This document shows, piece after piece, positions 1 through 64,000 of a stretch of DNA of 64,000 nt. Made by a program: the position numbers and the translations under genes. The notes beneath the pieces were generated by a model that saw nothing but the letters and a program-made list of their open reading frames with translations, had not been told where the DNA came from and ran no database searches. Source of the stretch: Candidatus Binataceae bacterium (GTDB taxonomy: Bacteria; Desulfobacterota; Binatia; Binatales; Binataceae); NCBI GenBank assembly GCA_050736695.1, contig JBOHWH010000135.1, positions 28,504 to 92,503 of the forward strand, in the 5' to 3' direction. Position 1 is the first letter of the stretch. Every line of letters begins with the position of its first letter.

Positions 1-252
1 CACGCACCGGGACTCGGTTCTGATTTCGTTCGGCAGGTCGAGCGCACGCTCGCACAGATAAATGCGAATCCCGAGTCTCTGCAGGGCTTCGACCAGAGTA
101 TCAGGCGACTACTCCTGCCGAGATTTCCTTTCGCAATTCTCTATCTACCGACCAGCGAAGACCTTCTCGTCTTAGCGATCATGCACTTGCGGCGTCGCCC
201 CGGAAATTGGAAAAGACGGCTGCGAAATAGAAGTCTGGAGCGCAAACCGTGA
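1..252 (+). CDS. 5'-partial CDS (start lies outside the window) whose C-terminus resembles a RelE/ParE-family type II toxin
   Basis: Frame 1 is open from base 1 to TGA at 250-252. The C-terminal motif ...RFPFAILYLPTSEDLLVLAIMHLRRRPGNW resembles the ParE/RelE C-terminal signature (YRIIY...VxILRVxHxRRD). The stop overlaps the GTG start of the next gene (GTGA). Confidence 0.35.
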   Translation, partial: HAPGLGSDFVRQVERTLAQINANPESLQGFDQSIRRLLLPRFPFAILYLPTSEDLLVLAIMHLRRRPGNWKRRLRNRSLERKP

Positions 253-992
253 ATCGCGCGGCGGCATTCTCTTACGATTGCAACGCGTGCGGCAAATGCT
301 GCCGCGACAAGGTGATCACGCTTGCGCCGTACGATGTGATCCGAATCGCGCGCGCGGCCGGTGTTCCGACCGGCGAGGCTGTGCGGCGCTTCACCTTGCG
401 GCGCGGGTCGATCCTGAAGTTCGGCGCCGGCGGCGCATGCGGCGCGCTGGCGGGCGTGCGCTGCTCGATTCATGAGGGGCGCCCTCTCGCCTGCCGGCTC
501 TATCCGCTGGGCATCGAGCGCGCCGCCGACGGCCGCGGCGAGCGATTCATCCGGCTCGAACCGGCGCCAGGCTCGCTCGGCGTGTATGGCGAAGACGGCG
601 CGGTCGGCGATTTTCTCGAGGCGCAGGATGTCGCCGAATATCTGGACGCGAATGATCGCTATCGCCGGCTGATACCGCGATTGCGCGCAAGAATCGCCCA
701 GCTCGTAGACTTCGAGAAGATCGAGCCGCGCGAATTCTGGCGCCGCGCCACGCGCGAGGCTCTGGCCGAGTCAGACTACGATCCGAATCCGTTGATCGAC
801 GCGCTATTCGACGCCGACGGATTGGTTGGCAGGCGCGACGACGAGGAAGCCGAGATGTTCGTGCATCTGGCCGCGCTCGCGATACGGGCGGGAAAATCCA
901 CCGACGCGGCGGGTCTCGCGGCCGCCGCGGTGATGCTCGCAGTCAGTCTTGGCTATTCGCCCGCCGAGGCAAGCGGGTCTTCACAGAACTAG
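249..992 (+). CDS. YkgJ-family Fe-S/zinc-chelating cysteine-cluster protein (UPF0153)
   Basis: N-terminal CxxCGxCC motif (DCNACGKCCRDK) and a further Cys cluster (GGACGALAGVRCSIHEGRPLACRLYPLG) are typical of the YkgJ family. GTG start overlaps the upstream stop. Confidence 0.65.
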   Translation: MNRAAAFSYDCNACGKCCRDKVITLAPYDVIRIARAAGVPTGEAVRRFTLRRGSILKFGAGGACGALAGVRCSIHEGRPLACRLYPLGIERAADGRGERFIRLEPAPGSLGVYGEDGAVGDFLEAQDVAEYLDANDRYRRLIPRLRARIAQLVDFEKIEPREFWRRATREALAESDYDPNPLIDALFDADGLVGRRDDEEAEMFVHLAALAIRAGKSTDAAGLAAAAVMLAVSLGYSPAEASGSSQN

Positions 993-998
993 ACGCGC

Positions 999-1604
999 TC
1001 AGAATCCGCCCGACGGAGCGCCAGCCGTCGCGCCCGACGCGGGAGCGGGAGCCGGATGCTCGGGAATTTTGAGGTCGCTCAGGATTTCGGCCGCGTGAAC
1101 AGACGGATCGACGCTCGGATAAACCTTCGCGATCTTGCCGTCGCCATCGATTACGTAAGTGATGCGCCGGTCCAGGCCGAGAATCGGAATTCCGTTGGCG
1201 GCGCCATACTCGGTCGCAATTTTCTTGTCCGGGTCGAGCAGGAGCGGAAACGGGATGTTGTACTTCTTGATAAAAGCGCGATGCGCGTCGGAATCCTGCA
1301 CACTGCATCCCAGCACCACCAATCCCGCCGACTGAAAACGCGCAAAGCCGTCGCGGAAAGCGCACGCCTCTTTAGTGCATCCGGGAGTGTCATCCTTCGG
1401 ATAGAAATAGAGTACGACCGTCTTGCCGCGCAGGTCGGCCAGCGAGATCGGAGAGATCTGGTCGCCCTGCACCATCTGAGTGGAAAATCCCGGCGCGATT
1501 TGCCCTTGCTTGAGCAACTCCGCGCGCGCGGCGCGCGGCCGAAAAATGACGATCGCGACGATCACGATCGCAGCTATGACAATGAGGCCGGCTGGTAACT
1601 TCAT
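999..1604 (-). CDS. bcp: Thioredoxin-dependent peroxiredoxin Bcp/PrxQ (AhpC/TSA family) with N-terminal membrane anchor
   Basis: YFYPKDDTPGCTKEACAFRD is the Bcp/PrxQ active-site motif. A hydrophobic N-terminus follows the Met. A GGGAGA RBS lies 6 nt upstream of the internal ATG at 1604, so the ORF-track start at 1649 is probably too long. Confidence 0.85.
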   Translation of the reverse strand: MKLPAGLIVIAAIVIVAIVIFRPRAARAELLKQGQIAPGFSTQMVQGDQISPISLADLRGKTVVLYFYPKDDTPGCTKEACAFRDGFARFQSAGLVVLGCSVQDSDAHRAFIKKYNIPFPLLLDPDKKIATEYGAANGIPILGLDRRITYVIDGDGKIAKVYPSVDPSVHAAEILSDLKIPEHPAPAPASGATAGAPSGGF

Positions 1605-1661
1605 GTAGTCTCCCTGGTTCCTATAATCGAACGCGCGCGCCGCAACCACATTGCTTAAGTC

Positions 1662-2660
1662 TTATACGCGGTATAGCCATTCCTGATACTTGCGGTCGCG
1701 TCCGTGCAGCGCGTCCTGAAAGACCTTTTGCACCTTGCGCGTGATCGGTCCCGGAGCGCCGCCGCCGATCCGCCGGTCGTCGAGCTCGACCACCGGGGTA
1801 ACCTCCGCCGCGGTGCCGGTCATGAACGCCTCATCGGCGACATAGAAAGCGTCGCGCGCGAAGAGTTCCTCGCGCACTTCGATCGAATTGTCGTGCAGAA
1901 TCTTTATCACCGAGTCGCGCGTGATTCCCGGCAGGATCGAGCTCAGCGTCGGCGTGCGCACGATTCCGTCGCGAATCACGAATACGTTCTCGCCGCTGCC
2001 CTCGGCGACAAACCCCTGCGTATCGAGCAGCAGCGCCTCATCGTAGCCGCCGCGCCGCGCCTCGTAACCGGCCAGAATCGAATTGATATAGTTCCCCGAA
2101 GCCTTCGCCGCCGGCATCATCGAGTTGTGATGAAACCGCACGAACGATGAGGTCTTGAGCCTGACGCCTTTGTTGAGGCCGTCCTCTCCCAGATATGCGC
2201 CCCACGGCCACGCCGCGATCGCAACCCGAGTCTTGTTGCCGCGCGCCGCAAGCCCCATCTCGCCTTCGCCGTAAAACGCGATCGGACGCAGGTAACATTC
2301 GTCGAACTTGTTCACGCGGACTACATCGGCGCACGCCTTAAGCAGCTCCTCGGAGCTGTGATGCATCGGCATCTCGACGATATGCGCAGATTCGAGCAGG
2401 CGGCGGATATGCTCCTTGCCGCGGAAAATGGCGGAGCCTCCGGCATCAAGCTTGTAGCATCGCATCCCTTCGAAAACCGCGAGCCCATAGTGCAGGCTGT
2501 GAGTCAGGACATGGATGTTGGCCTCGTCATAGGGGACCAGGGTTCCATCGATCCAGATCTTGTCCGAACGCAGATTGCTCGCCGCCAAGGGAAAACCTCT
2601 GGGGAAAGAATCGGCGCCGTATGCCCGCTGCGAGCCGCCAAGGCGCCTTCCACGGCTCAA
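1662..2660 (-). CDS. ilvE: Branched-chain amino acid aminotransferase (class IV PLP enzyme)
   Basis: IWIDGTLVPYDEANIHVLTHSLHYG...FEG.RCY and the rest of the 332-aa product match the IlvE fold IV pattern over its length. The true start may be downstream of the ORF-track M. Confidence 0.85.
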   Translation of the reverse strand: MSRGRRLGGSQRAYGADSFPRGFPLAASNLRSDKIWIDGTLVPYDEANIHVLTHSLHYGLAVFEGMRCYKLDAGGSAIFRGKEHIRRLLESAHIVEMPMHHSSEELLKACADVVRVNKFDECYLRPIAFYGEGEMGLAARGNKTRVAIAAWPWGAYLGEDGLNKGVRLKTSSFVRFHHNSMMPAAKASGNYINSILAGYEARRGGYDEALLLDTQGFVAEGSGENVFVIRDGIVRTPTLSSILPGITRDSVIKILHDNSIEVREELFARDAFYVADEAFMTGTAAEVTPVVELDDRRIGGGAPGPITRKVQKVFQDALHGRDRKYQEWLYRV

Positions 2661-2964
2661 AGTTAATCGAAGGGTGATCGCCGGACAAGCCGTTCCCCGT
2701 CGAGAGGGGATCGGCTTAGATGACGGGGGAGAAGATCCACAGAGACTTGCCGTTCGTCATTTCGACCGCAGAGAGAAATCCCGAGCGGAGGGGCTGCTGT
2801 ATGTGGCGTCGGCGCCGCGCATGGGCACCTCGTGATTTCTCGCTCAGGGCTCGAAATGACGACCTCAGGGAACCGCCGACGCCGGGTCTCTGGGCTGCCG
2901 GCGATCGTGGGCGAGACGCCTGCGCTACTAATGATTGTCGGCGCGATTTGCGCGGTGAAATGTT

Positions 2965-4359
2965 TCAGTCTTGCGGCTTGATTGCTTGCGCGGCTGATTC
3001 TCTTGGGTTCGCGCCGGTGTCCGGCGGTGAGGCTTCTGCTGATGCCCTTTGTTGCGCGCCGTTCGGCGCTATTTCATGGTTGCCGCGATGCGCCCTGCCG
3101 CCGCGGCGGCGGCGTCGGCGGCGTCTGCGGCCGCCGGCCGGGGGTGCCTCGGATGCAGTTTCCGGTTGCGGATGCGGGCGCGCGACAAACCCGTCGGGAT
3201 TTTCGACGTAGCGCGCAAGGATTCGTGTGTCGATTCCGTAAGTCGGCGCCATCGCCTCGAAGAATTTGCGCGCCGACTCGAAGTACGGCCTGCGCATCAG
3301 CCGCCGCGTGCGGCGCGACGGCGCGGCCATGTTCTCGAACGCGTCATGGATGAGCCGCATCCGCTCGGTGTCTCCGCGGGCAAACCCGCGCGCGCGCAAC
3401 TCGTCGAGCAGGTCAAAATCGCTATTGCGCGCGCCGGGGTTGCGCACCAGATCGAGCGTCATTGCGGCGAGCACGAAGGCATGGTCGGGCGGAGTGATTC
3501 CCTCGATCATCCTGCCGAGCGCCGCCATGTTGCGAATCGTCGGCGCGCCGGCCGGGTCGCCTTCATGGCGTCGCAGATGCTCGGAGAGAAACGGAATCAG
3601 CGCCTCGAGCAGCCCGATCTCCTCCATCAGCGCGGCGGCGCGCGCGCAAGCGGACTGCCCGAGCGTGCGATAGGTCTCTTCGACCAGACGCGGTACGGAG
3701 GCCTTGGCGAGATCGGCGCGATGCGTCTCGATTGCGGCGCGGGTAGCCGGTTCGATCTCGAAGCCGAGTTTGGCGGCGAAGCGCACCGCGCGCATCATCC
3801 GCACCGGATCTTCGCGCATCCGCAGCACCGGCGCGCCTATCGTGCGGATCAGCCGTGAGCGAAGATCGTCGCCGCCGCCGGCGTAGTCGATCACATTGAA
3901 TGTCTGCGGATCATAGAACAGCGAATTGACAGTGAAGTCGCGCCGAAACGCGTCTTCCTCTGGCGTGCCGAAGGTATTGTCGGCGCGGATCAGCGGATCA
4001 CCCTCGGCGGCGACCTCCTCGCTCTGGCGGCGAAAGGTCGCGACTTCGATATTCTGTGGTCCGAAGAAAACGTGCACCAGGCGAAAGCGCCGGCCGATCA
4101 AACGCGAGTTGCGGAACAGATCGCGGACCTGCTGCGGATGCGCCGAGGTCGCAACGTCGAAGTCCTTGGGCCGCCGACCCAGCATCAGGTCGCGCACCGA
4201 GCCGCCGACCAGGTAGGCGATGTGGCCAGCCGCGCCGAGCCGGTACAACACCTTTAATACATTGGGATCGATATCGCGGCGCGAGATCGGATGCTCTGAG
4301 CGAACGATAATGCGCGGTTCCAATTCCGATGACCTTGCGGCCGGGGTCACGATGCGCAC
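2965..4359 (-). CDS. pcnB: Poly(A) polymerase I / CCA-adding enzyme family nucleotidyltransferase with Arg-rich C-terminal tail
   Basis: N-terminal GGSVRDLMLGRRPKDFDVAT (polymerase beta-like NTase motif) and RLIGRRF.LVHVFFG are PcnB features. The C-terminus is strongly R-rich, as in PcnB. Confidence 0.8.
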   Translation of the reverse strand: MRIVTPAARSSELEPRIIVRSEHPISRRDIDPNVLKVLYRLGAAGHIAYLVGGSVRDLMLGRRPKDFDVATSAHPQQVRDLFRNSRLIGRRFRLVHVFFGPQNIEVATFRRQSEEVAAEGDPLIRADNTFGTPEEDAFRRDFTVNSLFYDPQTFNVIDYAGGGDDLRSRLIRTIGAPVLRMREDPVRMMRAVRFAAKLGFEIEPATRAAIETHRADLAKASVPRLVEETYRTLGQSACARAAALMEEIGLLEALIPFLSEHLRRHEGDPAGAPTIRNMAALGRMIEGITPPDHAFVLAAMTLDLVRNPGARNSDFDLLDELRARGFARGDTERMRLIHDAFENMAAPSRRTRRLMRRPYFESARKFFEAMAPTYGIDTRILARYVENPDGFVARPHPQPETASEAPPAGGRRRRRRRRRGGRAHRGNHEIAPNGAQQRASAEASPPDTGANPRESAAQAIKPQD

Positions 4360-4527
4360 GCCCCCTCGCGCCCATCCCCTACCGCCGCCAAGAACCTAGC
4401 ACGACGCTCGTCGCTCTTCATCGCCCCCCGCTACTTCTTCCGGGTCATGCCGGGCGATTGAAAAACCGTGCATATTGAGTGTGAATCACGGTACGATTGA
4501 GACCATACCTGAAAGGAGCCTGATCGA

Positions 4528-5058
4528 ATGGGAAAATTTGTCGCCGACGTAAAGAAAATCCGTGAGCGCGCCCGCAAGAACATGGAGGAAGGCCCGGTCA
4601 CCGCTGGCTACAAGGCCAATCGCAAGGACGTCGTAAAAGTGCTCAACGATGTCCTCGCGACCGAGTTGGTCTGCGTGTTGCGCTACAAGCGCCACTACTA
4701 CACCGCCGATGGCATCTACGCCGATCCCGCGCGCCAGGAATTCCTGCAGCACGCGGGTGAGGAACAACAGCATGCCGACTGGATCGCGGAGCGCATCAGC
4801 CAGCTCGGGGGAAAACCAAACTACAGCCCAACCGGGATGGCGGAGCGGGCGCACTCGCAATACGACGACAGCGAATCGCTGACCGACATGATCAGGGAAG
4901 ATCTGGTTGCCGAGCGAATCGCGGTCGAGTCGTATTCGGATATCGTACGATGGCTCAGCGACAAGGATCCGACTACCCGGATCCTGATCGAGCAGATCCT
5001 CAAGATGGAAGAAGAACATGCCGACGACATGAAGAATCTGCTCGCGAAGATTTCGTAG
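4528..5058 (+). CDS. Bacterioferritin-like / ferritin-like diiron domain protein
   Basis: ELVCVLRYKRHYY and EEQQHADWIAERISQLGG fit the ferritin-like four-helix E..H diiron pattern. AAAGGAG RBS lies 8 nt upstream. A TTGAAA -35-like hexamer is upstream. Confidence 0.6.
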   Translation: MGKFVADVKKIRERARKNMEEGPVTAGYKANRKDVVKVLNDVLATELVCVLRYKRHYYTADGIYADPARQEFLQHAGEEQQHADWIAERISQLGGKPNYSPTGMAERAHSQYDDSESLTDMIREDLVAERIAVESYSDIVRWLSDKDPTTRILIEQILKMEEEHADDMKNLLAKIS

Positions 5059-5117
5059 CGAACAATCGGCCGCATTCCTCTATCGATCCCAAGTGGGAGG
5101 AAGAGCGCGTGCGCCGT

Positions 5118-5732
5118 TCAAGCACGCGATCGATAGGCGAGCGCTCGCTCGATCATCGCCGCGATGTAGAAGATCGCCAACGCGGGTGTCGCGGTCTTGA
5201 TTGCGCCGCGCGCAATCGAGCCGGGCGGCGTCAGCGCGAGCGCCAGAACCAGCCCATAGTTGACCACGCCGCCGTAATGTCCGAGCCGGCTGCGGATCGG
5301 AGCACCGGCGCGATACAGCATCCGCGAATCGATCGCATATTGTGAAAAGGAAACCGCGATCAGAATTGGGATATAGAAAGGGATTGCACCGGACGCCGCC
5401 GCACAGCCAAGCGCGGCCAGCACAAAGGTGACATCGGCGATCGGATCAAGCCAACGCCCGGTACCGCCGCCGACTCCGAGCCGGCGCGCAACGCGGCCGT
5501 CAAGGAAATCGCTTGCCGCGGCGGCAATCGCGATCATCGCAAACGCGATCCGCGACTGCGGCGCCGCGAGATATATCGCGATCCACGCAGCCGCAAGCCC
5601 AAATCGAGCGAGCGTAAGCACGTTGGCCGCTTGCGCACGAATCGCGGAGTATGCCGGTTCGCTTGGGAACGCGCTTTTCCTTATAGTCGCACCCTTATGC
5701 CCGAGTCGCGCACTATCCAGATCGTCAGCCAC
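5118..5732 (-). CDS. pgsA: CDP-alcohol phosphatidyltransferase family protein (PgsA-like)
   Basis: DFLDGRVARRLG...G.WLDPIADV is the CDP-alcohol phosphatidyltransferase signature (D-G-x2-A-R...D-x3-D), with multiple TM helices. The N-terminal 30-40 codons overlap the divergent neighbour, so the true start is probably internal. Confidence 0.7.
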   Translation of the reverse strand: MADDLDSARLGHKGATIRKSAFPSEPAYSAIRAQAANVLTLARFGLAAAWIAIYLAAPQSRIAFAMIAIAAAASDFLDGRVARRLGVGGGTGRWLDPIADVTFVLAALGCAAASGAIPFYIPILIAVSFSQYAIDSRMLYRAGAPIRSRLGHYGGVVNYGLVLALALTPPGSIARGAIKTATPALAIFYIAAMIERALAYRSRA

Positions 5733-6680
5733 GGACCCTCATGCCTCGACGGCGTGATGGCGGCCGCGGCGGTCGCGCGATTTTACGACGGCGAGCGCGT
5801 GATCGCGGTTCTGCCCGGCAACAACGAAGCGGACCGGACGATCCGCGGCCTCGAGCTCAAATCGCAGGGTGCCGGCAATGACGAAATCTGGATCACCGAT
5901 CTTTCCTGGACCTCGCTCGAGACCGGCAGACATCTGACTTCGCTGATCGAGCGCGGCGCGCGCGTCTTCTGGATCGATCATCATCGCACCGCAGTCTCCC
6001 GCGCGGGCGCGCCGGAGTTCAAGGTTCCATTCACCGGCAAGATTTTGTCCGAGCAATACTCGGCGGCGCGGCTGACGTTTAATTTCCTGCGCAAGATCGC
6101 GCGGGACACGATGCCGGCGGGACGCCGCGAAGCCTACGAGGCGTTCGCGCCCTTTGCCGCGATCGCCGACGATCACGACCGCTGGGTCCACAAAATCCCC
6201 GAATCCGCAGATTGGGCGCTCGCCGTGCAGACCCTCGGCGGCCGCAATTCGTATCGCGAGATCCTGCGCCTGCGCGACCCCGTCATGACGCGGCGGCTGC
6301 GCTCGGCGCTCGAAGCCGGCAAAGAGGGGATGCAAAAGAGCGTCGATCTCGCGCGCGCCACGATGGTCGATCGGATGCTCGCCAACGGAATCAAGGTGCG
6401 CACCGCATGCTGCTTCGGTTACAGCAGTGAAGTCGCCTCCTATCTCTACGAAGGGCAGCTCCGCACCGTCGTCGCGTTGTTCGACCTGCGCAGTCAGGGC
6501 GTAAGCCTGCGCCGCAGCGCCGATAGCGATATAAACCTGGCGGTGCTGGCGGAAGGTTTTGGCGGTGGAGGACACGCGGCGGCTTCTGGTTTCGCGATCG
6601 CCGATCTGCGCCGATTACCCGCCGAACGTCTGGCCGAGCTGCTAGCCGATAAACTCGAAAAATCCACCCCCACCGAGTAG
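5697..6680 (+). CDS. DHH/DHHA1 family phosphoesterase (NrnA-like bifunctional oligoribonuclease/pAp phosphatase)
   Basis: A DHH-type N-terminal domain and the C-terminal DHHA1 motif GGGGHAAASGF are present. The ATG at 5697 is the first Met; the TTG at 5631 given by the ORF track overlaps the divergent pgsA-like gene. Confidence 0.75.
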   Translation: MPESRTIQIVSHGPSCLDGVMAAAAVARFYDGERVIAVLPGNNEADRTIRGLELKSQGAGNDEIWITDLSWTSLETGRHLTSLIERGARVFWIDHHRTAVSRAGAPEFKVPFTGKILSEQYSAARLTFNFLRKIARDTMPAGRREAYEAFAPFAAIADDHDRWVHKIPESADWALAVQTLGGRNSYREILRLRDPVMTRRLRSALEAGKEGMQKSVDLARATMVDRMLANGIKVRTACCFGYSSEVASYLYEGQLRTVVALFDLRSQGVSLRRSADSDINLAVLAEGFGGGGHAAASGFAIADLRRLPAERLAELLADKLEKSTPTE

Positions 6681-6681
6681 C

Positions 6682-7107
6682 TTGTCCGTCCGATCACTTG
6701 AGCGACGAACGATGCAATCAACTGCCACCATCGACGTGAGATCCCACATGAGCGAAATGCTGATAGTCCTGGCAATCGGACTCACCGCCGGCGTGCTGAG
6801 CGGTTTTTTCGGAGTCGGCGGCGGAGTGCTGATTGTTCCTACGCTGGTGGTGCTGCTCGCGATGCCGATGCATGCCGCAGTCGGCACCTCGCTTGCGGCC
6901 CTATTGCCTCCGGTCGGAATTCTGGGCGCGTACGAGTACTACAAAACCGGGAACGTGAATATCGGCTTCGCCGCGATGCTGGCGGCCGGACTCATCCTGG
7001 GCGGGTTCGTCGGCGCCAAAATCGCGGTCGGAGTCGCACCCGTCCTGTTGCGCCGGGCGTTTGCGATTTTTCTGATCGCGATATCGATTCGCATGCTGAT
7101 GAAGTAG
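6682..7107 (+). CDS. TauE/SafE (DUF81) family sulfite-exporter-like membrane protein, half-size
   Basis: GFFGVGGGVLIVP and GFVGAKIA motifs lie in TM helices. The start may be the internal M at 6748. Confidence 0.6.
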   Translation: MSVRSLERRTMQSTATIDVRSHMSEMLIVLAIGLTAGVLSGFFGVGGGVLIVPTLVVLLAMPMHAAVGTSLAALLPPVGILGAYEYYKTGNVNIGFAAMLAAGLILGGFVGAKIAVGVAPVLLRRAFAIFLIAISIRMLMK

Positions 7108-7172
7108 ATCTGGCGGCGGCGCGGATTCTCTCACTGCTTGCGCCTGCGGCGAACCCTTACTAGATTCGCGCC

Positions 7173-7595
7173 GTGGACACACGGCTTCAAGATGCCCTGA
7201 ATTTGCTGCTCGAATCCGAACGCGCAGGCACACTCGCGCTAGAGGTGCTCGCGGGCGAGGTCGAACAAGAGGGCCTGCGCCGCTTTCTGCGCGGCTCGCG
7301 CGAAGAAGAGGCACGCAACGTCCGCGAACTCGAGGCGCTGATTCGCGCCGGCGGCGGCACGCCCTCGGAAAAGATCGGTCCCTTCGCCGCCAAAGTCGCA
7401 GCACTGCCTACAGTTCGCGAGCGGCTGAACCTGATGTCGCGCGGGCAGGAATGGGCCGCGCGCAAGACCGAGGACGCGCTCGCAGTCGCGCCGTCCACCG
7501 GGCCGATTCACGATTTCCTGGCCGCGATGGCGAATCATCATCGCGCGGAAGTCGAATGGGGTCGCGCCGAAGTCATCCGCCTGCTGTCCGCGTAA
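7173..7595 (+). CDS. Hypothetical protein
   Basis: 140-aa ORF with protein-like composition; no recognisable motif. Confidence 0.35.
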   Translation: MDTRLQDALNLLLESERAGTLALEVLAGEVEQEGLRRFLRGSREEEARNVRELEALIRAGGGTPSEKIGPFAAKVAALPTVRERLNLMSRGQEWAARKTEDALAVAPSTGPIHDFLAAMANHHRAEVEWGRAEVIRLLSA

Positions 7596-7628
7596 TCAGC
7601 CGCGCTACTAATCGCGACGCGCGCGAAA

Positions 7629-7865
7629 TCAGCTAAGTCCCAGCGCGTTTCTGAATTGCGAAACGCTGAAGCCGATGATCGGATGCTCATCGATCATCGT
7701 GACCGGTGTCGCGCGAAAGCCCTTGGCGATAAGCTCGTCGCGCGCGATGGAATCGTGAGTGATGTTTTTCTCCGTGAACGCAACCTGGTTGCGCGAGAGA
7801 TATTCCTTCGCCTGATGGCACGCGGAACATTGGTCCTGGGTATAAACCACGACTTTCATCGTCAT
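7629..7865 (-). CDS. Glutaredoxin-like (NrdH/Grx family) small redox protein
   Basis: 78 aa; CSAC (CxxC) active site in a thioredoxin-fold pattern (VVVYTQDQCSACHQAKEYL...TPVTMID). Confidence 0.7.
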   Translation of the reverse strand: MTMKVVVYTQDQCSACHQAKEYLSRNQVAFTEKNITHDSIARDELIAKGFRATPVTMIDEHPIIGFSVSQFRNALGLS

Positions 7866-7890
7866 CGCCTCCGGATTTTCCCGGCACCCG

Positions 7891-8505
7891 TCAACCCTTG
7901 GCCGGCGCGGGTGCGGGAATTTCTTTCATCCGCGCTGTGGTGTCGCCATCGAACTCGAGATGCAGCGCGCGCACGATCATTCCGTGCATCCGCCATAGCC
8001 CAATCACGTAGAACAACTCCATAATCTGTGCGTCATCGAGATGCAGCTTCAGCGCGGCGAATGATTCGTCCTCCACCAGATTACGCCCGACGATTTCGTC
8101 AGTCACCTGCATCACCGCGCGTTCGGAGGGAGTGAATCTGTCGGACAGCGCCCAAGTTTTAATCGCGGCAAGCTTGTCGTCAGCGACGCCGACCATACGC
8201 GCGACCTTCAGATGCTGCGAATACTCGAACCGGGAATCGCCTACGATTCCGGTGCGCAGAATCGCGAGCTCGCGCAGCTTGGCGGGCAGCTTGCGCCCCG
8301 GCTGCATCAGAGCCATCAGCGAATTTCGCGCCTGGAAAAGAAGATCCGGCACCAACGCGAACGTTGTCCAGTAATCGCCGGGCGTGCCGGTCGCGGTGCC
8401 CGGATTCTTGACCGGATCGCGGCCGCCAAAAAATTGTTTGTACAGTTCCTTGATCTCGGGCGAAGCCTCGTCGAGGCTCACCTGCTTGAGTCGTCCCATC
8501 GCCAT
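7891..8505 (-). CDS. Carboxymuconolactone decarboxylase (CMD/AhpD-like) family protein, Cys-less
   Basis: CMD-fold pattern (AILRTGIVGDSRFEYSQHLKVAR...). It has no cysteines, so it is a non-peroxidase member. Confidence 0.7.
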   Translation of the reverse strand: MAMGRLKQVSLDEASPEIKELYKQFFGGRDPVKNPGTATGTPGDYWTTFALVPDLLFQARNSLMALMQPGRKLPAKLRELAILRTGIVGDSRFEYSQHLKVARMVGVADDKLAAIKTWALSDRFTPSERAVMQVTDEIVGRNLVEDESFAALKLHLDDAQIMELFYVIGLWRMHGMIVRALHLEFDGDTTARMKEIPAPAPAKG

Positions 8506-8568
8506 TCCTCCTCCTGTGGGCTTCGCGCGCGATGCGCGGACAGCGCAACCTTCGCGCAGGCATAGGTT

Positions 8569-9984
8569 TCAGGTCAAATGGGAACGCGCAGAATGCGAAA
8601 ACTCCGCGGCCTCGCGCGCGAGACGGCCGGCAAGAGCTTCGCACTGGGAGCGCAGATCGGGCACGGCGATAATTTCCCAATAGGCGCCCTTGGTGATCGA
8701 GCCCAGCGCAAACAAATTCCGCTGCGCAGTTCCGTCCGCCGCAATGAGACGCAAATCGCCGGCGACCTCCAGCCCGAGGCGCGAGGGATCGGGGCGAACG
8801 ATCCCGTGTCCGAGCATCGATTGAATCAGGGGATCGTCGATGCGGCGATAATCCGCCGACGGTCCCGAGCAATTGATCACGCGCGCAACGCTCAGAGACT
8901 CAGGCTCGGCCCCGCCACGGCCTCGATATTCCACCCACACCATCGATCCGACGATCCGGTAAGCGTCGATTCGCCCCGCATGAAAGACGAGCTGCCCTGA
9001 TGCTACCGCGGCGGCGATTCGCGCGCCGATCTCCGGCGCGACGCGATGCCGGTGCACGTCCCACCATGGCCGCAGATGGCGGAGAAAACGCCTGCGCTCA
9101 GACATCGCGGCACGGCGCCATAACTCCTGCGTGATTGGGCGCAATGCGTCGATTACGGATTGCCACGGAACGTCGCGCGCCGATTCGGCGTCGATTCGGG
9201 CGCGAACTACGCGCAGCATCGCGCGTGCCGACACCGGAAGCGCGGCGAGCTCGAACGGCGGAGTCGCCACAGAGGCCTCGAGATGACGGCGCGGCAACAG
9301 TCCGTGCCGTGAGATGGCGTTGATCGTGCCGGTATGACCGCGCTCGACCAGCAAAATGGCGATATCGACGGTAGTCAGAGCCGCGCCGATCAAAAGCACG
9401 GGCGCGTTCGGCTCTATATGATCCAGCGCGCCAGCCGCCCAGGGGTCTCGGCGATAGAAGGAAGAAGTATAAAAGCTTGGATCGGCAACCGGCGGATCCG
9501 CAGGCGAAAAATTCCCCGGCGCGAGCACCACGGCGCCGGCGTCGAGACTATCGCCGCTCGCAAATCTGATTCGCAGACTTTTGCCTGCCGGCTCGACGTC
9601 GATCGCGGTCTCGCGATGCGTCACGATCCGCTCGGGATGCGCGCGACGAGCTTGCGCGAGCAATTCTTCGAGATAGCGCCCATACAAAAGACGTGGAACG
9701 AAACTGGCCGCGTTGAAGTCGGCCGCGCCGTTTGCTGCCGCGTCGCCTCGCAGCCAATTGAGAAAATGATCGGGCTCGCCGGGAAACGCACTCATCTTAC
9801 CGGCAGGAACATTCAGGAGATGCCGCGAGCTGGCAGTTGAATAGGCGAGTCCGCGTGCGAAGCCGCTCTTGTCGATCAAGTCTACATGTAGATCGGCGCC
9901 GGAATCCGTCCCGAGCCGGCGCATCAATTGCGCCGCGAGGATCGATCCGCTGAAGCCAGCCCCAATGATTGCGAGTTTGCGCAC
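8569..9984 (-). CDS. FAD/NAD(P)-binding oxidoreductase (YdhS-like FAD_NAD(P)-binding family)
   Basis: N-terminal Rossmann GxGxxG (KLAIIGAGFSGS). 471 aa. Confidence 0.7.
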   Translation of the reverse strand: MRKLAIIGAGFSGSILAAQLMRRLGTDSGADLHVDLIDKSGFARGLAYSTASSRHLLNVPAGKMSAFPGEPDHFLNWLRGDAAANGAADFNAASFVPRLLYGRYLEELLAQARRAHPERIVTHRETAIDVEPAGKSLRIRFASGDSLDAGAVVLAPGNFSPADPPVADPSFYTSSFYRRDPWAAGALDHIEPNAPVLLIGAALTTVDIAILLVERGHTGTINAISRHGLLPRRHLEASVATPPFELAALPVSARAMLRVVRARIDAESARDVPWQSVIDALRPITQELWRRAAMSERRRFLRHLRPWWDVHRHRVAPEIGARIAAAVASGQLVFHAGRIDAYRIVGSMVWVEYRGRGGAEPESLSVARVINCSGPSADYRRIDDPLIQSMLGHGIVRPDPSRLGLEVAGDLRLIAADGTAQRNLFALGSITKGAYWEIIAVPDLRSQCEALAGRLAREAAEFSHSARSHLT

Positions 9985-10067
9985 TTAGGAAAATGCGGAC
10001 TGTGGCCCGCCCTAGAATAGCTGTCCGACCCCCGACCCCAAGTCAAGCAAGACGCCCGCGCGCGGAC

Positions 10068-10096
10068 TTGCGAGACTAACGTGCCGGCGCGATAAT
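10068..10096 (+). promoter_or_regulatory. sigma70-type promoter for tRNA-Val (-35 TTGCGA, 17-bp spacer, -10 GATAAT)
   Basis: TTGCGA at 10068-10073 and GATAAT at 10091-10096, with the tRNA 5' end at 10110. Confidence 0.6.
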
Positions 10097-10109
10097 CCTG
10101 CTTCGCGAT

Positions 10110-10187
10110 GGACGCATAGCTCAGCTCGGTTAGAGCACATGCCTCACATGCATGGGGTCGCAGGTTCAAATCCTGCTGCGTCCACCA
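10110..10187 (+). tRNA. tRNA-Val (anticodon CAC), CCA encoded
   Basis: Cloverleaf: acceptor GGACGCA/TGCGTCC, D-arm GCTC..GAGC, anticodon stem CATGC/GCATG with loop CTCACAT, T-arm GCAGG-TTCAAAT-CCTGC, then discriminator A and CCA. Confidence 0.85.
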
Positions 10188-10745
10188 TCCAGTCCCTCAG
10201 TTTACGAACATCTCGGAGAATCGCAGGAAATCCGCGCATGTGCGCGCGATTTGCGATCGCGCAGGGACCCGGAGAACGACCCTTTCGGCGTGATTCGCCA
10301 GAATCGGCCGATTTCTCTCTCGGCGCGAATTGCCTAGGTCCCACCCCACGCCTGGCGAGACGACTTCCCATGTCGGCGCGACAGAGCGATGTGTGCTGAG
10401 GACGGTCGGTCGCGCCGAAGCGCCGGCCCGAGAAGGAGAACCACATGAACGCGAATACCAAACCGGTCGCAGCCACGCCGACGCCAGCGCTGCCCTCGAA
10501 AAACAGGAAGGACGCACCTCGGCCATCGCGGTCATCGCGTGCGGCGGCCAAAGCGCAGAAGTTGGTCTGTCGATATTGCGGCAGCGACGATCTCGCGCCG
10601 TCGTTCAAGAAGCGACGCGACGCCCGCTGCCGCGCCTGCTTCAAGAAGCGCTACGGTTCTGCTACGCGCAAGAAGGACACGCGCACTCGGAACACGAAGA
10701 CCGCGAAGTAGTTTCGCGGCGCAACCAAAGTAATTGGGGCCGGGT
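10178..10745 (+). repeat. Left copy of an imperfect direct repeat (tRNA-Val 3' end plus small-gene region) marking the left border of a genomic island
   Basis: Sequence from the tRNA 3' strand (ctgcgtccacca...) through the 88-aa ORF recurs at 32606-32975. The second copy differs by base substitutions, a roughly 170-bp segment absent from it, and frame-disrupting indels. Confidence 0.7.
10445..10711 (+). CDS. Small basic zinc-ribbon protein (C4: CRYCG...CRAC), hypothetical
   Basis: GAAGGAGAA RBS lies 4 nt before the ATG. 88 aa, Lys/Arg-rich with CxxC...CxxC. A degraded second copy lies at 32690-32950. Confidence 0.5.
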   Translation: MNANTKPVAATPTPALPSKNRKDAPRPSRSSRAAAKAQKLVCRYCGSDDLAPSFKKRRDARCRACFKKRYGSATRKKDTRTRNTKTAK

Positions 10746-10825
10746 CCTCGAAGGGGCCCGGCCTCGTCTCATTCGTTGAAGAGAGTCACAACTTGCCCGC
10801 GTGCAAGAGATCCTTCAGACGTGAA

Positions 10826-12508
10826 CTAGCGGATGCCGAGCGCCTGTTCCTGCGCGCTCCAGAGCAGAGGGAGATCGACCCGGCGGGAGAGACCGATCAC
10901 GGTGAGGTCCGGCGGCTGGCGACCTTCGGCTATCGCCTCGACGATTCGCGGCGACAGAAATGCGAGCCGAAGCAATCGATGGACGGAGCGGCGATCGAGC
11001 TGTTCCCGCCGCGCCAGCTCTGAGATCGACTGAACGCGGCCCGAGATCAGATCCAGAGACCAGCGGCGGGCGCGGGCGACCGCGTTGAGCAGGGGCAGAT
11101 CGACCCGGGCGGGGGTAGCGTCGCCCTCAAGCACCATGCGCATCTCGACTCCGCGCCGCTTCATCTGCATCGGAACGAATTTGGTCAGAGCGATGTGGCG
11201 CCGCGACGTGTCGCTCTCTCCTTCGGCCGGTGGGATCGGCAGCTTGAGCGAGACTCGGATGCCGTCGCGGCCGAGCTCGGTCCGCTCAATCAAGTCAGCA
11301 AGCGCCGCTGAAGTTTCGGTCTCGGCGCGCAGGCGCTCAATCCAAGCTTGAGCCGACTTCAGAACCGACGGCAGCCGATGCGCGTCGATGCCGGACTCCT
11401 CTGCTTTCTGCGCAATGGCATCACGGTCGGCGAGAAACTGTCGGGCAGCAGCGGAGACGGAGCGCTCAATCTCGAGCGCGGATAATCGCCATCTAGGCTC
11501 CCCACTCTCAGGCCCATTTAGGACTCGTTTCCTGGATACGTAATAGCGATAGCGGTGTTGACCTTTCGCTGCTCCCTGAACGTACAGAGGATCGCCCGTT
11601 TCATCGAACAACTTGCCGGCTAGCGGACTTCGCGGCGCCTCGGTCTTGCGGCCCTCGCCTCGGCGGACCGCACCGGTGCGCAGCCGTTCCTGGACCCGTT
11701 CCCAGAGCTCGCGGCTCAAGATGGCCTCGTGTTGCCCTGGGTAGCGTTCTTTCTTGTGTCGGATCTCCCCGAGGTAGATCGGGTTGGAGAGCAGACAGTA
11801 GAGCGCTCCGCGTGAGAAGGGCTTTCCGCCTCTTTGCCTGCCCTTCTTCGATACCTTAACCGCGGAGACAATCCCGCGCCGATCGAGGTCTCGCTTCAGA
11901 AGCCGGACGCTGCCGAGTTCCAGATAGCGCTCGAAGATCTGGCTGACCATCTTGGCTTCGCCGGGGTTGACGACGAGCTTGCGCGCGTGGACGTCGTAAC
12001 CCATTGCTAGCCCTCCACCCACCCAGATCCCCCTGCGCTTGGAGGCGGCCACCTTGTCCCGGATCCGCTCGCCGATCACTTCACGCTCGAACTGGGCGAA
12101 CGACAGCAGCACGTTCAGAGTGAGCCGCCCCATCGAGGTGGTGGTGTTGAACTGCTGGGTGACGGAGACGAACGACACGCCCTGCGCGTCGAACAACTCG
12201 ACCATCTTGGCGAAGTCCGCGAGCGAGCGGGTCAACCGGTCGACTTTGTACACGACCACCACATCGACCAAACCTTCGCGGATGCTCGCGAGCAGTTGCT
12301 GCAACGCCGGCCGCTCCATCGAGCCGCCCGAGAAGCCGCCATCATCATAGGCGGTCTTGACGAGCTTCCAGCCCTCGCCCGCTTGGCTCTTGATGAACGC
12401 CTCGCACGCCTCGCGCTGGGCGTGCAGCGAGTTGAAGTCCTGCTCCAGACCCTCTTCCGAGGACTTGCGGGTGTAAATCGCGCAACGCCTGATAGGAGTA
12501 TCAGCCAT
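10826..12508 (-). CDS. Large serine recombinase (resolvase N-domain + recombinase domain + zinc-ribbon/coiled-coil C-terminus)
   Basis: Resolvase catalytic N-terminus (CAIYTRKSSEEG...VVVYKVDRLTRS) plus a long C-terminal recombinase domain. AGGAGG RBS lies 6 nt before the ATG at 12508; the ORF-track upstream extension is spurious. Confidence 0.9.
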   Translation of the reverse strand: MADTPIRRCAIYTRKSSEEGLEQDFNSLHAQREACEAFIKSQAGEGWKLVKTAYDDGGFSGGSMERPALQQLLASIREGLVDVVVVYKVDRLTRSLADFAKMVELFDAQGVSFVSVTQQFNTTTSMGRLTLNVLLSFAQFEREVIGERIRDKVAASKRRGIWVGGGLAMGYDVHARKLVVNPGEAKMVSQIFERYLELGSVRLLKRDLDRRGIVSAVKVSKKGRQRGGKPFSRGALYCLLSNPIYLGEIRHKKERYPGQHEAILSRELWERVQERLRTGAVRRGEGRKTEAPRSPLAGKLFDETGDPLYVQGAAKGQHRYRYYVSRKRVLNGPESGEPRWRLSALEIERSVSAAARQFLADRDAIAQKAEESGIDAHRLPSVLKSAQAWIERLRAETETSAALADLIERTELGRDGIRVSLKLPIPPAEGESDTSRRHIALTKFVPMQMKRRGVEMRMVLEGDATPARVDLPLLNAVARARRWSLDLISGRVQSISELARREQLDRRSVHRLLRLAFLSPRIVEAIAEGRQPPDLTVIGLSRRVDLPLLWSAQEQALGIR

Positions 12509-13001
12509 TGGCCACCTCCTTGGCCCGGCGCTTGAGGCCGAAGAACAGTGGTCCGGACCAGTGGGTGCCGGTGATGACACGGGCGACTTCCGACAGCGAC
12601 TTGTAGCGCCGCCCACGATAGACGACGTCGTGATCGAGCACCGTGACCCGGTGATGGACGCCGCGCCATTCCCGGATCAGAACGGTTCCCGCGCCAACCC
12701 GTCGATTCGGAATACGCTCCGAAACGGCCTCTGCAAGGCCATTGCATACGCGATCGAGGATCCGCTGCGTGGATGGCCTGACGCCGCCGAGCGCTCTCTC
12801 TTGGAGCCGATACGCGATCGCCCAAATCATGAAGGACCGTCCGAGGTACGGCGACGGATCGCCACCAAACAGCGCCTTCCATCTCTGCCGCAGCGCCTCG
12901 GGATCAAGCGCGCGAAGGCTCGCAAGCTCCGTCGCCAGATCTTCGGAACCGCCAGCGCGGCGGGGCTTCCTGTTTCGATTTCGCGAACTTTCCCGTCCCA
13001 T
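12501..13001 (-). CDS. DUF2924-family protein (serine-recombinase-associated)
   Basis: Small basic protein immediately upstream of, and overlapping, the serine recombinase; this pairing is typical of DUF2924 in integrative elements. A diverged remnant copy lies at 33665-34110. Confidence 0.6.
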   Translation of the reverse strand: MGRESSRNRNRKPRRAGGSEDLATELASLRALDPEALRQRWKALFGGDPSPYLGRSFMIWAIAYRLQERALGGVRPSTQRILDRVCNGLAEAVSERIPNRRVGAGTVLIREWRGVHHRVTVLDHDVVYRGRRYKSLSEVARVITGTHWSGPLFFGLKRRAKEVANG

Positions 13002-13437
13002 GGAGACCTCCTTTCAGACCTCCATGTGCGCTCTGTGTGCGTTGGAAATCCAGTCGCCGTTGACCGGCCTAAGTATGCGAAAGATTTGAAGAATTTGGCC
13101 CCAAGAGCCCGATCTATGGCTCAAGGCGCGGCGCATAATGCTTTCTAGCTGATAGAAAGGTCCGGAGCGCCGTGTCGCCTCCGGATTACCTGAATGCAAT
13201 GCAGGTTCACAGCCCACTCAGCAGTCACAGCGAACCAAGTATTTTCGTAATTAGCTGCGCGATGAAACCCGCAACGCTCCTGATCTACGCTACAAAGGGA
13301 ACGATCTCGAACGCGCGTGACCGGCACCCAACCATCGAGTGTGAATATAGTGGCCTGCTGACGGCGGATTTCAAATCATCTACTGGTTGCTCTTGGCAGA
13401 GAGTAGTAACCTCGTACGGCGGCGGAAAGGTGTTCCG

Positions 13438-13635
13438 ATGGACGATTTCAATATCGATCCAAAACGAGGCGTTGTATGCTCGAAGTGCGGCAAAGTGATC
13501 GCGCGCATTTGGGAAGAGAGACCTTCATGTCCACGAAAATCCTGCGGAGTCAGCTCTTGTCCGTATTGCGATAATGGGAAGCCTCCAAGATGCCCGCTTG
13601 GCGATAGTGATTGCGGTTTGGGGCTCCCAGTCTGA
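13438..13635 (+). CDS. Hypothetical Cys-rich small protein
   Basis: 66 codons from the internal ATG, with ten Cys (CSKCGK...CPRKSCGVSSCPYCDNGKPPRCPLGDSDCG), in a lower-GC patch of the island. Confidence 0.25.
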   Translation: MDDFNIDPKRGVVCSKCGKVIARIWEERPSCPRKSCGVSSCPYCDNGKPPRCPLGDSDCGLGLPV

Positions 13636-14180
13636 ACTCTCTTTTCGGCGCCGCGACCGGCGCGCTCCGCGGCATTCAGGAATTTTAGCTATTCTCGGGA
13701 TGGGAGCGTTACCCGATGGCGAAGAATCAGCCGAGAGACCATCGTACGTGCGCCAAGGATAGACGGTATAACGCGACCCCTCCACCCAAAGCATCGGCAA
13801 CGGCGTTCAGATCACCGGAGCGAAGCGGATGACAGCTTTAGGGTTCCCGATCAAACTCACGGGACGCGCGTTGGGCCACCGACAATGACGCAATCGGGGT
13901 CGGTAAGGTTCAGGCGGTTCTCCGATCACCTGGCGAGCTCGGAATGGACGCACACTATGGGGTCGACAGATGGTCAGGAAAGCTGACACTGCGCGGCGGC
14001 TTCTTACGTGGCGATCTGGTCTGCGGCGGCGAGGCGGCATCGTTGAACGGAAGAATCTTTCAGAGTCCATTCGAGCCAAACCGATGGTTCTTTTCCGGCG
14101 AATGGAAGGAAGGCGGAACGGTCTACTTCTTTTGGGCCGACCTCGAAGCGAAGCCACAATAGGTCTTTGGGACTCTGCGC

Positions 14181-14807
14181 ATGACAGTCGAGGAATACTT
14201 AGACATCCGAACAAAAGTAATGGCGCACCCCAACGGCCGCGCCGAGATTGAATGGCTGCGAAAGGCCGGCCGTCCGAAAGATTCCAACGATCTCGCGTTG
14301 CGGTTGGCGTCAGTGGTGACCTCGTCGGGTTTCGAATACCGTCCCGAGCTTTGGGAGCGCATCGGGTCGGCGTTGCGCCGCGGTCGACGAATCTTCCCTG
14401 ATGTGTTTGGAAACAAGAATAAGGCGGCGGCAATCGAAAAGATTTGGCGCGACCGACGTGCACTGTTCACGACGTTCAAAGCGATCCATACCCCGCAAGA
14501 GGCGCTCAAGTGGTGCGAGGGAATCCCGTATGTTCAGGGTCCGGTGTTGAGGTACCAAGCCGTACGCGACCTGGGTGTCGCCGATGTGGCGAAGCCAGAT
14601 CGGCATTTGGAGCGCATCGCTGAAAGGGCCGGTGAGTTCCTGAATGAACTAAGCAAACGGCTGGCGCGTTCAACGGGCGACAGCGTAGGAATGGTGGATA
14701 TGGTCCTCTGGAACGGCGCGCGCTTGCGGATAATTCCGGGCATCAGCCGTCGGCGTGGCCGTGTCGCAGATTGTCAGCCGCGCGCTCGCGCGTCCCGACG
14801 CCGATGA
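14181..14807 (+). CDS. Hypothetical protein (possible HhH-type DNA-binding segment)
   Basis: 208-aa ORF. The segment GIPYVQGPVLRYQAVRDLGVADVAKPDRHLERI loosely resembles a helix-hairpin-helix / HhH-GPD motif. No firm assignment. Confidence 0.3.
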   Translation: MTVEEYLDIRTKVMAHPNGRAEIEWLRKAGRPKDSNDLALRLASVVTSSGFEYRPELWERIGSALRRGRRIFPDVFGNKNKAAAIEKIWRDRRALFTTFKAIHTPQEALKWCEGIPYVQGPVLRYQAVRDLGVADVAKPDRHLERIAERAGEFLNELSKRLARSTGDSVGMVDMVLWNGARLRIIPGISRRRGRVADCQPRARASRRR

Positions 14808-15429
14808 AAAGATCCTACATAGCCGTGCGGCGGATAATTCTGATTCAAGTCACGTTTTTCTTAGGACAACCGAACGACTTTCCCTTTCTCCGCGGCGAGC
14901 GATTTGCGCCTGGGTCGCGGACGTTTCTCGGCCGATGAAGTGTCGCCCGGAGAACCGGTGACTGTCCATCTACCTGCCGAAAATCCGCGCTTAATCTGAT
15001 CCAGCGGAATATGAAGTTTATCAAGTACTCTTCAACGGATCACTCCCTCGTGCTTCAGTCCCAGACTCATTTGGGCGATTCTTTTTCGTATTCGGCGTAA
15101 TTTCCGTGCTTTAGACCTCACATGAAATTGGGACAGCGTTCGAGAGGCGTTTGCGTGCATCGCAACTTCGGTTGTGGGACAGAAAGGGCTTGGCGCGGAC
15201 GAGAAGTCCGACGGCGCCCAGCTACTATGATGCTGTGCGCTAGGCGCATTGCTAGACGAAGGAGTTTACCGGGACCGCCTCAAGACTCTCACCTGCACCC
15301 GCGATGTCTCGGGGATATGACCAAGAGTCAGGAATGGGGACGCAAATTGGTGTAGGATTCGTCTTCGCGGCCCAGTGCGCTCGCGGAGTGCTTCGGTGCC
15401 GGTTCGATGGCAGCCAGGTTGATGGCGGA

Positions 15430-17295
15430 ATGATGTCCCGACGCGACACGGAACCTGAACGCAAAACTCGCCTAATGCGAGTGGATCCGAAGCTTCACAT
15501 TCTGGGCTGGAAAATGGTCGCATTCAACCCCGATCTTGATTTATCCGCATGCACGGCACATGCGATTACTGAATACCCGACTGACGAAGGCCCGGCCGAT
15601 TACGCTTTGGCTCTCAACGGACGTATCGTCGGAATTATCGAGGCGAAAAAGCTCTCCCTCGGGCCCCAGAATGTCCTGACGCAGGCGGAGCGCTATGCCC
15701 GCAGCCTGCCGCCCAGCGAGTTAAATTTCAACGGCCTGCGCGCGCCGTTCCTGTACTCCACGAATGGCGAGGTGATCTGGTTTCATGACGTGCGCTCGCC
15801 TGCGAGTCGCTCGCGCCGCATCGCCAACTTTCACACGCCGGTCGCTCTGAGCGAGATGCTCGGGCGCGACTTCGAGGCCGAGTGCTATCGGCTGAGGGCG
15901 CTACCTAACATCCACAGCCTTCTGCGCCCCTATCAGCGAGAGGCCAACGCAGCGATCGAGCGAGGGATCGCGGAGCGGAAGCGCGTGATGCTCGTCGCGA
16001 TGGCGACCGGCACCGGCAAGACCTTTACGATGGTGAATCAGGTCTACCGGCTGATGAAATCGGGCGTCGGTCGCCGGATACTCTTCCTCGTCGATCGCCG
16101 GGCGCTGGCGGCGCAGGCGGTTCGCGAGTTTGCCTCGTTCGAGGCGGCGCCGGGCCTAAAGTTCGACAAGATTTACGAGGTTTACAGCCAGCGCTTCCAG
16201 AAAGACGATCTCGATCCCAGCGAGAAGTTCGATCCCAAGGTCATGCCCAACGCCTACCTCACGGATCCGAAGCCGGGAGCGGCGTTCGTTTACGTGAGCA
16301 CTATCCAGCGGATGGCGCGGTATCTGTTTCCCGACCGCAGCTTTGGGGAACGCGACGACGAGGACGAAAACGACCTGCCCGAGCCTCTGCCCATTCCAAT
16401 TCACGCCTTCGACCTGATCATCGCCGACGAATGCCACCGCGGCTACACCGCCGCCGAGCAGTCTCTGTGGCGCGACACGCTCGACCACTTCGATGCGATC
16501 AAAATCGGGCTTACCGCCACGCCCGCGCATCACACCACCGCCTACTTTCGCGACATCATTTACCGCTACGATTACCGCCGCGCCGTGGCCGAAGGCTTCC
16601 TGGTCGATTATGACGCCATCGCGATCAAGTCCGGCGTGCTGGTCAAGGGCATCTTCCTTAAAGAAGGCGATCGCGTGCAGACGGTTGATCCACAATCCGG
16701 CTTGACCGGCATGGACCAGCTCGAAGATCAGCGCCAATTCGACTCGACCGACGTCGAGCGCAAGATCACCGTTCCCGACACCAACAAAAAAATCGTCGAG
16801 GAACTGAAGAAGTACGCGCTGGCGCACGAGCAGAAGTTCGGGCGTTTCCCCAAAACGCTCATCTTTGCGGTCAACGACAAGCCGCACGTTTCACACGCCG
16901 ACCAGCTCGTTGATCTCTGCCGCGACATCTTCGCTCGAGGCGAAGCCTTCGTTGCCAAAATCACGGGGATCGTGGATCGCCCGTTGCAACGGATCCGCGA
17001 GTTCCGCAACCGTCCCGAGCCCGCGATCGTAGTGTCGGTGGACCTAATGTCCACCGGCGTGGACATTCCCAATCTTGAATTCATCGTGTTCGCGCGCCCC
17101 GTCAAGTCGCGCATCCTGTGGGAGCAGATGCTCGGCCGCGGTACCCGCCTCGGCAGCCTGACGCCGCCCAAGTCGCACTTCACGGTCTTCGATTGTTTCG
17201 ATGGCACGCTGTTCAATTACTTCAAGAACGCATCCGCCTTCACGGAAGGCGATTATGCCGTACTTGACTCCGACCCTCGCATGAGTTATATTTGA
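15430..17295 (+). CDS. hsdR: Type I restriction enzyme R subunit, N-terminal portion (HSDR_N PD-(D/E)xK nuclease + SF2 helicase motifs I-VI); gene apparently interrupted after motif VI
   Basis: The nuclease motif (ADYALALNGRIVGIIEAKK), Walker A (MATGTGKT), DECH box (LIIADECHRG) and motif VI (QMLGRGTRL) are all present. The ORF ends at 17295, immediately before the IS1595 transposase gene. The expected C-terminal domain is encoded separately at 20046-20972. Confidence 0.8.
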   Translation: MMSRRDTEPERKTRLMRVDPKLHILGWKMVAFNPDLDLSACTAHAITEYPTDEGPADYALALNGRIVGIIEAKKLSLGPQNVLTQAERYARSLPPSELNFNGLRAPFLYSTNGEVIWFHDVRSPASRSRRIANFHTPVALSEMLGRDFEAECYRLRALPNIHSLLRPYQREANAAIERGIAERKRVMLVAMATGTGKTFTMVNQVYRLMKSGVGRRILFLVDRRALAAQAVREFASFEAAPGLKFDKIYEVYSQRFQKDDLDPSEKFDPKVMPNAYLTDPKPGAAFVYVSTIQRMARYLFPDRSFGERDDEDENDLPEPLPIPIHAFDLIIADECHRGYTAAEQSLWRDTLDHFDAIKIGLTATPAHHTTAYFRDIIYRYDYRRAVAEGFLVDYDAIAIKSGVLVKGIFLKEGDRVQTVDPQSGLTGMDQLEDQRQFDSTDVERKITVPDTNKKIVEELKKYALAHEQKFGRFPKTLIFAVNDKPHVSHADQLVDLCRDIFARGEAFVAKITGIVDRPLQRIREFRNRPEPAIVVSVDLMSTGVDIPNLEFIVFARPVKSRILWEQMLGRGTRLGSLTPPKSHFTVFDCFDGTLFNYFKNASAFTEGDYAVLDSDPRMSYI

Positions 17296-17298
17296 TTC

Positions 17299-18225
17299 AT
17301 GCGAGAGAAGAAGCCCAAAGAGCCATTGGTTCCGCAACTTACCCTGAGTCAGTTCGCGGGCATGTTTCCCGATGAAGCCGCCTGCAAAGCCTATCTGGTC
17401 GCACGCCGCTGGCCGCAAGGCGTCCGTTGCCCGCGCTGCCAGAATGAGAAGGTGTACGAACTGAAAACCCGCCCCTTCCACTGGGTTTGCAAGAAGTGCG
17501 GCAAAACGCCTTATCGCTTCTCGGTCACGGTCGGAACCATCTTTGAGAATACCAATTACAAGTTGCTTGTTTGGTTCAAGGTTCTGCACCTGATGGTGAC
17601 CAGCAAGAAGGGAATCAGCGCGCTTCAAATCCATCGCATGATCGGTTCCGGTTCGTACCGTACCGCATGGTTCATGTGCCATCGGCTCCGCGCCGGTATG
17701 GCCGATCCCGAGTTTCGCCAGTTGATGGGCATCGTCGAAGTGGACGAAACCTATATCGGCGGCAAGGCTCAGAACATGCACCTCAACAAGCGCAAGGCGC
17801 TCGCGCTGACCGGAACCAAAGGTAAGGCGACCGTCATCGGCGCGATCTCCCGCAAGGGCAACGTGGTCTGCAAGGTGATCGAGAATACCGATCAGTTCAC
17901 GCTCGATAGGTTCGTTCGTAAAGCGGTCAATCAAGAGCGCGTCGATATGATCATGTCGGATGAGCACGGCGGTTATCGCCTGCTCGGCACTGGACCGCAG
18001 GCAATGCCGCACGGCGTCGTGCGCCACAGCGCGGGCGAATACGTTCACGGCATTGTGCATACGAATACGATCGAAGGATTCTGGAGCCTGCTCAAGCGGG
18101 GAATCATGGGCAGCTATCACAAAGTCAGCAAGAAATATCTGCCGCTCTACATCAACGAGTTTGTGTTCCGGTACAACAATCGCAAGAATCCGGACATCTT
18201 CGGGAGCGCGATAGCAGGATGCTGA
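17299..18225 (+). CDS. IS1595-family (ISXO2-like) transposase
   Basis: N-terminal transposase zinc-ribbon (CPRCQNEK...CKKCGK) followed by an ISXO2-like DDE domain (VDETYIGG...MSDEHGGY...HTNTIEGFWSLLKRG). Confidence 0.85.
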   Translation: MREKKPKEPLVPQLTLSQFAGMFPDEAACKAYLVARRWPQGVRCPRCQNEKVYELKTRPFHWVCKKCGKTPYRFSVTVGTIFENTNYKLLVWFKVLHLMVTSKKGISALQIHRMIGSGSYRTAWFMCHRLRAGMADPEFRQLMGIVEVDETYIGGKAQNMHLNKRKALALTGTKGKATVIGAISRKGNVVCKVIENTDQFTLDRFVRKAVNQERVDMIMSDEHGGYRLLGTGPQAMPHGVVRHSAGEYVHGIVHTNTIEGFWSLLKRGIMGSYHKVSKKYLPLYINEFVFRYNNRKNPDIFGSAIAGC

Positions 18226-18418
18226 AGCGACCAGACTGGCAGGCGCTTCAGCGGTCGCCAGCCAGTAGACCAACGCAACTCGACTTGTTTCCGAGAGTGC
18301 GGCGCTATGTCTAAACGAGAACCTCATGGTGTTTACGAGAACAAATAAACTAGGCGTACCAGAGCGACAATCCCGACAATGATTCCAAGCCATTGAAGCC
18401 AAGAAAGGTCACACACAA

Positions 18419-18739
18419 ATGATTCGATACTATCTTGCGGTATTCGCTCAGATAGCGAATCTAGTCGGCACTGCGACGATTTTTTTTGCACTGTCTTTTA
18501 CCTCTATCGGATTCCGCGCAGCGGTAGAGCCAACGCTCGGCAGAACCGAATTGTGCTTTGGTGGAGTGGCATTTATCGATTCCGTAGGCCATTTGATGAG
18601 CGCACCGTGCCCAGAGAACTCCACCGGCCAGATCGCGATCGTGAATAGCTTTCATCCAACAATGGCGCTTGTCGGTTTGGGGCTCGTTGTATTCGGTTCG
18701 TTATTTGCGCTTCTGACAATTCAAAAGCCGAAGGTGTAA
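18419..18739 (+). CDS. Hypothetical small membrane protein
   Basis: 106 aa with three hydrophobic segments, in the low-GC passenger region. Confidence 0.35.
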   Translation: MIRYYLAVFAQIANLVGTATIFFALSFTSIGFRAAVEPTLGRTELCFGGVAFIDSVGHLMSAPCPENSTGQIAIVNSFHPTMALVGLGLVVFGSLFALLTIQKPKV

Positions 18740-18743
18740 CGCG

Positions 18744-18887
18744 ATGTCCAAAGAAGGCGAAGCCAAAAAGAAAATTATTCACTTCTACTGTCGCCCGTGC
18801 GGCGAGTACCATCTGAAAACGCATCCGCACTATGCCGCGATGAAGCGGCGAGCCGAGCAGCGCAGGAAAGCCGAGAACGGACGATAA
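18744..18887 (+). CDS. Hypothetical 47-aa protein with CxxC..H...H pattern
   Basis: ATG...TAA ORF not in the ORF track (under 60 aa): MSKEGEAKKKIIHFYCRPCGEYHLKTHPHYAAMKRRAEQRRKAENGR, Lys/Arg-rich. Sits between two passenger genes. Confidence 0.25.
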   Translation: MSKEGEAKKKIIHFYCRPCGEYHLKTHPHYAAMKRRAEQRRKAENGR

Positions 18888-18891
18888 GGGT

Positions 18892-19293
18892 ATGCGAAAA
18901 TTTAACGCTGCGGTTTCGGCGCTCGCAATCGTGTTCGTCTTCGGGTGTTCGAGTCCGACCGATGACTTTGCCGTCGGTAAGACGTACCAGGTAGGTGCGG
19001 GCAAGCACGGATATGTGTGCGCCGGTGCGCCGCATCCGGATGATGCTGAGGTGGATCTAAGCGGAGCAAGCCTCAACCTTCTCAAAGGGCGAGAGTTCAT
19101 CACACAACCTGGGTGTGCAGGCCTGATAGAGTTTGATCGCATCAAAGTTATGGGCGTGAAAGATGACTATTTGGTGGTCGAGGTCGTTTGGGGGTACGAT
19201 CCCACTCGCGATGTGGACGCAACTGGATACGTCGGAATGATGGAGCCGGATTGTCTCGCGCCGGCCGCCCTTCCGGATTTTTCAAAGAAGTGA
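18892..19293 (+). CDS. Hypothetical lipoprotein
   Basis: Signal peptide with lipobox (LAIVFVFGCSS). Confidence 0.5.
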   Translation: MRKFNAAVSALAIVFVFGCSSPTDDFAVGKTYQVGAGKHGYVCAGAPHPDDAEVDLSGASLNLLKGREFITQPGCAGLIEFDRIKVMGVKDDYLVVEVVWGYDPTRDVDATGYVGMMEPDCLAPAALPDFSKK

Positions 19294-19986
19294 ATCAACG
19301 CATTCGGGGGCGCAGCGTCCCACGACCAATTCGCAGCTACCGGCTTGAACAGGAAACTTCAACGCAAGCGACCTGATTTCGTGTTTCAATCCTGCGCGTG
19401 TAAGCGCCCGCGAAAGTCGGCCAACGATCGAGGGCTGGGGACGCTCGCCGCCAATCCTGATAAGCAGACCGGATACATTAGGTGGGATGTCGGGATTGGT
19501 CATACCTCCGCCAAGGCCGAGCGACAGGAAAAGCCGTTGAAATTCCAGCGCGTAACGTCCAGCCTCGCTATCATAGGGATGGACGGCGATTGAAATATCT
19601 GTTTTTTCTTCGGCGGAAAGTGGGCGCAGCGATTCGTAAATTATCCGCCGTTGCTCTCTAGTGATTGTTCGTTGTTGATTACGATGTATTCCCCTTAGTT
19701 CGGTACGAAGCATCCCTATTTCCGCTTTCATTTCGGGCGACGCAGAGCCTTCGGTTCTCGAAAGGAAACTCGCTATCTTCTCATCCTTGAGTTTGTGGCG
19801 CTCTTCGTGAATGAGAAGTTGGCCGTCCCGCGTGGATATTTGGTGGCCGAAGGACCAAGACATCGCAAAATACATTACGATGCCAATGACGAGCAGCAAC
19901 CCGAAAAAGATAACAGGAGCCCCCGCGACCATCTTATACTCCTGCTCCCAATGTCCGACGACCCAACTCAAGATGGCCTCTTTCAT
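19282..19986 (-). CDS. Hypothetical membrane-anchored protein
   Basis: GGGAGA RBS before the internal ATG at 19986, an N-terminal TM segment, then a charged and coiled region. Confidence 0.4.
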   Translation of the reverse strand: MKEAILSWVVGHWEQEYKMVAGAPVIFFGLLLVIGIVMYFAMSWSFGHQISTRDGQLLIHEERHKLKDEKIASFLSRTEGSASPEMKAEIGMLRTELRGIHRNQQRTITREQRRIIYESLRPLSAEEKTDISIAVHPYDSEAGRYALEFQRLFLSLGLGGGMTNPDIPPNVSGLLIRIGGERPQPSIVGRLSRALTRAGLKHEIRSLALKFPVQAGSCELVVGRCAPECVDSLL

Positions 19987-20045
19987 ATAGATCTCCCGCC
20001 CTTGAGATAGACGTTCCCCGTCCATCCCTCAAGGCGAGGGGACTA

Positions 20046-20972
20046 TTGGCGTACTCCCGGCTAAGAGTCAAGTCCAGCATAATCGCCTTCACGGAAGACC
20101 CGCCCGATCGGCCCACGCGCACCATCGAGGAGATCATCCAGGCGATCTGGGACAACCGGGACCGCGCGTACAACGTCCGATGCCTCTGCCGCCGTTTGCT
20201 CCGTATCGACAAGGAGATGTCCGGAAACGCCCGTGAGGCGTTTGCGGCCTACTTCTCGGACGGCGATATGAAGGAGTTTGCGAACCGCGTGCCGCGAGCG
20301 ATTACCGACGATTTCTCGGCGACGATGAAGCTCTTGCGCGATTCTCAATTCCAGCGGCTTCTCGTGAACTATGAGCGCGCACGGCCCTATTTCATCGTCG
20401 CCCACGAGGCCACCGACGAAGTCTCCTCGCGCATTCTGATCCGCGATGCCGCCGGCAACGAGCACCGACCCGAGGACTATCTCGCCGCGTTCGCCCGTTT
20501 CGTAAGCGAGAACCCAGATCGAATCGAGGCTATCCGCATCCTCCTGAACCGTCCCAAAGACTGGAGCACCAACGCGCTGGCGGAATTGCGCCGAAAGCTC
20601 GCCACCGCGCCGCAGCATTTCACGGAAGAGAACTTGAGGCGTGCACACGCGGCGCGCTACAACAAGGCATTGGTCGATATCATCTCGATGGTCAAGCATG
20701 CCGCCAAAGATGAAGAGCCGCTGCTGAGCGCCGCCGAGCGCGTCGATCGCGCGCTCCAGCGCCTCGCCATCGGCCACAAGTTCACCACCGAGCAGCAACG
20801 ATGGCTCGATCGCATCCGCTCGCACCTGGTCGAGAATCTCTCGATTAGCCGCGACGATTTCGATATCGTGCCCGTCCTTTCCAATCCCGGCGGATGGAAG
20901 CCAGCCGATCGCGCATTCGCCGGTAAACTCAAGCCCCTTCTGTCTGCGATAAATGAGGCTGTCGCCCAGTGA
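20046..20972 (+). CDS. hsdR: Type I restriction enzyme R subunit, C-terminal domain fragment (EcoEI_R_C-like) separated from the helicase part
   Basis: 308 aa resembling the HsdR C-terminal domain (...FTTEQQRWLDRIRSHLVENLSISRDDFDIVPVL...). It ends 4 nt into the hsdM start (operon coupling) and lies 2.75 kb downstream of the hsdR helicase fragment. Confidence 0.6.
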   Translation: MAYSRLRVKSSIIAFTEDPPDRPTRTIEEIIQAIWDNRDRAYNVRCLCRRLLRIDKEMSGNAREAFAAYFSDGDMKEFANRVPRAITDDFSATMKLLRDSQFQRLLVNYERARPYFIVAHEATDEVSSRILIRDAAGNEHRPEDYLAAFARFVSENPDRIEAIRILLNRPKDWSTNALAELRRKLATAPQHFTEENLRRAHAARYNKALVDIISMVKHAAKDEEPLLSAAERVDRALQRLAIGHKFTTEQQRWLDRIRSHLVENLSISRDDFDIVPVLSNPGGWKPADRAFAGKLKPLLSAINEAVAQ

Positions 20973-21240
20973 ATGAGAAACGGAACCATCAGATCGACGT
21001 CGTGCAGAAGCTATGGGGCTTCTGTCACGTCCTTCGCCACGACGGGATCGGTTACGGCGAGTATATCGAGCAGATCACTTTCCTGCTCTATCTCAAGATG
21101 GCCGACGAAAAGGGCGTCGCGCTGCCCAAAGGATGCGGCTGGCAGCCCCTGCGCGCCAAAAGCGGCACGGAACTGCTCGACGGCTACGCCGACATGCTGC
21201 GCGCTCTGGGAAAGTCGCCCGGCCTGATCGGCGACATCTC
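20969..21240 (+). pseudogene. hsdM: Type I R-M methyltransferase subunit HsdM, N-terminal roughly 90 codons only (truncated)
   Basis: HsdM N-terminal domain signature (LWGFCHVLRHDGIGYGEYIEQITFLLYLKMADE). Sense is lost after ...PGLIGDI at about 21240, where an unrelated divergent ORF abuts. No hsdS is in the window. Confidence 0.65.
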
Positions 21241-21501
21241 CTCGAGCTCCCAGTGTTTAAATTCGCTCTCGATACGAACGTACCGGAACGACTTACCGGC
21301 TTTTCTCCGATACCAGGGCCGCTGTCCTCTCTTGAAAAAGATGGCGTGAAGCAAAGCCGTCCAAGCGATTGTCATCAGGACCAGATAGTGTGGCGTCCGA
21401 AAGGCCGACCCCGGTCTGTTGTACACCTCAACGGCACTTATCGCCGCAGCGCGAGCTTTTTCGAGATGCGCTCGTGCCGGCCGTGTCAGGCGTGACGGCA
21501 T
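21184..21501 (-). CDS. Hypothetical protein fragment truncated at the hsdM junction
   Basis: AGGAGGCAAACC RBS before the ATG at 21501. The C-terminus runs antisense into the hsdM remnant, so the gene is not intact. Confidence 0.25.
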   Translation of the reverse strand: MPSRLTRPARAHLEKARAAAISAVEVYNRPGSAFRTPHYLVLMTIAWTALLHAIFFKRGQRPWYRRKAGKSFRYVRIESEFKHWELEEMSPIRPGDFPRARSMSA

Positions 21502-21972
21502 ATGGTTTGCCTCCTTGGCTGTCTGTTAGTGGATCGAACAGAAACCGATTCACCACGGGATTTGGAAAAGCGGCGGCAGGAGTATCAGTGAATTTCTTGA
21601 GTTCATCGTCGCGGCAGTTCCAAATCCCTAGACGACAGTAACACCCAGCGCGTACCTTGGGAGCCCGATTCCGGTCGCCTCTGTCCTCCGCGGGTTGGGT
21701 CGTAATTTTCGTTACCGAAAAGCGGACAGGCCAACGGTCAGCGCCCACAGCACGGCAGCGACGACAGAATTAAAGATTACAGACTGGCGAAGGACTCGCT
21801 GCTCGTCTGTGGCTGGCTTATACACCGCGAGGAAAGCGGGTGATTTCCCTGCAATCGAGGTTTCGAGATCCGAATCCTCTGATCCTTGGAGCCAGTAGGA
21901 AAATTCGAGTGCCTTGCTCGCGGCGACTCCAACGCCTCGCGAAGCATGGTGCGCTCCGCAAGACGCTCCATC

Positions 21973-22530
21973 TCAGTTTTGGCGCCACGGCGAAATATCG
22001 AGCCGTCGACGCTGTGTCGAAGACCTATCGACAGGCGTGCCGGCGAATTCATCACGAATTCGGAAGGGGCTGAGGTAGCCTTCCTCGCGAAGTCGCAATA
22101 CCGCCCCAAATCCAATAGCGATTTCGATTGCGGACGGCCGGTGAAGGCTCTCGGTCGATTCTGGGTACCTGATCTCAAACCCGTGCGAATGGCACTTCAA
22201 TCCCAATTCATCGGCTGCTGGCTTGAGAAATTTCGTGAAGAAATAGTCCAGAAGCGCATTGTACTGGTCGGGGGACAAGCTTCTGCCGCGAAATGTGCCG
22301 ATGTTCTCGACACTGATAGCGTCCTTGTCCCGCGCCAGCACGAATCCGATGTCGCCGTATATGCCGCGACATCGGATGGCATAAAACTGAACATTTGTTA
22401 AATCGACAGCTCGACTCTCAGCCTCCAGGTCTCGGTACCAATTCGGCTCCAGGCGCGATTCAATGGTGGCGATCAATTTCCCTAGCGCGTCAGAGTTGCC
22501 GCGGACAACCAGATCAAAACACCACTTCAT
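21973..22530 (-). CDS. Hypothetical protein
   Basis: AAGGAGAATCGT RBS before the ATG at 22530. 185 aa with natural-looking composition. Immediately downstream of terL, in a roughly 50% GC patch. Confidence 0.45.
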   Translation of the reverse strand: MKWCFDLVVRGNSDALGKLIATIESRLEPNWYRDLEAESRAVDLTNVQFYAIRCRGIYGDIGFVLARDKDAISVENIGTFRGRSLSPDQYNALLDYFFTKFLKPAADELGLKCHSHGFEIRYPESTESLHRPSAIEIAIGFGAVLRLREEGYLSPFRIRDEFAGTPVDRSSTQRRRLDISPWRQN

Positions 22531-22626
22531 ACGATTCTCCTTGCGCAAATGAGTCCGCTCCGTCACCGGTCGAGCCGAGTAAACCATCGCAGCAAATGAC
22601 GCAGATCGAGCGTGGCCACTCGCCGC

Positions 22627-24255
22627 CTACCAGGTTCCACGATTTCTTCCCAGCGAGCGTGCGATACTTGCCGGCGCCCATCCATCCCAACGATGAGTAC
22701 GCGGAGATCGGTAATCATCGTCGTAATCGTCGGCGAATGGATCGCCGACCAGGCGCTGGTCCGAACCTGGCGGATTACGAGCTGAGTAGTACTCGATCTT
22801 CTGCGGTGACTTGCACAGCGCCAGCATGAGCGCTTCAGCCCGATCGGGCGAAGGCACGCCACGAGCCCGCGCGCTTTCTTTCGATTCGATTTTCAAGCGC
22901 CCTTGGGAATCGAGTTCCCAGCGAATGCCTGCGAGTTGGCCGATCGTCTCCTCGTCCGTCAATCTATCGACTTGATCGCGTTCCAACGCGTCGGCGAGCG
23001 CCTGGTAGAAGCAGGCTTTCTGGTTGACGAAGCGCCGCGTCGGATCGTTTTCCCCGAGGTTGGGTTTGCTCTCGCAGGGCAGCGCCACGTTGATCAATTC
23101 GACCGGAAACCTTTCGTCGCGCAGGTGCAAGCCGAAGTTGTGGCCGATGCCGATCGCATCGACGCGGACCACCGCGAGGCGCTGGCGAAATTCGCTGAGG
23201 AAGCGAACCACCTGTCCGCGGGTATCCTCTCCGCGCCAGGCACCCATCGCGACAATTCTCCATCGGTCGCCGCAGCGCTCACATACATAGACGACGGTTT
23301 CAGCCTGGCCGCCGCCGACATCCACTCCGGCGAAGAGCGGAGCATTTCCCGCCGCGTGGTTTGAATCCTTGAGCGCACGCTGCTTGGCCCGTTCTAGCCA
23401 GATCAGTTTGATTAAGGCGTCTTGCGCCTGGTCCGGAAACCGCGCCAGTACTCGCGACAGCCAGTTTGGAGAGCTGGCTTCGTTGCCATGCCACCAGGAC
23501 TGATGCTGATCGTAAACCCAGCGTTTGCCAACCAGATAAGAAACCAGATTGCGATCGAGTGGGCCGCCGTCTGCGGGATCCATCTGCAGCAGCTGTTCAA
23601 GCGTGATGCCTTTCAGATTCGGCGAGTCAAAAGCGCCGATCGTGAAGCAGTTCCAAAGGCCGCGCTCTTTGCTGAAGGCGTCGAAAAAGGCGCCCGACGG
23701 GATGGTTGGATTCCCCGCCATCACGATGTGCACGATGCCTCCCGCCATCGTTCCGGCAATCGCGTCCCAGATGCCCGATTCAATCCCGGGTGCTTCGTCG
23801 GCGATGATGAGAACGTATTTTCCGTGATAACCCTGAAAGTTTTCTGACTGATTGGTCGAAAAACCGATCGCGAAGTTGTTGTCGTCGCGGAACTTGAGCT
23901 CGGTTGTTTTCAATTTCGGGTAGGGGACTTTGGCGCGTTCCACCAGCCGGTGGATCTCGGTCCAGAGCTGGGTGCGCACCTGCCGCTGAGTGGGCGAGGT
24001 GGTCAGGACGATGCCTTCGGGAAAACGCGCCAACCACCACAGCGCGGCGATAGCGAGCGTGAAGGTCTTGCCGACGCCGTGGCACGCCTTGATTGCGGTT
24101 CTTCTGCGACTCTTGATCGACCGCAAAATCTCGGCCTCGGTGGTCCAGAGGTCCACGCCCAGTACATGGGTGGCGAACAGAACCGGATCGCTCATTACCT
24201 TCTTTGCGAAAAGCTTTTGTTCGTCAGAGAGTTCGTGATAACTTTTGACTTTCAT
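22627..24255 (-). CDS. terL: Phage terminase large subunit (ATPase + nuclease)
   Basis: Walker A GVGKT in an N-terminal ATPase domain (IKACHGVGKTFTLAIAALWW), Walker B-like LIIADEA, and a C-terminal RNaseH-like nuclease region. GAGGAAGAAG RBS before the ATG at 24255. Confidence 0.85.
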   Translation of the reverse strand: MKVKSYHELSDEQKLFAKKVMSDPVLFATHVLGVDLWTTEAEILRSIKSRRRTAIKACHGVGKTFTLAIAALWWLARFPEGIVLTTSPTQRQVRTQLWTEIHRLVERAKVPYPKLKTTELKFRDDNNFAIGFSTNQSENFQGYHGKYVLIIADEAPGIESGIWDAIAGTMAGGIVHIVMAGNPTIPSGAFFDAFSKERGLWNCFTIGAFDSPNLKGITLEQLLQMDPADGGPLDRNLVSYLVGKRWVYDQHQSWWHGNEASSPNWLSRVLARFPDQAQDALIKLIWLERAKQRALKDSNHAAGNAPLFAGVDVGGGQAETVVYVCERCGDRWRIVAMGAWRGEDTRGQVVRFLSEFRQRLAVVRVDAIGIGHNFGLHLRDERFPVELINVALPCESKPNLGENDPTRRFVNQKACFYQALADALERDQVDRLTDEETIGQLAGIRWELDSQGRLKIESKESARARGVPSPDRAEALMLALCKSPQKIEYYSARNPPGSDQRLVGDPFADDYDDDYRSPRTHRWDGWAPASIARSLGRNRGTW

Positions 24256-24781
24256 TGTCTTCTTCCTCAATCGGTCCGATTGCCTCGAGTAGCTGGACGA
24301 GTGTTAGGGGCGCACCATCTTTGCCGGTCAGCTCGTGGCGCTGGGGTGCCGCATAGCCGTTGATCTGCGCCGCATGGCGGAGCACCTTGACCCCGGCTTC
24401 AACCGACCGAGGATTGCCTTTGCGTATGCCGGGTTGGAGGTTCATGAACATCTCTTCGCACCGGGAGGTGTCGAGCTTGCGAAACTCGTCGGCTGCAATC
24501 GACGGATCGCGCGCGATCGCTCTCCGAAATGCTTTGTGAATCGCCTGCCGCGAGATTTGAAAGTCAGGCAGGAACGTGACTCCGTCCGGGATCGCGACGA
24601 TCGCCTGGGCTTGGTGTTTCCCCACGCGGGCGATCTGGTCCGCGATCGCGTCGAAGGTCAGGCCAATGCGTTTTAGATGAAGCGTTTCGGCTTCGATCCA
24701 CCTCGCCCTGAGCACCGCCGCAGAAACTACCGTTGGACGATGGGTGCCGCGCCAAGTTCCGTCCGGGTGGCGCCTCATCAC
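24224..24781 (-). CDS. Putative phage terminase small subunit
   Basis: 185-aa ORF immediately upstream of and overlapping terL, downstream of the ParB-MTase; position and size are consistent with a small terminase. Confidence 0.35.
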   Translation of the reverse strand: MMRRHPDGTWRGTHRPTVVSAAVLRARWIEAETLHLKRIGLTFDAIADQIARVGKHQAQAIVAIPDGVTFLPDFQISRQAIHKAFRRAIARDPSIAADEFRKLDTSRCEEMFMNLQPGIRKGNPRSVEAGVKVLRHAAQINGYAAPQRHELTGKDGAPLTLVQLLEAIGPIEEEDNESQKLSRTL

Positions 24782-26133
24782 TCACCCACCAATTCGGGCT
24801 TGAGGCCGAGCGCCGCCATGCGTTCCAGCGCAACCGCGACGAACGGCGGGGATTTTTCAATCGCGTAACAGCGCCGACCGGTCTGCTCGGCCGCGACCAA
24901 CTGCGATCCGCTGCCAGAGAACGGCTCGTAACAGATGTCGCCGCGCTCGGTGTGCATCTCCATGGGAAGCGCGAACAACCGGCAAGGCTTACAGGTTGGA
25001 TGTGCGTCGGTCTCGACTTCCGAACTTGGGACTTCCCAGACCGTGCTGGGAAACTCGCCCGCGATTTTGCCGAGATCTGAGCGTAGCGTCTTGGGTTTCT
25101 CGCCTCTGATCCAACCGAACAAACATGGTTCGTGCTGCCAGAGGTAGGTCGAGTAGGTCAACACCGGGCGACTCTTGACCCAAATGATCTGCTGGTGAAC
25201 GAAGGCGCCGAACTCGCCCCAGATCGATTCGAGCATCATCTGGCGGCGCGATGCGTGCCAGCAATACCACGCGGCGTTGCGGACAATCGCATGCTCGATC
25301 GCCATCCCGATGAACCCGCGGTAGAGTTCGACTCCTGCCTCCTCGGCGTTCTTAACGTCCGCGCTTTTCGCTTCCACGTACACCCCCGACCAATTCTTGT
25401 CGCGGTTTGCAGCGCCTCGATTTCCCCAGCTCTGTGGATGGGAACCGCCGGTGTACCCGACCGCGTAGGGCGGGTCGGTCGCGAACAGGACCGCGCGCTC
25501 GTCGCCCATCAACCGCGCGACGTCCTCGGGTTTGGTTGCGTCACCGCAGAGCAGGCGATGCGCGCCCACTCGCCAGAGTTGGTTCGCGCGCGTGCCCCAT
25601 TTTTTCTGGAGTTCGGCTGCTTGCTCGATTTGTGCCGGCGGTTCGGCCTGCGGATGGATCAGGCTCCACAGCCGGTCGCCTGCGGTACGCCGAAGGAGAT
25701 CTTCAACCGCGGGGCTATCGGTTCTCACGGTCTGGAGAAGCGTTCCGATTCGCTCGGAGTCGGATTCGGCTAGGGAAGCGAGCGGATCGAGGGTAAGCAA
25801 CAGTTTGTCCGCCTCCGCTTCATCGAGGTCCAGAATGAGCACCGGAACTTCGAAGTCCGGCGTGGTTTCGGCGCGCAAGTGACCGTCAATCAACATGAGC
25901 CTTCCGTTTCCCAGTTCGCGGGCAAGCAGCGCGTCGGCGTACCCGATCTCGGCGAGAAGGTCACGCAGGGCATTCGCCTGAGCCTTTGGATGGCGCCGCC
26001 AGTTTTTCGGATTGGAAAGCAGGTCCCGAGCCGGGACTCGACGCAGCTCTCTTATGCGATCCCGAATCGCGATGGCGCCGTTGGAATTTGTTGATGTTGC
26101 GTTAGCCATTCGACATCTCGGTTCAATTCTCAT
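24778..26133 (-). CDS. ParB-like nuclease domain fused to an N-4/N-6 DNA methyltransferase (phage-type orphan MTase)
   Basis: N-terminal ParB/sulfiredoxin-like motif (LIDGHLRAE) and a C-terminal MTase with the DPPY motif (FATDPPYAVGY) plus a SAM-binding region (YEPFSGSGSQLVAAEQTGRRCYAIE). Confidence 0.85.
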   Translation of the reverse strand: MRIEPRCRMANATSTNSNGAIAIRDRIRELRRVPARDLLSNPKNWRRHPKAQANALRDLLAEIGYADALLARELGNGRLMLIDGHLRAETTPDFEVPVLILDLDEAEADKLLLTLDPLASLAESDSERIGTLLQTVRTDSPAVEDLLRRTAGDRLWSLIHPQAEPPAQIEQAAELQKKWGTRANQLWRVGAHRLLCGDATKPEDVARLMGDERAVLFATDPPYAVGYTGGSHPQSWGNRGAANRDKNWSGVYVEAKSADVKNAEEAGVELYRGFIGMAIEHAIVRNAAWYCWHASRRQMMLESIWGEFGAFVHQQIIWVKSRPVLTYSTYLWQHEPCLFGWIRGEKPKTLRSDLGKIAGEFPSTVWEVPSSEVETDAHPTCKPCRLFALPMEMHTERGDICYEPFSGSGSQLVAAEQTGRRCYAIEKSPPFVAVALERMAALGLKPELVGE

Positions 26134-26355
26134 TTTGGAGAAAAACCGAGACTGGAATCAAAGTGACAAATTGCAAGTGCCAGGGGGGATTTCGTCACCC
26201 GCATCTCGGCCTTGCCTGCTGTCGCTTTTCGCAGGCCAGGGCAGCGCTCCAGCCGTCCGACAGCATATGAGCCAATGTGGAAATTAGGCGCCACTAGAAC
26301 GCTCAGCGTCGGATAGCGCCCGACACGCAGCCCTGCCGTGTCACGCTAGCCTGAG

Positions 26356-27435
26356 CTAGGGCCGCTCGTTGCGGGACCGGCCCAGGGTACCTTTGCGTTT
26401 TTGAGAACGGAGAATGGCGCGACGGCGACTGCTGGCAGATATGTCCCTATTTTCGACGGCTTGCTCGCGCTTCCGCATCCGGACGTAGCTATCGAGCGAA
26501 AGTGCGCGGCCGATCGCCACTTTAAATAGCTCGTTCAAGACCTCATCAATTTTCGGCTGCGAAAGCGCCCGATATCCGTCTTTGAGTAGAACCCCGGGCC
26601 ACAGGAAAACCCACATGTTGCGCCGGAACGTCTGGCCAAGACTGTCCCGCGGACGTCCCTGTGGTCTGTTCGAGGCCAAATGCTGCAATTTATCCTGCAG
26701 AGTGTCGAGCGCGACTGAGACATGATCGGGAAGCCAGGTTGGCTCTCGCAGTTCCCGCCTGAGATTCAGTAGCAGCGAGAGCGCGCGTCCTGCGCCAGCG
26801 CCTTTCAGCCCTTTACGCGCCTCGGCGCAGCGGAAGTTCCAGCAAGCCTCTTCGAGGTTCTCCAGTCGCTTCGTCTGGTATCTACGCAGGGGGCTGAGCA
26901 ATTGATAAGCCTGCGTGCGCTGGAACTGCGCGCGGAAGGCAGCCTTTGCCTCCGCCCGCTCTTCTTGCATGGATGGGAGGTCGCAAAATGTCTCCAAAGC
27001 CCGACCTCTCTGCAAACTGGAATCGTCCGAAGATTTCATCGCAATGATAATGGTAGCACGTCCCCATGCGTTTCCCTGACATCTGGGCAGACACTTTTTC
27101 CACAAATCAATAGGGTCCAGGAGATTTGGAGTAGTGGTTTGCCCAGGGTATTTTGTACCAGCTGTCAAATTGAAGCTGGAACTGGAGGAACCCCGCAGTG
27201 GCAAGGCGACAGTACACGGCGGAAGAGATCGTATTAGCGGTTCGCATATGTCGGCATCTGAATCGCAGCGCGCCTGCCGGAGCAGATCGGGGTTAGATTC
27301 CGTTGGATTAGAGAATGACAAATGCTGTCCGATTGAAACGAACAACTCATAAATTGACTTGGTCGCTGCTGGCAGTCTGGCTGGCATGGGAAGGTTACTT
27401 GCTTGTCGCGGGCTTGTGGCCCTTTTTGGGGCCAC
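26356..27435 (-). CDS. Hypothetical protein (start uncertain)
   Basis: Long ORF. The C-terminal two-thirds has protein-like composition; the upstream third lies in a low-GC stretch and may be non-coding. Confidence 0.3.
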   Translation of the reverse strand: MAPKRATSPRQASNLPMPARLPAATKSIYELFVSIGQHLSFSNPTESNPDLLRQARCDSDADICEPLIRSLPPCTVALPLRGSSSSSFNLTAGTKYPGQTTTPNLLDPIDLWKKCLPRCQGNAWGRATIIIAMKSSDDSSLQRGRALETFCDLPSMQEERAEAKAAFRAQFQRTQAYQLLSPLRRYQTKRLENLEEACWNFRCAEARKGLKGAGAGRALSLLLNLRRELREPTWLPDHVSVALDTLQDKLQHLASNRPQGRPRDSLGQTFRRNMWVFLWPGVLLKDGYRALSQPKIDEVLNELFKVAIGRALSLDSYVRMRKREQAVENRDISASSRRRAILRSQKRKGTLGRSRNERP

Positions 27436-27795
27436 AAACGGATACTTTTAACGGTGTGGTTTACCACGGCCGCGCGGATCGGATGGAAACTGGATTAATC
27501 GCAACGGTCTCTGGGTTTCCGTCGGGCCTCTTTATCCCTGCCTTAGAGTTGATCCTGTTGCAAAAAAGCCTGGTATAGGACTTGTTGGTAGGCAAGACAC
27601 TTGATCGAGTTTATCTTCAGCTGGTTGATTATTTGTGCTGTGACTTCGCGCAATGGTACGTTACGCTGCGCGGGCTGGACTTCTTGATCAGAAGGCTGAG
27701 GATACGACTGAGACAGAAATCCGTTACCCCGACGTGAGAGCCCGCAGGGAACGTTCGGCGTCGAGATGCGGAACTCCTCCGTCGGCGGGAAGGCA

Positions 27796-30651
27796 ATGAA
27801 ATCATCGAGGGTTCGTTCAACCAATCGCGTGCGCGTGTTGTTGGGGGTAGCGGTTCTCCTGGCAGCGATCGCGGGCTACCGGCAGGTTGTAGGGGCGCAA
27901 TCACAACCCCGCGCTTTGATCACCGAGCCGGTCAGCGATACCAAGCTGGTCACGCTCGCGGGTAATACGCGTCCGGAGGCGAACTCACGCTACGATCGCG
28001 GGCCGGTCACTGACAGCTTCCGGATGGAGCATATGTTCCTCCAGTTGCGACGCTCTCCCGGAGCGGAGCACGCCCTTCAGCAGTACATGGGACAACAGGC
28101 CGACCCCAAGTCACCAAACTATCACCATTGGTTGACGGCGCAGGAAATCGGTCAGCGGTACGGTCTGGCCCCGGAAGATATGGTCACGATCACCGGGTGG
28201 CTCCAGTCCCACGGCTTCACTGTCAATGTCGTTTATCCCAACGGCATGGTGATCGACTTCTCGGGTACGGCAGGCGAGGTGCGCAAGGCTTTCCACACCG
28301 AGATTCATCGCCTTGATGTGGACGGCAAGCTACATATCGCCAACATGAGCGATCCGCAGATTCCGGCCGCGCTCGTGCCGGCAGTGGTCGGCATCGTGTC
28401 GCTGAACGACTTCCGGCCGCATCCGATGCGCACGAAAAGCTCGAACTTCTCGCGGGGCGGTACTTGCGGCCCATTGGGCGCTCCGTGTGAGAAGCTCGTA
28501 CCTGCCGACGTCGATACCATCTACAACTTGAATCCGCTCTTTTCCGGCAGTATCACCGGGCAAGGCGAGAGAGTCGTAGTGGTCGAAGATAGCGATGTCT
28601 TCAATCCTGGCAACGCGATTTGTATGGGGAATGGCACTCCCACCGGCTGTTGTTCGGGTTTCGGAACAGGATCCTGCGGCACCGGAGACTGGGACACCTT
28701 CCGCACTACTTTCGGCCTTGCCAGCGACTTCCCGAACGGACGTTTCGTGCAGTTCCAACCGCCACCGCCCAGCGGCTCGAACAATTGTAGCGATCCGGGC
28801 GCCGTCACAGACGTTGATGTCGAGGCGATCCTCGATGCGGAATGGGCCTGCGCGTCGGCGCCCAACGCGACTATCCTTATGGGCTCGTGCGCGGACGTCA
28901 CTACCGGATCTTTTGGGACGACATTGGCTTCGGGAGTTTTTGTCGCACTGCAGAACATTCTAAACGGCGCGCTGAGCCCGAAGCCGGATGTGGTGAGCGT
29001 CAGTTACGGCGAATCGGAGGCAGTTAACGGCGCGTCGTCCAACGCCGCCATCGACTCGCTGTATCAGACGGGCGTGGCGGGAGGCATTTCAATTTTCGTT
29101 GCTGCGGGCGATGCCGGTTCGGATTCTAATGACGAGGATCGAGGGCCGCCTCCATCCGCGGCAACCTTCGGAATCAGCGTGAGCGGATTTGCGTCCAGCC
29201 CGAACGACGTGGCGGTGGGTGGCACCGATTTCGGTGACTTCTTAACCAACACCAGCTCCACATACTGGAATGCGTCGAATGGGGCCAACGATGGCTCGGC
29301 CCAGTCCTATGTGCCGGAAATCCCGTGGAACGACTCGTGCGCCAGCGACCTGTTGTCCGGATTCATGGGCACGGTCTCAACCTTTGGCCCAAGTGGCTTG
29401 TGCGAACTTGCTTTGTTCGGAAGCGGGATTTGCACGAGTAACCGCGAGCCATACGGGTGTTGTGATGGGCCGGGGAGCGGCATTTGTCCACAACCCGATT
29501 TTTCGCTGCAAGTCGCCGGCGGCAGCGGCGGCCCAAGCAGCTGTGCGAGCGGAGCGCCGTCCACGAGCGGCGTGGTAAGCGGGACCTGTAAAGGATGGAC
29601 CAAGCCTGGTTATCAATCGGTTTTTGGCAACCCGAGCGACGGCGTTCGCGATGTTCCCGACGTCGCGCTGTTCGCCGCAGACGGATTGTGGGGGCATTGC
29701 TACGTGTTTTGCAATTCCAACCCTGCGGACATGAATTCATGCACTGGCGACGTCAGCACCTGGCCTTGCGCGGGCGGGACCTCGTTCGCCTCGCCGATAA
29801 TGGCCGGCATCCAAGCTCTGGCCGATCAGAAGACCGGCAGCGATCAAGGCAACCCGAATACCACCTACTATTCGCTCGCGCGCACCGAGTATGGCGCGAG
29901 TGGCAACGCCAGCTGCAAGTCGAGCCTGGGTAACGGAGTTTCAAGTTCGTGCATCTTCTATGACATAACCCAGGGTGACAACGACCAACCATGCGTTGTA
30001 GGCGACCCGAACTGTTTCGCCGACGGAGTACCTACCGGGGATGTCGGCGTGCTGTCCACGTCAAACTCGTCGTTCCAGAACGCATTTGGGGCGAACGCCG
30101 GATGGGACTTCGATACCGGCATCGGGACCGTCAATGCCACCAATCTCGTGATGGCATTTGCCGGCAGCGTGACGGTAACGGTAACGGCAACCGCGACTGC
30201 AACGTCAACCAGCGGCACGCCGACAACAACCGCAACGTCAACTACGCCTAGCACCGCGACTCCGTCGGCAACAATGACTGCTACCGCTACCGCGACGAAG
30301 ACCGCAACGCCGACGGCTACTGCGACGCCGGGCGGCGGGCGAGTCTCGGTGAACCGGAAGAAGCTCGTGCTCAACGCGTCGCCGATGGCGACGGCGTCCT
30401 CAAGTATCACTATTGGCAACAGGGGGACGGGCCCGCTGACGGCTAACGTAAGCGCCCCGGAACACGACCCCCCATTTACGGAGGTTGGTGGAGCAAGGGG
30501 GATTGTGATCGGTCCGGGCTTAAACCACGAAGTGATAATCGTGTACGCGCCGACGAAGAAAGGATCGAGGAGCGATCAGATCTTGATCACGAGCGATGAT
30601 CCCACGCATAAGAAAGTAATCAAGGTGAAAATCAAGGGTAGGGCGAAATAG
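27796..30651 (+). CDS. Secreted sedolisin-like serine peptidase (S53: pro-kumamolisin activation domain + peptidase) with a Cys-rich insert, a Thr/Ala/Pro-rich linker and a C-terminal beta-sandwich domain
   Basis: GGGAAGG RBS before the ATG at 27796. Signal peptide, then an S53 pro-domain (...QYMGQQADPKSPNYHHWLT...). The catalytic serine motif is GGTSFASPIMAG. The linker (TVTVTATATATSTSGTPTTT...) is followed by a roughly 100-aa terminal domain. Confidence 0.8.
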   Translation: MKSSRVRSTNRVRVLLGVAVLLAAIAGYRQVVGAQSQPRALITEPVSDTKLVTLAGNTRPEANSRYDRGPVTDSFRMEHMFLQLRRSPGAEHALQQYMGQQADPKSPNYHHWLTAQEIGQRYGLAPEDMVTITGWLQSHGFTVNVVYPNGMVIDFSGTAGEVRKAFHTEIHRLDVDGKLHIANMSDPQIPAALVPAVVGIVSLNDFRPHPMRTKSSNFSRGGTCGPLGAPCEKLVPADVDTIYNLNPLFSGSITGQGERVVVVEDSDVFNPGNAICMGNGTPTGCCSGFGTGSCGTGDWDTFRTTFGLASDFPNGRFVQFQPPPPSGSNNCSDPGAVTDVDVEAILDAEWACASAPNATILMGSCADVTTGSFGTTLASGVFVALQNILNGALSPKPDVVSVSYGESEAVNGASSNAAIDSLYQTGVAGGISIFVAAGDAGSDSNDEDRGPPPSAATFGISVSGFASSPNDVAVGGTDFGDFLTNTSSTYWNASNGANDGSAQSYVPEIPWNDSCASDLLSGFMGTVSTFGPSGLCELALFGSGICTSNREPYGCCDGPGSGICPQPDFSLQVAGGSGGPSSCASGAPSTSGVVSGTCKGWTKPGYQSVFGNPSDGVRDVPDVALFAADGLWGHCYVFCNSNPADMNSCTGDVSTWPCAGGTSFASPIMAGIQALADQKTGSDQGNPNTTYYSLARTEYGASGNASCKSSLGNGVSSSCIFYDITQGDNDQPCVVGDPNCFADGVPTGDVGVLSTSNSSFQNAFGANAGWDFDTGIGTVNATNLVMAFAGSVTVTVTATATATSTSGTPTTTATSTTPSTATPSATMTATATATKTATPTATATPGGGRVSVNRKKLVLNASPMATASSSITIGNRGTGPLTANVSAPEHDPPFTEVGGARGIVIGPGLNHEVIIVYAPTKKGSRSDQILITSDDPTHKKVIKVKIKGRAK

Positions 30652-30771
30652 GCGGACGGGCCGGTTTGAATACGCGCGCAACGAAAGGACGCACGGTGCG
30701 AGCCGATGAGCCCGAAAATGCACCTAAGCCGATCATCGCCATCGATGGCGATGATCGCCGCTCGATCCGGT

Positions 30772-32361
30772 CTATTTGTTCTTCGGCGCTTTCCCCGTTC
30801 CCGACAGCTTCACCGACTGCTGCTCAGCATTGTCGATGATCATCAGGGTGGCCGTAGACGATACGGCGGCGGTCGGCGCGAACGTAATTCCGATCGCGCA
30901 CTCCGAGCCTGGGTATAGCTCCGCCGGAAAACTGCACCTATTATCCACGCCGAACGGACTGCCCCCTCCGCTGAGTCCTTCGATCAGCACAGTGATACCG
31001 GGCTTCTTCTTGCTCCCCTTGGGATTGCGCATGATGACACGCTTGGGCCCCTTAAGACTCCCTACCTCCACGCTGCCGAAATTCAGCGATGTCGGTCTGA
31101 TCCTGAGCTCAACCGGTACCGGTGTTGGCGTCGGTGTTGGCGTCGGTGGAATTCCAGGGCCTATTGCGTAAAGGCGATTTGGCCCATACGGATAGACGTT
31201 CATGTAGATCGTTCCGTCGGCGCCGATCGCCGGCGCTCCTTCTATAAGGGAAATACCGCCGGCCGCGGTGGCGAACTTCCACTTAATGGAGCCGTCGGGG
31301 TTGATCGCGTAGATATTCCCGTCATTGGCGCCAACATAGATAGCGCCATCGGCTCCAATCGCCGGCGACGAGATTACCGCCGCGTCCTCAGTAAAAACTT
31401 GCCACCTGAAACTGCCGTTGGGGTTTAACCCCCACACGCTGCGTCCGTCTCCAAAATAGATTGCGCCATCGGCCCCAATAGCTGGCGAGGATAGTACCCA
31501 GTAATTCGGTGACTGGAACCGCCACTTTAACGAACCGTCGGGATTGATGGCGAACAGGTAGGCGATACTATTCGGGTAACCCCCAGTAAATTCGGAACCG
31601 ACATAGATAGTACCATCCGCCCCTACTGCCGGAGAAGACTCCACGTCGCCAGGCGTCGTGAAGAACCACTTCAACGAGCCGTCGGGGTTTACTGCATAGA
31701 CGTTGTAGTCAGCGGAACCAAAGTAGATTGTTCCGTCGGTAGCGATCGCCGGAGAGGACATCTCATTGGTCCCATAATTTCCTTCCGCCAGCACCCACTT
31801 CGCGGTGCCGTCGGGGTTGATCGCATACAGTTTGCCGTCATCGCAGTACACGTAGATGGTTCCATCGGCTCCGATTGCGGGCGAGGATTCTAATTCAAAG
31901 CCGGTTTGGAAAATCCACTTCAATGTACCATCCGGATTTACTGCGTATAGGTAACCGGTTCGGATATCGCCGGCTGAAGGAGCGTAGATCGTTCCATCGG
32001 CTCCGATTGCGGGCGAAGGGTACAGTGGCCAGGCGGCTGCGAACGTCCACTTCACCGTCCCGTCCTGATTAAATGCGTAGAGATTATTGTCTCCAGGCGT
32101 TGAATAGATGGTTCCATCCACGCCAAGGGTGGGCGACGATAGCGGCGCAAAAATAGTGCCCCCTGGGTAAACAAACAACCATTTCTGGACGCCGTTGTTG
32201 GCGCTGGTGTCGAATGAGCTTTGGCCAGTGTGTGCAGAGTCGTGCCGGAAGACCGGCCAAGGCGAAGCCGCCAGTTGTGCACGCGGCGCGCTCGTCAACG
32301 AGACTATGAGCAAAACGCCAGCGGCCAAACTCAATAAAACGATCGGACCAATTCGGCCCAC
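30772..32361 (-). CDS. Secreted PQQ-type beta-propeller repeat protein with TPTPTP linker and C-terminal beta-sandwich domain
   Basis: About nine repeats of ...SSPAIGADGTIY...NPDGS.KW.F... form a PQQ-like/BamB-like propeller. A signal peptide is present. The linker is PTPTPTPTPVP, and the C-terminal domain resembles that of the adjacent S53 protease. Confidence 0.75.
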   Translation of the reverse strand: MGRIGPIVLLSLAAGVLLIVSLTSAPRAQLAASPWPVFRHDSAHTGQSSFDTSANNGVQKWLFVYPGGTIFAPLSSPTLGVDGTIYSTPGDNNLYAFNQDGTVKWTFAAAWPLYPSPAIGADGTIYAPSAGDIRTGYLYAVNPDGTLKWIFQTGFELESSPAIGADGTIYVYCDDGKLYAINPDGTAKWVLAEGNYGTNEMSSPAIATDGTIYFGSADYNVYAVNPDGSLKWFFTTPGDVESSPAVGADGTIYVGSEFTGGYPNSIAYLFAINPDGSLKWRFQSPNYWVLSSPAIGADGAIYFGDGRSVWGLNPNGSFRWQVFTEDAAVISSPAIGADGAIYVGANDGNIYAINPDGSIKWKFATAAGGISLIEGAPAIGADGTIYMNVYPYGPNRLYAIGPGIPPTPTPTPTPVPVELRIRPTSLNFGSVEVGSLKGPKRVIMRNPKGSKKKPGITVLIEGLSGGGSPFGVDNRCSFPAELYPGSECAIGITFAPTAAVSSTATLMIIDNAEQQSVKLSGTGKAPKNK

Positions 32362-32524
32362 GTCCTTGTAACGTTTCGTTGGATTTCCCCCCGCTTACTC
32401 GGTCCCCGCTCGCAGACGCTATTTTGGTACTCATGGAGAGACGGTGCAACCTTTTTCCCATCCAGGTAGTAGGGTCTGAGCATTACTAGAACGTCGTTTG
32501 GCTTGCCTATCCGGAAAGCGGCGC

Positions 32525-32586
32525 GTCAACCGCCAGGGCTGTCAACCGCCGCTTGTCAACCGCCCCATAGTGTCAACCGGTTGACA
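32525..32586 (+). promoter_or_regulatory. Iteron array: three direct GTCAACCGCC repeats (14-16 bp phasing) plus the palindrome TGTCAACCGGTTGACA, adjacent to the right island junction
   Basis: GTCAACCGCC occurs at 32525, 32541 and 32555. The perfect 16-bp palindrome lies at 32571-32586. The array is 20 bp upstream of the tRNA-3'-end-like repeat (32606). Confidence 0.4.
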
Positions 32587-32605
32587 GAGAGCACCTGCTA
32601 TCGGA

Positions 32606-32975
32606 CTGCGTCATCCACCATTCAGTCTCTTAGTATTCGCACATCTCGGAGAGCCGCGCGAAATCCGCGCTGGCCCGAGAAGGAGAACCACGTGAACGCG
32701 AATACTAAACCCGTCGCTGCTACGCCGCCGCCGGCGCTGCCTTCGAAAAACAGGAAGGACGCGCCTCGGCCATCGCGGTCATCGCGTGCAGGCGGCCCAA
32801 GCGGAGAATTTGGTTTGTCGATACTGCGGCAGCGAAGATCTCGCGCCGTCGTTCAAGAAGCGACGCCCGATGCCGCGCCTGCTTCAAGAACCGCTACGGT
32901 TCGGCTCCGCGCAAGAAGGCCACGCGCACTCGGAAGCCGAAGGCTGCGAAGTAGTTCGCGGCGCAACCAATGTCA
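32606..32975 (+). repeat. Right copy of the direct repeat (tRNA-Val 3'-end-like sequence plus pseudogenised copy of the small zinc-ribbon gene), marking the right border of the island
   Basis: ctgcgtcatccacca...acatctcggaga...gaaggagaaccacgtgaacgcgaatac... is collinear with 10178-10745, apart from a roughly 170-bp segment that it lacks and several indels. Confidence 0.7.
32690..32950 (+). pseudogene. Degraded paralog of the small zinc-ribbon protein gene (frame-disrupting 1-bp and 5-bp indels)
   Basis: Same N-terminus (MNANTKPVAATPPPALPSKNRKDAPRPSRSSRA), but the CxxC region appears only in a shifted frame (the 32786 ORF: ...LVCRYCGSEDLAPSFKKRR...). Confidence 0.55.
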
Positions 32976-33122
32976 TTGGGCGCGGGGGAACCCGTGACAC
33001 GCACGCGGGGTACACAGGTTCGTGGCGTGATAATGAAAATCCTTTGGCCCAACAATCAGGCGCGAACTTCGCATTTGCAAACTAAATGGTTTTGGTGCCA
33101 AGTCTCACCCAGGTGAAGTATA

Positions 33123-33701
33123 ATGCGAATCAAAGGAGTTGACCCGGAGCATGTCCCGGAGAGCGTAAAGTCAATCTTTCAACGAAGCCTCGACCTGTTC
33201 GGGCGTGTCATCACGCCCAGTACGGTGCTGGCGCATCGGCCGGAGATTCTGCTCGCCGCAGGACAATTGGGCAAGGCGGTTGGCGCCTCGACGGTGGTCG
33301 AGGGCCGTCTCAAGACGATGGTCTCGGTGCGCGCGGCGCAAATGGTCGGCTGTCCCTTTTGAGTAGACATCAACTCTGCCGTCGGCAGAAACGCCGGTAT
33401 TACCGATGAGCAACTCGGAGATTTAGCCACCTTCGAGACCAGTGCGCGTTTCGACCGCCGCGAAAAGGCAGCGTTGCGCTATGCCGAAGGGATGACGCGC
33501 ACGCCCGCTGATGTCTCCGAGGCGGTGTTCGAAGAGGTGAGATCGTTCTTCAACACGGAGCAAATGGTGGAATTGACAGCGGCGATCGCGCTCGAGAATT
33601 TCAGGGCGCGGCTCAACTGCGCGTTCAAGGTCGAGAGCGACGGCTTGTGCCTGCTGCCGGCTGATCATCCAGTGCGCAAGGCGTTGGCCAAACGTCCGTG
33701 A
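33123..33701 (+). CDS. AhpD-like (carboxymuconolactone decarboxylase family) protein with one in-frame TGA at the CxxC position; candidate selenoprotein (CPF-U), otherwise a nonsense pseudogene
   Basis: ORFs 33123-33362 and 33474-33701 are in the same frame, and the only intervening stop is TGA at 33360-33362. The TGA falls where CMD proteins carry the second Cys of Gly-Cys-x-x-Cys (here GCPF-TGA-VD). A 5-bp-stem hairpin (CTGCC-GTC-GGCAG, 33376-33388) puts G and U in the loop at +22/+23 from the UGA, close to the G23/U24 geometry of the E. coli fdhF SECIS. No Sec-machinery genes are in the window. Confidence 0.5.
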
Positions 33702-34110
33702 ATCCGGATGCCGCGGAGGATTCGATAGCCCCGGTCTGAACGGCGGACTGAACCCGGCGCCCACGTCCTGAGGCCAAAGAACAACGGCCCCGGCCGGCGG
33801 CTGCCGGTGATGAGACGCGCGATCTCTGAAAGAAAGCGGTATTGCTTGCCGCGAAAGAGCGCGCCGTGTTCGAGCACCGTCACCTGATGCTGGACTCCGC
33901 CCCGCTCGCGCAGCAGGATGGCGTCGGCTTAGAGTTTGCGCACGGAGACGACTCTAATCGGCCTGCACTCACCCACATTGTTGGCGACCTGTTCGAGCAG
34001 GCGGTGCGTGGCGGAGCCAGTCCGCCGGGCGTGCGTTCCTTCATGCGGTAGACGACCGCGCGGCTCCGGCGTTGACAACCACGATCGCGGGCGTCTCCGT
34101 AAGTTGCTTT
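33665..34110 (-). pseudogene. DUF2924-family gene remnant (frameshifted), with its partner recombinase deleted
   Basis: The 33665-33883 ORF matches the intact DUF2924 C-terminus ([37 protein letters not shown] vs TVLEHGALFRGKQYRFLSEIARLITGSRRPGPLFFGL). The 33880-34161 ORF, in another frame, matches the mid-region (YRLQERALGGVRPSTQRILDRVCNG vs YRMKERTPGGLAPPRTACSNRS). No recombinase follows. Confidence 0.5.
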
Positions 34111-34157
34111 TCGCGCGGATTGGGTTTGAGAAACCACAGCCCGCATGCGCCCGGATT

Positions 34158-35435
34158 TCAATCAGTTCCGCAAGCGCCCGGCTTGCTTTCCAAGGTGGGA
34201 TCTCGCACCAAAATTCCGTCGGCGTAGAGCTTGCGGATTTCGCCTTCGTTCATCTTCAGCAGCTCACGGAGAACGCGCTCGTTGTCCTCGCCGAGCCTTG
34301 CGGCGCGGACCTCGGTCCGATCCGGCCACGCGGAAAACTTCACCGGGACCGCCGGAATTGCGACCTTGCCAAGCAGCGGATCCTGGACCCATCGAACTGT
34401 CTTGCGCTCATTGTGATGTGGATGCTTGACGGCCTCGTTGACCGTCAGCACCGGCGCGCACGGCACCCGCTCGGCATCGAGCGCGGCGATCGCGTCGTCG
34501 CGGGTTGGAAATTTAGAGAGCCAGTCCTCGATGACGTCCCTGAGCTGCTCCTTGTTGTCGCGCCTGGCGCGGGCGCTATTGAAGCGCGGATCGTCCGCCA
34601 ATGCGGGCATCCCGAGCGCACGGATGACCTGCGGCCACTGATGAGGCGTCGAGGTGATCAGCACGTACTGCTCGCCGCGATAATGATAGATGCCGGTCGC
34701 TCCGCCGTCGGGATGCAGCGAGCCGCTGCGGGTCGGCCGATACTTGTCGCCGCGTAACGACACCATCGGCACCGTCTTCTCGTGCATATGGAAGTAGGTG
34801 TCCAACAGCGAGGCGTCCAGGTACTGGCCTTCGCCGGTGCGCTCGCGATGGAGCAGCGCAAATCCAATCGCCATCGCGGCGTTGACGCCGGTCGATACGT
34901 CGCCAATCGCCATGCTGGTCAGCGCCGGCGGTCCGCCAACCTGGCCGATGCCGTCGGTGACGCCCGCGTACGCCTGGCCGATGAAGTCGTAGCCGGCCTT
35001 GTTCGAGAGCGGTCCGCTCTGTCCCGCCATCGAGATCGAGCACATGATGATTTTCGGATTCACCGCCTTCACGTCGGGGTAGGAAAACCCGAGCCGATCG
35101 ATCACGTGCGGCGCGAAATTTTCGACCACCACATCGATCTGCGGAATCATCGCCATGACGATTTCGCGCGCGCGCGGCTTTTTAAGATCGATCGCGAAAC
35201 TCAGCTTCGAGTGATTGTGCTGAAGATAGTAGGTGCTGTGGCTGGAGTTCTTGTATTCCGGCGCGAGCGATTTCAGCCCATCGGCGCGCACCCGATCGCC
35301 CGCGGGCGCGAGCTCGAGCTTGATCACCTCGGCGCCCATCTCGCCAAGAATTCGCGTGCAAGTCGGTCCTGCCACGAACTGCGTGAAATCCAGTACCCGG
35401 TAACCTTCGAGCATTCGTGGCGGATCGTTTGTCAT
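34158..35435 (-). CDS. CoA-transferase family III protein (CaiB/BaiF; formyl-CoA transferase / acyl-CoA racemase-like)
   Basis: The N-terminus GYRVLDFTQFVAGPTCTRILGEMGAEVIKLE is the family III CoA-transferase signature. 425 aa. Confidence 0.85.
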   Translation of the reverse strand: MTNDPPRMLEGYRVLDFTQFVAGPTCTRILGEMGAEVIKLELAPAGDRVRADGLKSLAPEYKNSSHSTYYLQHNHSKLSFAIDLKKPRAREIVMAMIPQIDVVVENFAPHVIDRLGFSYPDVKAVNPKIIMCSISMAGQSGPLSNKAGYDFIGQAYAGVTDGIGQVGGPPALTSMAIGDVSTGVNAAMAIGFALLHRERTGEGQYLDASLLDTYFHMHEKTVPMVSLRGDKYRPTRSGSLHPDGGATGIYHYRGEQYVLITSTPHQWPQVIRALGMPALADDPRFNSARARRDNKEQLRDVIEDWLSKFPTRDDAIAALDAERVPCAPVLTVNEAVKHPHHNERKTVRWVQDPLLGKVAIPAVPVKFSAWPDRTEVRAARLGEDNERVLRELLKMNEGEIRKLYADGILVRDPTLESKPGACGTD

Positions 35436-35496
35436 TTGCTCATATTTCCCAATTGACGATTCTCAATTTCGCGGTTCTTTCAACAACCACACCGCC

Positions 35497-36255
35497 TCAC
35501 GGAACGACCACCGATCCGCCGCTGATGCTGATTACTTCACCCGTGATGTATGATGACATATCGCTGGCAAGGAACAACGCGAGGTTGGCAACCTCGCGCG
35601 GCTCGCCGAGCCGGCCCATCGGATTGCGTTTCTTCGCGCCTTCGAACATTCCCTTCGGATATATCCTCTCCAGGAATTCGTTGTAGATGACGCTCGGCGC
35701 GATTGCGTTGACGCGAATCCCCTTTCGCGCGAGCTCGCCGGAAGCGGCGCGCGTCAGACCCATCACTCCCGCCTTGGCCGCTGAGTACGCAGCCTCGCCA
35801 CCGCTTGAGGCAATCCATCCCGCTGCCGACGCCATGTTTACGATTGCGCCTTTGCCTTGCTTGATCATATGTGGCAGGACCGCGCGCATCGCCCAGAACG
35901 TTCCTCTCAGGCACACGTTCATCACCAGGTCCCAGGTTTCGTCCTTGAGTTCCCAGATCGGCTCGAGCTTGTTGATCCCGGCGTTGTTGAAAAGCACATC
36001 GATGCGGCCGAACTTATCAATCGCCTTCGCGACCGCATCTTCGACCTGTTTTCGGACGGTAACATCCACCGCCACGCCGAGTACCTCCCTTCTGAATTGC
36101 TTGCTCAGTTCGTCGGCGAGTTCGCCGGTGCGGCGCGGATGCGCGTCGGTAATCACCACGTTGGCGCCTTCCTCCAGGAAGCGAGTCGCGACTGCGTGGC
36201 CAATGCCAGCTCCAGCGCCGGCGGTTATCAACGCAACTTTGTCCTGAAGCAGCAT
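35497..36255 (-). CDS. SDR-family short-chain dehydrogenase/reductase
   Basis: GGAGGA RBS before the ATG at 36255. Cofactor motif TAGAGAGIG, NNAG, and the catalytic S...YSAAK triad. Confidence 0.85.
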   Translation of the reverse strand: MLLQDKVALITAGAGAGIGHAVATRFLEEGANVVITDAHPRRTGELADELSKQFRREVLGVAVDVTVRKQVEDAVAKAIDKFGRIDVLFNNAGINKLEPIWELKDETWDLVMNVCLRGTFWAMRAVLPHMIKQGKGAIVNMASAAGWIASSGGEAAYSAAKAGVMGLTRAASGELARKGIRVNAIAPSVIYNEFLERIYPKGMFEGAKKRNPMGRLGEPREVANLALFLASDMSSYITGEVISISGGSVVVP

Positions 36256-36307
36256 GTCATCCTCCGATCTTGAGTGAAGTCCGCAGACTCGCCTCATTCG
36301 TCGCCGT

Positions 36308-36958
36308 CTATCGCTCGAACGTGCCGATCAGTTCCCGCAGCCGTAGCTTCGCATCATTGAGCATACACTCGCCGTCGCCAAGCAGCATCGTGTCAAAATC
36401 GAGTGCCGCCAGTCCGCGTACGCTCTCGCGCAGCTTCGGCGGATCGTCCACTACCGTTTCGCGCAACAGGCTGAGCCGCCCCGGCGGATTTCCGACCACC
36501 GCATCGCCGACTATCAGAATCTTCCGTGCGGGCCAGTGCAACGCCACCTCGCCCGGCGATTTTCCCGGCACTCCTACCACGACCAGCGGTCCGATCTTCT
36601 CGTTCACCCTCAACTCATCGTCAAGTTCGGCGCCCTGGCCGCGCGCGTAATCGGCATCGTCGCGATGAATCGCGATTCGTGCTCCGGTGCTCGCCCGTAT
36701 CCGATTCGCCGCCCGCACATGGTTGCGGTTAGTGAGCAGGATTCGGCTGACGCCCGCGCGCGTCAGCTCGCGAAGATCCTCCGCGCCCGGCTCGACCGGA
36801 TCGACGACGAGGTTGCCGGAGCGATCCGCAATCAGAAAGCTGTTGAAGTTGTAGCCGTGCGGCTCTGAAAACCATGACCACGTCAGAATATCGCCCGCGA
36901 TTGTTTTCAACGTGCTCGCCTCGCGGGGGTGGCGTATTGATTCGATGCCACCCGCCAA
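36308..36958 (-). CDS. MBL-fold metallo-hydrolase-like protein
   Basis: 216 aa with a beta-lactamase-fold-like pattern (NSFLIADRSGNLVVDP...ILLTNRNHVRA...IVGDAV). Motif conservation is incomplete. Confidence 0.45.
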   Translation of the reverse strand: MAGGIESIRHPREASTLKTIAGDILTWSWFSEPHGYNFNSFLIADRSGNLVVDPVEPGAEDLRELTRAGVSRILLTNRNHVRAANRIRASTGARIAIHRDDADYARGQGAELDDELRVNEKIGPLVVVGVPGKSPGEVALHWPARKILIVGDAVVGNPPGRLSLLRETVVDDPPKLRESVRGLAALDFDTMLLGDGECMLNDAKLRLRELIGTFER

Positions 36959-37266
36959 GATATCCGCGCGTCCGGAAATATCCGCAGGAAATTTTCCGAA
37001 CAGAATCGATCGCGTACCTTTTCCGATCGATCTCCCGGCGCCGTCTCGAACCGCGCAATCGGGTTTCGTCCCCTTTCGATGTGCGCGTAATCACCCGAAA
37101 ACAGATACAGCTCCGGATTTGACTCGTCAATTCTCAATGCCTGGATCTCTTTCGACGTCTTGATCAATCGCTCGCCCAACGCCAGCAAATCCGTGACGTG
37201 CTCCTCGCTATGCTGCCCGCCGCGCGTCACGATCTCCGCGACTTCCTCGGTGACTAGGCGACGCAT
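36907..37266 (-). CDS. Hypothetical protein (overlaps the upstream end of the MBL-fold ORF in another frame)
   Basis: 119-aa ORF. It could be a separate small gene, or could point to a frameshift or start-site problem in the neighbouring gene. Confidence 0.2.
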   Translation of the reverse strand: MRRLVTEEVAEIVTRGGQHSEEHVTDLLALGERLIKTSKEIQALRIDESNPELYLFSGDYAHIERGRNPIARFETAPGDRSEKVRDRFCSENFLRIFPDARISWRVASNQYATPARRAR

Positions 37267-37424
37267 ACTTCTGAAGAAAATCCGGGAGCTCCGTGATTAT
37301 GGCGGTCGGTGCCGCAAAACGGCCGATGATCGGGTGCGTACGACATGGTTGGTTCCTCTACGCCGGTTAGTTCATCAAGGCTTGAGGATCGATTTAACCA
37401 TTAAAGTCTGACGACTCTCAAGGA

Positions 37425-38108
37425 ATGGCTCCGAAACGAACTCGCGATTCGATTTGCACCGTTGCGGCACTCGTTCGATTATCGAATATCGTGACGCCTT
37501 TTCTCATCGATGGACCCCCGACGGCGGCGCGCTCGATCGCACTCGCGCATGGCGCCGGGGCGCCGATGGATACGCCGTTCATGCAGACGATCGCTCGAGG
37601 TCTCGGCGCGGCGGGTATTCGCGTGATCCGGTTCGAATTCCCATACATGCGGCGGCGCCGCGAGACTGGCGCGCGCCGCGCGCCGGATCCCGGACGCTTG
37701 TTGATTGCGTCCTGGCGTGACACGATTAACGAACTCGGCAATGCGAACCGGCTCGTCATCGGCGGTAAATCGCTCGGCGGCAGGATCGCAAGCATGGTCG
37801 CCGACGAAGCCGGAGCAGCCGGCGTCGTATGCCTCGGCTATCCGTTCCATCCACCCGGCCGGCCAGCGCAGACGCGCATCAAGCATCTCGAGGTGATGCG
37901 CACCGCGGCGCTAATTCTCCAAGGCACGCGAGATAGCTTCGGCCACCCCGATGAAGTGCGCGACTATCAGCTGTCACACGCCATTCGGATCGAGTGGCTC
38001 GAAGACGGAGATCATTCGTTCAAACCGCGCATCCGCAGCGGCCGCACCGAGGCCGACAATCTGCGCAAGGCTATCGCGCTCATCGCCGACTTTATGGCCG
38101 CGCTTTGA
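37425..38108 (+). CDS. Alpha/beta hydrolase (KANL3/Tex30-like, dienelactone hydrolase fold)
   Basis: HGAGAPMD, the nucleophile elbow GGKSLGGR, and a conserved C-terminal His region. Confidence 0.7.
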   Translation: MAPKRTRDSICTVAALVRLSNIVTPFLIDGPPTAARSIALAHGAGAPMDTPFMQTIARGLGAAGIRVIRFEFPYMRRRRETGARRAPDPGRLLIASWRDTINELGNANRLVIGGKSLGGRIASMVADEAGAAGVVCLGYPFHPPGRPAQTRIKHLEVMRTAALILQGTRDSFGHPDEVRDYQLSHAIRIEWLEDGDHSFKPRIRSGRTEADNLRKAIALIADFMAAL

Positions 38109-38159
38109 TTTCCGGGAAAGCCAGTCGGTTGCGCTCTCGAGGTCGGCCAAAGCCTGTCT

Positions 38160-38202
38160 GTGGCGAATTGCCGATTTCTATAGAAAATCAGCAATTCGCC
38201 AC
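38160..38202. repeat. 43-nt near-perfect palindrome (12-bp perfect arms GTGGCGAATTGC / GCAATTCGCCAC around a partly palindromic 19-nt centre)
   Basis: gtggcgaattgccgatttctatagaaaatcagcaattcgccac, located between the two hydrolase genes. No T-tract follows. Confidence 0.5.
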
Positions 38203-38372
38203 ACGCAGGTTCTCTCTTGAGGTACTTGATACTCATAACTGCCGGTCTCTACTTATGATCTGACGGGAAGCAGGCCATCATCTATCATCTTCTTCACAAC
38301 GCCTGAGATCGAAATCGCGTTAGAACAGCGGATATGTCAGGCTGCATCGGGAATAAAGTGGAGATGCCGATG

Positions 38373-39152
38373 AAATCGATGCAGCGAATCTGGCTCGTCT
38401 CGGTCGCCTCCGCGCTTTTGGTCTGCGCTGGACCGCGACAAGCCGCAGCCTGGACCATGAGCCAGTTCGTGTCCAATGGCGAGCCGGTGGAACAGTACGC
38501 CTGCGCGCCCGACTCCAAGCAACCGAGCCCAGCGGTGATCCTGCTGCATGGCGCCGAGGTCCATGGCGCGAGTTATCACAACCTGGAAAGAATCTGCACT
38601 GATCTCGCAGCGCAGGGCTACTACGCGGAAATGATCGAATACTACAGCCAGGGCGAAGAAGTCGTTCCTGGCGAGTTTGGGCAAATCCGCAAATCGTTTC
38701 GCCGGTGGGTATGGAAAATTCACGATGGTTTGGACGCACTCGGTAAAAACCCCGCAGTCGATCCCAAGCGGATTGGTGTGATGGGATATTCGTTGGGCGG
38801 ACTGATGGCGCTAGCTATCGGCGCGCGCCATTCGGACCAGATTGCAGCGGTCGTTGACTACTACGGCGGTCTGCCGCCGTCAGTGAAGGAACAGGCGGCC
38901 ACGATGCCGCCTACATTGATCATCCACGGCGGCAAGGATCGCATCGTGCTCGCTCAGTTATCGCGTGAGCTCGATAAGATTCTCACCGACGCCGGGCGGC
39001 CGCACCAGTTGAAGCTCTATCCCGATGCGGATCACGCTTTCAACTTCGACGACTCGAAAACGTACGACACCAGCGATACGCAAGCCGCATGGACCGCGAC
39101 GCTCGACTTTCTGGCGCAATATCTGAAGGGCAATCCTCCGGCATCTCAATAA
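38373..39152 (+). CDS. Secreted dienelactone hydrolase family protein
   Basis: Signal peptide (MKSMQRIWLVSVASALLVCAG), nucleophile elbow GYSLGG, and the C-terminal HGGKDRIV...DADHAF. Confidence 0.8.
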   Translation, partial: KSMQRIWLVSVASALLVCAGPRQAAAWTMSQFVSNGEPVEQYACAPDSKQPSPAVILLHGAEVHGASYHNLERICTDLAAQGYYAEMIEYYSQGEEVVPGEFGQIRKSFRRWVWKIHDGLDALGKNPAVDPKRIGVMGYSLGGLMALAIGARHSDQIAAVVDYYGGLPPSVKEQAATMPPTLIIHGGKDRIVLAQLSRELDKILTDAGRPHQLKLYPDADHAFNFDDSKTYDTSDTQAAWTATLDFLAQYLKGNPPASQ

Positions 39153-39320
39153 CCGAAGCCGCCGCGTGCCGATTGGCTACCACCCTCGCCGCGGGAGCGT
39201 CAGGTTGACTCTATGAGGTTGTTCGGATTAGCTGACAAATCGCTGCGTACGCGGTACGAGTTTCTAAAGTTTTTTAAGCTCCCCGTACCTAATCCGAAAT
39301 GTCCGCCTGCGAGAGTGCGG

Positions 39321-39890
39321 ATGGCCGATGATAACGCAAAGGGCGGCCGCGGGATTTCCGGCGGCCTGATTGGTGGCGCAACCGCGCTAGCCACCGCGAT
39401 CGCCGCTATCGTCGGGATGCTCAATCAACTCGGCTACATCGGAAATCACGGGACATCCAAGCCGGCCGCAGTCGTCGCATCCGCGCCGCTCAATTCCGAA
39501 CCCGCGAGTGCGCCCGGATCTTCTATCTCGGATGAGGCGCGCTCCGCAGCCGGAGCGGCGCCGTCGTCAGCGCTCGCCATGACAGAGCCCGGGAAATTAT
39601 CGAGCCTCACCGGGGCATGGCGCGACGCCGGCATGGGCGCGTGCCATCTCATTACTCAGCATGGCTCCGATCTCGAAATAACCAACTACTTTCCCGATTC
39701 CAACGAGGTGATGAGCCACGGGGACGGGACGGTTACTGGAAGCCAGGTCGAATTTCGGCTTAGGACGATGCATGGTCACTTTCGAATCTCACCCGATGGC
39801 AAGGTCTTGCAAGGGACGATGCTCCGCGCAACGGGCACACGTCGTTCGATGTGGCAGTACATCGGAACCTCCTGCCGGAAACCGGGCTGA
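39321..39890 (+). CDS. Hypothetical secreted/membrane protein
   Basis: Internal ATG followed by a Gly-rich hydrophobic segment. No recognisable domain. Confidence 0.35.
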   Translation: MADDNAKGGRGISGGLIGGATALATAIAAIVGMLNQLGYIGNHGTSKPAAVVASAPLNSEPASAPGSSISDEARSAAGAAPSSALAMTEPGKLSSLTGAWRDAGMGACHLITQHGSDLEITNYFPDSNEVMSHGDGTVTGSQVEFRLRTMHGHFRISPDGKVLQGTMLRATGTRRSMWQYIGTSCRKPG

Positions 39891-39901
39891 ATCAGCCGGC
39901 C

Positions 39902-41616
39902 TCAAGCCGAACCTGCCGCGGTCGAGGCGGGTAGTTCCTTGATTGGGCGGATCTCCCAGCGGCCTCCGCTGCTCAGTTCGAGGTTGCGATCGTGGTATTG
40001 CGCCAGGCTGGTGCGATGGCCGACGCTTACCACCACTATCGGACTATCGACGAGCCGTCGGTAGAGCATCGTTTCGTTGGCCGGGTCGAGTGCGCTGGTC
40101 GCCTCGTCCAGAAAGGCGAAGCGCGGCAGATTGAGTATCAGGCGCCCGAACGCGAGACGTTGCTGCTCGCCCTGCGACAGGACGTCGGCCCAATTGCGCT
40201 CGGCGTCGAGACCGCCGACGCGCGCGGGCAGATCCGCAAGATTCACCTCGGCGAGGATGCGATTCAGATCGTCGTCGGAGGCTCCCGCCGCGCGCGGGTA
40301 GCATAGCTGCGCGCGCAACGAACCCAGAATCATGTAGGGCCGCTGCGGCAGGAACATCATGTCGGCGAGCGGCGGGCGCACGATTCGACCGCTGCCGGTG
40401 CGCCAGATGCCCGCGATCGCGCGGGTCAGCGAAGTTTTTCCGACACCGCTCGCACCCGTGATCAGCAGGCGTTCGCCCTCTTTGACATCGACCGACAGAT
40501 TCTCCACCAATTGGTTTTGTCCGTCCGGAGTTTTGAGCGAGACATCTTCGAGCGCGATGCACTGCTCTTCGGCGATCTCGATCCCGGGGCTGCCTTCGGC
40601 CAGGCGGGCGTTGTCGCACGCTTCGAGATAGGTTGCGAGCCGATTCACCACCGTGGCATACCTGGTCAATCCCTGGAAATCACTGATCACGAGGGCCAGG
40701 GTGCCCTTGACCGCGCCAAAGGCGGTCGCCGCCTGAAAGATTTGCCCCATCTGAATTTTATGCGAGAAATAGGCGCCCGCCAGCACGATCCACGGCACCA
40801 GGGCGACCGAGTTGTCGTAAGCGGTCTGCACGAAGCCCAGATATAGCTGCCATTGAAGCAGCAGCTTGAAATTCGAGACCACCCACCCGAAGCGTCGGCT
40901 AAGCTCGCCATGCTCCTGCGCTTCGCCGCCGTACATCGCGATCGATTCGGCATTGTCGCGCACGTGAACCAGGTCAAAGCGGAAGTCCGCCTCGTAGCGC
41001 TCCTGATTGAAATTAATCAGCACCAGGCGGCGGCCCACGATCACGGCAGCGTAGGTGCCGATAACCGAATAGGCGATCAGCGAGATTGCCAGCCAGTGCG
41101 AGATCGTCCACAGGATTCCGAAGAACGCGGCCGCCATCACGAGCGAACCCACCAAGCTGTTGATGTAGCTGAGCGTCGAGGTGGTGAAAGTATCGAGATC
41201 CTGCTGGATGCGTTGGTCGGGGTTATCGACGTTGCCGTCGAGGTTCATCTGGTAGAAGGCATGATTGCCGAACCCCGCGCCAACGAACCACTCGGTCATC
41301 CATTCGCGCCAAAGAATCTGGAGCCTGCCGATCAGGTAGGGCAGGAATGGGTAAACCACGATGACGAAAGAGATCCAGATGAAAAAAGCTTCAGCAGGAA
41401 ATAAAATCTCTTCTGATTGTACTTCTGGAGCGCATCGACCACGTCGCGGTTGATATAGCTGAAGACCGCCGAGAACCCGACGAACAGCAGGATCATCACG
41501 AGTACGACGGCCAGCAGGGTGCGGCCCTTGCGCTTCTGATCCGAAACCCAAAACGGCTTCGCCAGCCGCCATAGCCGCTGCCAGAAGACCCGGTCAAACC
41601 TATCCATTGAATTCAA
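39902..41616 (-). pseudogene. ABCD-type (SbmA/BacA-like, ABC_membrane_2) ABC transporter permease/ATPase, with a frameshift near codon 65
   Basis: The N-terminus (MNSMDRFDRVFWQRLWRLAKPFW...) is in the 41332-41616 frame. The rest (TM region, Walker A GASGVGKTS, signature LSQGEQQRLAFGR, Walker B FAFLDEATSALD) is in the 39902-41572 frame. The frames switch around 41400-41445, near A/T homopolymers. Confidence 0.65.
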
Positions 41617-41763
41617 GAATACACCTCGACAACTGCGACGGCGCTAAGTCGGCAGATATGATGTGCGTCAGAATCGCGCCTCGCCGCAAGCGAGTACTCG
41701 CAAACGGTCGATTTGGCGCGGCAATCGGCCGCCCGGCGCATCCAGCGGATATGCGAATACCGG

Positions 41764-42915
41764 CTATTGCTTACCGGCGATCGCGCCGGATTTGCGCAGC
41801 CGCTCGAGATCGCCCGCGCTGAAACCCCAATCGCCGAGCGCGGCTTCCGTATGCTCGCCCGGCCGCGCCGGCGGACGCTGGATCTTGCTCGGAGTGCGGC
41901 TGAAACGCGGTGCCGGACCCGGCTGGAGAACGCCGCCGCTTTCGACGAAGGTGCCGCGATGCCGGTTGTGCGGATGATGCGGCGCTTCGTCCATGCTGAG
42001 GACGGGCGCGAAGCAGATGTCGCTGCCCTCCATGATCGCGCACCACTCGTCGCGCGTCTTGGTCAGGAACAGGGCCTTCAGCCGCTCCTTCATTTTCGGC
42101 CATGAGGCGCGGTCATTCTGGCGCGGCAGCTCCTGCCCCTTGAGGCCCGACAGGCGCAGCAGCTCGTCATAAAATTTGGCTTCGATCGATCCGATCGCGA
42201 CGTGTTTGGCGTCTTTGGTCTCGTAAACTTCGTAATAATGCGCGCCCGTGTCGAGAATATTTTCGCCGCGCTTGTCGTTCCACACTCCCGACAGACGCAG
42301 GCCGTAAATCGCGGTCATCAGCGACGCCGCTCCATCGACCATCGCCGCATCGACCACCTGTCCCTTGCCGGACTTTTGCGCCTCGAGCAGCCCCGCGACG
42401 ACGCCGAGCGCCAGGTAAAGCGCGCCTCCGCCAAAGTCTCCCACCAGGTTGAGCGGCGGGAGCGGCGCGTCGCCTTTGCGGCCGATACTGGCGAGGGCGC
42501 CGGACAGCGCAATGTAGTTGATATCGTGGCCCGCTGCATGCGCGAGCGGACCCTCCTGACCCCATCCGGTCATGCGTCCATAGATCAGGCGTGGATTACG
42601 CTTAAGGCAATCGTCGGGACCGAGCCCGAGCCGTTCGGTCACGCCGGGCCGAAAGCCTTCGATCAGCGCGTCCGCCTTTTCGACCAGTCTCAGCACCGCC
42701 TCGATCGCCTCGGGACGTTTGAGGTCGAGCGCGACCGAGCGGCGGCCGCGATTGAGCAGGCTGTATTTGGTTTCCATCGCTATGCCCAGCGCGGCGTCAG
42801 CCGTGCGGTCGATACGCAGCACGTCGGCGCCCATGTCCGACAGCAGCATCGCGCACATCGGTCCCGGACCGATTCCCGCAAGTTCCACAATTTTGTAACC
42901 TGACAATACTCCCAT
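41764..42915 (-). CDS. CoA-transferase family III protein (CaiB/BaiF; alpha-methylacyl-CoA racemase-like)
   Basis: The N-terminus LSGYKIVELAGIGPGPMCAMLLSDMGADVLRID is the family III signature. 383 aa. Confidence 0.85.
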   Translation of the reverse strand: MGVLSGYKIVELAGIGPGPMCAMLLSDMGADVLRIDRTADAALGIAMETKYSLLNRGRRSVALDLKRPEAIEAVLRLVEKADALIEGFRPGVTERLGLGPDDCLKRNPRLIYGRMTGWGQEGPLAHAAGHDINYIALSGALASIGRKGDAPLPPLNLVGDFGGGALYLALGVVAGLLEAQKSGKGQVVDAAMVDGAASLMTAIYGLRLSGVWNDKRGENILDTGAHYYEVYETKDAKHVAIGSIEAKFYDELLRLSGLKGQELPRQNDRASWPKMKERLKALFLTKTRDEWCAIMEGSDICFAPVLSMDEAPHHPHNRHRGTFVESGGVLQPGPAPRFSRTPSKIQRPPARPGEHTEAALGDWGFSAGDLERLRKSGAIAGKQ

Positions 42916-43049
42916 GATTCACCTCATAAGCTCTTCGGCCTGCTCATCGCTAGCGCGAAGATCGGTTTCGATCCCGCGCCACGCTTGGCGTGGTATCCCT
43001 TCTCTCTAGTATAGATTCAAGAGAACATCACGGGACGAAGAGCGAATAA

Positions 43050-45035
43050 ATGATGGCGACGAAAATGCCGCGCCTGCATTTCGAGGGGCGATGGTTCGTT
43101 GACGAGTCGGGGCGGCGCGTGATTCTGCGCGGCGTCAACCTGGGCGGCGACTGCAAGGTTCCCTATCCAGATGGCGGCACCAACTTTCCCTCCGACTTCT
43201 CGGACCATCGCGAGGTCTCGTTCATCGGGCGGCCGTTTCCGCTCGAACAGGCCGACGAGCATTTTGCGCGCATCCGCGGATGGGGCTTCAACTGCCTGCG
43301 CCTGCTCACGACGTGGGAAGCCGTCGAACATCGCGGCCCGGGAGAATTCGACGCCGAGTATCTCGACTACTACGCCGAGCTATGCCGCCGCGCGGGAGAC
43401 TTCGGGCTTTACGTCTTCGTCGATTTTCATCAGGACGTATGGAGCCGGATGAGCGGCGGCGACGGCGCGCCGTGCTGGATGTTCGAGAAAGTCGGAATCG
43501 ATTACCGGCATCTGGCCGAATCGGAATCGGCGCACGTAATGCAGTTCCTTTACGACTACGCGCGCGGCGGGCGTCAGGAAGATCGCTACCCGACGATGAC
43601 CTGGTCGCAGAACGCGCGCCGGCCCGCCAACGGAATCATGTGGACGCTGTTTTTCGCGGGCCGCGACTTCGCGCCCGGGCTCAATATCGACGGCCGCAAC
43701 GTTCAGGACTACATGCAGGATCACTATTTGGCCTCGCAGGCAGAAATCGCGCGGCGCGTGCGCGATCTTCCCAACGTGATGGGCTTCGACACGCTGAACG
43801 AGCCGCACGAAGGGTGGATCGGGCACTCGCTGAGTTATCGCCACCTCGCGCCGAGCGAGGAGGATCCATTTCCCGCCTCGCCCGGCGTTGCCTGGTCGCC
43901 AATCGACGGGCTACTGGTTTCGCACGGAGTAACCCGCGCGCTCCCGGAACTCGGATACGACAAAGCGGCCAAGCGCGCGGTCGTGCGCCGCGACCGTGAG
44001 ATGAATCCGCGAAAAGTGTCGATCTGGCGCGATGGGCGGGTCGATCCATTCGAACAAGCGGGAGCATGGCGGCTCGGCCCGGGCGGCAACTACGAGATTT
44101 TGCGCGAGGATTTTTTTCAGCGCATCGGCGATCGCAAAGTCAGCTTTATCGAAGACTACATGGGACCGTTTTTCACCCGGGTCGCGGAGAATATGCGCGC
44201 GATCAATCCGGACTGGATTCTGTTTGCGGAAGTCGATCCGCTCTCCGGATTTCTTGGACCCGGTTTTCCCGCCGATACTCCCGCCAACAGCGTCAACGCA
44301 GGCCACTGGTACGACATTGTGACGCTGGGCACGAAGACTTTTCGGACCGATTTTACTTTGGATGAATTGATTGGTGAGACGGCGGCCGCGGCCGTGCAGA
44401 TTCAAACCCGCTACGAGCAACAGCTTGGGCGGTTCGCGAAGAGCTCAGAACGAATCGGCGCCGGCGGAGTGCCCACGCTGATCGGCGAATTCGGAATTCC
44501 GTTCGATCTGAACGGCGGTGAAGCCTACCGCGCCTTTCGCGGCGGCGATCGCTCTTTGACTCCGTGGACGCCGCACATCGTCGCGCTCGATCTGATGTAC
44601 AACGCGCTCGATGCGCTGCTGATCAACAGCACTCACTGGAACTACACCGCATCCAACCGCAACGACCTTGCGATCGGCGACGGATGGAACCAGGAGGATC
44701 TGAGCATCTTCTCGCGCGACCAACAGACCGACCCTAACGACTTGAACAGCGGCGGACGCGCGCTCACGGGCTTCGTGCGGCCGTTCGCCCATGCGACGCA
44801 GGGAACGCCGCGCAAGTCGAAATTCGATCGCGTGTCGGGCGATTTCGAGTTCGTATTCGACGCCGATCCGAAGGCGTCAGCCCCGACCGAGATCTTCGTG
44901 CCGAAGCTTCAATATCCGCGCGGATGCGAGGTCGAGATTTCGGGCGGCGAGGCACGCATCGATCTCGAGCTTCAGCGCCTGTTCGTCACGATTCGCGGAG
45001 CCGGCGAGGTTCGCGTGGCGTTGCATCGGCGATAA
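43050..45035 (+). CDS. Glycoside hydrolase family 5 protein (cellulase-superfamily, endoglycoceramidase-like)
   Basis: GVNLGG...GFNCLRLLTTWEAVEH near the N-terminus and the catalytic NEP (FDTLNEPHEGW). 661 aa. The stop lies 2 nt before the boxC start. Confidence 0.7.
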   Translation: MMATKMPRLHFEGRWFVDESGRRVILRGVNLGGDCKVPYPDGGTNFPSDFSDHREVSFIGRPFPLEQADEHFARIRGWGFNCLRLLTTWEAVEHRGPGEFDAEYLDYYAELCRRAGDFGLYVFVDFHQDVWSRMSGGDGAPCWMFEKVGIDYRHLAESESAHVMQFLYDYARGGRQEDRYPTMTWSQNARRPANGIMWTLFFAGRDFAPGLNIDGRNVQDYMQDHYLASQAEIARRVRDLPNVMGFDTLNEPHEGWIGHSLSYRHLAPSEEDPFPASPGVAWSPIDGLLVSHGVTRALPELGYDKAAKRAVVRRDREMNPRKVSIWRDGRVDPFEQAGAWRLGPGGNYEILREDFFQRIGDRKVSFIEDYMGPFFTRVAENMRAINPDWILFAEVDPLSGFLGPGFPADTPANSVNAGHWYDIVTLGTKTFRTDFTLDELIGETAAAAVQIQTRYEQQLGRFAKSSERIGAGGVPTLIGEFGIPFDLNGGEAYRAFRGGDRSLTPWTPHIVALDLMYNALDALLINSTHWNYTASNRNDLAIGDGWNQEDLSIFSRDQQTDPNDLNSGGRALTGFVRPFAHATQGTPRKSKFDRVSGDFEFVFDADPKASAPTEIFVPKLQYPRGCEVEISGGEARIDLELQRLFVTIRGAGEVRVALHRR

Positions 45036-45036
45036 A

Positions 45037-46725
45037 ATGAAAAATACTCCAGTGGAACGCAATTCAATAGCGCCGATGATTGATTTTCGCACCGAGCCTT
45101 CACGCTACCGGCACTGGAAACTATCGATCGCCGGAGCAGTCGCCACGCTCGCGATGGACGTGGACGAAACCGGCGGTTTGGTTCCCGGCTACGAGCTGAA
45201 GCTCAACTCCTACGACCTGGGCGTTGATATCGAGTTGAACGACGCGATTCAGCGCCTGCGCTTCGAGCATCCGGAGGTCGGATGCGTGATGATCACGTCC
45301 GCCCGGGAGCGCGTGTTCTCCGCCGGCGCGAACATCAGGATGCTCGCGCAGTCGAGTCATCCTTTCAAAGTGAATTTCTGCAAATTTACAAACGAGACAC
45401 GCAACGCAATCGAGGATGCGACGCACAACTCGCGGCAGTTCTATATGACCACGATCGGCGGCCCCTGCGCCGGCGGAGGTTACGAACTCGCGCTCGCAAC
45501 TGACTACATCGTGATGGCCGACGACGGCTCGACCAGCGTCTCGCTTCCCGAGCTGCCGCTGCTCGCGGTGCTGCCGGGAACGGGCGGGCTGACCCGCCTC
45601 GTTGACAAGCGACATGTGCGCCGCGATCGCGCCGATTTTTTCTGCACCACCGAAGAAGGGATCAGAGGCTCGCGCGCCGTCGATTGGCGGTTGGTCGACG
45701 AAGTCGCGCCACGCTCGCGGATTGCGGAAATCGCGGCGCGCAAAGCCGCCGAGTTTGCCGCGCGTTCGGACCGAAGTGCCGCGCATGGCGGAATTGCGCT
45801 GAGCCCGCTCGCGCGGAGTATCGAAGGCGACCGGATTGCGTATCTGCATCTCACCGTCGATCTCGATCGCGCCCAGTCTGCCGCAGTCTTCCGTATCGAG
45901 GGCCCCTCGCAACCCGCGCCGGCGCGAGTTGACGACGCGATCGCGCTCGGATGCGATTTCTGGCCGCTCGCGTTCGCGCGCGAGCTCGAGGACGCGATCC
46001 TTCATCTGCGCTTCAATGAAGACACCGTCCGAACCTGGATTTTCCGCAGCGAAGGCGACCTCGCGCGACTGAAGTCCTACGACGATCTTATGGCCGCGCA
46101 CGCTGACGACTGGCTGGTCCGCGAGATCGTTCTCTATCTGAAGCGCACCCTCAAGCGGCTCGACGTGAGTTCGCGTTCGATGTTCGCATTGATCGAGCCT
46201 GGCTCATGTTTCGGCGGCATTCTGCTGGAGCTCGCGCTCGCGGCTGACCGTGCGTACATGATGCGCGGAAAACGTGCGGATGACGAAACCGCCCCCGCGC
46301 GAATCGTGCTGTCGAAAATGAATTTCGGCGCGCTGCCGATGTGCAACGGTCTCTCGCGGCTGCAAACCAGATTCCTGGACGCTCCCGAGCACGTCGAGAC
46401 AGTATGCGCTCGAATCGGCGAAGAGCTCTCGGCTGAGGACGCCGACGTGCTCGGGCTGGCCGGCTTCACCCCTGACGATATCGACTGGAACGACGAGACC
46501 CGCCTCGCGATCGAGGAGCGCGCCGCATTTTCCTCCGACGCGCTCACCGGACTCGAGGCGTCGCTGCGCTTTGCCGGGCCGGAGACAATCGAAACGAAAA
46601 TTTTCGCGCGGCTGTCCGCTTGGCAGAACTGGATCTTCCAGCGGCCCAACGCAATCGGCGAAAAGGGCGCGCTCAAACTCTACGGCACCGGGCGCCGGGC
46701 CGAATTCGATCCGAGGCGAGTGTGA
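45037..46725 (+). CDS. boxC: Benzoyl-CoA-dihydrodiol lyase BoxC (crotonase-fold, about 560 aa)
   Basis: N-terminal IDFRTEPSRYRHWKL...GYELKLNSYDLGVDIELNDAIQRLRFEHPEV, the crotonase motif CAGGGYELALATDYI, and ...LPGTGGLTRL match BoxC from the aerobic benzoyl-CoA pathway. The ATG is at 45037; the ORF-track upstream extension overlaps the GH5 gene. Confidence 0.8.
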   Translation: MKNTPVERNSIAPMIDFRTEPSRYRHWKLSIAGAVATLAMDVDETGGLVPGYELKLNSYDLGVDIELNDAIQRLRFEHPEVGCVMITSARERVFSAGANIRMLAQSSHPFKVNFCKFTNETRNAIEDATHNSRQFYMTTIGGPCAGGGYELALATDYIVMADDGSTSVSLPELPLLAVLPGTGGLTRLVDKRHVRRDRADFFCTTEEGIRGSRAVDWRLVDEVAPRSRIAEIAARKAAEFAARSDRSAAHGGIALSPLARSIEGDRIAYLHLTVDLDRAQSAAVFRIEGPSQPAPARVDDAIALGCDFWPLAFARELEDAILHLRFNEDTVRTWIFRSEGDLARLKSYDDLMAAHADDWLVREIVLYLKRTLKRLDVSSRSMFALIEPGSCFGGILLELALAADRAYMMRGKRADDETAPARIVLSKMNFGALPMCNGLSRLQTRFLDAPEHVETVCARIGEELSAEDADVLGLAGFTPDDIDWNDETRLAIEERAAFSSDALTGLEASLRFAGPETIETKIFARLSAWQNWIFQRPNAIGEKGALKLYGTGRRAEFDPRRV

Positions 46726-48149
46726 TGGCGATCGACTACTCCGAACGGATTCCCAATAACGTAAACCTGGACGGCGATCGCCGCCTGCAACGCGCGCTCG
46801 AAGCATGGCAGCCGGAGTTCCTGAAATGGTGGGGCGAGATGGGGCCCGAGAGCTTTCAGTCCTGCGAGGTTTATCTGCGCACCGCAACCTCAGTGGACGC
46901 GAAAGGCTGGGCCACCTTCGGCTACGTGAAAATGCCTGAATACAGGTGGGGAGTATTCCTTGCGGATCGCGAATCCGACGCGCGAATCGGCTTCGGCGAA
47001 CATAAGGGCGAGCCGGTCTGGCGCGAGGTCCCGGGCGAGCATCGCGGAGTCCTGCGCCGCCTGATCGTCACCCAAGGCGACACGGAGCCTGCCTCGGTCG
47101 AGCAGCAGCGTCATCTCGGGCGCACCTGCCCGTCGCGCTACGACCTGCGTAATCTCTTTCAAGTGAACGTAGAAGAGGGGCGCCATCTGTGGGCGATGGT
47201 TTACCTGCTGCACGCGCATTTTGGACGCGACGGACGCGAAGAAGCCGACGCGCTCTTGAGGCGCCGTTCCGGCAGCACCGACAATCCGCGCATCCTGGGC
47301 GCGTTCAATGAACGCACGCCGGACTGGCTGGCGTACTTCATGTTCGCGCACTTCACCGATCGCGATGGAAAATTTCAGCTCGCCAGCCTGGCTGAATCCG
47401 GCTTCGACCCGCTCGCGCGGACCTGCCGTTTCATGCTCACCGAGGAAGCGCACCATCTGTTCGTCGGCGAGGCGGGAGTCGGACGAGTGATTGCGCGGAC
47501 CTGCGAGCTCATGAAGCATCACGACACCGATCGGGTTGGGAAATTCGGCGGAATCGATCTGGGGATCATCCAGCGTTATTTGAATTTCCATTATTCCGTC
47601 TCGCTGGATCTGTTCGGCTCCGAGCTATCGACCAACGCCGCCAACTATTTCAGCGCCGGACTTAAGGGACGGTTCAGAGAAGCCGACGCGCACGACGATC
47701 ATCAATTGATCGGTAGCGAGCGGCGGATTTTGAAGCCGCAAGACGGCGTGATCGTCGAAATCGAACAACCTTCCCTGGCCGCGCTCAACGAAACCCTGCG
47801 TGATTCGTATGTCGCCGATTGCGAGCGCGCGCTCGCGCGTTGGAACAAGATCATTCGCGAGGCCGGAGTCGAAACCGCGCTCACGCTGCCGCATCGCGGC
47901 TTCAATCGCGCGATCGGGCACTTCAGCGGGACCAGCGTGACCCCCGCCGGCCAGATAATCACGCGCGATCAGTGGCTCGAGCGCCAGTTCGAATGGCTGC
48001 CGTCGCCCACCGACCGCGAATTTATCGCGTCGCTTATGACTCCGGTCACGGAGCTGGGAAAATTCGCCGGATGGATTGCGCCGCCAACCCGGGGAATCAA
48101 TCATCAGCCGATCGAGTTTGAATACGTGACCGAGCTGCCTGCCCCTTGA
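46725..48149 (+). CDS. boxB: Benzoyl-CoA 2,3-epoxidase oxygenase component BoxB (diiron enzyme, about 474 aa)
   Basis: N-terminal MAIDYSERIPNNVNLDGDRRLQRALEAWQPEFLKWW...; NVEEGRHLWAMVYLL and TEEAHHLFVGE are diiron-ligand motifs typical of BoxB. The ATG overlaps the boxC stop (TGATG). Confidence 0.8.
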   Translation: MAIDYSERIPNNVNLDGDRRLQRALEAWQPEFLKWWGEMGPESFQSCEVYLRTATSVDAKGWATFGYVKMPEYRWGVFLADRESDARIGFGEHKGEPVWREVPGEHRGVLRRLIVTQGDTEPASVEQQRHLGRTCPSRYDLRNLFQVNVEEGRHLWAMVYLLHAHFGRDGREEADALLRRRSGSTDNPRILGAFNERTPDWLAYFMFAHFTDRDGKFQLASLAESGFDPLARTCRFMLTEEAHHLFVGEAGVGRVIARTCELMKHHDTDRVGKFGGIDLGIIQRYLNFHYSVSLDLFGSELSTNAANYFSAGLKGRFREADAHDDHQLIGSERRILKPQDGVIVEIEQPSLAALNETLRDSYVADCERALARWNKIIREAGVETALTLPHRGFNRAIGHFSGTSVTPAGQIITRDQWLERQFEWLPSPTDREFIASLMTPVTELGKFAGWIAPPTRGINHQPIEFEYVTELPAP

Positions 48150-48172
48150 GCGCGAGCGGAGGGAATCGCTTC

Positions 48173-48772
48173 ATGGCGGAATCCAATCTGCCGCGCATCG
48201 AGACTCTCTCCGGCGCGCTACCTTGGATCTTGTACTTCGCGCTGCCGCACCTTGGCCTGCCCGTCGCCGCGCTGATCGCCGCGTTCGTCGCGGCATTGTA
48301 TCCGGCCGCAATAGCGGCCGCGCGCGGAAAAAGCGTGAAGCTGATCGATTGGACCACCCTCGCCTTCTTTGCGTTCGGATTGGCCGCATTGGCCGCGGGC
48401 ACTTCGGCGACGGCGGCGTTCTCGCACTACAACTACGTGTTAGTGTGGATCTTGTTCTCTGCGATGGCGTGGATATCCCTGTTGCTCGGGAAGCCGTTCA
48501 CGCTTGAATTCGCGCGCGAATCGACACCGCCCGAAATCTGGGGCACGCCGTTGTTTCACCACGCCAACGTGATCATCACACTGGCGTGGGCTGCCGCGTT
48601 CACGCTTAATCTTCTGGTCGCGCTGCTCGCGCTCAGGCTAAGGGGAGCGGCGGCTATCGCGGCGCAGATTTTCCAATTCATCCCGATGGCGGGCGCGGTG
48701 GTGTTCATGAGCCGCTACCGCGCGTCGATCCAGCAAGGGCGCGCTAGGTCCGCGCCGGCTGCGACGATCTGA
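48173..48772 (+). CDS. Hypothetical polytopic membrane protein, co-directional with and coupled to boxB
   Basis: Five or six hydrophobic helices; the frame starts within or at the boxB stop. No recognisable family. Confidence 0.4.
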   Translation: MAESNLPRIETLSGALPWILYFALPHLGLPVAALIAAFVAALYPAAIAAARGKSVKLIDWTTLAFFAFGLAALAAGTSATAAFSHYNYVLVWILFSAMAWISLLLGKPFTLEFARESTPPEIWGTPLFHHANVIITLAWAAAFTLNLLVALLALRLRGAAAIAAQIFQFIPMAGAVVFMSRYRASIQQGRARSAPAATI

Positions 48773-50168
48773 CCGGCCTGTCGAGCGCCTGAACGGTTTG
48801 CGGGCGACCGATCGCGGACCAATATGCCGCCAGAAATCCGAGCATCATCACCACAAATCCGAGCTCGGCGACTGCGACAATCAGCACGGACGGTCCAAGC
48901 GGCAATCCGGCGTTGAACCGCGGCGTATCGGCGGCCCAAAAGCGCAGCCACAGCGCGCTCAGAAAAAAATTCGCGACCAACGCCCAGACCGCGAGCGCCG
49001 ATCCGCGTCCCTCGAGCGCGCACCACGCGATGGTCGCGAACGGAATCAGCAGCAGCGCCATGTAATGCGGCCATGCGATCGGTGAAAGCACGATCGCCGC
49101 CGCGATCCACAAACCGTAGGCTCGGAAATCGCGGTCAGGTTCCGTTTCGCGATGAGGAGTCGTCCGCCACACCAGCATCACTATCGCGAACGCGCAAACC
49201 AGCACCGCCAGGTGTCGCCCGAGTTCGAGCGCGGGGCTGAGCGGCGCGCCAAATGCGTACCAGAACATCCGCGAAACGAACGGAGCTAGCCCGAGGTTGA
49301 ACGCGAGGCTGCTCTGCCAGAACCCGGAATTCCACGCGATCATCCTGACCCAGCTAAAGCATCGCGCGACCCCGGTTATCGCGGCCGTCGCAAGCGCGCC
49401 CCCAACGCAAAACACAACCATCCAGAAGAGCGCCCGCCACTTGCGCCGCGCCAGCAGATAGCCACCCATCAGGAGCGGGAAGGCACGCAGCAGTCCGGCT
49501 AGCGCGAGTCCCGCGCCAGCCCCCACGTCGCCCCTCCGTCCGCGCCCGAGCGATCGCATCGCGAGCACCAGCAGAAACACCAGGACGATCTGCGTCTGTC
49601 CCCAGATGAACACCTGATCAATCGGCGAATACAGAAACGCCAGCGCCGCCAGGCTGAGCGCGGCGGCGCGCGACTCGGCGCCTGCCGGCGCAAGCAGCAT
49701 CCACAACGATGCGATCAGAAGCACGAAGTTCAGCGAGATCCAGACGGCATGCGCCAGTCGTGGTGAAAGCCGAGTCAACGGTTCGAAGCACAAAAGAAAC
49801 ACCGGCGTTTCGGCTGAGTGGATCATCGCGCCGGCGTCGAGGTTCAGTCTCGCGCTCATCTCCAGCAGATTGTCAGAATAGGGATTCATCCCGTCGCGCA
49901 TCGCGAGTGCCGAAACATAGTGACTGCTGAAATCGAGTAGCCGGTAGCGCGGCGCGACTTGCATGCTCAGCGTCGCCAGATGAAACATCGCGGCGACGAG
50001 CAGCATCCCCGCGACCGGCGCGCGTCTAAGCGCTATCGCAGTGCGCGGACCAATGCCCTGTCTTGGAGGATTTTCGTCGGACACGTGGGCGCGCTTGGGC
50101 ATCGCGGCTACACGCATAGCATGTTCGGCAGTCTGCTTAAACACATTATTTGACCATGCAGATCGCAA
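48744..50168 (-). CDS. Glycosyltransferase family 87 (DUF2029) integral-membrane mannosyltransferase-like protein
   Basis: Polytopic membrane protein with a GT87/DUF2029-like hydrophobic pattern (about 12 TM segments; the loops are Arg-, Trp- and Pro-rich). The start may be the internal M at 50117. Confidence 0.6.
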   Translation of the reverse strand: MRSAWSNNVFKQTAEHAMRVAAMPKRAHVSDENPPRQGIGPRTAIALRRAPVAGMLLVAAMFHLATLSMQVAPRYRLLDFSSHYVSALAMRDGMNPYSDNLLEMSARLNLDAGAMIHSAETPVFLLCFEPLTRLSPRLAHAVWISLNFVLLIASLWMLLAPAGAESRAAALSLAALAFLYSPIDQVFIWGQTQIVLVFLLVLAMRSLGRGRRGDVGAGAGLALAGLLRAFPLLMGGYLLARRKWRALFWMVVFCVGGALATAAITGVARCFSWVRMIAWNSGFWQSSLAFNLGLAPFVSRMFWYAFGAPLSPALELGRHLAVLVCAFAIVMLVWRTTPHRETEPDRDFRAYGLWIAAAIVLSPIAWPHYMALLLIPFATIAWCALEGRGSALAVWALVANFFLSALWLRFWAADTPRFNAGLPLGPSVLIVAVAELGFVVMMLGFLAAYWSAIGRPQTVQALDRPVRSSQPART

Positions 50169-50241
50169 CGTGCGTACTGCAAAGTGAACGACACGCGGCC
50201 CACGACGCCGAACAACTTTGCTCTATTGCTGACTATTGTGA

Positions 50242-50257
50242 TGGCACGGCGAGTGCT
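50242..50257 (+). promoter_or_regulatory. Candidate sigma54 (-24/-12) promoter upstream of kdpF: TGGCAC-N5-GTGC
   Basis: TGGCACggcgaGTGCT gives GG and GC at the canonical spacing of TGGCAC-N5-TTGCW. It lies about 93 nt upstream of the kdpF ATG. A sigma54-dependent regulator is encoded at the operon's 3' end. Confidence 0.45.
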
Positions 50258-50349
50258 CAGTATCGCTTCATGTACGACCTGCTCTGCGTGACCGGAACTA
50301 TCGCGTTTTTCATAGTCTGCTTCGCGTATGTCGCGGGATGCCAAAAGCT

Positions 50350-50442
50350 ATGAGCACCCTCGATCTCGTCATGGGCGCGACAATCGCCATCATTTTGTGC
50401 GTGTACCTGGTATACGCATTGATTAATCCTGAGCAGTTCTGA
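50350..50442 (+). CDS. kdpF: K+-transporting ATPase subunit F
   Basis: 30-aa hydrophobic peptide MSTLDLVMGATIAIILCVYLVYALINPEQF, with the KdpF signature (YL.YAL..PE.F), immediately upstream of kdpA. Absent from the ORF track (under 60 aa). Confidence 0.75.
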   Translation: MSTLDLVMGATIAIILCVYLVYALINPEQF

Positions 50443-50466
50443 ACTCCCTGCGACTGAGTAATCACG

Positions 50467-52194
50467 ATGCTTTTGAATGCGCTATTGCAAGTTGGTATTT
50501 TCTGCCTGCTCGTCCTGCTGCTGACGGTCCCCCTTGGAAGCTATATCAAGCGCGTCTTCTCGGACGAGCGGACTTTTCTCGATCCGATCCTCCGCCCGCT
50601 CGAGCGGCTCATCTACGGCTTTTGCCGAATCAGTCCCGCAACCGAAATGAGTTGGGCCGAATATGCGATCGCGATGCTGATGTTCAGCATGGCCGGGATG
50701 CTGCTGCTTTACGGGATCGAGCGGCTGCAAGAATTTCTGCCGCTCAATCCGCAAGCGTTCGGAGCGGTTGGCCCTTCGCTCGCGTTCAATACCGCCGCAA
50801 GCTTCACCACCAATACCAACTGGCAGGCCTACGGCGGCGAATCGACGATGAGCTATCTGACCCAGATGGCCGGGCTCGCGTTTCACAATTTCGTCTCGGC
50901 GGCCTCTGGAATCGCGGTAGCCATCGCGATAATCCGCGGGTTCGTCCGGAGGAGCGTGTGCACGCTCGGAAATTTCTGGTTCGATCTAACTCGCGCAACG
51001 CTATGGATTTTGCTCCCGCTCGCGAGCGTTCTCGCGCTCGCGTTGGTCTGGCAGGGCGTGCCTGAAAATTTCGAGCCTTATGTTCACGCGCGGACCGTCG
51101 AGGGCGCCGCGCAGATCATCGCCGAAGGGCCGGTTGCCTCGCAAGAGGCGATCAAGGTGCTCGGCACCAATGGGGGAGGATTCTTCAACGCCAACTCCGC
51201 GCATCCGTATGAGAACCCGACGCCGCTTTCAAACCTGCTCGAGATGCTCGCGATCTTCGCGATTGCAGCCGCATTGACTCATACCTTCGGCCTGATGGCG
51301 GGCGATCCGCGCCAGGGATGGGCGCTCTTCGCCGCGATGGCTCTGCTGTTCATCGTCGGCGCCAGCTCTGCGATTTGGGCCGAACAGGGCGGCAATCCGG
51401 AACTGGCCCGGCTCGGCGTCGATCAGCATGCGAGTGCGCTTCAATCGGGCGGCAACATGGAGGGTAAGGAAGTCCGGTTCGGAATCGTAAATTCCGCGCT
51501 GTGGGCTACCGTCACCACCGATACTTCGTGCGGCGCGGTCAACGCGATGCACGACAGTTTTACGCCGCTCGGCGGATTGGTTCCGCTGGTCAATATGCAA
51601 ATCGGTGAAATGATTTTCGGCGGCGTCGGCTCCGGACTGTACGGGATGCTGGTGATGGCGATCCTGTCGGTGTTTATCGCGGGGCTCATGGTCGGCCGCA
51701 CGCCCGAATACCTCGGCAAGAAGATCGAGTCGCGCGAAATGAAGCTCGCGATGTTCTACGTGTTGATCTTTCCGGCGGCCATTCTTCTGCCCGCGGCCGT
51801 CGCGATCGCCTCGAAAGCGGGACTGGCGGGAATTTCCAATCCCGGCCCACACGGGTTTTCGCAGATACTTTATGCATATACCGAAGGCGCGGCGAACAAT
51901 GGATCCGCATTTGCCGGACTAAACGCCAACACCGGCTTCTACAACATCACGATCGCACTTTCGATGCTGTTCGGCCGCTTCATGATGAAGATTCCCGCAC
52001 TCGCGATTGCCGGCTCGCTGGCCGGCAAACGAGTCGTGCCGCAAAGCGCGGGCACCTTTCCCACCACGGGCGCGGTCTTCGTCGTACTGCTGGTCGGCGT
52101 GATCCTGATCGTCGCCGCGCTCACCTTTTTCCCGGCCGATGCGCTCGGACCGATCGTCGAACACCTGGCGATGTCGGCCGGCAAACTCTACTAA
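50467..52194 (+). CDS. kdpA: K+-transporting ATPase subunit A
   Basis: 575 aa, polytopic, with KdpA selectivity-filter-like motifs ([19 protein letters not shown]). Confidence 0.9.
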
Positions 52195-52218
52195 GCCGCG
52201 CCGCTGACTAACGGAGGA

Positions 52219-54270
52219 ATGCTTCCGATGACTGAACGAAAAGCGCCCGTCCTCTGGGACCGCGCCATCGTCGGGCGCGCCCTGATTGATTCCTGCCGCA
52301 AGCTCGATCCGCGCGTCCAGTTGCGCAATCCGGTGATGTTCGTGGTCGAAGTCACCGCGCTCGCGGTTACAATTATCCTCGTGCGCGACTGGTTCGCCGC
52401 GCACGGTTCGTTGGTCAAGTTCGAATTGCAAATCGCGCTGTGGCTGTGGTTCACCGTGCTATTCGCAAACTTTGCAGAGGCGATGGCGGAAGGACGCGGC
52501 AAGGCGCAGGCCGACAATCTGCGCAAGACCCGCACTGAGACTTTCGCCAAACTGGTCGGCCCCGGCGGTGCGATAGCGGCCGTGCCCGCGACCAACCTGC
52601 GGCGCGGCGACGTAGTGCTGGTCGAGGCGGGCGACGTGATTCCCGGCGACGGCGAGGTGATCGAGGGCGTCGCCGCCGTGAACGAGGCCGCGATCACCGG
52701 CGAATCCGCGCCGGTCATCCGTGAAAGCGGTGGCGACCGCAGCGCTGTCACCGGCGGCACCACGGTGATTTCGGATTTCATCAAGGTCAAGATCACCGCG
52801 AACCCCGGCGAGACTTTTCTTGACCGCATGATCGGGCTGGTCGAAGGCGCGCAACGTCAGAAGACGCCCAACGAGATCGCGCTCAGCATCCTGCTCTCGG
52901 GCCTGACCGTGATTTTTCTGCTCGTGTGCGTGACACTTTACCCGTTCGCGCTGTATGGCGGGATCGCGCTGTCCCTGCCGGTGATCGTCGCGCTGCTGGT
53001 ATGCCTGATTCCGACCACGATCGGCGCACTGCTTTCCGCGATCGGAATTGCCGGGATGGATCGCCTGGTTCAGCACAGCGTGCTCGCGATGTCCGGGCGC
53101 GCGGTCGAGGCGGCCGGCGATGTGGACACTCTGCTGCTCGACAAGACCGGAACGATCACCTTGGGCAACCGGATGGCCACTGAATTCCTGCCCGTTCCTG
53201 GCGTCACGGCCGCGGAACTGGCCGAGGCGGCTCAACTCGCGTCGCTGGCCGACGAAACTCCCGAAGGCCGCTCAATCACCGTTCTCGCAAAGCGGGAATT
53301 CAATTTGCGCGGACACGATTTAGCGGAACGCAACGCGCGCTTCATCGCGTTCTCGGCACAAACCCGGATGAGCGGCGTCGATATCGGCGACCGCACGATC
53401 CGCAAGGGCGCCAGCGAGCAGGTGCTCGATTTCGCGCGCCAAAATGGCGGCGCGGTACCAGCCGAAATGACCGAGATCGTCGAGCGGATCGCCAAGGCGG
53501 GTGGAACTCCGCTTGCGGTCGCGGATCGCGGACGCGTGCTCGGCGTCATTCACCTGAAGGATGTCGTCAAGGACGGAATCCGCGAACGCTTCGAGCGGTT
53601 GCGCGCGATGGGCCTGCGCACCGTGATGATCACCGGCGACAATCCTTTGACCGCCGCCGCGATCGCGCGGGAGGCCGGGGTTGACGATTTTCGCGCGGAG
53701 GCCACCCCCGAGACCAAGCTGCGTTTGATTCGCGAGGAGCAGGCACAGGGCAAGCTGGTCGCGATGATCGGCGACGGCACCAACGATGCGCCCGCGCTCG
53801 CGCAGGCCGACGTGGGAGTCGCGATGAACGCGGGCACTCAGGCCGCGCGCGAAGCCGGCAATATGATCGATCTCGATTCAAATCCGACCAAGATCATGGA
53901 GGTGGTCGAGATCGGCAAGCAACTGCTGATCACGCGCGGCGCGCTGACCACCTTTTCGATCGCCAACGACGTGGCGAAGTATTTCGCGATTATTCCCGCG
54001 ATGTTCGTGCTCGGATATCCTCAGCTCCAGGCGCTCAACGTGATGCATCTGTCCACGCCGCAGAGCGCGATTCTTTCCGCGGTCATATTCAACGCGTTGA
54101 TCATTATCGCGCTGATTCCTCTGGCGCTGCGCGGAGTGGCCTATCGGCCTGTCGGCGCCGCCGCGATTCTGACCCGCAATCTGCTGATCTATGGCCTCGG
54201 CGGCGTGATCATTCCGTTCATCGGAATCAAGGCGATCGACATGATCGTCGCCGGGCTGCATCTGGCGTGA
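52219..54270 (+). CDS. kdpB: K+-transporting P-type ATPase subunit B
   Basis: DKTGTIT phosphorylation motif, TGDN, and the hinge [16 protein letters not shown]. 683 aa. Confidence 0.9.
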
Positions 54271-54278
54271 GGTGATTC

Positions 54279-54869
54279 ATGATCCGCGATCAAATCAAGC
54301 CCGCGATAATTATGACGATCGTCCTGACCGTGTTGACCGGGTTCATTTATCCCGTCGTTGTCTGGGCGATCGCTCAAGTCGCATTTCCAACCCAGGCCGG
54401 CGGCAGTATCGTGATGCGCGGCGGCCGTCCGATCGGCTCGACGCTGATTGGCCAGAACTTTTCCGCCGACAAGTATTTTCATCCACGCCCGTCCGCCGCC
54501 GGCGACAAGGGTTACGCCCCGACGAGTTCCGGCGGCTCGAATCTTGGTCCCACCAACAAGGCGCTGATCGACGCGGTGCGCGGCCGCGTTGCCGAAGTAT
54601 CGAAGCAGGATAGTCCGATTGCGCCGGAGGGCGTTCCCGCTGATCTTGTGACGGCATCCGGCAGCGGCCTCGACCCTGAAATCACTCCGGCGGGCGCAGC
54701 GCTTCAGGTGCCTCGAGTCGCCCGCGCCCGGGGAATCGCAGAGGATGCGGTTCGCGCGCTCGTGAGTCAGAATACTCGTCAGAGGTGGGCGGGGGTGCTG
54801 GGCGAGCCGGGGGTTAATGTCCTGGAACTGAATCTTGCTCTCGATAGTCTATCGAAGGCCAAGCGATGA
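54279..54869 (+). CDS. kdpC: K+-transporting ATPase subunit C
   Basis: 196 aa with an N-terminal TM helix and KdpC-conserved segments (SGSGLDPEITPAGAALQVPRVARARG). Confidence 0.9.
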   Translation: MIRDQIKPAIIMTIVLTVLTGFIYPVVVWAIAQVAFPTQAGGSIVMRGGRPIGSTLIGQNFSADKYFHPRPSAAGDKGYAPTSSGGSNLGPTNKALIDAVRGRVAEVSKQDSPIAPEGVPADLVTASGSGLDPEITPAGAALQVPRVARARGIAEDAVRALVSQNTRQRWAGVLGEPGVNVLELNLALDSLSKAKR

Positions 54870-54905
54870 ACCGCATGGCGCGAACCGAACAGTTGAGCAC
54901 TAGAA

Positions 54906-56081
54906 GTGGAGCGCTCGCGTAACATCAAGGACGCGGAACGACCCGATCCGGAGTCGTTCCTGGACCTGGTTGCGCGATCGCAAAAGGGCCGCCTGAAGGT
55001 CTATCTTGGCGCCGCGGCGGGCGTCGGCAAGACCTGGAAGATGCTCGAAGAAGCGCACCAGTTGCGCGCGAAGGAAGTCGATGTCGTCGTCGGTCTGGTC
55101 GAGACTCATCACCGCGCCGAAACCGAAGAGAAGCTCGCCGGTCTCGAAATCGTCCCGCGCAAAAAGTATCCGTACAAAGGCGTCGAGTTGGAGGACTTGG
55201 ATCTCGACGCGGTCCTCGCGCGCAATCCGGAAGTCGCGATCATTGACGAGTTGGCGCATACCAACGCGGCCGGCGCCAAGCATGAAAAGCGCTGGCAGGA
55301 TGTCGAAGAGCTGATGCACCGCGGTATCAATGTGATCACCGCGGTCAATATCCAGCACCTCGAAAGCCTCAATCCCGTCATTAGGCGCATCACTGGAATC
55401 GAGGTGCGCGAGACCGTGCCTGACTCGATCCTCACCCGTGCCGATCAGGTGGTTAACGTTGACGTTACGGTCGAGTCGCTGCGCGAGCGCCTGCGCGAAG
55501 GAAAGATTTATCCCGGGCCGCAGATCGAGCAGGCGCTGCGAAATTTCTTCACTCCGGGCAATCTGGCGTCGCTGCGCGAGATGGCGCTGCGCGAGGTCGC
55601 ACGCGGACTGACCCGCCAGCGCCGGGACGCCGAGAACCTCAAGCGCGAGGGCGGGCATCGGACGCGAGTCGTGGAGAAGCTCATGGTCGGGCTATCCTCG
55701 AACCCTCGCGACGGTGGGAAACTTCTGCGCAAAGCGTGCCGGGTCGCCACGCAACTGAGCGCCGACTGGTACGCGGTGCATATCGAGACGCCGGCCGAAT
55801 CGGTCAAGAAGATCCGCACCGGCGATTTCGTCACGCTGCTCGACAACATCAACCTCGCGAGCGATCTCGGCGCCGAAACGGTGTGGCTTAAGGCGCCCGA
55901 CCCGGTCAAGGGGATGCTCGATTACGCGCGCGACAATGGAATTTCAAAAATCATCGTTGGCCGATCGCATCAGCCGCGATGGCGTCGCGCGTTGCGCCGC
56001 GATGTCGCCGCCCGGATCATTGCGAGCGCGCCCGACATCGACGTCGAAATTCTGGCCGATGAACCCGGTGAGGAAAAATGA
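54906..56081 (+). CDS. kdpD: KdpD sensor-domain-only protein (KdpD N-terminal domain + Usp domain, no TM/kinase part)
   Basis: RLKVYLGAAAGVGKTWKMLEEA (KdpD N-terminal P-loop) followed by a Usp-like domain. It stops at 391 aa with no histidine-kinase portion. Confidence 0.85.
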   Translation: MERSRNIKDAERPDPESFLDLVARSQKGRLKVYLGAAAGVGKTWKMLEEAHQLRAKEVDVVVGLVETHHRAETEEKLAGLEIVPRKKYPYKGVELEDLDLDAVLARNPEVAIIDELAHTNAAGAKHEKRWQDVEELMHRGINVITAVNIQHLESLNPVIRRITGIEVRETVPDSILTRADQVVNVDVTVESLRERLREGKIYPGPQIEQALRNFFTPGNLASLREMALREVARGLTRQRRDAENLKREGGHRTRVVEKLMVGLSSNPRDGGKLLRKACRVATQLSADWYAVHIETPAESVKKIRTGDFVTLLDNINLASDLGAETVWLKAPDPVKGMLDYARDNGISKIIVGRSHQPRWRRALRRDVAARIIASAPDIDVEILADEPGEEK

Positions 56082-57865
56082 GTACGCCTTCACTTCGGCG
56101 GCGGATTCGTAACGGCACCCTGCTGCTGCTGGTGCTGGTCGTGCTACTCGGCGCGTTCACCCTTCCGCGCGTATACAGGCTGGGCGGCGCGATTCGCCAG
56201 ACGCTGTACCGCAACTACGTCAGTATCGATGCCGCGCAGCATATGCACATGGCGCTCGCGAACCTCGAGCTGGCCGAGCGCGACGGCCGCGCGAAGGATG
56301 CGCTGCCGGCGGCGCGCGCTGAATTTATGCTCCGGATGGACACCGAGGATCACGACTACACCGAGGCTGGCGAGCCGGAGCTCGCGCACGCGATTAGGTC
56401 GGACGCCGATCGGTTGTTCAGCGATATCGCCGCGGCTCCTCCCGGCGCGCGCCACGACGCGGAGTTCACCGCGCTGCACGCGCGTCTTGACGATCTGATC
56501 GCGATGAATCAGGCAGCGATGTTCCGGGCCGACAGCCGTTCCGCCGAGCTTGGGCGGCGGCTCACCTATCAATTCGCCGCGAGCCTTGCGCTGGTGCTGA
56601 TCTTCGGCGCCGCGATCTCGTGGGGGCTCGGATGGTCGCTGTCGCAGCCGCTGATCGAAGTTGCCGAACGCCTGCGCGGCGTCGGCCAGCGTCGCGGGCA
56701 GGTGCGGCTCGGGCCGCAAAAGTTCGCCGAGCTTGACGCGGTCGCGCGCGAGTTCAACCAGATGGCGGAGCGGCTCGAACGATTCGAAAAACTCAACGTC
56801 GATCGGCTGGTCTATGAAAAGAGCAAGACCGAGGCGATTATCGAAAGCCTCGAAGACGGCGTGGTCCTGATCGATTCCGAAGGAAGGGTCGCGCATATCA
56901 ACGAGATCGCCGCCTTGATCATGGGCGTCGAGCCGAAGGACGCGCTCGGCAGCCCATTCGAGGATCTGAGCAGCAATCATCCGCACTATCTGCGCGTGCG
57001 CGACGCACTGCATAATCTGCGCAAGGCCGGCCCTTTAAGCCAGCGAATCGAAGTCCAGTTGCACGTGCGCGGCCGCGACCACACCTACGTTCTTAAGCCC
57101 ATGCCGCTGCATCACGACGAGGGCGCCCCACTCGGCACCCTGCTGATTCTGCAGGACGTGACTTATCTGCGCGATCAGGATCGCGCGCGAGCCAACCTGA
57201 TCGCTACTCTGTCGCACGAGTTGCGTACTCCGCTGACCTCGCTCGCGCTATCGGCCGAGTTGCTCCGCCGTGACGGCGCGGCGCTTGATTCCAAGCAGCG
57301 AGAGTTGCTGGAAGCGATCCTCGAGGAATGCGCGCGCATGAAGGCGCTCAGCGGCAGCCTGCTCAATCTCGCGCGCGGCGAGCTCGCCTCAATCTCGGTG
57401 CAGCGCGAACGTCTGGACCTGCGCCAGATTATCGAAGAAGTCGTCCGCCGCTTCGCACTGCAAGCCGAAGAGAAGCATGTGAAACTGACCGGGCTGCTTG
57501 AACCTGTTCCTGAAATCTCAGGCGATGCGGTAAAGCTCTCGTGGGTGGTCTCGAACCTGATCGGCAACGCTCTGCGCTACACGCCCGAAGGCGGACAGAT
57601 AGAGGTGGCGGCTCGCCCAGTCGATTCGAAAGTGCGGCTCGAGGTCTCTGACTCAGGCCCGGGCATCCCATCCGAGATTCGCGAACACATCTTCGAACGG
57701 TTCGCGCAATATGGGCGCGGCGGAGTCGAAAACGGTTCCGCGGGACTGGGCCTGGCGATCGCAAAAGACATCGTCGCCGCGCATGGCGGCCGGATCTTTG
57801 TCGATAGCAACGCGGGCGTGGGCAGCCGCTTTGTGGTCGAACTGCCGGCCGGAGGAAATCTCTGA
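56078..57865 (+). CDS. Sensor histidine kinase (N-terminal TM and HAMP, PAS, HisKA, HATPase_c)
   Basis: H-box ATLSHELRTPLTSL, N-box SNLIGNALRYT, G-boxes SDSGPGIP and GLGLAIAKDIV. Overlaps the kdpD-N stop and the response-regulator start. Confidence 0.85.
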   Translation: MSTPSLRRRIRNGTLLLLVLVVLLGAFTLPRVYRLGGAIRQTLYRNYVSIDAAQHMHMALANLELAERDGRAKDALPAARAEFMLRMDTEDHDYTEAGEPELAHAIRSDADRLFSDIAAAPPGARHDAEFTALHARLDDLIAMNQAAMFRADSRSAELGRRLTYQFAASLALVLIFGAAISWGLGWSLSQPLIEVAERLRGVGQRRGQVRLGPQKFAELDAVAREFNQMAERLERFEKLNVDRLVYEKSKTEAIIESLEDGVVLIDSEGRVAHINEIAALIMGVEPKDALGSPFEDLSSNHPHYLRVRDALHNLRKAGPLSQRIEVQLHVRGRDHTYVLKPMPLHHDEGAPLGTLLILQDVTYLRDQDRARANLIATLSHELRTPLTSLALSAELLRRDGAALDSKQRELLEAILEECARMKALSGSLLNLARGELASISVQRERLDLRQIIEEVVRRFALQAEEKHVKLTGLLEPVPEISGDAVKLSWVVSNLIGNALRYTPEGGQIEVAARPVDSKVRLEVSDSGPGIPSEIREHIFERFAQYGRGGVENGSAGLGLAIAKDIVAAHGGRIFVDSNAGVGSRFVVELPAGGNL

Positions 57866-59211
57866 TGGCATCGCTGCTGATCGTTGACGACGAAAAAAAT
57901 ATCCGCCGCGGCCTCGTCTCATTCTTCGAGTCGCTCGGTTACTCCGTCGCAGCCGCCGAGAACGGCAAGGAAGCGGCCGCGATGCTTTCGAACCGTACGT
58001 TTGATCTGGTTCTGACCGACTTCCGGATGGCCGAGATGAATGGTCTCGAACTGGTCGGCGAGGTGTGCAGCCGCCAGCCCGACTGCCCGATCATCCTGAT
58101 GACCGCGTACGCAACCGTCGAGAACGCCGTAGCCGTGATGAAAGCCGGGGCGTACGACTACGTTACCAAGCCGTTCTCACTCGAGCAGATCCGGCACATC
58201 GTCGAGCGCGCACTCGAGCTGCGCGGTTTGCAGGCCGAGAATCGCGCACTGCGCGATACGATCGATGAGGCGCCGCTGCTCGAATCGAAGAGCGCCGTGA
58301 TGACGCATCAGCTCAAACTCGCGCGCCAGGCCGCCGCAAGCGACGCGACTATCCTGCTGACCGGCGAAAGCGGGACCGGCAAGAATGTGCTCGCCCGCCA
58401 GATGCATCGCTGGAGCCTGCGAAAAGACGGGCCGTTCGTGGTGATCAACTGCACCACCCTCTCCGACGAGCTGCTCGAAAGCGAATTGTTCGGACATATG
58501 CGCGGCTCGTTCACTGGAGCGGTGAAGGACAAGCCCGGACGGCTCGAAGCGGCCGACAAAGGCTCGGTGTTTCTCGACGAGATCGCCGATCTGACGCCAA
58601 CGCTACAAACCAAATTCCTGCGCTTCGTGCAGGAGCAGAGTTTCGAACGCGTCGGCGGCGACAAGACGATTCGCGTCAACGCGCGGATCATCGCCGCCTC
58701 CAATCGCGATCTCGAAGCCGAGGTCGCGGGCCGTCGCTTCCGCGAGGATCTTTTCTATCGCCTCAACGTCATCACGATTCGAGTTCCCGCCCTGCGCGAG
58801 CGGCGCGAGGACGTGCCCGCGCTGGCGCAGTGGATGCTCCAGGCGGCGGCGATCCGGCATCACCGGCCTGCGATGCGGCTGGCTCCGGAAGCGGCTGCGG
58901 CAATCTCAAAATATAGATGGCCGGGCAATGTACGCGAGCTGCGCAATGCGCTCGAACGCGCGGCCGTGCTCTCCCGCAGCGACGAAATCACCCGCGAGGA
59001 TTTACCCGATTCGATTTTTCGGGAAAACGCTGAGCCCGCGTCGGGCGGCGCGCAATCTCCAGGCCCGCATTCTCCAAGCCTCGAAGATCTCGAACGCGAG
59101 CATATCCGCCGCGTGCTCGCCGAAAGCGCAACTCTGGAAGAAGCGGCAGCCGCGCTCGGGATCAACGTCACCACGCTATGGCGCAAGCGCAAACGCTACG
59201 GCATCGAATGA
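57865..59211 (+). CDS. Sigma54-dependent Fis-family response regulator (NtrC-like: REC + AAA+ + HTH)
   Basis: REC domain (LIVDDE...D at LVLTDFRM), AAA+ Walker A GESGTGKN, GAFTGA-like ESELFGHMRGSFTGA, and a C-terminal Fis-type HTH. Confidence 0.9.
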   Translation: MASLLIVDDEKNIRRGLVSFFESLGYSVAAAENGKEAAAMLSNRTFDLVLTDFRMAEMNGLELVGEVCSRQPDCPIILMTAYATVENAVAVMKAGAYDYVTKPFSLEQIRHIVERALELRGLQAENRALRDTIDEAPLLESKSAVMTHQLKLARQAAASDATILLTGESGTGKNVLARQMHRWSLRKDGPFVVINCTTLSDELLESELFGHMRGSFTGAVKDKPGRLEAADKGSVFLDEIADLTPTLQTKFLRFVQEQSFERVGGDKTIRVNARIIAASNRDLEAEVAGRRFREDLFYRLNVITIRVPALRERREDVPALAQWMLQAAAIRHHRPAMRLAPEAAAAISKYRWPGNVRELRNALERAAVLSRSDEITREDLPDSIFRENAEPASGGAQSPGPHSPSLEDLEREHIRRVLAESATLEEAAAALGINVTTLWRKRKRYGIE

Positions 59212-59229
59212 ACGCGGGCGTGGGTCGCG

Positions 59230-59658
59230 CTAGCGGATATAATAGCCGGACACGCGCCACTGTCCGTCTTTTTCCAGCATCGGCGTAACGATCTCTTTCG
59301 CCGCGCGGCGTCCGGCAAAATCCGTAGCATAAACCACGACCACGTATTTTCCCGGGGGAGCGCTTGGAAGCGAGGTCGCGTAGGTAGCAGATTCAAATTT
59401 ACGTGAGGTGACCGCGCCGAGCGGCTTGCGCACCGCATCCATCGCACTGGCGAATTGATCGGCGGTTGCCGCGGCTTTTACCGGCGCCGCAGCCTGCCGC
59501 CATGCCTGCGCGTACTGGCCCGCATCGATTTCGTGCAGCCATCCGAGCGCGACCGTTTGCGCGGCCGCTTCGTCGGCTTTCTCGTCAGCTCGAACCCCGG
59601 CCGCAAGCGCGACGACCAGACACGCCGCGATGACCCCGTATCGAATTGCACGCGTCAT
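59230..59658 (-). CDS. DUF4019-family secreted protein
   Basis: Signal peptide, and a C-terminus ...MLEKDGQWRVSGYYIR typical of DUF4019. Confidence 0.55.
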   Translation of the reverse strand: MTRAIRYGVIAACLVVALAAGVRADEKADEAAAQTVALGWLHEIDAGQYAQAWRQAAAPVKAAATADQFASAMDAVRKPLGAVTSRKFESATYATSLPSAPPGKYVVVVYATDFAGRRAAKEIVTPMLEKDGQWRVSGYYIR

Positions 59659-59720
59659 CCGTAGCTGCCCTCCTGACTGCGTGCTTTCTTAGCAGGCGCT
59701 GTTGATCACCGGCAAGCCGC

Positions 59721-60950
59721 TCAATCGATCGCAAGGCTCGCAAACGACACGCACGAGTCCGTCTGCGGCTCCATCGCGATGCCGTATTTAAGCAGCCGCG
59801 CGGGATGTCCGCGCAGGAGTTCGAGTTGAGTGTACATGGGAGCGACGCCGCAGATTTTCCGCTGGTCGCGATCGGCCGCGATCGCGGCGAAAAATCCAGC
59901 CGGATCGCCGCGCTTGATGTTTTCAATCAGCGCGAGGTCTTCGCGCTCGATCCGCTCGGCCATCGCCTGATCGGCCGCGAAAGCATCGCCGAATTTTCTG
60001 CCGACGTGCGCGAAATCCACCCCCGCGAGCACCAGCACGCCGCGGCGTTCAGCGGCGATCATCGCGCCGAGAGCCTCGGTAAACGAACCCACCCGCGGAT
60101 CGCCGGAGGGCGGACGCCCGGAGAGAATCATTTCGTGAAACGAGCTTACGAGAATCGGCACCACCTGGTAGCCGCGCACCCCCATCGCATAGGCAAGGAA
60201 CAGCGCCTGAAACTCGATCGAGTGCTCGCTGCGATGCAGAAACTCGTCGGCAAACAAATCGCCGCCCGAGTAGCGGCTGGCCAGTTGATCGGCGAACTCG
60301 CGATCGGTTTCGACCGTTCCTAGCGGGGTCAAATAACTCTTGCGCGTGGCGCTGAACAACTCCGGACCGGCGCCGTAGTGCGAAGTGCCAAGAATGATCA
60401 CCAGTTCGGGCGGCTCATGCGCCATCAGCTCGCCATACGCGTGCGCGTAGGCCGCTGCTCCGCGGCGCGGATCGATATGCGGCGCGATTAGTCCGCGCAG
60501 CGAGGATCCGGCTTTGCGCGCGGGTTTGCGGCCGGGACCGCCGGGAGGGTCGAAGAATTTCGCGAGTTCGTTGCGCAGTTGCGCGGGCTCAGGCGCGTAG
60601 CAAACTCCGGCGAGCGCGGCGGGCCGGTCGGTTTGGGCCCGGAATTCCTCGCGCACGTGGCGCTCATGATCGTGGAAAGCCGGAGAGTCGAGGAAATGCG
60701 CCCGGTCGAGCGCGCTCATCAACTCGGTGATCTTCTCGAGTTCAAGGACTTCGCCAAATCGCTTGGTAAATGCGGCCTGCACCTCGCGCAGATCGTTGCG
60801 GCCGTCGAACAGCGACACAATGAAATATGCGCCCATCCCGACCACGATCGGTTCGGGTGCAAGCCCCGTCGGATCGCGCAGGCAGATGTAGGTCTGTCCA
60901 TTCTGATCGAGTGGAAAGGCCTCGACAGCGCGAATAATCGGTTTATCCAT
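59721..60950 (-). CDS. MEMO1-family protein (AmmeMemoRadiSam system protein B-like) with an N-terminal extension of about 130 aa
   Basis: MEMO-like motifs (LIAPHIDPRRGAAAYAHAY, ILGTSHYG, GVDFAHVG). 409 aa, against about 270 aa for canonical members. Confidence 0.5.
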   Translation of the reverse strand: MDKPIIRAVEAFPLDQNGQTYICLRDPTGLAPEPIVVGMGAYFIVSLFDGRNDLREVQAAFTKRFGEVLELEKITELMSALDRAHFLDSPAFHDHERHVREEFRAQTDRPAALAGVCYAPEPAQLRNELAKFFDPPGGPGRKPARKAGSSLRGLIAPHIDPRRGAAAYAHAYGELMAHEPPELVIILGTSHYGAGPELFSATRKSYLTPLGTVETDREFADQLASRYSGGDLFADEFLHRSEHSIEFQALFLAYAMGVRGYQVVPILVSSFHEMILSGRPPSGDPRVGSFTEALGAMIAAERRGVLVLAGVDFAHVGRKFGDAFAADQAMAERIEREDLALIENIKRGDPAGFFAAIAADRDQRKICGVAPMYTQLELLRGHPARLLKYGIAMEPQTDSCVSFASLAID

Positions 60951-61107
60951 CAGGCCGGTTTTATGTTTTTATTGCGCGCGGCATTGCCGCGTGATGCGCG
61001 GACCAGTGCCACGCGCGTGTAAAGGATGCTATGGCCTTTGGCGCAACCCGGCAAGCGCTGGTTTACCCGCGCCGCGTGATGCGTGAGAATTTGGTAAAAG
61101 TGGAAGC

Positions 61108-61875
61108 ATGAAAATCGTTCGCTACAGTTCGAAAAGTCGCGTAAGTTTTGGCGCGCTCGACGGCACGTCGATTCTGCCGCTTGCGGGCGCGCTCGAGTTG
61201 CTCAAACCGGCGGCGGACGCCAAGCCGGTCGCGGCCGCGTCAGTCAAATTACTCGCGCCGATTGCGCCGGGCAAAATCGTCGCGGTGGGCGTTAATTATA
61301 GCGACCACGCCAGCGAGATGGGACGCCAACTCCCCGAGGAGCCGCTCCTGTTCATCAAACCCTCGACCTGCGTTATTGCTCCTGAGGCGCCGATCATCTA
61401 TCCGCCGCAGTCGAAGCTGCTGCATTACGAAGGCGAGCTCGCAATCGTGATTTCTCGCGCGGCGGCGAAAGTCGCAACCGAGGACGCGCGCGATTACGTG
61501 CTCGGCTACACCTGCATGAACGACGTGACCGCGCGCGACTTGCAGCGCAAAGACGTGCAGTTCACGCGCGGCAAAGGCTTCGACACGTTTGCGCCGCTGG
61601 GCCCCGTGATCGCGACCGACATCGCCGATCCTGACGATCTTGCGCTGACCACGCGCCTCAACGGCGAGGTGCGGCAGCAAAGCCGCACCTCGAATCTCAT
61701 CTTCAAGTGCGATTTTCTGGTCAGCTATATTTCGCACATCATGACGTTGCTGCCGGGTGATGTAATCTCGACCGGAACGCCGTCGGGCGTTGGCGAGATG
61801 AAACCGGGCGACACGGTCGAAGTCGAAATCGAGAAAATCGGATGTCTTCGGAGCATCGTCGCCGCGCCCCGCTGA
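61108..61875 (+). CDS. Fumarylacetoacetate hydrolase (FAH) family protein
   Basis: FAH-fold motifs (GVNYSDHASE, HYEGELAIVI, MNDVTARDLQ, GKGFDTFAPLGP, GTPSGVG). Confidence 0.85.
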   Translation: MKIVRYSSKSRVSFGALDGTSILPLAGALELLKPAADAKPVAAASVKLLAPIAPGKIVAVGVNYSDHASEMGRQLPEEPLLFIKPSTCVIAPEAPIIYPPQSKLLHYEGELAIVISRAAAKVATEDARDYVLGYTCMNDVTARDLQRKDVQFTRGKGFDTFAPLGPVIATDIADPDDLALTTRLNGEVRQQSRTSNLIFKCDFLVSYISHIMTLLPGDVISTGTPSGVGEMKPGDTVEVEIEKIGCLRSIVAAPR

Positions 61876-62273
61876 CCCGCGGCCGCCCGCGCGCCACCCC
61901 CGCTCCGGCGCATCGGCGCTACCGGGTAGGACGCACGCAGGATCTGGCGCCGGGCGAGTCGCAGAAGTTCATGCTGCCGATTCGCGGCACCGACGAAGAA
62001 TGTTTCCTGATCAATTTTTCGGGCGCGTTTCACGCATACGTGAATCGATGCCGCCATGTGCCGATGGCGATGGACTGGGTGGACAATCAGTTCTTCGCCG
62101 AAGAAGGGCGCTACCTGATGTGCCAGACGCACAACGCCTACTACGAACCGGGCTCGGGCCAATGTATCGCGGGACCGGAATCAGCCTGCGGAAAATTTCT
62201 GTATCGGGTACCGATCGAAATCGAAGAAGGGACTATTTACGCGCGCGCCCCCGAAGAGGAGTTCGACGACTGA
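61842..62273 (+). CDS. Rieske [2Fe-2S] domain protein
   Basis: Rieske ligands CRH (NRCRHVPMAMDW) and CQTH (LMCQTHNAYYE). The start overlaps the FAH 3' end. Confidence 0.7.
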   Translation: MSSEHRRRAPLTRGRPRATPAPAHRRYRVGRTQDLAPGESQKFMLPIRGTDEECFLINFSGAFHAYVNRCRHVPMAMDWVDNQFFAEEGRYLMCQTHNAYYEPGSGQCIAGPESACGKFLYRVPIEIEEGTIYARAPEEEFDD

Positions 62274-62288
62274 AAAAAGCTTCCCACT

Positions 62289-62540
62289 TTATTCGTATTC
62301 GTCGCCGAAATGAGCGCGCACGATACGCGCCTTCAAGTACTCGAGCGTGCCAAGATCCTCGACGATATCGCCCCCAGTGTCATAGAAGAACAGTTCTCCG
62401 TTCTTCGTACGCCCCACGGCGATTATCCACTCCAAGTCGTCTCGATCTTCGAGCAAATAGTTGATGGTCTGGGCCACACCCCGCCCGGGGATGATGGTAA
62501 TTTTCGGGCGGGCGACCTTTTCCTTTTCCTGCTTGGGCAT
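62289..62540 (-). CDS. Hypothetical small protein
   Basis: 83-aa ORF with protein-like composition, between the Rieske and rlmD-like genes. Confidence 0.3.
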   Translation of the reverse strand: MPKQEKEKVARPKITIIPGRGVAQTINYLLEDRDDLEWIIAVGRTKNGELFFYDTGGDIVEDLGTLEYLKARIVRAHFGDEYE

Positions 62541-62606
62541 CGTTGTGAATTACCCTCGGGCGCGAAGGTACGAACCGAATGATCTACATTAAGGATGGCC
62601 CGTGAT

Positions 62607-63878
62607 TTAAGTCAATACCGCATGCGCGGCGATCTCGGCGTGATGCGTATTGGGGAAAAAATCAAACGCGCGCACGCGCGATAATTTATAACCACGCGAC
62701 GCGAGCGCCCGCAGATCGCGCGCGAGAGTTGCAACATCGCACGACACGTACACAACGCGTGCGGGCGCAAGCTTCGCGATCGGTTCGATAAGCGCGGCCG
62801 CGCCGGTCCGCGGCGGATCCAGAATCACAACGTCGGGCCGAAATCGCGCGCGCTGCAAAAAGGCCGCAAGCTCGTGCGCCTTCATCGCGGCGAATTGCGC
62901 CTCGCCGAGCCCCATCCGCTCCGCGTTGCGCGCGGCAGCCGCGATCGCAGGCGAATCCGAATCGACACCGATGACCCTCGCGCCGCGCCGCGCGGCCGGG
63001 ATGCTGAAATTTCCGGAGCCGCAAAACAGATCGAGCAGCTTCGTCCCCGGCGCCGGCGCCGCCATCGCCATCACCTCCGCCACCAGGCGCAAATTCTGCG
63101 CGCGATTCACCTGGCTGAATAAATCCGCACCCGCGCGAAGGATGACGCCCGGCTCGATCTCCGCGTCGATTTCAACTTCGCCCAGAACCACGCGAAACTC
63201 ACCCGCGCGCAACACGATTCCCGCAATCCGCGCGTCGGACGCAAGCGCGCGGCGCGTTCGCTCGATCTGCTCGACACCCGCCGGCTTCTTCAGATGGCCG
63301 ACCAGCACCGTACGACTGTCATTCGCCGCAACTGCCTCGATCTCGATGAGGTCGCGCGCCAGCACCCGCGCCAGGATCGACGGCATCGCGATACTGTCCT
63401 CTCCGACCAGGCAACGCTCGATCGCGACCAATTCGTTGCTGCCCAGTTCGAAAAAGCCAAGCGCGCCACCGCGCCCAACCCGGAGCCGTATCCGTGCGCG
63501 GTATCCAAATTCGGCTGGCGCCGGCTCGACTAGACCGGCCGGATCGATCTTGATGCCAAGCGCACGGCTGAGTTCCCGGGCAATCAGCTCGGACTTCAGC
63601 CACACCTGCGCCGGGTACTCGATCTGCTGCCAGTCGCATCCTCCGCAGCGCGGCAGATAAGGGCAGGGCGTGGCGCGGCGCGCGGCGCCGCCCGCAACGA
63701 TCCGTTCGATCGAACCCAAGCTATAGTCGCGCCGCTCGGAACGTACCGCGACTTCGAGGCGATCTCCGGGCGCCACGTTGGGCACCATGATGGTCTTGCC
63801 GTCGCGATGCCCCAAGCCATACGGCCCGAGCGTCATCCCGGTGATCTCGATCTCCGCCATAGCAATCTCTAATCGCAC
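62607..63878 (-). CDS. rlmD: 23S rRNA (uracil-C5)-methyltransferase RlmD/RumA family (TRAM + Fe-S Cys cluster + class I SAM MTase)
   Basis: TRAM-like N-terminus, the Cys cluster CPYLPRCGGCDWQ, the SAM motif LLDLFCGSGNFS, and the catalytic VILDPPRTG. The start is M at 63878 or 63860. Confidence 0.8.
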   Translation of the reverse strand: MRLEIAMAEIEITGMTLGPYGLGHRDGKTIMVPNVAPGDRLEVAVRSERRDYSLGSIERIVAGGAARRATPCPYLPRCGGCDWQQIEYPAQVWLKSELIARELSRALGIKIDPAGLVEPAPAEFGYRARIRLRVGRGGALGFFELGSNELVAIERCLVGEDSIAMPSILARVLARDLIEIEAVAANDSRTVLVGHLKKPAGVEQIERTRRALASDARIAGIVLRAGEFRVVLGEVEIDAEIEPGVILRAGADLFSQVNRAQNLRLVAEVMAMAAPAPGTKLLDLFCGSGNFSIPAARRGARVIGVDSDSPAIAAAARNAERMGLGEAQFAAMKAHELAAFLQRARFRPDVVILDPPRTGAAALIEPIAKLAPARVVYVSCDVATLARDLRALASRGYKLSRVRAFDFFPNTHHAEIAAHAVLT

Positions 63879-64000
63879 GGCCTTTGCGCCTGCCCTTTAC
63901 TTCGCTGATTTTGGCGCTATCGGCCTCGTTTCGTGAACAATATAATCGATTGAGCGGGTTGAATCGCCGCGCCCGAGTTCCTGGACCTTTTGATAAGGTG

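Follow-up and report, generated by a model that had tools for sequence, protein, structure and literature searches.

The window, a stretch of 64,000 nucleotides from a Candidatus Binataceae genome, contains on its plus strand a gene at 33123-33701 whose translation runs through a single frame of 192 codons with TGA at 33360-33362 as the sole internal stop, as the initial annotation had described. The peptide around this codon is ...AAQMVGCPF*VDINSAVGR..., and the gene is terminated by a second TGA at 33699-33701. The two open reading frames originally listed here, 33123-33362 and 33474-33701, do share this frame, but their separation is a product of the ORF-listing rules. The CMD-like sequence downstream of the internal TGA is intact as claimed, but the frame stays open for 112 codons (33363-33698), not 110. 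The match to the Pfam family CMD (PF02627) covers residues 41-122 and spans the internal TGA (E=1.4e-10). The following features were assigned:

33123..33701, plus strand: candidate selenoprotein coding sequence, supported by the single frame, the Pfam CMD match across the TGA, co-linear homologs, codon-position divergence, and the AF2 model of the homolog P0001.
33111..33116, plus strand: Shine-Dalgarno-like AGGTGA, read from the sequence 6 nt 5' of the ATG at 33123, putative in function.
33351..33353, plus strand: TGT codon of Cys77, first residue of the CxxU motif and presumed resolving thiol, invariant across homologs.
33360..33362, plus strand: in-frame UGA, predicted selenocysteine codon U80, with about 96 TGA, five TGT/TGC and one TAA at this column.
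33375..33389, plus strand: predicted bacterial SECIS hairpin with the 6-bp stem UCUGCC/GGCAGA and the apical loop GUC, from the minimum free energy fold and comparative data.
33648..33650, plus strand: TGC codon of Cys176, a conserved residue of the C-terminal tail (DG[LF]C) in the Sec clades.

The gene is flanked by genes of a beta-propeller protein and a CoA-transferase on the other strand. In the synteny comparison these neighbours are not conserved beside the gene in other loci of its clade (clade 1), and therefore the genomic context yields no clue to function. The promoter scan produced a single promoter-like site, whose -10 hexamer overlaps the ATG of the gene and which is probably due to chance. 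The terminator scan found no terminator 3' of the gene. The 760-nt stretch upstream (32362-33122) contains no recognisable gene; an ORF within it, 32786-33085, encodes a CxxC motif (CRYCGSEDL) and matches no Pfam family. No other TGA-bridged coding segments were found in the window, except for this gene and adjacent genes sharing a frame by chance.

Several other features of the window were observed. A probable integrated mobile element occupies 10110-27435, next to a tRNA-Val gene (10110-10187). It contains a serine recombinase gene (10826-12616, minus strand), a terminase-like ORF (22627-24270, minus strand), a DNA methylase gene (24778-26133, minus strand), and a type I restriction gene (HsdR) that an IS1595 transposase (17299-18225) divides into pieces at 15304-17295 (ResIII/HSDR_N) and 20046-20972 (EcoEI_R_C), with an HsdM_N fragment at 20969-21349. 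The TauE/SafE ORF 6682-7107 (plus strand) immediately follows a DHH-like ORF (5631-6680) and matches only positions 119-237 of the 237 in the profile; possibly it is a sulfite-exporter gene that has been truncated or frameshifted. The region 50467-59211 carries a complete kdpA-kdpB-kdpC operon followed by genes of a KdpD sensor domain protein, a PAS histidine kinase and a sigma-54-dependent response regulator.

The best NCBIfam match of the candidate selenoprotein is NF053654, "GroundWater_YciW: YciW-related (seleno)protein" (E=1.7e-40, 138.7 bits against a cut-off of 310). It is full-length and co-linear, residues 2-175 aligning with positions 3-176 of the 179 in the profile. Two sister clades (clades 2 and 3) and the Cys forms score 86-146 bits with the same model, also under the cut-off. 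The match to TIGR01926 (peroxidase-related enzyme) is again full-length, 4-170 on 4-173 of 178, at 36 bits with a cut-off of 81.8; judged by these scores, the window protein is a divergent relative of TIGR01926 and not a member of the model. Full-length co-linear homologs begin with MRIKG. The tail residue Cys176 is invariant in alignment A2, and clades 2 and 3 show QGFC at this place.

By sequence, the closest solved structures are PA0269 (E about 2e-12), Atu0492, and Bmp8. The motif C77-P-F-U80 aligns with CAYC of PA0269 and CMYC of Bmp8, and the UGA is indeed placed at the second redox cysteine, as initially proposed, since it corresponds to the second Cys of CxxC in all three proteins. The structure modelled was that of P0001, a homolog 75% identical to the window protein and recorded with W at the Sec position. 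The AF2 model (pLDDT 89) is all-helical, with the motif at the N-terminus of helix 78-90. Foldseek aligns it at TM of about 0.8 with Bmp8, the AhpD proteins of D. radiodurans and S. pneumoniae, and TIGR01926-type "peroxidase-related" proteins, including about 0.8 with 6k40 and 6e8l; E for M. tuberculosis AhpD is about 1. This model shows a CMD/AhpD fold for the product of 33123-33701. Neither the Sec forms nor the Cys forms of the family have the AhpD histidine that follows the motif. Its lack had been given as a caveat, and this caveat stands: the sequence is U-V-D-I-N, with Asp at +2 and Asn at +4. Since there is no His at +4, the chemistry may differ from that of classical AhpD.

A second CMD-family gene was observed at 7891-8505 (minus strand). 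Its product is 25-30% identical to the selenoprotein family and has no CxxC. Directly upstream lies a gene of a FAD/NAD(P)-binding oxidoreductase (8569-9984, minus strand); an AhpC/TSA peroxiredoxin gene (999-1649, minus strand) and a ferritin-like gene (4528-5058) are in the vicinity.

A search of 5.8 billion proteins produced 309 relatives. Among the best 120 of these, 118 are C-terminal halves of 105-114 amino acids beginning right after the stop (V/MDINSA...), and only two are full-length. Both of the latter have W at the Sec position because they were translated with genetic code 4; their DNA has TGA. Trp at the Sec position is seen in the JGI records P0001, P0002, P0132, and P0133 (loci L004 and L005). 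Such code 4 artefacts disguise selenoproteins as apparently full-length "W" proteins; the TGA was seen in the DNA for P0001 and P0002.

The genome scan, with one genome per species, identified 17 loci, mostly in metagenome-assembled genomes of Candidatus Binataceae or "delta proteobacterium". All 14 loci at 58-93% identity, from Binataceae or "delta proteobacterium", have TGA, and the three most distant ones (39-54% identity) have TGT or TGC at this column. The metagenome scan added 80 loci; the census covers 100. A stop codon occupies the column in 97 related sequences, down to 39% protein identity: TGA in about 96 and TAA in one (L041). Five distant homologs have a Cys codon, in the motif GCPFC (TGT) in L020, L022, and L048 and GCE[WF]C (TGC) in L021 and L071; Cys is also present in the proteins P0121-P0130. 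No sense codons other than those of Cys were seen at this column. Thus the comparison of homologs proposed in the initial annotation, U or C at this position, reveals a Sec/Cys pair exactly there, with about 96 TGA against five TGT/TGC. A search seeded with a Cys form retrieved only about ten full-length Cys proteins, and therefore the Sec forms dominate within what was sampled.

Some loci of the census have peculiarities of their own. In the clade 1 relative L041, the TAA at the Sec codon (positions 193-195) is accompanied by an intact hairpin and downstream frame; the cause is a true nonsense mutation of very recent origin or else an error of sequencing. The Cys-form homolog in L022 (10001-10562) loses the conserved frame after approximately residue 125 and is recorded as the 130-aa protein P0131; it appears to be a frameshifted or degraded copy, with an in-frame stop downstream of the motif. 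Loci L007 and L009 (binchicken bins) are titled "uncultured Enterobacteriaceae bacterium", and their gene is 76-78% identical to the Binataceae-type selenoprotein; the Enterobacteriaceae label of these contigs looks wrong. In one lineage of Binatia (L001, L002, L003) the gene is directly downstream of a molybdopterin oxidoreductase gene, a linkage absent in the window. The oxidoreductase gene is intact in L001 (7493-9742), and cut by IS elements in L002 (2617-4082); in L003 (2419-4667) it is in two parts that overlap by 1 nt, probably due to a frameshift or an assembly error.

The coding sequence is maintained before and after the UGA. A second in-frame stop between codons -55 and +95 occurs in none of 90 unique sequences, so that the further disabling mutations sought at the suggestion of the initial annotation are absent. 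Upstream of the UGA, sequences differ pairwise by 0.24/0.19/0.56 at codon positions 1/2/3, and downstream by 0.21/0.16/0.53; this divergence pattern shows equal purifying selection on the two sides. TGA terminates 29 of 50 window ORFs chosen by GC3, as well as this gene, and is the commonest ordinary stop. It is therefore not reassigned genome-wide, and a change of the genetic code (TGA read as Trp or Gly) was rejected.

The hairpin UCUGCC-GUC-GGCAGA starts 11-12 nt after the UGA and has six base pairs and a loop at 33381-33383. The one proposed initially, at 33376-33388, is real and one base pair longer. If the U of UGA is nucleotide 1, the loop G is nucleotide 22 and the loop U is nucleotide 23. 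In the E. coli fdhF SECIS, the essential loop nucleotides are G23 and U24; the wording "very close" used for this geometry was fair, the difference being one nucleotide. A seventh pair, 33374/33390, is formed in most relatives and replaced by a C.A mismatch in the window. Taken alone, the 71-nt fold of the window sequence is not unusual (z=-1.35), and hence the significance of the hairpin rests on comparative data.

A first set of these data comes from the synonymous positions. Among 55 conserved four- and sixfold degenerate codons in 38 unique sequences of clade 1, the four lowest synonymous entropies (0-0.57, with the median 1.54) belong to the stem codons +5 TCT, +6 GCC, +8 GGC, and +9 AGA. 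Two of them, +5 TCT and +9 AGA, are rare codons in this 61% GC DNA. The loop codon +7 has an entropy of 1.87, the highest among the codons flanking the UGA. The same holds for the 47 sequences of clade 2, where +5 GCA, +6 TCC, and +8 GGG are invariant and the loop codon is free. The expected pairing is formed in 97% of cells over 36 sequences, compared to 35-56% with the partner displaced by 1-3 columns. Double-sided changes affect only two pairs, U-A to C-G in L015 (UCCGCC..GGCGGA) and the outer C-G to G-C in L049; covariation inside the clade of the window is thin because the stem hardly varies. The stems of the three clades differ in sequence, each being complementary and at the same position, starting at nucleotides 15-16 counted from the U of UGA, with a G in the apical loop:

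Clade 1, with the window: C-UCUGCC-GNN-GGCAGA-G.
Clade 2: GCAUCC-C[GA]GG or CGUG-GGAUGC.
Clade 3: UCCCGC-GGUCU-GCGGGA; in L087/L095 a synonymous pair of changes, A to C and A to G, extends the stem.

Among the Cys homologs, the three closest, of the GCPFC type, have no such stem sequence, and the two GCE[WF]C homologs have a comparable minimum free energy fold. The stem is weakened in a few relatives (L036, L042, L043/L046). The Rfam search of 32300-34200 at E<=10 returned only noise, with no general bacterial SECIS family among the matches. These comparisons show that the hairpin is under constraint at the RNA level: as the initial annotation had suggested checking, it is kept at the nucleotide level, with synonymous change in the stem suppressed and compensating stems in the sister clades.

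No components of the Sec machinery were found in the 64-kb window by the Pfam scan of 40 ORFs and by ARAGORN, used for tRNA-Sec. A tblastn search with E. coli SelA, SelB, and SelD, together with ARAGORN, over the window and 103 loci (838 kb) also found none, save for a weak GTPase match in L021, and ARAGORN found no tRNA-Sec in 20 related loci. The absence of the sel genes from the window and the loci is uninformative, because such genes need not be linked to a selenoprotein gene. In the library of papers searched, none links Binatia or Binatota with selenocysteine.

Given that the UGA is conserved and forms a Sec/Cys pair with the homologs, that the RNA hairpin is constrained, that both halves are under purifying selection and that a CxxU motif lies on an AhpD fold, we conclude, in support of the initial annotation, that 33123-33701 is in all likelihood (with a probability of about 0.88) a real CxxU selenoprotein gene with a bacterial SECIS in a Candidatus Binataceae-like genome, encoding a thiol/selenol oxidoreductase. 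It has the defining architecture but does not reach the curated cut-offs, and is best regarded as a new unannotated clade of a known kind of selenoprotein.

The likely mechanism is as follows. The UGA at 33360-33362 would be decoded as selenocysteine, the hairpin acting as a SECIS that brings SelB and Sec-tRNA(Sec) to the ribosome stalled at this codon, and translation would then run through 112 more codons to the normal TGA stop. The C77-x-x-U80 motif would be located at the helix N-terminus, U80 taking the place of the second Cys of the AhpD CxxC. In M. tuberculosis AhpD the second Cys of CxxC is the nucleophile, and by analogy we infer that U80 attacks and C77 resolves. The selenolate of U80 might attack an oxidised substrate such as a peroxide, a sulfenic acid, a disulfide or a similar electrophile, Cys77 would resolve the intermediate to form an intramolecular selenenylsulfide, and an external thiol reductant would recycle the latter.

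An unlikely possibility, raised by the loss of the His/Glu relay in this Sec-dominated clade, the third invariant Cys in the tail and Bmp8 as the nearest structural neighbour, is that the selenoprotein does not act as a peroxidase partner. It could then be a selenium-dependent reductase for another electrophile, for example an enzyme of reductive dehalogenation on the CMD fold.

It is still less likely that the UGA is read through without selenocysteine, a near-cognate or suppressor tRNA inserting Trp, Cys, Gly or Arg and the hairpin serving as a generic stimulator. Such a reading agrees with the fact that no Sec machinery was found in the 64-kb window or in the 838 kb of related loci, and the conserved UGA, the hairpin and the downstream selection do not by themselves identify the inserted amino acid. 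However, the position is that of the catalytic second Cys of CxxC, and Cys codons are the only sense codons there in homologs; as a Cys codon is one mutation away, it would be a simpler solution than inefficient read-through. Moreover, the start of the hairpin, its small apical loop and the loop G fit the description of bacterial SECIS elements (PMC1088965), and the related AhpD/YciW families are curated selenoproteins.

Slightly less probable again is a split CMD protein, with translation stopping at the UGA and restarting at an adjacent GTG or ATG, so that chains of 79 and about 111 amino acids assemble. Indeed, GTG, a possible start, follows the TGA in 35 of 42 clade 1 sequences, and public annotations call exactly these two ORFs. 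However, in the window the UGA is followed by GTA, and the next in-frame start, TTG at 33474, is 38 codons downstream; other relatives have GTC or GTT at this codon, and clades 2 and 3 mostly ATC (36), ATT (11) or ATA (1), with ATG in only 5. This distribution argues against stop and restart. Further, splitting would remove the catalytic residue of CxxC and cut at the first turn of the active-site helix, and the Cys homologs are single chains.

Finally, a pseudogene, due to a recent nonsense mutation in an ordinary CxxC AhpD-like gene, or a sequencing error, is the default reading of an in-frame stop and has parallels in the TAA of L041 and the apparent frameshift of the Cys-form L022, but its probability is negligible: the same TGA in about 96 independent assemblies at 39-93% identity, the absence of other stops and equal purifying selection on both sides exclude the recent nonsense mutation that the initial annotation had kept as its alternative.

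If the selenoprotein reading is accepted, the consequences mainly concern annotation and the taxonomic range of Sec use, as this enzyme type is already known and the mechanism of selenoprotein synthesis is unchanged. In public databases the gene and hundreds of its relatives each appear as a pair of short ORFs without any stated relation ("hypothetical protein", "alkylhydroperoxidase family enzyme"), in some cases with a false Trp. No NCBIfam cut-off catches these clades, and a model built on them would correct the annotation. Sec insertion would mean that selenocysteine is used by Candidatus Binataceae and Binatota as well as by a large group of soil bacteria with clades 2 and 3, and Binatota would be an undocumented Sec-using phylum of aerobic soil bacteria. 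Were the dehalogenase-like reading true, bacteria would have a counterpart of deiodinase chemistry. In this family a SECIS is embedded in a conserved peptide (NSA[VG]GR, NASRGM or NSSRGL), a clean natural case whose three alternative solutions for the stem sequence are useful for SECIS models.

The AhpD-like (COG2128/YciW) proteins with CxxU have been known as a bacterial selenoprotein family since 2005, and the statement of the initial annotation that such a family had been reported is thus documented (PMC1088965, PMC2398784; also in tables of PMC9312934 and PMC13188914). The group named "AhpD-like 1" (COG2128/YciW, TIGR01926-type, CxxU) was described from the Sargasso Sea and GOS metagenomes; with 299 Sec and 902 Cys sequences in GOS, it is among the most abundant selenoproteins of marine metagenomes (PMC1088965, PMC2398784). 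A Sec/Cys pair at an aligned position is the pattern that defines selenoproteins (PMC1088965). The window protein resembles AhpD-like 1 in the CMD/AhpD fold, the length of about 180-190 amino acids, the CxxU motif, the existence of Cys homologs, and the SECIS hairpin directly downstream with a G in the small apical loop. On the other hand, the gene comes from soil or terrestrial Binataceae-like bacteria and not from marine samples, and the Sec to Cys ratio is roughly 20:1 in its clade as sampled. In place of the His of TIGR01926-type proteins and Bmp8, the window protein has D at +2 and N at +4. The curated (seleno)protein family NF053654 has the same architecture, whereas the clade of the window, clades 2 and 3, and the Cys forms lie outside this equivalog as sister clades and would not receive its name.

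Classical AhpD, as in M. tuberculosis (Rv2429), D. radiodurans (6k40) and S. pneumoniae (6e8l), shares the fold and the redox motif at the same helix N-terminus. In its CxxCxxxH motif, the His, with a Glu, forms a proton relay. The window protein, in contrast, has Sec in place of Cys and Asn at +4 in place of this His. Nor is its gene adjacent to ahpC, the sole AhpC/TSA gene of the window being 31 kb away. The closest solved structure by fold is the tetrabromopyrrole debrominase Bmp8 (6ohi/6ohj; TM 0.79-0.84). In Bmp8 and in the CMD proteins PA0269 of P. aeruginosa and Atu0492 of A. tumefaciens, the CxxC aligns with CxxU. However, these three are Cys enzymes with 19-26% identity to the window protein, and the His that follows their second Cys, at +3 in Bmp8 and +4 in PA0269 and Atu0492, is absent from the latter.

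The predicted hairpin differs from the SECIS of E. coli fdhF in its short, perfect stem of 6-7 bp, which closes a 3-nt loop and lacks a bulged U, and in the position of the loop G/U one nucleotide closer to the UGA. The two elements are alike in being hairpins within the coding sequence, 11-12 nt after the UGA, with a loop G, followed by U or G, at nucleotides 22-24.

Follow-up and report, generated by a model that had tools for sequence, protein, structure and literature searches.

How a broken DUF2924 gene came to lie beside an integrative island at a tRNA gene, and to what kind of element it once belonged, was the question raised by the locus analysed here, which lies in a window of 64,000 nucleotides from a metagenome-assembled genome (MAG) of the Binataceae. 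From left to right the locus comprises the tRNA-Val(CAC) gene, the 22.4-kb island E1 (about 10173-32605), whose cargo includes restriction, methylase, terminase-like and protease genes, a 15-mer at 32606-32620, repeat copy B, and the DUF2924 fragment (Table 1). A preliminary description had read the fragment as the relic of an older, related element whose recombinase had been deleted, and had taken it together with repeat copy B as a sign of repeated or tandem acquisition of one element family followed by decay.

Table 1. Coordinates of the features discussed, in window positions (LSR, large serine recombinase).
Feature	Position	Strand	Evidence or remark
tRNA-Val(CAC), integration hot spot	10110..10187	+	ARAGORN; repeat copy A begins at 10173, within the 3' end
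Zn-ribbon gene of E1, intact, 88 aa (CRYC...CRAC)	10445..10711	+	ORF; member of the conserved module
LSR gene of E1, intact, 560 aa	10826..12508	-	Pfam Resolvase E 1.4e-40, Recombinase E 7e-16; PHROG 95 integrase
DUF2924 gene of E1, intact, 166 aa, reference copy	12501..13001	-	PF11149, 143.6 bits, profile positions 2-135 of 135
Right end of intact island E1	32521..32605	+	Four direct and one inverted copy of GTCAACCG(CC), then GAGAGC..ATCGGA
Repeat copy B	32606..32987	+	15-mer resembling the tRNA-Val 3' end, left-arm sequence, Zn-ribbon pseudogene
Zn-ribbon pseudogene (repeat B)	32692-32954	+	Two tblastn HSPs in different frames
AhpD-like / YciW-related gene	33123..33701	+	In the recombinase slot, convergent with the DUF2924 fragment; Pfam CMD E 1.4e-10
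DUF2924 pseudogene, main part	33764..34015	-	Family HMM positions 67-150 of 159, 104 bits, E 3e-34; aa 77-157 of the intact copy
DUF2924 pseudogene, upstream part	34012..34110	-, different frame	Family HMM positions 33-67, 9.6 bits, E 4e-5
CoA-transferase family III gene	34158..35435	-	Pfam E 2.7e-100; its 3' end adjoins the DUF2924 fragment on the truncated 5' side

Identity and extent of the DUF2924 fragment

The similarity of the fragment to the intact DUF2924 protein of E1 proved real and far above chance. In a tblastn comparison set beforehand, with identities below 25% to be read as refuting the relationship, the 166-aa protein was searched against the whole window, and positions 34012..33767 matched its residues 77-157 with 46% identity and 73% positives (E 2e-20) across one in-frame stop. 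No second credible DUF2924 match was found in the window, where the remaining hits, self aside, all had E-values of at least 0.027. The reconstructed peptide scored 78.7 bits (E 6.8e-22) against Pfam PF11149 over profile positions 36-135 of 135, above the gathering cut-off of 31.2 bits. A family HMM of 159 positions, built from 66 intact DUF2924 members and searched against the six frames of 33500-34400, resolved the match into a main part and an upstream part in a different frame, and it is within the upstream part that the Pfam alignment begins. Because the pieces adjoin one another along the HMM as well as along the DNA, a single frameshift at about 34012-34015 accounts for them.

The C-terminal and middle parts of the protein had earlier been assigned to two ORFs in different frames. 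The frameshifted remnant stands, but most of the match (aa 77-157) occupies one frame, reading through a TAA at 33929-33931 and spanning the 72-aa ORF at 33665-33883 and the 49-aa ORF at 33929-34078, and the YRMKERTPGGLAPP piece in a 93-aa ORF is its weaker, frameshifted continuation. On the 3' side the homology extends to 33764-33767, some 65 nt short of the stop (33701) of the convergent AhpD-like gene; the tail of the 72-aa ORF does run into the 3' end of that gene, as had been described, but the DUF2924 homology itself does not reach it. On the 5' side the homology ends about 48 nt before the stop codon of the CoA-transferase gene (34158), which marks the right limit of the relic.

Decay and lineage of the fragment

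The segment at 33764-34110 is a dead DUF2924 gene. It is truncated at its 5' end, so that the first ~32 HMM positions and with them the N-terminus are gone, it carries one frameshift and one stop, and of the 33 columns conserved at 90% or more it keeps 27, with six near-invariant residues altered (Q67K, G105D, W112R, S135F, W148R and S149P, in the numbering of the E1 copy). A domesticated mini-protein, still expressed from the 72-aa ORF and keeping the C-terminal DNA-binding part of DUF2924, might be envisaged from the GTG start of this ORF, from its annotation in the source MAG as 'DUF2924 domain-containing protein' (P0043, the NCBI name), and from the LSxxARxITG...GPxFFGL motif that the ORF still contains. 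We consider this highly improbable, because substitutions have removed both near-invariant Trp residues as well as the invariant Ser135 and Gly105, because the ORF tail crosses 65 nt of unrelated sequence and enters the AhpD gene on the opposite strand, and because an exact-sequence look-up of P0043 returned no record and no second genome carries the ORF. We infer that the fragment is ordinary genomic debris, functionless now; it matters little alone, and the protein named by NCBI, being the product of a pseudogene, should be flagged as such.

The fragment is 68-72% identical to a group of intact relatives (P0001-P0005), 54-56% to the DUF2924 proteins of two Zn-ribbon-linked viral loci (L267 and L269), 46-48% to that of E1, and 39-52% to those of Zn-ribbon-linked metagenome modules. 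Judged by these identities, the lineage of the fragment appears to differ from that of island E1. The loci of the P0001 type (L082-L086) had neither a Zn-ribbon gene nor a tRNA nearby within 8.6 kb of context.

The missing recombinase

As the preliminary description had stated for the intact module, the DUF2924 gene is followed at once, on the same strand, by the LSR gene. This arrangement, with overlapping genes, was seen in 80/80 viral contigs from IMG/VR, and the LSR gene also lies directly after DUF2924 in L082-L086, in L346/L347 and in metagenome modules. In E1 the LSR ATG at 12508 overlaps the DUF2924 stop at 12501-12503 (ATGGCTGA), and the pair matches PHROG 11806 and PHROG 95. All intact relatives examined have this LSR gene after DUF2924, but the fragment lacks it: tblastn searches with the E1 LSR and with the LSR of the fragment's closest relative gave only noise between 32950 and 33767. 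An apparent LSR match to residues 5-33 of an over-extended ORF was rejected, as it represents the out-of-frame overlap with DUF2924 and not LSR sequence. Given the constant order in the viral contigs, L082-L086 and the metagenome modules, the solitary DUF2924 3' end therefore points to a lost recombinase. The loss itself, as first described, is thus upheld, but it was not a simple deletion, since an 810-bp segment with the convergent AhpD-like gene occupies the slot where the LSR gene belongs.

The tRNA-Val site, repeat B and the island junction

The tRNA-Val site is a hot spot, because one relative (L178) carries a tyrosine-integrase island there and because the DNA beyond the tRNA varies from relative to relative. 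When synteny was followed through the FAD-protein gene of the left flank, the same tRNA-Val was found to adjoin the same FAD-protein gene in L178-L184, and L178-L185 agreed in the tRNA and left flank though not in the right flank, the DNA past the tRNA differing in every relative. On the other side of the locus, orthologs of the CoA-transferase gene were found at 69-90% identity in 80 Binataceae genomes, in other gene contexts; none of these 80 loci had the neighbours seen in the window, and none gave DUF2924, LSR, Zn-ribbon or AhpD hits. The comparison with related genomes that had been suggested as a way of finding an intact second element thus yielded neither such an element nor an empty site, among the 80 CoA-transferase loci or the relatives traced by the FAD protein.

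A second repeat copy, first placed at 32606-32975, was confirmed and extended to 32987. Its first part, 32606-32670, corresponds to 10173-10237 of copy A (80%), and its second, 32667-32987, to 10420-10744 (89%); by blastn the identity to the left end of the island is 89% over 327 nt, and repeat B is the closest relative known of the E1 left end. A 186-nt deletion at about 32670 has removed the upstream motif of the Zn-ribbon gene, and alignment of the copies revealed GTG for ATG, one nucleotide gained at 32790 and five lost at 32859/32860 in the Zn-ribbon pseudogene. The order and orientation of this pseudogene, with a tRNA-like 15-mer before it, are as in E1, L088, L090, L113, L125, L135 and L152, and from repeat B through the recombinase-less slot to the DUF2924 fragment the order and orientation of an intact module are retained.

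The iteron-bearing right end of E1 (32521-32605) and the 15-mer (32606-32620) together form an attP-like junction. The 15-mer matches the tRNA-Val 3' end at 12/15 positions, and the same contiguous junction of iterons and 15-mer precedes the Zn-ribbon genes of four other loci (L122, L112, L121 and L092). In the window, L112, L121 and L092 the 15-mer CTGCGTCATCCACCA differs in the same way from the genuine tRNA-Val 3' end, with a variant in L122; this conservation weakens the view of it as a mere decayed, displaced tRNA end. A third tRNA-Val-like 15-mer or a further iteron cluster was not found to the right of 34161, nor was any right end of an older element. A search of 32300-34300 against Rfam gave nothing relevant.

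Two further accounts bear on this junction. The contig might have been mis-joined at the A/B repeat, so that the fragment would not truly lie beside the island; to this we give almost no credence. The source is a MAG and an independent Logan assembly does break within repeat B, but the Logan contigs L186 (window 30756-32702) and L001 (32676-45039) are 100% identical to the window on both sides of the junction and overlap by 27 nt in B-specific sequence, the DUF2924 pseudogene lies wholly within L001, and the same type of junction occurs in the four other contigs. Alternatively, the junction and the start of repeat B could be the uninterrupted attP of E1 itself, which would have entered by homologous recombination with a resident element across a Zn-ribbon segment of ~90% identity (a Campbell-type event), leaving copies A and B as reciprocal chimeras and the fragment still as a remnant of the resident. 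In line with this, the P arm and 15-mer are conserved as a contiguous unit in five independent loci, the 15-mer variant shared by the window, L112, L121 and L092 is not random decay, and no LSR (phiC31/Bxb1-type integrases) is known to recombine attP with attL-type sites. Yet the identical runs between A and B are short (~20-25 nt) and marginal for RecA-dependent exchange, no chimeric break in identity is apparent along the repeat (80%, then about 90%), and a tandem site-specific insertion would give the same attP-like junction, which is therefore not discriminating. We regard such an entry as distinctly improbable.

Related modules in metagenomes

The fragment served as the starting point for finding a module that recurs in metagenomes from soil and peat. 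Relatives of the Zn-ribbon gene were found in metagenome contigs in 454 instances, usually with a convergent LSR gene and DUF2924 next to them, and dozens of metagenome contigs preserve the combination of tRNA, Zn-ribbon gene, LSR and DUF2924. The module consists of a tRNA (Ala-CGC, Pro-GGG, Lys-CTT or Ser-CGA), ~260-540 nt, the Zn-ribbon gene (+), the LSR gene (-) and the DUF2924 gene (-), and its tRNA-linked form recurs in L088, L090, L110, L113, L125, L135, L152 and others. Diverged modules form tandem arrays in L105, L117-L120, L164 and L272, and decayed ones include L137, without any LSR, and L112 and L121, with truncated LSRs. Across modules the identities of Zn-ribbon and DUF2924 proteins to those of E1 covary (e.g., 80/77, 73/72 and 68/65). 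The E1 DUF2924 retrieved 80 viral loci, in none of which a Zn-ribbon gene or a tRNA 3' end was seen; three viral loci found with P0001 do have a Zn-ribbon gene. The Zn-ribbon protein of E1 matched no significant Pfam or NCBIfam family, giving sub-threshold Zn-ribbon hits only, and a sequence search of the PDB with DUF2924 found no relative.

These modules suggest a broader, tentative proposal, which we hold at somewhat less than even odds: the fragment may have come from an undescribed, Binatota-wide family of LSR elements. Some members would be as small as ~3.3 kb, and the family would target several tRNA 3' ends (Val, Ala, Pro, Lys and Ser) with a fixed module of Zn-ribbon, LSR and DUF2924/RAMA genes, a cis motif resembling CAGAGCRATGTG upstream of the Zn-ribbon and some DUF2924 genes, GTCAACCGCC right-arm iterons in at least one subfamily, and routine tandem stacking followed by recombinase loss. 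If this is true, the Zn-ribbon and DUF2924 proteins would assist tRNA-targeting serine integrases as accessory or directionality factors; serine integrases directed at tRNA ends, with their accessory proteins, could interest genome engineering if characterised.

Origin of the relic

The pseudogene, the lack of an LSR trace in the slot and the retained module order support the reading that an older, related element, since deprived of its recombinase, left the fragment as a relic. Repeated or tandem acquisition followed by decay is likewise supported, metagenome modules being often tandem or decayed, with the caveat that one older element or two may be represented. As a marker, the fragment records more than one hit by serine-recombinase elements at the tRNA-Val(CAC) locus in this Binataceae genome.

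We propose, with a probability of roughly 55%, that both the fragment and repeat B were left by a single older module, E2, which was displaced by the newer E1 and then decayed. E2 would have consisted of a Zn-ribbon gene, a convergent LSR gene and DUF2924, immediately past tRNA-Val(CAC). E1, as a newer member of the same family, would have entered at the tRNA end and pushed E2 inward, its right arm meeting the left arm of E2 to form the junction at 32521-32620. With its mobility no longer selectable, E2 may then have decayed: its LSR gene would have been lost, the 810-bp segment with the AhpD-like gene now standing in the slot, the 5' end of DUF2924 and everything beyond would have been lost up to the CoA-transferase gene, and the Zn-ribbon gene would have lost its upstream motif and gained two frameshifts. 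The difference between repeat B (~89% at the nucleotide level) and DUF2924 (46% at the amino acid level) would reflect a mosaic E2 or gene conversion between the two direct repeats.

This single-element origin is favoured by the tandem arrays and recombinase-less relics of the module elsewhere, by the four other junctions of iterons and 15-mer before a Zn-ribbon gene, by the decay of Zn-ribbon copy B itself, by the two independent Logan contigs that reproduce both sides of the junction, and by the hot-spot nature of the tRNA-Val site. Newer elements at a tRNA site that displace older ones inward have a published precedent (bioRxiv 10.1101/2020.12.28.424599). Against it, the pairing of ~89% for the Zn-ribbon segment with 46% for DUF2924 is a strong outlier to the covarying identities of the modules, the closest intact relatives of the fragment (the P0001 group) come without a Zn-ribbon gene or tRNA, and no right end of E2 was seen to the right of 34161. 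The model must also account for the arrival of an AhpD-like gene, intact and foreign, precisely in the slot of the recombinase, and for the integration of an LSR element beside a resident, which would pair attP with an attL-type site.

Two separate relics would account for some of these points. Repeat B would then derive from an E1-like element at tRNA-Val, and the fragment from a P0001-clade LSR element that had integrated next to the AhpD-like gene, at its 3' end, and was subsequently stripped of its recombinase and distal part, so that the AhpD-like gene was never inserted and no gene insertion exactly into the slot is needed. The fragment is indeed nearer to P0001-P0005 than to the Zn-ribbon-linked metagenome copies or to E1, the P0001-type loci are devoid of Zn-ribbon genes and tRNAs, and repeat B, unlike the fragment, is the closest known relative of the E1 left end. 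However, it would take luck for repeat B and the fragment to be ordered and oriented as in the module, more deletion events would be required, and linkage to a Zn-ribbon gene is not limited to the E1 clade, as the viral L267 and L269 illustrate. We judge two relics less likely than one. Because the fragment is closer to another clade (68-72%) than to the E1 DUF2924 (46-48%) while repeat B is ~89% identical to E1, one mosaic element and two relics fit the identities equally.

Comparison with known systems

A single older module decaying behind a newer one would resemble the composite SCC islands at rlmH/orfX in staphylococci, which include pseudo-SCC elements without ccr genes. In both cases LSR-driven elements stack at one chromosomal 3'-end site and recombinase-less older members persist, immobile; here the target is a tRNA gene rather than rlmH, the accessory genes and the phylum differ, and the E1 LSR lies far below the cut-offs of the Ccr models (134 bits against CcrB/CcrA, cut-off 900). 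Cryptic or 'grounded' prophage remnants also keep, beside host genes, an integration module that deletion and point decay have inactivated, whereas the relic here is ~1.5 kb long and without phage structural genes.

In the tycheposon islands of Prochlorococcus, elements accrete in tandem at tRNA genes and leave degenerate remnants, and 27/937 elements use a large serine recombinase (bioRxiv 10.1101/2020.12.28.424599). As in tycheposons, the newer element lies beside the intact tRNA with the older one inward, the junction is partly tRNA-like, and the integration genes of the older copy are fragmented. Unlike tycheposons, the present locus belongs to the phylum Binatota, has a module of Zn-ribbon gene, LSR and DUF2924, and contains a 15-mer that resembles part of the element's own site arm and not only a displaced tRNA end. 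DUF2924 and LSR form an integration module in (pro)phages, e.g., in Wolbachia phage WO regions (PMC10299305), and DUF2924 coincides in part with the RAMA DNA-binding domain (PMC11342252). E1 shares with the phage module a DUF2924 gene immediately upstream of and overlapping the LSR gene; the Binataceae-type modules add the convergent Zn-ribbon gene and the location at a tRNA 3' end, and the fragment, unlike the phage module, is broken and has lost its recombinase.

The AhpD-like gene in the slot

The AhpD-like gene matched the NCBIfam model NF053654 'YciW-related (seleno)protein' with an E-value of 1.7e-40 and 138.7 bits, below the cut-off of 310. An ARAGORN search found no tRNA-SeC in the window, and one is present in a related genome (L032). 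The homology of the AhpD-like gene to relatives ends at the limits of the coding sequence. The gene contains an in-frame TGA at 33360-33362, the position of the second Cys of a CPF(C/U) motif, and this TGA, with a downstream hairpin (CTCTGCC-NNN-GGCAGAG), is conserved in 11 related loci; the idea that this gene is also decayed was rejected on the conservation of the TGA, which is probably a selenocysteine codon. Homologs have been called as halves of 79 and 111 aa, and 118/120 among the matches listed are products of 105-114 aa that start after the TGA. The 'split' gene would accordingly be best annotated as one selenoprotein gene, rather than as two ORFs or a pseudogene.

Identity of the DUF2924 fragment

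The intact 166-aa DUF2924 protein of E1, the newer island at tRNA-Val, was searched against the whole window by tblastn. The sole strong match beyond itself lay at 34012..33767, where aa 77-157 aligned with 46% identity and 73% positives (E 2e-20) through one in-frame stop; the remaining matches in the window all had E >= 0.027. The reconstructed fragment peptide scored 78.7 bits against PF11149 (DUF2924; E 6.8e-22, profile positions 36-135 of 135), and the intact copy 143.6 bits. A family HMM of 66 intact members was then run over six frames of 33500-34400. Its positions 67-150 matched 33764-34015 (104 bits), and its positions 33-67 matched 34012-34110 in a different minus frame (9.6 bits, E 4e-5). 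Since the two pieces abut in both HMM and DNA coordinates, the damage comes to a single frameshift (~34012-34015), a single TAA stop (33929-33931) and loss of the N-terminus. These searches, including the tblastn check suggested in the preliminary description, bear out its frameshifted DUF2924 remnant beside the island. It had also described two matching ORFs in different frames; the second frame is real, but the bulk of the match runs in one frame through the stop codon, and the 'YRMKERTPGGLAPP' piece, although homologous, is a weaker, frameshifted continuation rather than the main match.

Features around the DUF2924 fragment, and related right-arm units in other contigs
Feature	Position	Strand	Remarks
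tRNA-Val(CAC)	10110-10187	+	
Repeat copy A	10173-10744	+	start falls within tRNA 3' end
Zn-ribbon gene	10445-10711	+	intact, 88 aa, CRYC...CRAC
Large serine recombinase (LSR)	10826-12508	-	Resolvase and Recombinase domains
DUF2924, intact	12501-13001	-	stop overlapped by LSR ATG (ATGGCTGA)
Cargo	~13000-32500		~19.5 kb, lower GC
Repeat copy B	32606-32987	+	
AhpD-like gene	33123-33701	+	
DUF2924 fragment	33764-34110	-	
CoA-transferase family III gene	34158-35435	-	
Iteron/15-mer unit	L122:63-122		four unrelated metagenome contigs (this and next three rows)
Iteron/15-mer unit	L112:9562-9624		
Iteron/15-mer unit	L121:9552-9606		
Iteron/15-mer unit	L092:2171-2227		

The fragment keeps 27 of the 33 covered alignment columns with >=90% conservation; among the six changed columns are the two near-invariant tryptophans as well as Gln67, Gly105 and Ser135, which are invariant. 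That its 72-aa ORF encodes a functional mini-protein is very improbable. We consider it highly probable that the fragment is a dead DUF2924 gene left by an integrative element that lost its serine recombinase, as had been proposed, and it is a fresh instance of an already known type of debris. This core claim holds under all readings discussed here save the mini-protein and a mis-assembly.

Loss of the recombinase and decay of repeat B

In all 80 of 80 IMG/VR contigs encoding a DUF2924 relative, the N-terminus of an LSR begins on the same strand within the next 400 nt, and the same order was found in the closest intact relatives of the fragment (the P0001 and P0005 protein groups, 68-72% identity). 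The pairing has likewise been noted in Wolbachia (PMC10299305), and part of DUF2924 has been equated with the RAMA DNA-binding domain (PMC11342252). Because of this pairing in viral contigs and closest relatives, a solo DUF2924 is evidence of a lost recombinase. The DUF2924-LSR pair is a common prophage integration module, and the fragment resembles a remnant of one. The 810-bp gap between repeat B and the fragment holds the AhpD-like gene where a 1.7-kb recombinase gene is expected, and tblastn with two LSRs, that of E1 and that of the closest relative of the fragment, revealed no LSR traces in it, in agreement with the described absence of the recombinase. As a side observation, the LSR start overlaps the DUF2924 stop at 12501-12508, and the overlap is 14 nt in the retrieved locus L082, an arrangement that would fit translational coupling.

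The second repeat copy reported near the fragment was confirmed and is itself decayed. Repeat B shares 80% identity with copy A in the first 65 nt and 89% in the next 327 nt. A 186-nt deletion at ~32670 takes out the conserved motif region upstream of its Zn-ribbon gene, and that gene copy (32692-32954) is a pseudogene with a GTG start and a frame broken by +1 nt at 32790 and -5 nt at 32859/32860.

The E1/repeat B junction and the origin of the fragment

The final 85 nt of E1 (32521-32605) carry GTCAACCG(CC) iterons, four direct and one inverted, including the palindrome GTCAACCGGTTGAC; these could be binding sites within an attP arm. Together with a spacer (GAGAGC..ATCGGA) and the 15-mer CTGCGTCATCCACCA, they form one contiguous unit that also precedes Zn-ribbon genes in four other contigs (see table), so that the junction looks attP-type, with the right arm of one element beside the left arm of another, as tandem insertion would give. 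Compared with the true 3' end of tRNA-Val, the 15-mer agrees at 12 of its 15 nucleotides; its departure from that end is identical in the window, L112, L121 and L092, and variant in L122. It probably belongs to the site arm of the element itself and is more than a decayed, displaced tRNA end. Entry of E1 in Campbell fashion, via homologous recombination, is considered unlikely. A mis-assembly at the junction is very unlikely, since two independent Logan contigs from SRR27067722, L186 (30756-32702) and L001 (32676-45039), match the window at 100% identity and overlap within repeat B.

In the best reading, to which we give a probability of roughly 0.55, repeat B and the fragment belong to one older module, E2: E1 would have entered at the tRNA end and displaced E2 inward, and E2 would then have decayed. 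The chief weakness of this reading is a mismatch in similarity. Among the matches listed, no sequence is closer to the E1 left end than repeat B (~89% nt), whereas the fragment is only 46-48% identical to the E1 DUF2924 and groups with another clade; in other modules, Zn-ribbon and DUF2924 identities to E1 co-vary. The discordance would be explained if E2 were a mosaic, or if gene conversion had acted between the direct repeats. Two separate relics with the AhpD-like gene between them are a possible but clearly less favored alternative to a single E2. SCC composite islands and pseudo-SCC elements that lack ccr are known to stack and to leave degenerate remnants, and this locus may be likened to them in its stacking and recombinase loss. 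It may also be compared with tycheposons, of which a few rely on LSRs; these pile up at tRNA genes, and their degenerate remnants are displaced inward (bioRxiv 10.1101/2020.12.28.424599).

The AhpD-like gene in the recombinase slot

The AhpD-like/CMD gene appears split into 79-aa and 75-aa ORFs by a TGA (33360-33362) replacing the second Cys of CPFC. We rejected it as debris, since this in-frame TGA and a downstream hairpin (CTCTGCC-NNN-GGCAGAG) are kept in 11 of 11 related loci examined. The best NCBIfam model was 'YciW-related (seleno)protein' (E 1.7e-40, below the model cut-off), and the gene likely encodes a CxxU, YciW-related selenoprotein, judged from these sequence features. Most database homologs are mis-called as halves: 118 of 120 among the matches listed are 105-114-aa products starting after the TGA, and Binatia genomes annotate abutting 79-aa and 111-aa ORFs. 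Homology to relatives is confined to the CDS (33123-33683), and in other genomes the gene follows a molybdopterin oxidoreductase gene. The latter is two abutting ORFs in some Binatia assemblies (L169:2419-4667, L171:3243-5493) and one 749-aa ORF in others, which could reflect another selenocysteine codon or assembly errors.

A putative tRNA-targeting module family

Relatives of the Zn-ribbon protein were confirmed in at least 454 stretches of JGI metagenome contigs, and the layout was examined in 80 fetched loci. It recurs as an intact tRNA, ~260-540 nt, Zn-ribbon(+), LSR(-) and DUF2924(-), behind tRNAs Ala-CGC (n=9), Pro-GGG (n=2), Lys-CTT (n=1) and Ser-CGA (n=1); the Zn-ribbon gene is therefore carried by the element and does not belong to the chromosomal surroundings of tRNA-Val. 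In about sixteen loci, the Zn-ribbon gene is immediately preceded by another module. Tandem copies clearly differ in L117-L120 (59% vs 80% and 75% vs 68% identity to the E1 LSR), and L272 has two consecutive DUF2924-LSR pairs. L105, L120 and L164 carry tandem cargo-less units of ~3.3 kb (Zn-ribbon gene, LSR, DUF2924, ~330-nt right end) separated by partial tRNA 3' halves (T-arm and acceptor). Relics occur as well: in L137, which has no recombinase, tRNA-Ala and the Zn-ribbon gene are accompanied by a DUF2924 tail of 27 aa, the LSRs of L112 and L121 are truncated, and L136 and L157 are frameshifted. Both the module and its decay are family traits. No published description of this family was found in the literature, and with its tandem arrays, right-arm iterons and shared upstream motif it is more interesting than the fragment.

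That motif, CAGAGC[AG][AC]T[GC], precedes the Zn-ribbon start by ~63 nt in many of the loci L087-L166 (31 of 51 have it within 130 nt) and also lies upstream of DUF2924 in 7 of 29, against a background of 0.011 per 130 nt; in the window it occurs at ~10385-10405 and ~13020-13045. Both genes may have an operator or leader element in common. In L127:10001-12612, L162:889-1767 and L115, the DUF2924-LSR pair is flipped relative to the Zn-ribbon gene, making the three genes co-directional; either the architecture differs there or the pair has been inverted.

The locus in related genomes and the cargo of E1

The left flank, running from the FAD protein past the CMD and glutaredoxin genes, and tRNA-Val are syntenic in eight related loci, L178-L185 (75-97% aa identity), and different DNA follows the tRNA in each. 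L178 carries a tyrosine-integrase island at tRNA-Val(CAC) (1708-9754), and this locus is a multi-family integration hot spot. In L182, ~5 kb (4721-9375) is inserted between tRNA-Val and the FAD-protein gene. CoA-transferase orthologs (69-90% identity) were found in 80 Binataceae genomes in contexts differing from the window, near none of its neighbours there (SDR, metallo-beta-lactamase, hydrolases, SbmA-like ABC, GH5 cellulase); in seven genomes, homologs of window genes 44791-48149 are found 2-4 kb away from them, so an insertion or rearrangement may affect 35-45 kb as well. Neither an empty site nor an intact second element was recovered among relatives reached via the left flank/tRNA-Val or the CoA-transferase.

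Among the cargo genes of E1 are those for a sedolisin-type protease and a beta-propeller protein. The cargo also has an HsdR gene (type I restriction R-subunit) that appears split, with HSDR_N/ResIII/Helicase_C in one ORF (15304-17295) and EcoEI_R_C in another 2.7 kb off (20046-20972); the lower-GC (0.53) DNA between them, with unannotated minus-strand ORFs, suggests a secondary insertion. A weak terminase-large-subunit-like ORF and an N6/N4 DNA methylase lie side by side in the cargo (22627-24270 and 24778-26133), and on the metagenome contig of P0010 a related DUF2924 directly follows a terminase gene, which hints at phage or satellite ancestry.

Follow-up and report, generated by a model that had tools for sequence, protein, structure and literature searches.

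Architecture of the locus

The window analyzed here is the whole 64-kb stretch of Candidatus Binataceae DNA. Four open reading frames lie on its plus strand at the positions originally predicted, and they encode a GH5 glycosidase (43050..45035), BoxC (45037..46725 or 45076..46725, depending upon the start codon), BoxB (46725..48149), and a small polytopic membrane protein (48173..48772). Divergent from these, on the minus strand, are the genes for an α-methylacyl-CoA racemase (41764..42915) and, 3' of it, a fused ABC transporter (39902..41572).

In the original prediction the four plus-strand genes were described as one translationally coupled unit, a claim that is not demonstrable. The overlap between the boxC stop and the boxB start is real, with the two codons sharing one nucleotide within TGATG (46723-46727), and the tblastn coordinates at most Binataceae loci fit the same arrangement. 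There is also an ATG at 45037, one nucleotide past the GH5 stop, but it is not conserved as a start codon. In most relatives its position is occupied by CTG, is out of frame, or is followed by a stop. The boxC start conserved in all relatives is ATG 45076 (M-I-D-F-R), which leaves a gap of 40 nt after the GH5 gene (74 nt in the related locus L091). Likewise, for the membrane protein gene to overlap the boxB stop, translation must begin at TTG 48146, the start of the longest open reading frame. The conserved start is ATG 48173, 23 nt beyond boxB, and in most relatives its counterpart is preceded by a GGAG-like motif. These two tight junctions require non-conserved start codons; only the boxC/boxB overlap, and with it the boxC-boxB coupling, is conserved. 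The GH5 gene, boxC, boxB, and the membrane protein gene are probably co-transcribed.

Identities of BoxC and BoxB

The assignments of boxC and boxB were borne out by profile searches and structural matches. BoxC scores 878.5 bits against TIGR03222 (cutoff 712.3) and aligns over nearly its full length with PDB 2W3P (E 1e-206). BoxB, the di-iron oxygenase component of benzoyl-CoA 2,3-epoxidase, scores 804.8 bits against TIGR03225 (cutoff 499.1) and aligns to a similar extent with PDB 3PER (E 3e-208). All six di-iron ligands are retained in BoxB, in the residues aligned to E120, E150, H153, D211, E240, and H243. Its matches at 90% identity are Candidatus Binataceae proteins, and by BLASTP/tblastn the identities to the homologues from BoxA-linked proteobacterial loci are 62-66% for BoxB and 54-59% for BoxC. 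The two proteins are thus true BoxC and BoxB orthologues rather than non-orthologous relatives. The dN/dS values of 0.10-0.16 for boxC and 0.10-0.13 for boxB, even where dS exceeds 1.3, indicate purifying selection. Both genes are genuine and intact.

Missing partner genes and the source of electrons

As originally noted, boxA and a benzoate-CoA ligase gene are missing from the window. No tblastn match to boxA was found in the 64 kb, even at E≤1, and at this threshold there was no credible match to boxR or to the ligase, the sole hit being 21 residues long with an E of 0.63. The window also contains no boxD. The pair had been called an "orphan" without its partners, but it represents the usual arrangement in the Binataceae and in most of the non-proteobacterial BoxB lineages sampled, and there are published precedents. 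Among the BoxB loci from species genomes, with flanks of up to 10 kb considered, BoxA was not found at 69 of 80. These include all of the Binataceae loci, together with Rokubacteria, actinomycete, and Chloroflexota loci, with isolates of Actinomycetospora, Actinomadura, and Thermomonospora among them. The 11 loci with BoxA within these flanks are all proteobacterial, and their BoxB sequences form a single clade. The lack of a linked reductase gene is normal in the Binataceae, a soil lineage without cultured members, and in several other phyla. The boxR gene lies directly 5' of boxC in several Binataceae clades and has been lost in the lineage of the window.

Full-length BoxA-like proteins are few, with ∼13 representatives at 50% clustering, and of four that were examined, three work with other oxygenases. 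BoxA-like ferredoxin-FNR fusions also adjoin Rieske and P450 oxygenases, showing these reductases to be modular. No divergent BoxA-like representative could be assigned to the Binataceae.

It is quite possible that the Binataceae and the other boxA-less lineages have no BoxA orthologue at all, and that BoxB receives its electrons from a different carrier, for instance the small Rieske protein encoded at 61842-62273 or a ferredoxin/FNR pair of generic type. If true, BoxB, a known oxygenase, would have a reductase partner of a new kind. The distribution of BoxA described above, isolates included, the restriction of BoxA-linked BoxB to one clade, and the small number of BoxA-like representatives are all consistent with such a scheme. 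In addition, the Rieske gene is conserved in the backbone and lies 2 kb 3' of the block in L091. The di-iron hydroxylases of toluene monooxygenases are fed by Rieske ferredoxins. In the window, however, the Rieske gene is located 13.7 kb from boxB and could be unrelated, and, since the BoxA count covers locus flanks, boxA may lie unlinked elsewhere in the genome. At the boxA-less loci examined, no alternative reductase gene recurs as a neighbor. Furthermore, the action of BoxA is catalytic and transient (PMC4498308), which would leave little pressure for its gene to remain linked.

The GH5 glycosidase and the neighboring genes

The predicted GH5 hydrolase was correctly placed in its family (PF00150 and PF18564, the protein carrying a GH5 C-terminal domain), but it is not of the cellulase type. 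Rather, it resembles steryl-β-glucosidases and glucosylceramidases, with E-values of 2e-80 against the sterylglucosidase SglA (PDB 8EXD) and 2e-79 against PDB 7LPO. It scores above no NCBIfam equivalog cutoff, that for endoglycoceramidase I being 700 bits versus the 108 observed. The catalytic motifs NEP (Glu 251) and GEFG (Glu 480) are present, there is no N-terminal hydrophobic signal, and the enzyme is predicted to be cytoplasmic. The dN/dS is 0.11-0.13.

Upstream of the GH5 gene, on the plus strand, is a promoter-like block (42985..43036) consisting of TTGGCG (42985-42990), a spacer of 16 nt, TAGTAT (43007-43012), and then GATTCAAGAGAACATCACGGG. It is almost invariant in eight clade-A loci and recognizable in L091. 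A generic promoter scan did not call this block, which may nevertheless act as a promoter.

The adjacent "CoA-transferase" of the original prediction has the family III CoA-transferase fold but proved to be an orthologue of α-methylacyl-CoA racemase (MCR/AMACR). It matches M. tuberculosis MCR (PDB 1X74) over its full length (E 1e-124) and conserves the counterparts of His 126 and Asp 156 (AGHDINY and LVGDFGGG). With this His/Asp pair it is an unlikely source of benzoyl-CoA. The protein is 86-99% identical in relatives, with a dN/dS of 0.04-0.08.

The ABC transporter is a fused permease and ATPase of the ABCD/SbmA-BacA type (PF06472, PF05992, PF00005) that scores 264 bits against TIGR00954, below the cutoff. 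A member of the conserved block, it adjoins the racemase in L004, L006-L010, and L044 (62-91% identity) and in L091 (72%), and is reduced to a short remnant in L002 and L003. The membrane protein (199 residues), an accessory member of the block, had been described as having six helices; hydropathy gives about five to six. It belongs to no Pfam family and shows a weak match to the VC0807 family (28.5 bits, cutoff 65). Homologues are found 3' of boxB in L005, L007, L009, and L044 (65-70% identity) and in L091 (49%); L006, L008, L010, and L002 have a truncated version or none. Its dN/dS is ∼0.3.

Conservation of the gene order

The order ABC transporter-racemase, then divergently GH5-boxC-boxB-membrane protein, is found in nine genomes. 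These represent two Binataceae lineages, between which BoxB diverges by 21% and GH5 by 29%. The dS across this divide is 1.3-1.7 and thus saturated, and all five genes tested in the block are under purifying selection. Retention of a six-gene order past dS saturation is also expected of a selected operon.

The synteny of GH5 with boxC and boxB in relatives is therefore conserved in two lineages, but it is dispensable. In L002-L004 the GH5 gene has been deleted, leaving the promoter block and ∼22 GH5 codons as a 5' relic ahead of the retained boxCB. Most Binataceae have boxCB without GH5, and others have boxR-boxC-boxB with GH5 elsewhere. In L033, a contig of 4.34 Mb (CAWKOR010000001.1), boxR-boxC-boxB lies 3.2 Mb from the GH5 orthologue, which is found beside a glycogen phosphorylase gene. 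A Parvibaculaceae GH5 orthologue has no box genes nearby, and in another Binataceae clade an unrelated GH13 isoamylase occupies the upstream position. The window and L091 share synteny beyond the block as well, in the backbone genes for Memo, the Rieske protein, and a tRNA U5-methyltransferase. Given the deletion in a sister lineage, the separate locations elsewhere, and the synteny of the backbone, the GH5 gene is most likely an inherited neighbor with no functional link to the box genes.

It is accordingly unlikely that the block forms one catabolic unit for an aromatic glycoconjugate, in which the ABC transporter would import an aryl- or benzoyl-glucoside, or else a conjugate resembling a glycolipid, to be deglycosylated by GH5, activated with CoA, and ring-opened by BoxB and BoxC. 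The gene order shared by such divergent lineages, the conserved promoter block, a cytoplasmic GH5 with intact catalytic glutamates, and the purifying selection would all be in keeping with such a unit. Against it stand the clean deletion of GH5, its absence from most boxCB loci, the 3.2-Mb separation, and the steryl glucosides that are the substrates of its closest characterized relatives. Moreover, with a racemase in place of a CoA-transferase, the block encodes no activation step.

Even less probable is that BoxB and BoxC now act on another aryl- or acyl-CoA and are linked to the lipid-type neighbors instead of benzoate. The lipid-CoA character of the racemase and the ABCD-type transporter, and the loss in this clade of boxR, a benzoyl-CoA-responsive regulator, might suggest such a change, but the equivalog scores, the identities to BoxA-linked homologues, and the structural alignments all speak against it. 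In addition, boxR is kept in sister clades having near-identical proteins, and a high substrate specificity has been reported for BoxB (PMC4498308). That boxCB is the decaying remnant of a cluster once equipped with boxA, boxR, and the ligase is scarcely credible, for although the partner genes are missing and some boxC genes of another Binataceae clade appear fragmented, the reading frames and di-iron ligands are intact and dN/dS remains at 0.10-0.16 across a long divergence. Most of the fragmented cases, though not all, occur in MFD-series MAGs with very long contigs, and thus indel errors of long-read assembly are suspected.

Proposed function

From the observed orthology, intact catalytic residues, purifying selection, and gene order with its history, the locus is likely to be a boxC-boxB module that works in the aerobic benzoyl-CoA epoxide pathway with an unlinked reductase, and with GH5, the racemase, and the transporter as neighbors. 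BoxB would epoxidize benzoyl-CoA at C2-C3, and BoxC would open the epoxide to yield 3,4-dehydroadipyl-CoA semialdehyde and formate. BoxC would probably also relieve product inhibition of BoxB, as it does in Azoarcus, where the two co-purify. The linked module in the Binataceae is (boxR)-boxC-boxB only, and hence unlinked genes would have to supply the reductase, an enzyme to activate benzoate, and the downstream aldehyde dehydrogenase. For the reductase we lean slightly toward a BoxA-type ferredoxin-FNR fusion encoded elsewhere in the genome; another ferredoxin or reductase is nearly an even prospect. Transcription of boxCB, together with the small membrane protein gene, probably reads through from the conserved putative promoter of GH5. 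The GH5, racemase, and transporter genes have a lipid/glycolipid flavor and would not be partners in benzoate catabolism. Inasmuch as the boxA-less state is usual and GH5 is most likely an inherited neighbor, the finding is largely an ordinary one.

Comparison with known systems

The cluster of Aromatoleum (Azoarcus) evansii and Thauera comprises boxR, boxC, boxB, and boxA, with bclA and boxD nearby. The window shares with it equivalog-level BoxC and BoxB, their lengths, the di-iron ligands, and the order of boxC followed by boxB. The window differs in having no boxA 3' of boxB, no boxR, ligase, or boxD within 64 kb, and GH5 rather than boxR 5' of boxC. Also, boxC and boxB overlap in the window, stop codon on start codon, but are separated by a gap in the proteobacterial loci.

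The box cluster of Sedimenticola selenatireducens CUZ was described with boxB and boxC only, and its Box proteins peak in abundance on benzoate plus O2 (PMC4453571). Bins of SAR324 carry a BCL-boxB-boxC cluster (PMC4782131). The missing reductase goes without discussion in either report (PMC4453571, PMC4782131). As in the window, the box module in both is described with the oxygenase and the dihydrolase alone, plus the ligase in SAR324, but these clusters belong to a different phylum and have no glycosidase, racemase, or membrane protein neighbors.

The GH5 protein shares with the fungal Sgl1/SglA enzymes (7LPO, 8EXD) a GH5 catalytic domain that aligns (E 1e-80) over ∼550 residues. Also shared are the NEP motif, the motif of the nucleophile Glu, a C-terminal β-sandwich domain, and a cytoplasmic location. 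It differs in being bacterial and about 120-135 residues shorter. Finally, the racemase matches M. tuberculosis MCR over its full length with counterparts of the His/Asp pair conserved, and racemase activity is predicted. Unlike MCR, it is paired with an ABCD-type ABC transporter and is divergent to GH5-boxCB.

Identities of BoxC and BoxB

Four same-strand open reading frames, located by ORF calling on the window with the junctions read directly, span positions 43050-48772. The third of these (46725-48149, forward strand) encodes a protein that scores 804.8 bits against TIGR03225, for which the cutoff is 499.1, and that can be aligned from one end to the other with 3PER, the Azoarcus evansii BoxB, at an E value of 3e-208. 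The counterparts of E120, E150, H153, D211, E240, and H243 (A. evansii numbering), the di-iron ligands of BoxB, are conserved in all six cases within the motifs GDTEP, VEEGRH, FTDRDG, and TEEAHH. The preceding reading frame (45037/45076-46725, depending upon which of two start codons is employed) yields 878.5 bits on the BoxC profile model, the cutoff of which is 712.3, and a full-length, end-to-end alignment with Burkholderia BoxC (2W3P, E 1e-206). These values, both of which exceed the equivalog cutoffs, bear out the original prediction that 45037-46725 and 46725-48149 encode BoxC and BoxB, and the profile scores and structure matches rule out a generic crotonase or PaaA-like identity. On the basis of these matches, the two proteins are true orthologues. 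An exact look-up revealed no identical sequence on record for the window BoxB, and its closest relatives, with up to 90-91% identity, come from Candidatus Binataceae MAGs.

Gene junctions

The stop codon of boxC and the start codon of boxB overlap as TGATG, as had been predicted, and the tblastn coordinates of the BoxC ends and BoxB starts are compatible with the same overlap in most Binataceae loci. In proteobacterial loci, the tblastn coordinates place a gap, rather than an overlap, between the two genes. The proposed tight placement of boxC behind the GH5 gene holds only in part. An ATG is indeed positioned 1 nt past the GH5 stop codon in the window and in two related loci (L006 and L009), but this start is not conserved. 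The codon equivalent to 45037 is CTG in L005, L007, and L008, the equivalent start is followed by an in-frame stop in L010, and it lies out of frame in L044. The start common to all relatives, including the divergent Binataceae locus L091, is ATG 45076 (MIDFR...), from which the GH5-boxC gap measures 40 nt in the window and 74 nt in L091. An overlap of the membrane-protein gene with the boxB stop, also proposed, requires TTG 48146, which is not conserved; the start that is conserved, ATG 48173, is preceded in most relatives by a GGAG-like motif at a distance of 8-10 nt. Translational coupling of all four genes is thus reduced to its boxC-boxB component, to which robust coupling is limited, whereas the other two junctions hinge on the choice of start codon. 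The close packing of the four genes is plausibly accompanied by co-transcription.

The membrane protein itself (48173-48772, forward strand) matched nothing in a profile search except, weakly and below threshold, the VC0807 membrane-protein family, and its single-sequence structure model was of low quality (pLDDT 61, pTM 0.29). Homology with the soluble protein that follows boxB in a Binataceae clade with a GH13-type gene was considered and rejected.

The missing partners

The surroundings of BoxB were surveyed in 80 loci from species-representative genomes, with flanks of up to 10 kb, and in metagenome contigs, onto which the proteins of the window were mapped together with BoxA, a 2x[4Fe-4S] ferredoxin-FNR reductase, from Thauera, the identity of which had been verified (TIGR03224, 716 bits). 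BoxA follows boxB in only 11 of the 80 loci, all of the Betaproteobacteria or Rhodospirillales type, and in a neighbor-joining tree the BoxA-linked BoxB sequences form one clade. Within the flanks of up to 10 kb, BoxA was found in none of the Binataceae loci, nor in those of Rokubacteria/Methylomirabilia, actinomycetes (Actinomycetospora, Actinomadura, and Thermomonospora), or Dehalococcoidia.

Within the window, tblastn with the Thauera BoxA gave no match even at E ≤ 1, and two cluster-linked benzoate-CoA ligases produced just a 21-residue match (E 0.63), in keeping with the predicted lack of both genes. Pfam/NCBIfam scans detected no AMP-binding domain among the larger ORFs of the window and, with regard to BoxD, no Aldedh domain among the ORFs scanned (the larger ORFs and all but a few small ones). 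There is no credible match in the window to BoxR, which consists of an HTH and a shikimate-kinase-like domain. The term "orphan" is therefore true of the boxC-boxB pair in the window, but it describes the usual state in Binataceae and in several other phyla, and the window arrangement is typical of Binataceae. The tight boxC-boxB linkage combined with a loose or absent boxA linkage fits with the report that BoxC co-purifies with BoxB and relieves its product inhibition (PMC4498308).

Candidate electron donors for BoxB

A word-index search with the Thauera BoxA returned betaproteobacterial proteins only among the best 120 matches listed. An exhaustive search of 50%-identity representatives revealed ∼13 clusters of divergent, full-length BoxA-like ferredoxin-FNR proteins; among these representatives, listed without taxon names, and the four contexts examined, no BoxA-like protein was assignable to Binataceae. 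One of the four contexts is a canonical proteobacterial ligase-boxR-boxC-boxB-boxA cluster. In the other three (L086, L088, and L089), ferredoxin-FNR fusions that are 44-51% identical to the Thauera BoxA adjoin genes for a Rieske ring-hydroxylating oxygenase or a cytochrome P450, and thus the BoxA architecture serves oxygenases besides BoxB. In the boxA-less loci examined, no alternative reductase is consistently located beside boxB, the neighbors being unrelated genes. Two possibilities for the donor are a BoxA-type protein encoded elsewhere in the genome and a different ferredoxin system.

A small Rieske [2Fe-2S] protein of 143 aa (CxH...CxxH), overlooked by longest-ORF calling, is encoded at 61842-62273 on the forward strand between the genes for Memo and a tRNA U5-methyltransferase. 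It is 69% identical to its counterpart in L091 (15154-15585), the gene for which is just 2 kb from boxB. The proposal of this backbone protein as a candidate electron carrier for BoxB is speculative.

The GH5 enzyme and the upstream neighbors

The GH5 gene (43050-45035, forward strand) encodes a (β/α)8 cellulase (GH5) domain (PF00150) followed by a GH5 C-terminal domain (PF18564). Rather than a cellulase-superfamily hydrolase in the usual sense, as was first suggested, the protein is closest to the fungal cytoplasmic steryl-β-glucosidases SglA (8EXD) and 7LPO, the Cryptococcus enzyme Sgl1, with E values of about 1e-80. The acid/base Glu 251 (NEP) and the nucleophile Glu 480 (GEFG) align with those of the fungal enzymes and are conserved, in keeping with the steryl-glucosidase/EGCrP-like group of GH5 enzymes. 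No signal peptide was found in the protein, and its score against the endoglycoceramidase I equivalog NF051847 is 108 bits, with a cutoff of 700 and a good match in the C-terminal part only.

Preceding the gene at 42985-43036 in all members of the window's clade is a conserved block, TTGGCG-N16-TAGTAT and then GATTCAAGAGAACATCACGGG, which persists where GH5 is deleted and is recognizable in L091. A sigma-70/terminator scan of 41.5-50.6 kb gave nothing above shuffled expectation and did not call the block. We infer that it may provide a promoter and leader for transcription of GH5-boxC-boxB-(membrane protein).

The divergently oriented family III enzyme (41764-42915, reverse strand), which has the fold of the family III CoA-transferases, matches 1X74, the structure of MCR, over its full length with an E value of 1e-124, and the His 126/Asp 156 pair, which we take to be the catalytic pair of MCR, is conserved (AGHDINY and LVGDFGGG). 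Its scores against the CoA-transferase equivalogs are all far below cutoff. The notion that a nearby CoA-transferase might supply the CoA-thioester context consequently fails for this gene, the product of which is an α-methylacyl-CoA racemase orthologue and is unlikely to make benzoyl-CoA; a role as a benzoate CoA-transferase was rejected on the MCR match and the racemase His/Asp pair. No other gene of the region is conserved as strongly as that of the racemase, which is 86-99% identical across Binataceae. Its partner (39902-41572, reverse strand) is an ABCD/SbmA-BacA-type transporter. Taken together, the GH5 enzyme, the racemase, and the transporter look lipid- or glycolipid-related.

History of the gene order

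Several Binataceae clades display the order boxR-boxC-boxB, with the regulator gene directly upstream of boxC, and this is probably the ancestral Binataceae module. In one large clade, a GH13 isoamylase-type gene lies upstream and boxR is kept only in L022; MerR, glutaredoxin, a soluble protein, and a convergent GT87 are found downstream. Note that boxC looks truncated or split in L001/L015, L013, L021, L023, L027, and L046, all belonging to this GH13-type clade. Most, but not all, of these genomes are MFD-series MAGs with very long contigs, and we suspect long-read assembly indel errors rather than real pseudogenes.

In the clade to which the window belongs together with L005-L010 and L044, the reverse-strand transporter and family III enzyme genes diverge from GH5, boxC, and boxB, usually followed by the gene for the 199-aa membrane protein and then kdp genes. 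The full order from transporter to membrane protein recurs in L091 (GCA_030041155.1), with identities to the window of 79% for BoxB, 71% for GH5, and 49% for the membrane-protein homologue (204 aa). Beyond the block, the genes for Memo, the small Rieske protein, and the tRNA U5-methyltransferase are likewise syntenic. The box block of L091 abuts Memo directly; the GT87 and kdp cluster (about 48.7-59.7 kb) represents either an insertion in the window or a deletion in L091. In the window, GT87 (48744-50168, reverse strand) overlaps the membrane-protein gene by 29 nt at its 3' end, and a kdpFABC-kdpD-PAS histidine kinase-sigma54 regulator cluster extends to ∼59700 between the box block and Memo.

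The GH5-boxC-boxB synteny thus holds for the window's clade and L091 and breaks down in L002-L004 and L033. The L002-L004 loci are without GH5, yet retain the upstream block and ∼22 GH5 N-terminal codons (PRLH..GRWF.DE.G), and their boxCB is kept at 84% identity. The relic, at 8038-8324 in L002 and present also in L003 and L004, ends in a stop and is located immediately ahead of boxC. GH5 is accordingly ancestral in these loci and was deleted while boxCB stayed. A search with the window GH5 located orthologues throughout Binataceae and in Parvibaculaceae. On a 4.34-Mb contig with boxR-boxC-boxB (L033), the orthologue lies 3.2 Mb away, adjoining glycogen phosphorylase and a dual-specificity phosphatase, and in a Parvibaculaceae genome it has no box neighbors.

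Pairwise dN/dS values are 0.04-0.08 for the racemase, 0.10-0.16 for BoxB and BoxC, 0.11-0.13 for GH5, and about 0.3 for the membrane protein. By this measure, each of the five genes tested is being maintained, also in comparisons with dS >1.3.

The juxtaposition of GH5 with boxCB is, from these comparisons, old in two lineages but dispensable. The order is best explained as one inherited after boxR loss rather than as a common pathway, and it probably carries no mechanistic message. The block might instead constitute a dedicated aromatic-glycoconjugate route, with import, cytoplasmic removal of the sugar, and ring opening by BoxB on a non-BoxA donor. We regard such a scheme, against which the retention of boxCB after the deletion of GH5 and the GH5 orthologues remote from box genes speak, as improbable. 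If true, it would mean that, in an uncultured phylum, the box pathway has both a novel substrate entry and a novel reductase partner.

Other features of the window

Beyond a tRNA-Val gene (10110-10187) lie a gene for a large serine recombinase (10826-12616, reverse strand) and, up to ∼27500, DNA of lower and uneven G+C with restriction-modification genes including a DNA methylase (24778-26133). The segment 10110-27500 looks like an island integrated at the tRNA gene. A type I/III restriction R-subunit gene within it is apparently split into an HSDR_N/ResIII/helicase part (15304-17295) and an EcoEI_R_C C-terminal part (20046-20972), between which are an IS1595-family transposase (17299-18225) and ∼1.8 kb of low-GC DNA, which suggests disruption of hsdR (15304-20972) by insertion. 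A 961-aa sedolisin/kumamolisin-like protease with a Pro-kumamolisin activation domain and a subtilase domain is encoded at 27766-30651.

Implications and comparison with known systems

The boxC-boxB pair of the window is a real and probably functional module. Binataceae, a soil lineage that is abundant and uncultured, can now be credited with what looks like a functional core of the aerobic benzoyl-CoA pathway, in support of a role in aromatic-acid degradation. Most sampled BoxB loci outside one proteobacterial clade have no boxA nearby. The pathway may therefore be underestimated where completeness is judged by the presence of BoxA next to BoxB/BoxC. The residual interest lies in which reductase serves BoxB in the many lineages without a linked boxA.

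Several features of the region recall characterized systems. The GH5 protein shares the catalytic glutamates of the cytoplasmic fungal steryl-β-glucosidases SglA and 7LPO and, like them, is predicted to be cytoplasmic. The 39902-41572/41764-42915 pair, an ABCD-type (peroxisomal acyl-CoA transporter-like) transporter with a racemase, echoes the peroxisomal combination of ABCD and AMACR. SAR324 bins contain ligase-boxB-boxC (PMC4782131). Finally, Sedimenticola selenatireducens CUZ has a box cluster that was described with boxB and boxC and the proteins of which were most abundant on benzoate with oxygen; it thereby provides a precedent for the boxA-less pair of the window (PMC4453571).

Follow-up and report, generated by a model that had tools for sequence, protein, structure and literature searches.

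The kdp genes of a Candidatus Binataceae bacterium, a member of an uncultured soil lineage, form a compact unit (positions 50156-59276 of the window, the 64-kb stretch of DNA analysed here) that we consider likely to be a self-contained, autoregulated operon, controlled at the levels of both transcription and pump activity. Along the plus strand, the unit comprises two putative activator sites, a -24/-12 (sigma-54) promoter, a 27-codon ORF, kdpFABC, genes for a stand-alone KdpD N-terminal/Usp protein (KdpD-N), a histidine kinase and an NtrC-family enhancer-binding protein (EBP), and a terminator-like hairpin.

The pump genes are kdpF (50350-50442, or from an alternative start at 50338; 30 aa; Pfam Potass_KdpF, E 2e-08; TIGR02115, 35.4 bits, cut-off 26.85), kdpA (50467-52194; Pfam KdpA, E 6e-247), kdpB, the P-type ATPase subunit (52219-54270; E 1e-273 to E. 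coli KdpB 6hra_B), and kdpC (54279-54869; Pfam KdpC, E 3e-74). KdpB carries the catalytic D308 and a regulatory E162-S163 pair within ITGESAPV. An earlier note on this DNA had described the operon as lacking the canonical KdpD/KdpE pair, and every element that it listed is present where it was placed. KdpD-N (391 aa; 54906-56081) has only KdpD (E 2e-93) and Usp domains by Pfam, and its translation contains no membrane segment, in keeping with the description of a protein without the transmembrane and kinase parts. The kinase (595 aa; 56078-57865; Pfam PAS, HisKA and HATPase) begins at an ATG that overlaps the kdpD-N stop (ATGA), and the EBP gene (448 aa; 57865-59211; Pfam Response_reg, Sigma54_activat at E 1e-64, AAA_lid_14 and HTH_8) overlaps the end of the kinase gene by 1 nt, both overlaps having been noted before. 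Pfam detected neither DUF4118 nor GAF in the kinase and no Trans_reg_C in the regulator, and no canonical KdpD-C/KdpE genes lie nearby in the Binataceae loci. The genes are tightly packed, with three overlapping junctions, and this packing, together with a single promoter, suggests autoregulation of the operon. The hairpin that closes it (CGGACACGCGCCACTGTCCG, then a T-run; 59247-59276) was called by a consensus scan alone, such sites being no more numerous in the region than in shuffles, and it scores on the minus strand too, for a convergent DUF4019 gene.

The sigma-54 match reported earlier about 93 nt upstream of kdpF was recovered in full: TGGCACGGCGAGTGCT lies at exactly 50242-50257, 93 nt 5' of the kdpF ATG at 50350, and is the single match to TGGCAC-N6-TGCW on both strands of the 64 kb (0.08 expected). 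It has GG at -24, GC at -12 and exact spacing, and agrees well with the consensus, departing from TGGCAC-N5-TTGCW only in a G for T before TGC (GTGCT versus TTGCW). When 17 Binataceae sequences were aligned on the element, the GGCA and TGC cores were identical in all of them at a fixed spacing (GGCA-N7-TGC), while positions in the spacer and the 25-nt flanks had their commonest base in at most 12-13 of 17. Because the cores are invariant while their surroundings vary, this predicted promoter is a conserved one, beyond a chance match. The element also occurs in three more distant loci (L019, L021 and L030) that have a different gene order. Neither a sigma-70-like promoter (scanned over 49900-50500) nor an Rfam element in the leader was found. 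The predicted transcription start is at 50268-50270.

Upstream of this promoter are two TTGCA-N3-TGCAA-like dyads, found where the earlier note had advised a search for EBP inverted repeats (50150-50240). Site A (ATGCAGATCGCAA, 50156-50168; about -112 to -100 from the predicted start) is degenerate; T50157, G50165 and A50167 are nevertheless invariant, and neighbouring core bases are kept in 14-16 of the 17 Binataceae loci. Site B (CTGCAAAGTGAAC, 50177-50189) differs from the ideal dyad at three positions in this window, with G50179, C50180, T50185 and G50186 invariant in 17/17 loci and A50181 and A50188 kept in 16. The two centres are 21 bp (two helical turns) apart, and the pair, which extends from about -112 to -79, is conserved, whereas the ~50-nt stretch between the dyads and the promoter is not. 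Single dyads with two or fewer mismatches are no more frequent than chance (13 in the window versus 22 expected), so the case for these sites rests on their conservation, pairing and position. The composite two-dyad pattern occurs just once in the window (expected 0) and, among the loci, is confined to kdp promoters. In Desulfobaccales loci the same promoter is shared despite a different gene order, and the 5-3-5 dyad upstream of it is a perfect TTGCA-N3-TGCAA palindrome. The operon thus appears to encode a cognate EBP together with candidate upstream sites for it within ~80-150 nt of the predicted start, and this phylogenetic footprint of promoter and activator sites could help annotation.

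The EBP itself has the features of an NtrC-family response regulator, with a receiver domain that retains the acceptor Asp (D52), an AAA+ domain with Walker A (GESGTGK, 167-173), a GAFTGA-type loop (GSFTGA, 214-219) and Walker B (VFLDEI, 235-240), and a C-terminal Fis-type HTH (HTH_8). Along its whole length it shares 47% identity with the EBP linked to kdp in the Desulfobaccales locus L030, and no other EBP gene occurs in the 64-kb window. The kinase is arranged as TM1, a periplasmic four-helix bundle (blocks 51-90 and 101-140 of the AlphaFold model have pLDDT >90), TM2, a weak HAMP match (18.4 bits, below the curated Pfam cut-off of 25), PAS, HisKA (H380) and HATPase. Residues 1-230 have no sequence match in the PDB, and by fold the sensor domain weakly matches NarQ and the KinB sensor 4llc_B (E at least 0.03). 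In all loci examined, the genes for kinase and activator are found within the kdp operon or beside it.

The stand-alone KdpD-N protein is probably not a sensor but an atypical serine kinase acting on KdpB. The N-terminal domain of KdpD has been shown to be such a kinase, which shuts the pump off by phosphorylating KdpB Ser162, and stand-alone KdpD/Usp chains retain this pump-inhibiting role (Silberberg 2024, PMC11018627). In the Binataceae protein, which is 46% identical to residues 7-377 of E. coli KdpD and matches PDB 2r8r, the catalytic residues are all kept: Walker A (G35-X5-G41K42T43), W44, Walker B (D114/E115) and R195 align to G30-T38, W39, D109/E110 and R190 of E. coli. The Glu-Ser target is kept as well, ITGES163 of KdpB being identical to the E. 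coli motif around Ser162. Against the NCBIfam model 'KdpD-like non-kinase potassium sensor' the protein scores 373 bits, below the cut-off of 550. A kinase of this class is expected to respond to K+ or c-di-AMP as stimulus; the SxS...FTAxY c-di-AMP motif of S. aureus KdpD was not obvious when the sequence of the Usp region was read.

These observations suggest the following scheme. The membrane kinase would use its periplasmic bundle and/or PAS domain to sense a signal that is presumably K+ limitation or turgor, and would phosphorylate the activator on D52. The activator would then assemble on the two dyads (50156-50189) and, using ATP, open the sigma-54 holoenzyme bound at 50242-50257, so that expression in vivo would depend on sigma-54. 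Transcripts would begin with the ATG of the 27-codon ORF, or 1-2 nt 5' of it, and extend through kdpFABC, kdpD-N and the kinase and activator genes up to the hairpin at 59247; since the regulator genes would be covered, induction would also amplify the regulators. Once K+ was sufficient again, co-transcribed KdpD-N/Usp would phosphorylate KdpB Ser163 (E. coli Ser162) and switch the pump off, the Usp domain perhaps taking the input signal for this kinase.

Wiring of this kind, which the earlier note rightly held to be described for only a few lineages, is documented in Desulfovibrio vulgaris. By published description, DVU3339.1-DVU3334 of strain Hildenborough has the content and order seen here, with kdpFABC, a KdpD-N/Usp protein (DVU3336), a PAS kinase (DVU3335) and a sigma-54 regulator (DVU3334). 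DVU3334 binds its own kdpFABC/KdpD-N/kinase operon at GTTACAtttTGTAAC (Rajeev 2011, PMC3333781), and this operon is the 'potassium uptake' unit of the D. vulgaris sigma-54 regulome (Kazakov 2015, PMC4641369). D. vulgaris Miyazaki and Syntrophobacter are on record as having orthologues (PMC3333781, PMC4641369); the 46% identity given for the Syntrophobacter one (Rajeev et al., PMC3333781) is close to the 47% between the EBP here and that of L030. In both systems the activator is encoded within the operon that it controls (by binding in D. vulgaris, by prediction here) and a 5-3-5 dyad lies ~100-150 nt upstream. The Binataceae half-site, TTGCA-N3-TGCAA-like, differs at one base and is nearer to the motif of another D. 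vulgaris regulator, DVU3305 (GTTGCAnnnTGCAAC); there are two dyads 21 bp apart here as against one reported there, and the EBP has GSFTGA where DVU3334 has GAFTGA, although the D. vulgaris NtrC, DVU3220, likewise has GSFTGA (PMC4641369). The lineages differ at the phylum level (Binataceae versus Desulfovibrionales). Because the same wiring has already been shown in D. vulgaris, the Binataceae operon is a new example rather than a new kind; the high-affinity K+ pump would be under sigma-54/EBP control in the Binataceae, an abundant soil lineage, and in the Desulfobaccales as well as in a few sulfate reducers, and the principles of Kdp regulation stay as they are understood.

How far could other explanations account for these data? 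It is most improbable that the -24/-12 match is fortuitous, with transcription of the operon coming from a sigma-70-type promoter that escaped recognition and the activator controlling some other gene. The promoter does sit one position off consensus, but a match is hardly expected by chance in a window of this size, its cores are invariant in the Binataceae and recur in three distant loci with rearranged genes, the scanned region holds no sigma-70-like site, and D. vulgaris offers a precedent. Less remote, though still unlikely, is the proposal made in the earlier note that the PAS kinase is regulated in trans by the soluble KdpD module; KdpD-N/Usp would then be the K+ sensor that sets activator phosphorylation, the two proteins being cooperating halves of a split KdpD. 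The ATGA overlap of the two genes, which suggests coupled translation and a fixed stoichiometry, would fit, and Rajeev et al. called DVU3336/DVU3335 a kinase 'split into two ORFs' (PMC3333781). However, the kinase does not correspond to the C-terminal half of KdpD, as it lacks DUF4118 and GAF and is anchored in the membrane with a periplasmic sensor of its own. In KdpD, the sites known to sense K+ belong to the TM/GAF part and not to the N-terminal domain, whose demonstrated role is enzymatic and directed at KdpB (PMC11018627). Moreover, kdpD-N still follows kdpC in the Desulfobaccales, whose kinase and activator genes are found upstream of the pump genes. The in-trans reading of KdpD-N is thus probably wrong, and its likely role is better corrected from that of a sensor to that of a pump-inhibiting serine kinase, though KdpD-N might still touch the kinase and modulate it.

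The nature of the signal leaves more room for doubt. The kinase and activator might answer to something other than K+ (KinB-type sensors have been suggested to detect envelope, osmotic or anion signals), in which case kdp would be one branch of a wider stress circuit, with K+ itself acting on pump activity only; we regard this as somewhat unlikely, but as the strongest of the competing readings. JGI names homologues of the kinase 'KinB' (an automated KEGG-type annotation), and the sensor domain can be superposed on 4llc_B, the phosphate-binding periplasmic sensor of P. aeruginosa KinB, with a TM score of 0.75 (normalised to the target) and an rmsd of 2.7 A, albeit at 19% identity and E 0.06. 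Two further D. vulgaris regulators, DVU3305 (general stress) and DVU0596, also bind the kdp promoter of that species (PMC3333781), and it is the DVU3305 motif that the dyads here more closely resemble. Desulfobaccales loci additionally carry a KdpD-C/OmpR-type pair. On the other side stand the fixed association of the kinase and activator genes with kdp in all loci examined, the restriction of the composite dyad to kdp promoters in the sequences searched, and the lack of a canonical KdpD-C/KdpE nearby in the Binataceae loci.

As in E. coli, regulators are encoded downstream of the same pump in one operon, and the KdpD N-terminal domain retains all serine-kinase residues; in contrast to E. coli, the fused TM/GAF/DHp-CA half of KdpD and the OmpR-type KdpE are missing, a large periplasmic sensor domain is present in the kinase, and activation from a distance at a sigma-54 promoter apparently takes the place of a proximal activator at a sigma-70 promoter. 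Stand-alone KdpD/Usp chains are known from Deinococcus geothermalis (a serine kinase) and likewise from Anabaena and Alicyclobacillus, with a separate two-component system (Silberberg 2024, PMC11018627). There too, a short chain directly follows the pump genes, the catalytic motifs are kept, and transcription is left to an unrelated two-component system, but here that system is predicted to be sigma-54-dependent and lies in the same operon. A further parallel is P. aeruginosa KinB/AlgB, in which a kinase with two TM segments, a helical periplasmic sensor, HAMP (sub-cut-off here), PAS, HisKA and HATPase is likewise paired with an NtrC-family regulator of ~450 aa. KinB has the same length as the kinase here, 595 aa. 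The sensor domains share no detectable sequence similarity, and the target is kdp here versus alginate or virulence genes there.

The most novel by-product of this analysis is the 27-codon hydrophobic ORF ahead of kdpF (MYDLLCVTGTIAFFIVCFAYVAGCQKL, 50270-50353), whose stop overlaps the kdpF ATG (ATGA). As its own ATG lies only 13-14 nt downstream of the -12 GC, the kdp mRNA is probably leaderless. The reading frame is conserved, with a length of 27 codons in all 17 loci and a dN/dS of 0.23 in frame versus 1.2-1.6 out of frame, and it matches no Pfam or NCBIfam family. More speculatively, the ORF may encode an uncharacterised small membrane component, or serve as a translational coupling device, of Kdp systems, and in the Binataceae it would be translated from a leaderless sigma-54 transcript. 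If so, every induced Binataceae kdp transcript would begin with this peptide. For structural and small-protein work on Kdp, the ORF is a cheap target. Homologues, mostly unannotated, precede kdpF in Desulfobaccales, Chloroflexota, Dormibacterota, Azospirillum, Mycetohabitans and Deinococcus, and the ORF is conserved across at least six phyla.

The kdp region consists of seven genes in tight succession on the plus strand, all assigned by Pfam: kdpF (50350-50442), kdpA (50467-52194; E 6e-247), kdpB (52219-54270), kdpC (54279-54869), a gene for a 391-aa protein with a KdpD N-terminal domain (E 2e-93), Usp and no other domain (KdpD-N; 54906-56081), a 595-aa PAS-HisKA-HATPase kinase (56078-57865) and a 448-aa regulator of REC-Sigma54_activat-HTH_8 architecture (the activator; 57865-59211). 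The gene content read in the earlier note, a kdpFABC pump followed by KdpD-N/Usp, a separate PAS kinase and a sigma-54 regulator, is therefore all present, and the last three genes do overlap, at junctions of the form ATGA and TGATG. The operon is flanked upstream by a divergent GT87 glycosyltransferase gene and downstream by a convergent DUF4019 gene (59230-59658, minus strand), and a terminator-like hairpin followed by a T-run (59247-59276, plus strand) ends the kdp unit. The hairpin itself (59247-59266) has T-rich tails on both strands and gets a terminator score in both directions, for the kdp operon and for the DUF4019 gene; it falls within the 3′ end of the listed DUF4019 ORF.

The pattern TGGCAC-N6-TGCW matches just once in the 64 kb, both strands considered, against 0.08 matches expected: the match is TGGCACGGCGAGTGCT (50242-50257, plus strand), upstream of the operon. 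This is the sigma-54 motif claimed previously, and we compared it with the corresponding DNA of 16 related loci for which sequence upstream of kdpA was available (17 sequences with the window). A strict form, TGGCA[CT]-N5-NTGC[ATC], was found in 11 of the 16 at -223 to -238 from the kdpA ATG (-225 in the window), and the remaining five, more distant loci carry [GC]GGCA[CT]-N5-NTGC[TAG] at the equivalent place. When all 17 sequences are lined up on this element, none departs from GGCA or TGC or from the exact spacing between them, whereas the commonest base reaches only 5-13 of 17 across the 5-nt spacer and the 25-nt flank on either side. Given an invariant core within variable spacer and flanks, the pattern is that expected of a working -24/-12 promoter, as opposed to neutral sequence. 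The alternative that the earlier note had allowed for, a sigma-70 promoter, found no candidate in a scan of 49900-50500 for sigma-70-like sequences. Similarly, an Rfam scan of 50000-50600 returned no riboswitch or leader RNA, including no c-di-AMP (ydaO-type) riboswitch.

In a MAFFT alignment, conservation is lost upstream of the promoter and then returns in another block, 55-85 nt before the GG. By column counts, the invariant or near-invariant positions are T50157-G-C-A, G50165-C-A, G50170, G50179-C-A, T50185-G and A50188-A, which can be read as two dyads on the plus strand, candidate site A (ATGCAGATCGCAA, 50156-50168) and candidate site B (CTGCAAAGTGAAC, 50177-50189), spaced 21 bp centre to centre. 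The ideal form of the dyad, TTGCA-N3-TGCAA, was recognized from Desulfobaccales relatives, where a dyad precedes the -24/-12 element in L030 (CTTGCATTTTGCAATC upstream of CGGCATAAGGGTTGCAT) and L019 (TTGCATCCTGCAA upstream of GGGCATCAGGGTTGCAT); in locus L021, TTGCAATTTGCA lies upstream of a -24/-12-like element, TTGGCATGATTCTGGCT. The inverted repeats that had been proposed as a check on activator binding thus emerged by alignment, but not from a generic inverted-repeat search of 50100-50270, which found nothing, the dyads being too short and degenerate to be visible otherwise. Nor are single dyads over-represented in the window (TTGCA-N3-TGCAA, allowing two mismatches at most, matches 13 times, versus 22 expected), so the case for the sites is made by their conservation, pairing and position. 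The composite two-dyad pattern has one match in the window, with 0 expected, and among the loci it occurs at kdp promoters only. Locus L021 also has an ORF of ~60 codons with a hydrophobic stretch (~480-675), between TTGGCATGATTCTGGCT and the kinase gene.

The activator is the only sigma-54 enhancer-binding protein (EBP) encoded in the window, and its functional elements are all intact (D52, Walker A 167-173, GSFTGA 214-219, Walker B 235-240 and HTH_8). It is 47% identical to its L030 counterpart over the full length, HTH region included. A precedent for such control exists in D. vulgaris, whose response regulators were mapped by DAP-chip (Rajeev et al., 2011; PMC3333781). There, the kinase is described as split between DVU3336, which has the K+ sensor domain and UspA, and DVU3335, and an ortholog-based motif for DVU3334, CGTTACATTTTGTAACGG, lies 149 nt upstream of kdpF, with related sites in D. 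vulgaris Miyazaki and Syntrophobacter fumaroxidans and with an overlapping motif, GTTGCAnnnTGCAAC, for DVU3305 (PMC3333781). Kazakov et al. (2015; PMC4641369) include DVU3334 among the sigma-54 EBPs and assign it DVU3339.1-DVU3337, ‘Potassium uptake’, as its regulon. The DVU3334 and DVU3305 motifs are 5-3-5 dyads, a design shared with sites A and B. In light of this precedent, the window operon represents an already described type of wiring in a different lineage, and the RpoN-type control proposed earlier, with sigma-54 and an NtrC-type activator acting on kdp, is well supported by inference and by the published case. The underlying observation was correct, and is solid both statistically and phylogenetically.

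The kinase has a first transmembrane helix (~13-29), ~135 periplasmic residues, a second transmembrane helix (~165-187), a weak HAMP match (18.4 bits, under the curated cut-off of 25), a PAS domain, an H box with H380, and N and G boxes. Beyond the weak HAMP match, Pfam at E-values up to 10 returned nothing for residues 1-253, and searching PDB sequences with the sensor domain gave no relatives. An AlphaFold prediction that drew on 39 homologues shows the sensor as a four-helix bundle, with mean pLDDT above 90 in blocks 51-90 and 101-140 and of 80-88 in blocks 41-50 and 91-100. Foldseek gave weak matches (E at least 0.03) to a NarQ sensor-TM-HAMP fragment and to the KinB sensor domain 4llc_B, the latter, still a weak match, with a TM score of 0.75 on the target and an rmsd of 2.7 Å over 118 columns. 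Kinase homologues, which are very abundant across metagenomes, match Pfam 4HB_MCP_1 in Desulfobaccales, and the JGI label ‘KinB’ given to homologues of the window kinase and to those of Desulfobaccales is taken as resemblance only. A KinB/AlgB assignment for the two regulatory proteins was considered and rejected, since there is a likeness in architecture but no support for orthology.

What does KdpD-N do? The earlier note made it a sensor acting in trans on the kinase. Silberberg et al. (2024; PMC11018627) showed that the N-terminal part of KdpD acts as an atypical serine kinase, which phosphorylates KdpB Ser162 and thereby inhibits the pump at high K+; its key residues are the Walker A motif G-X5-GKT, the Walker B pair D109/E110, W39 and R190. 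Short KdpD/Usp proteins keep the serine-kinase role alone (in Deinococcus geothermalis, c-di-AMP activates them), and in species with separate two-component transcription control the serine-kinase chain is still encoded downstream of the pump genes (PMC11018627). In the window, KdpD-N shares 46% identity with residues 7-377 of E. coli KdpD, matches PDB 2r8r over residues 26-233, and has G35-X5-GKT43, W44, D114/E115 and R195 at the aligned positions; the window KdpB reads ITGES163APV, identical to E. coli around Ser162. Because catalytic residues and target are both conserved, we replace the sensor role with that of the published serine kinase and read KdpD-N as a probable post-translational off-switch for the pump, with some secondary contact with the kinase still conceivable.

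A genome scan with KdpD-N as query yielded 28 loci; at 59-90% identity, the nearest come from MAGs labelled Candidatus Binataceae or ‘uncultured delta proteobacterium’. By tblastn, 19 of these loci have the order kdpA-B-C, KdpD-N, kinase, activator. Two Desulfobaccales loci, L030 and L031, are arranged differently: activator, sigma-54 promoter, four-helix-bundle kinase, small ORF, kdpFABC, KdpD-N, with an OmpR-type regulator and a DUF4118-GAF-HisKA kinase, corresponding to the C-terminal half of KdpD, downstream on the opposite strand. From this gene order, we conclude that the sigma-54 module is a mobile regulatory add-on to kdp, and that KdpD-N keeps to the pump genes, not to the kinase. The two regulatory systems lie side by side within 7493-19439 of these loci, where a separate KdpD-N gene follows kdpC. 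Elsewhere, a 63% identical KdpD-N homologue in an ‘uncultured delta proteobacterium’ MAG (L013, 7001-8149) may be a stand-alone copy distant from the pump genes, as kdpABC, kinase and activator were not found within 7 kb on either side. On D. radiodurans pMP1 (L032, 590-2981), a gene annotated kdpC directly follows kdpA with no kdpB between, unlike the window order.

The one item that may repay further work is a small conserved ORF of 27 codons, MYDLLCVTGTIAFFIVCFAYVAGCQKL (50270-50353, plus strand), located between the promoter and kdpF, its stop overlapping the kdpF ATG. It is 27 codons long in 17/17 Binataceae loci, and its median dN/dS of 0.23 in frame, versus 1.2 and 1.6 for the two alternative frames, points to purifying selection in Binataceae. 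It has no family match in Pfam or NCBIfam, and exact look-up in a large protein collection found three of 10 peptides, ‘hypothetical protein’ or nameless. Peptides that resemble it (M-x-D..FF..AYV..C-x-[KR]-L) are encoded ahead of kdpF in loci from Desulfobaccales, Chloroflexota and Dormibacterota; those in Azospirillum ramasamyi, Mycetohabitans rhizoxinica and D. radiodurans pMP1 are, respectively, annotated ‘hypothetical protein’, annotated ‘potassium ABC transporter ATPase’, and unannotated. More broadly, a hydrophobic ORF of 27-34 aa lies directly 5′ of kdpF, usually overlapping it, in Binataceae, Desulfobaccales, Chloroflexota, Dormibacterota, Alpha- and Betaproteobacteria and Deinococcus (e.g. 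L019 2273-2371; L030 10868-10966; L034 393-518; L036 439-543; L032 ~430-510). In Binataceae, its ATG lies 13-14 nt past the C of the -12 GC and is immediately preceded by almost nothing but pyrimidines. From this spacing we infer that the sigma-54 transcript would begin at the ATG or 1-2 nt before it, giving a leaderless mRNA, while in Desulfobaccales the small ORF is internal and has a Shine-Dalgarno sequence.
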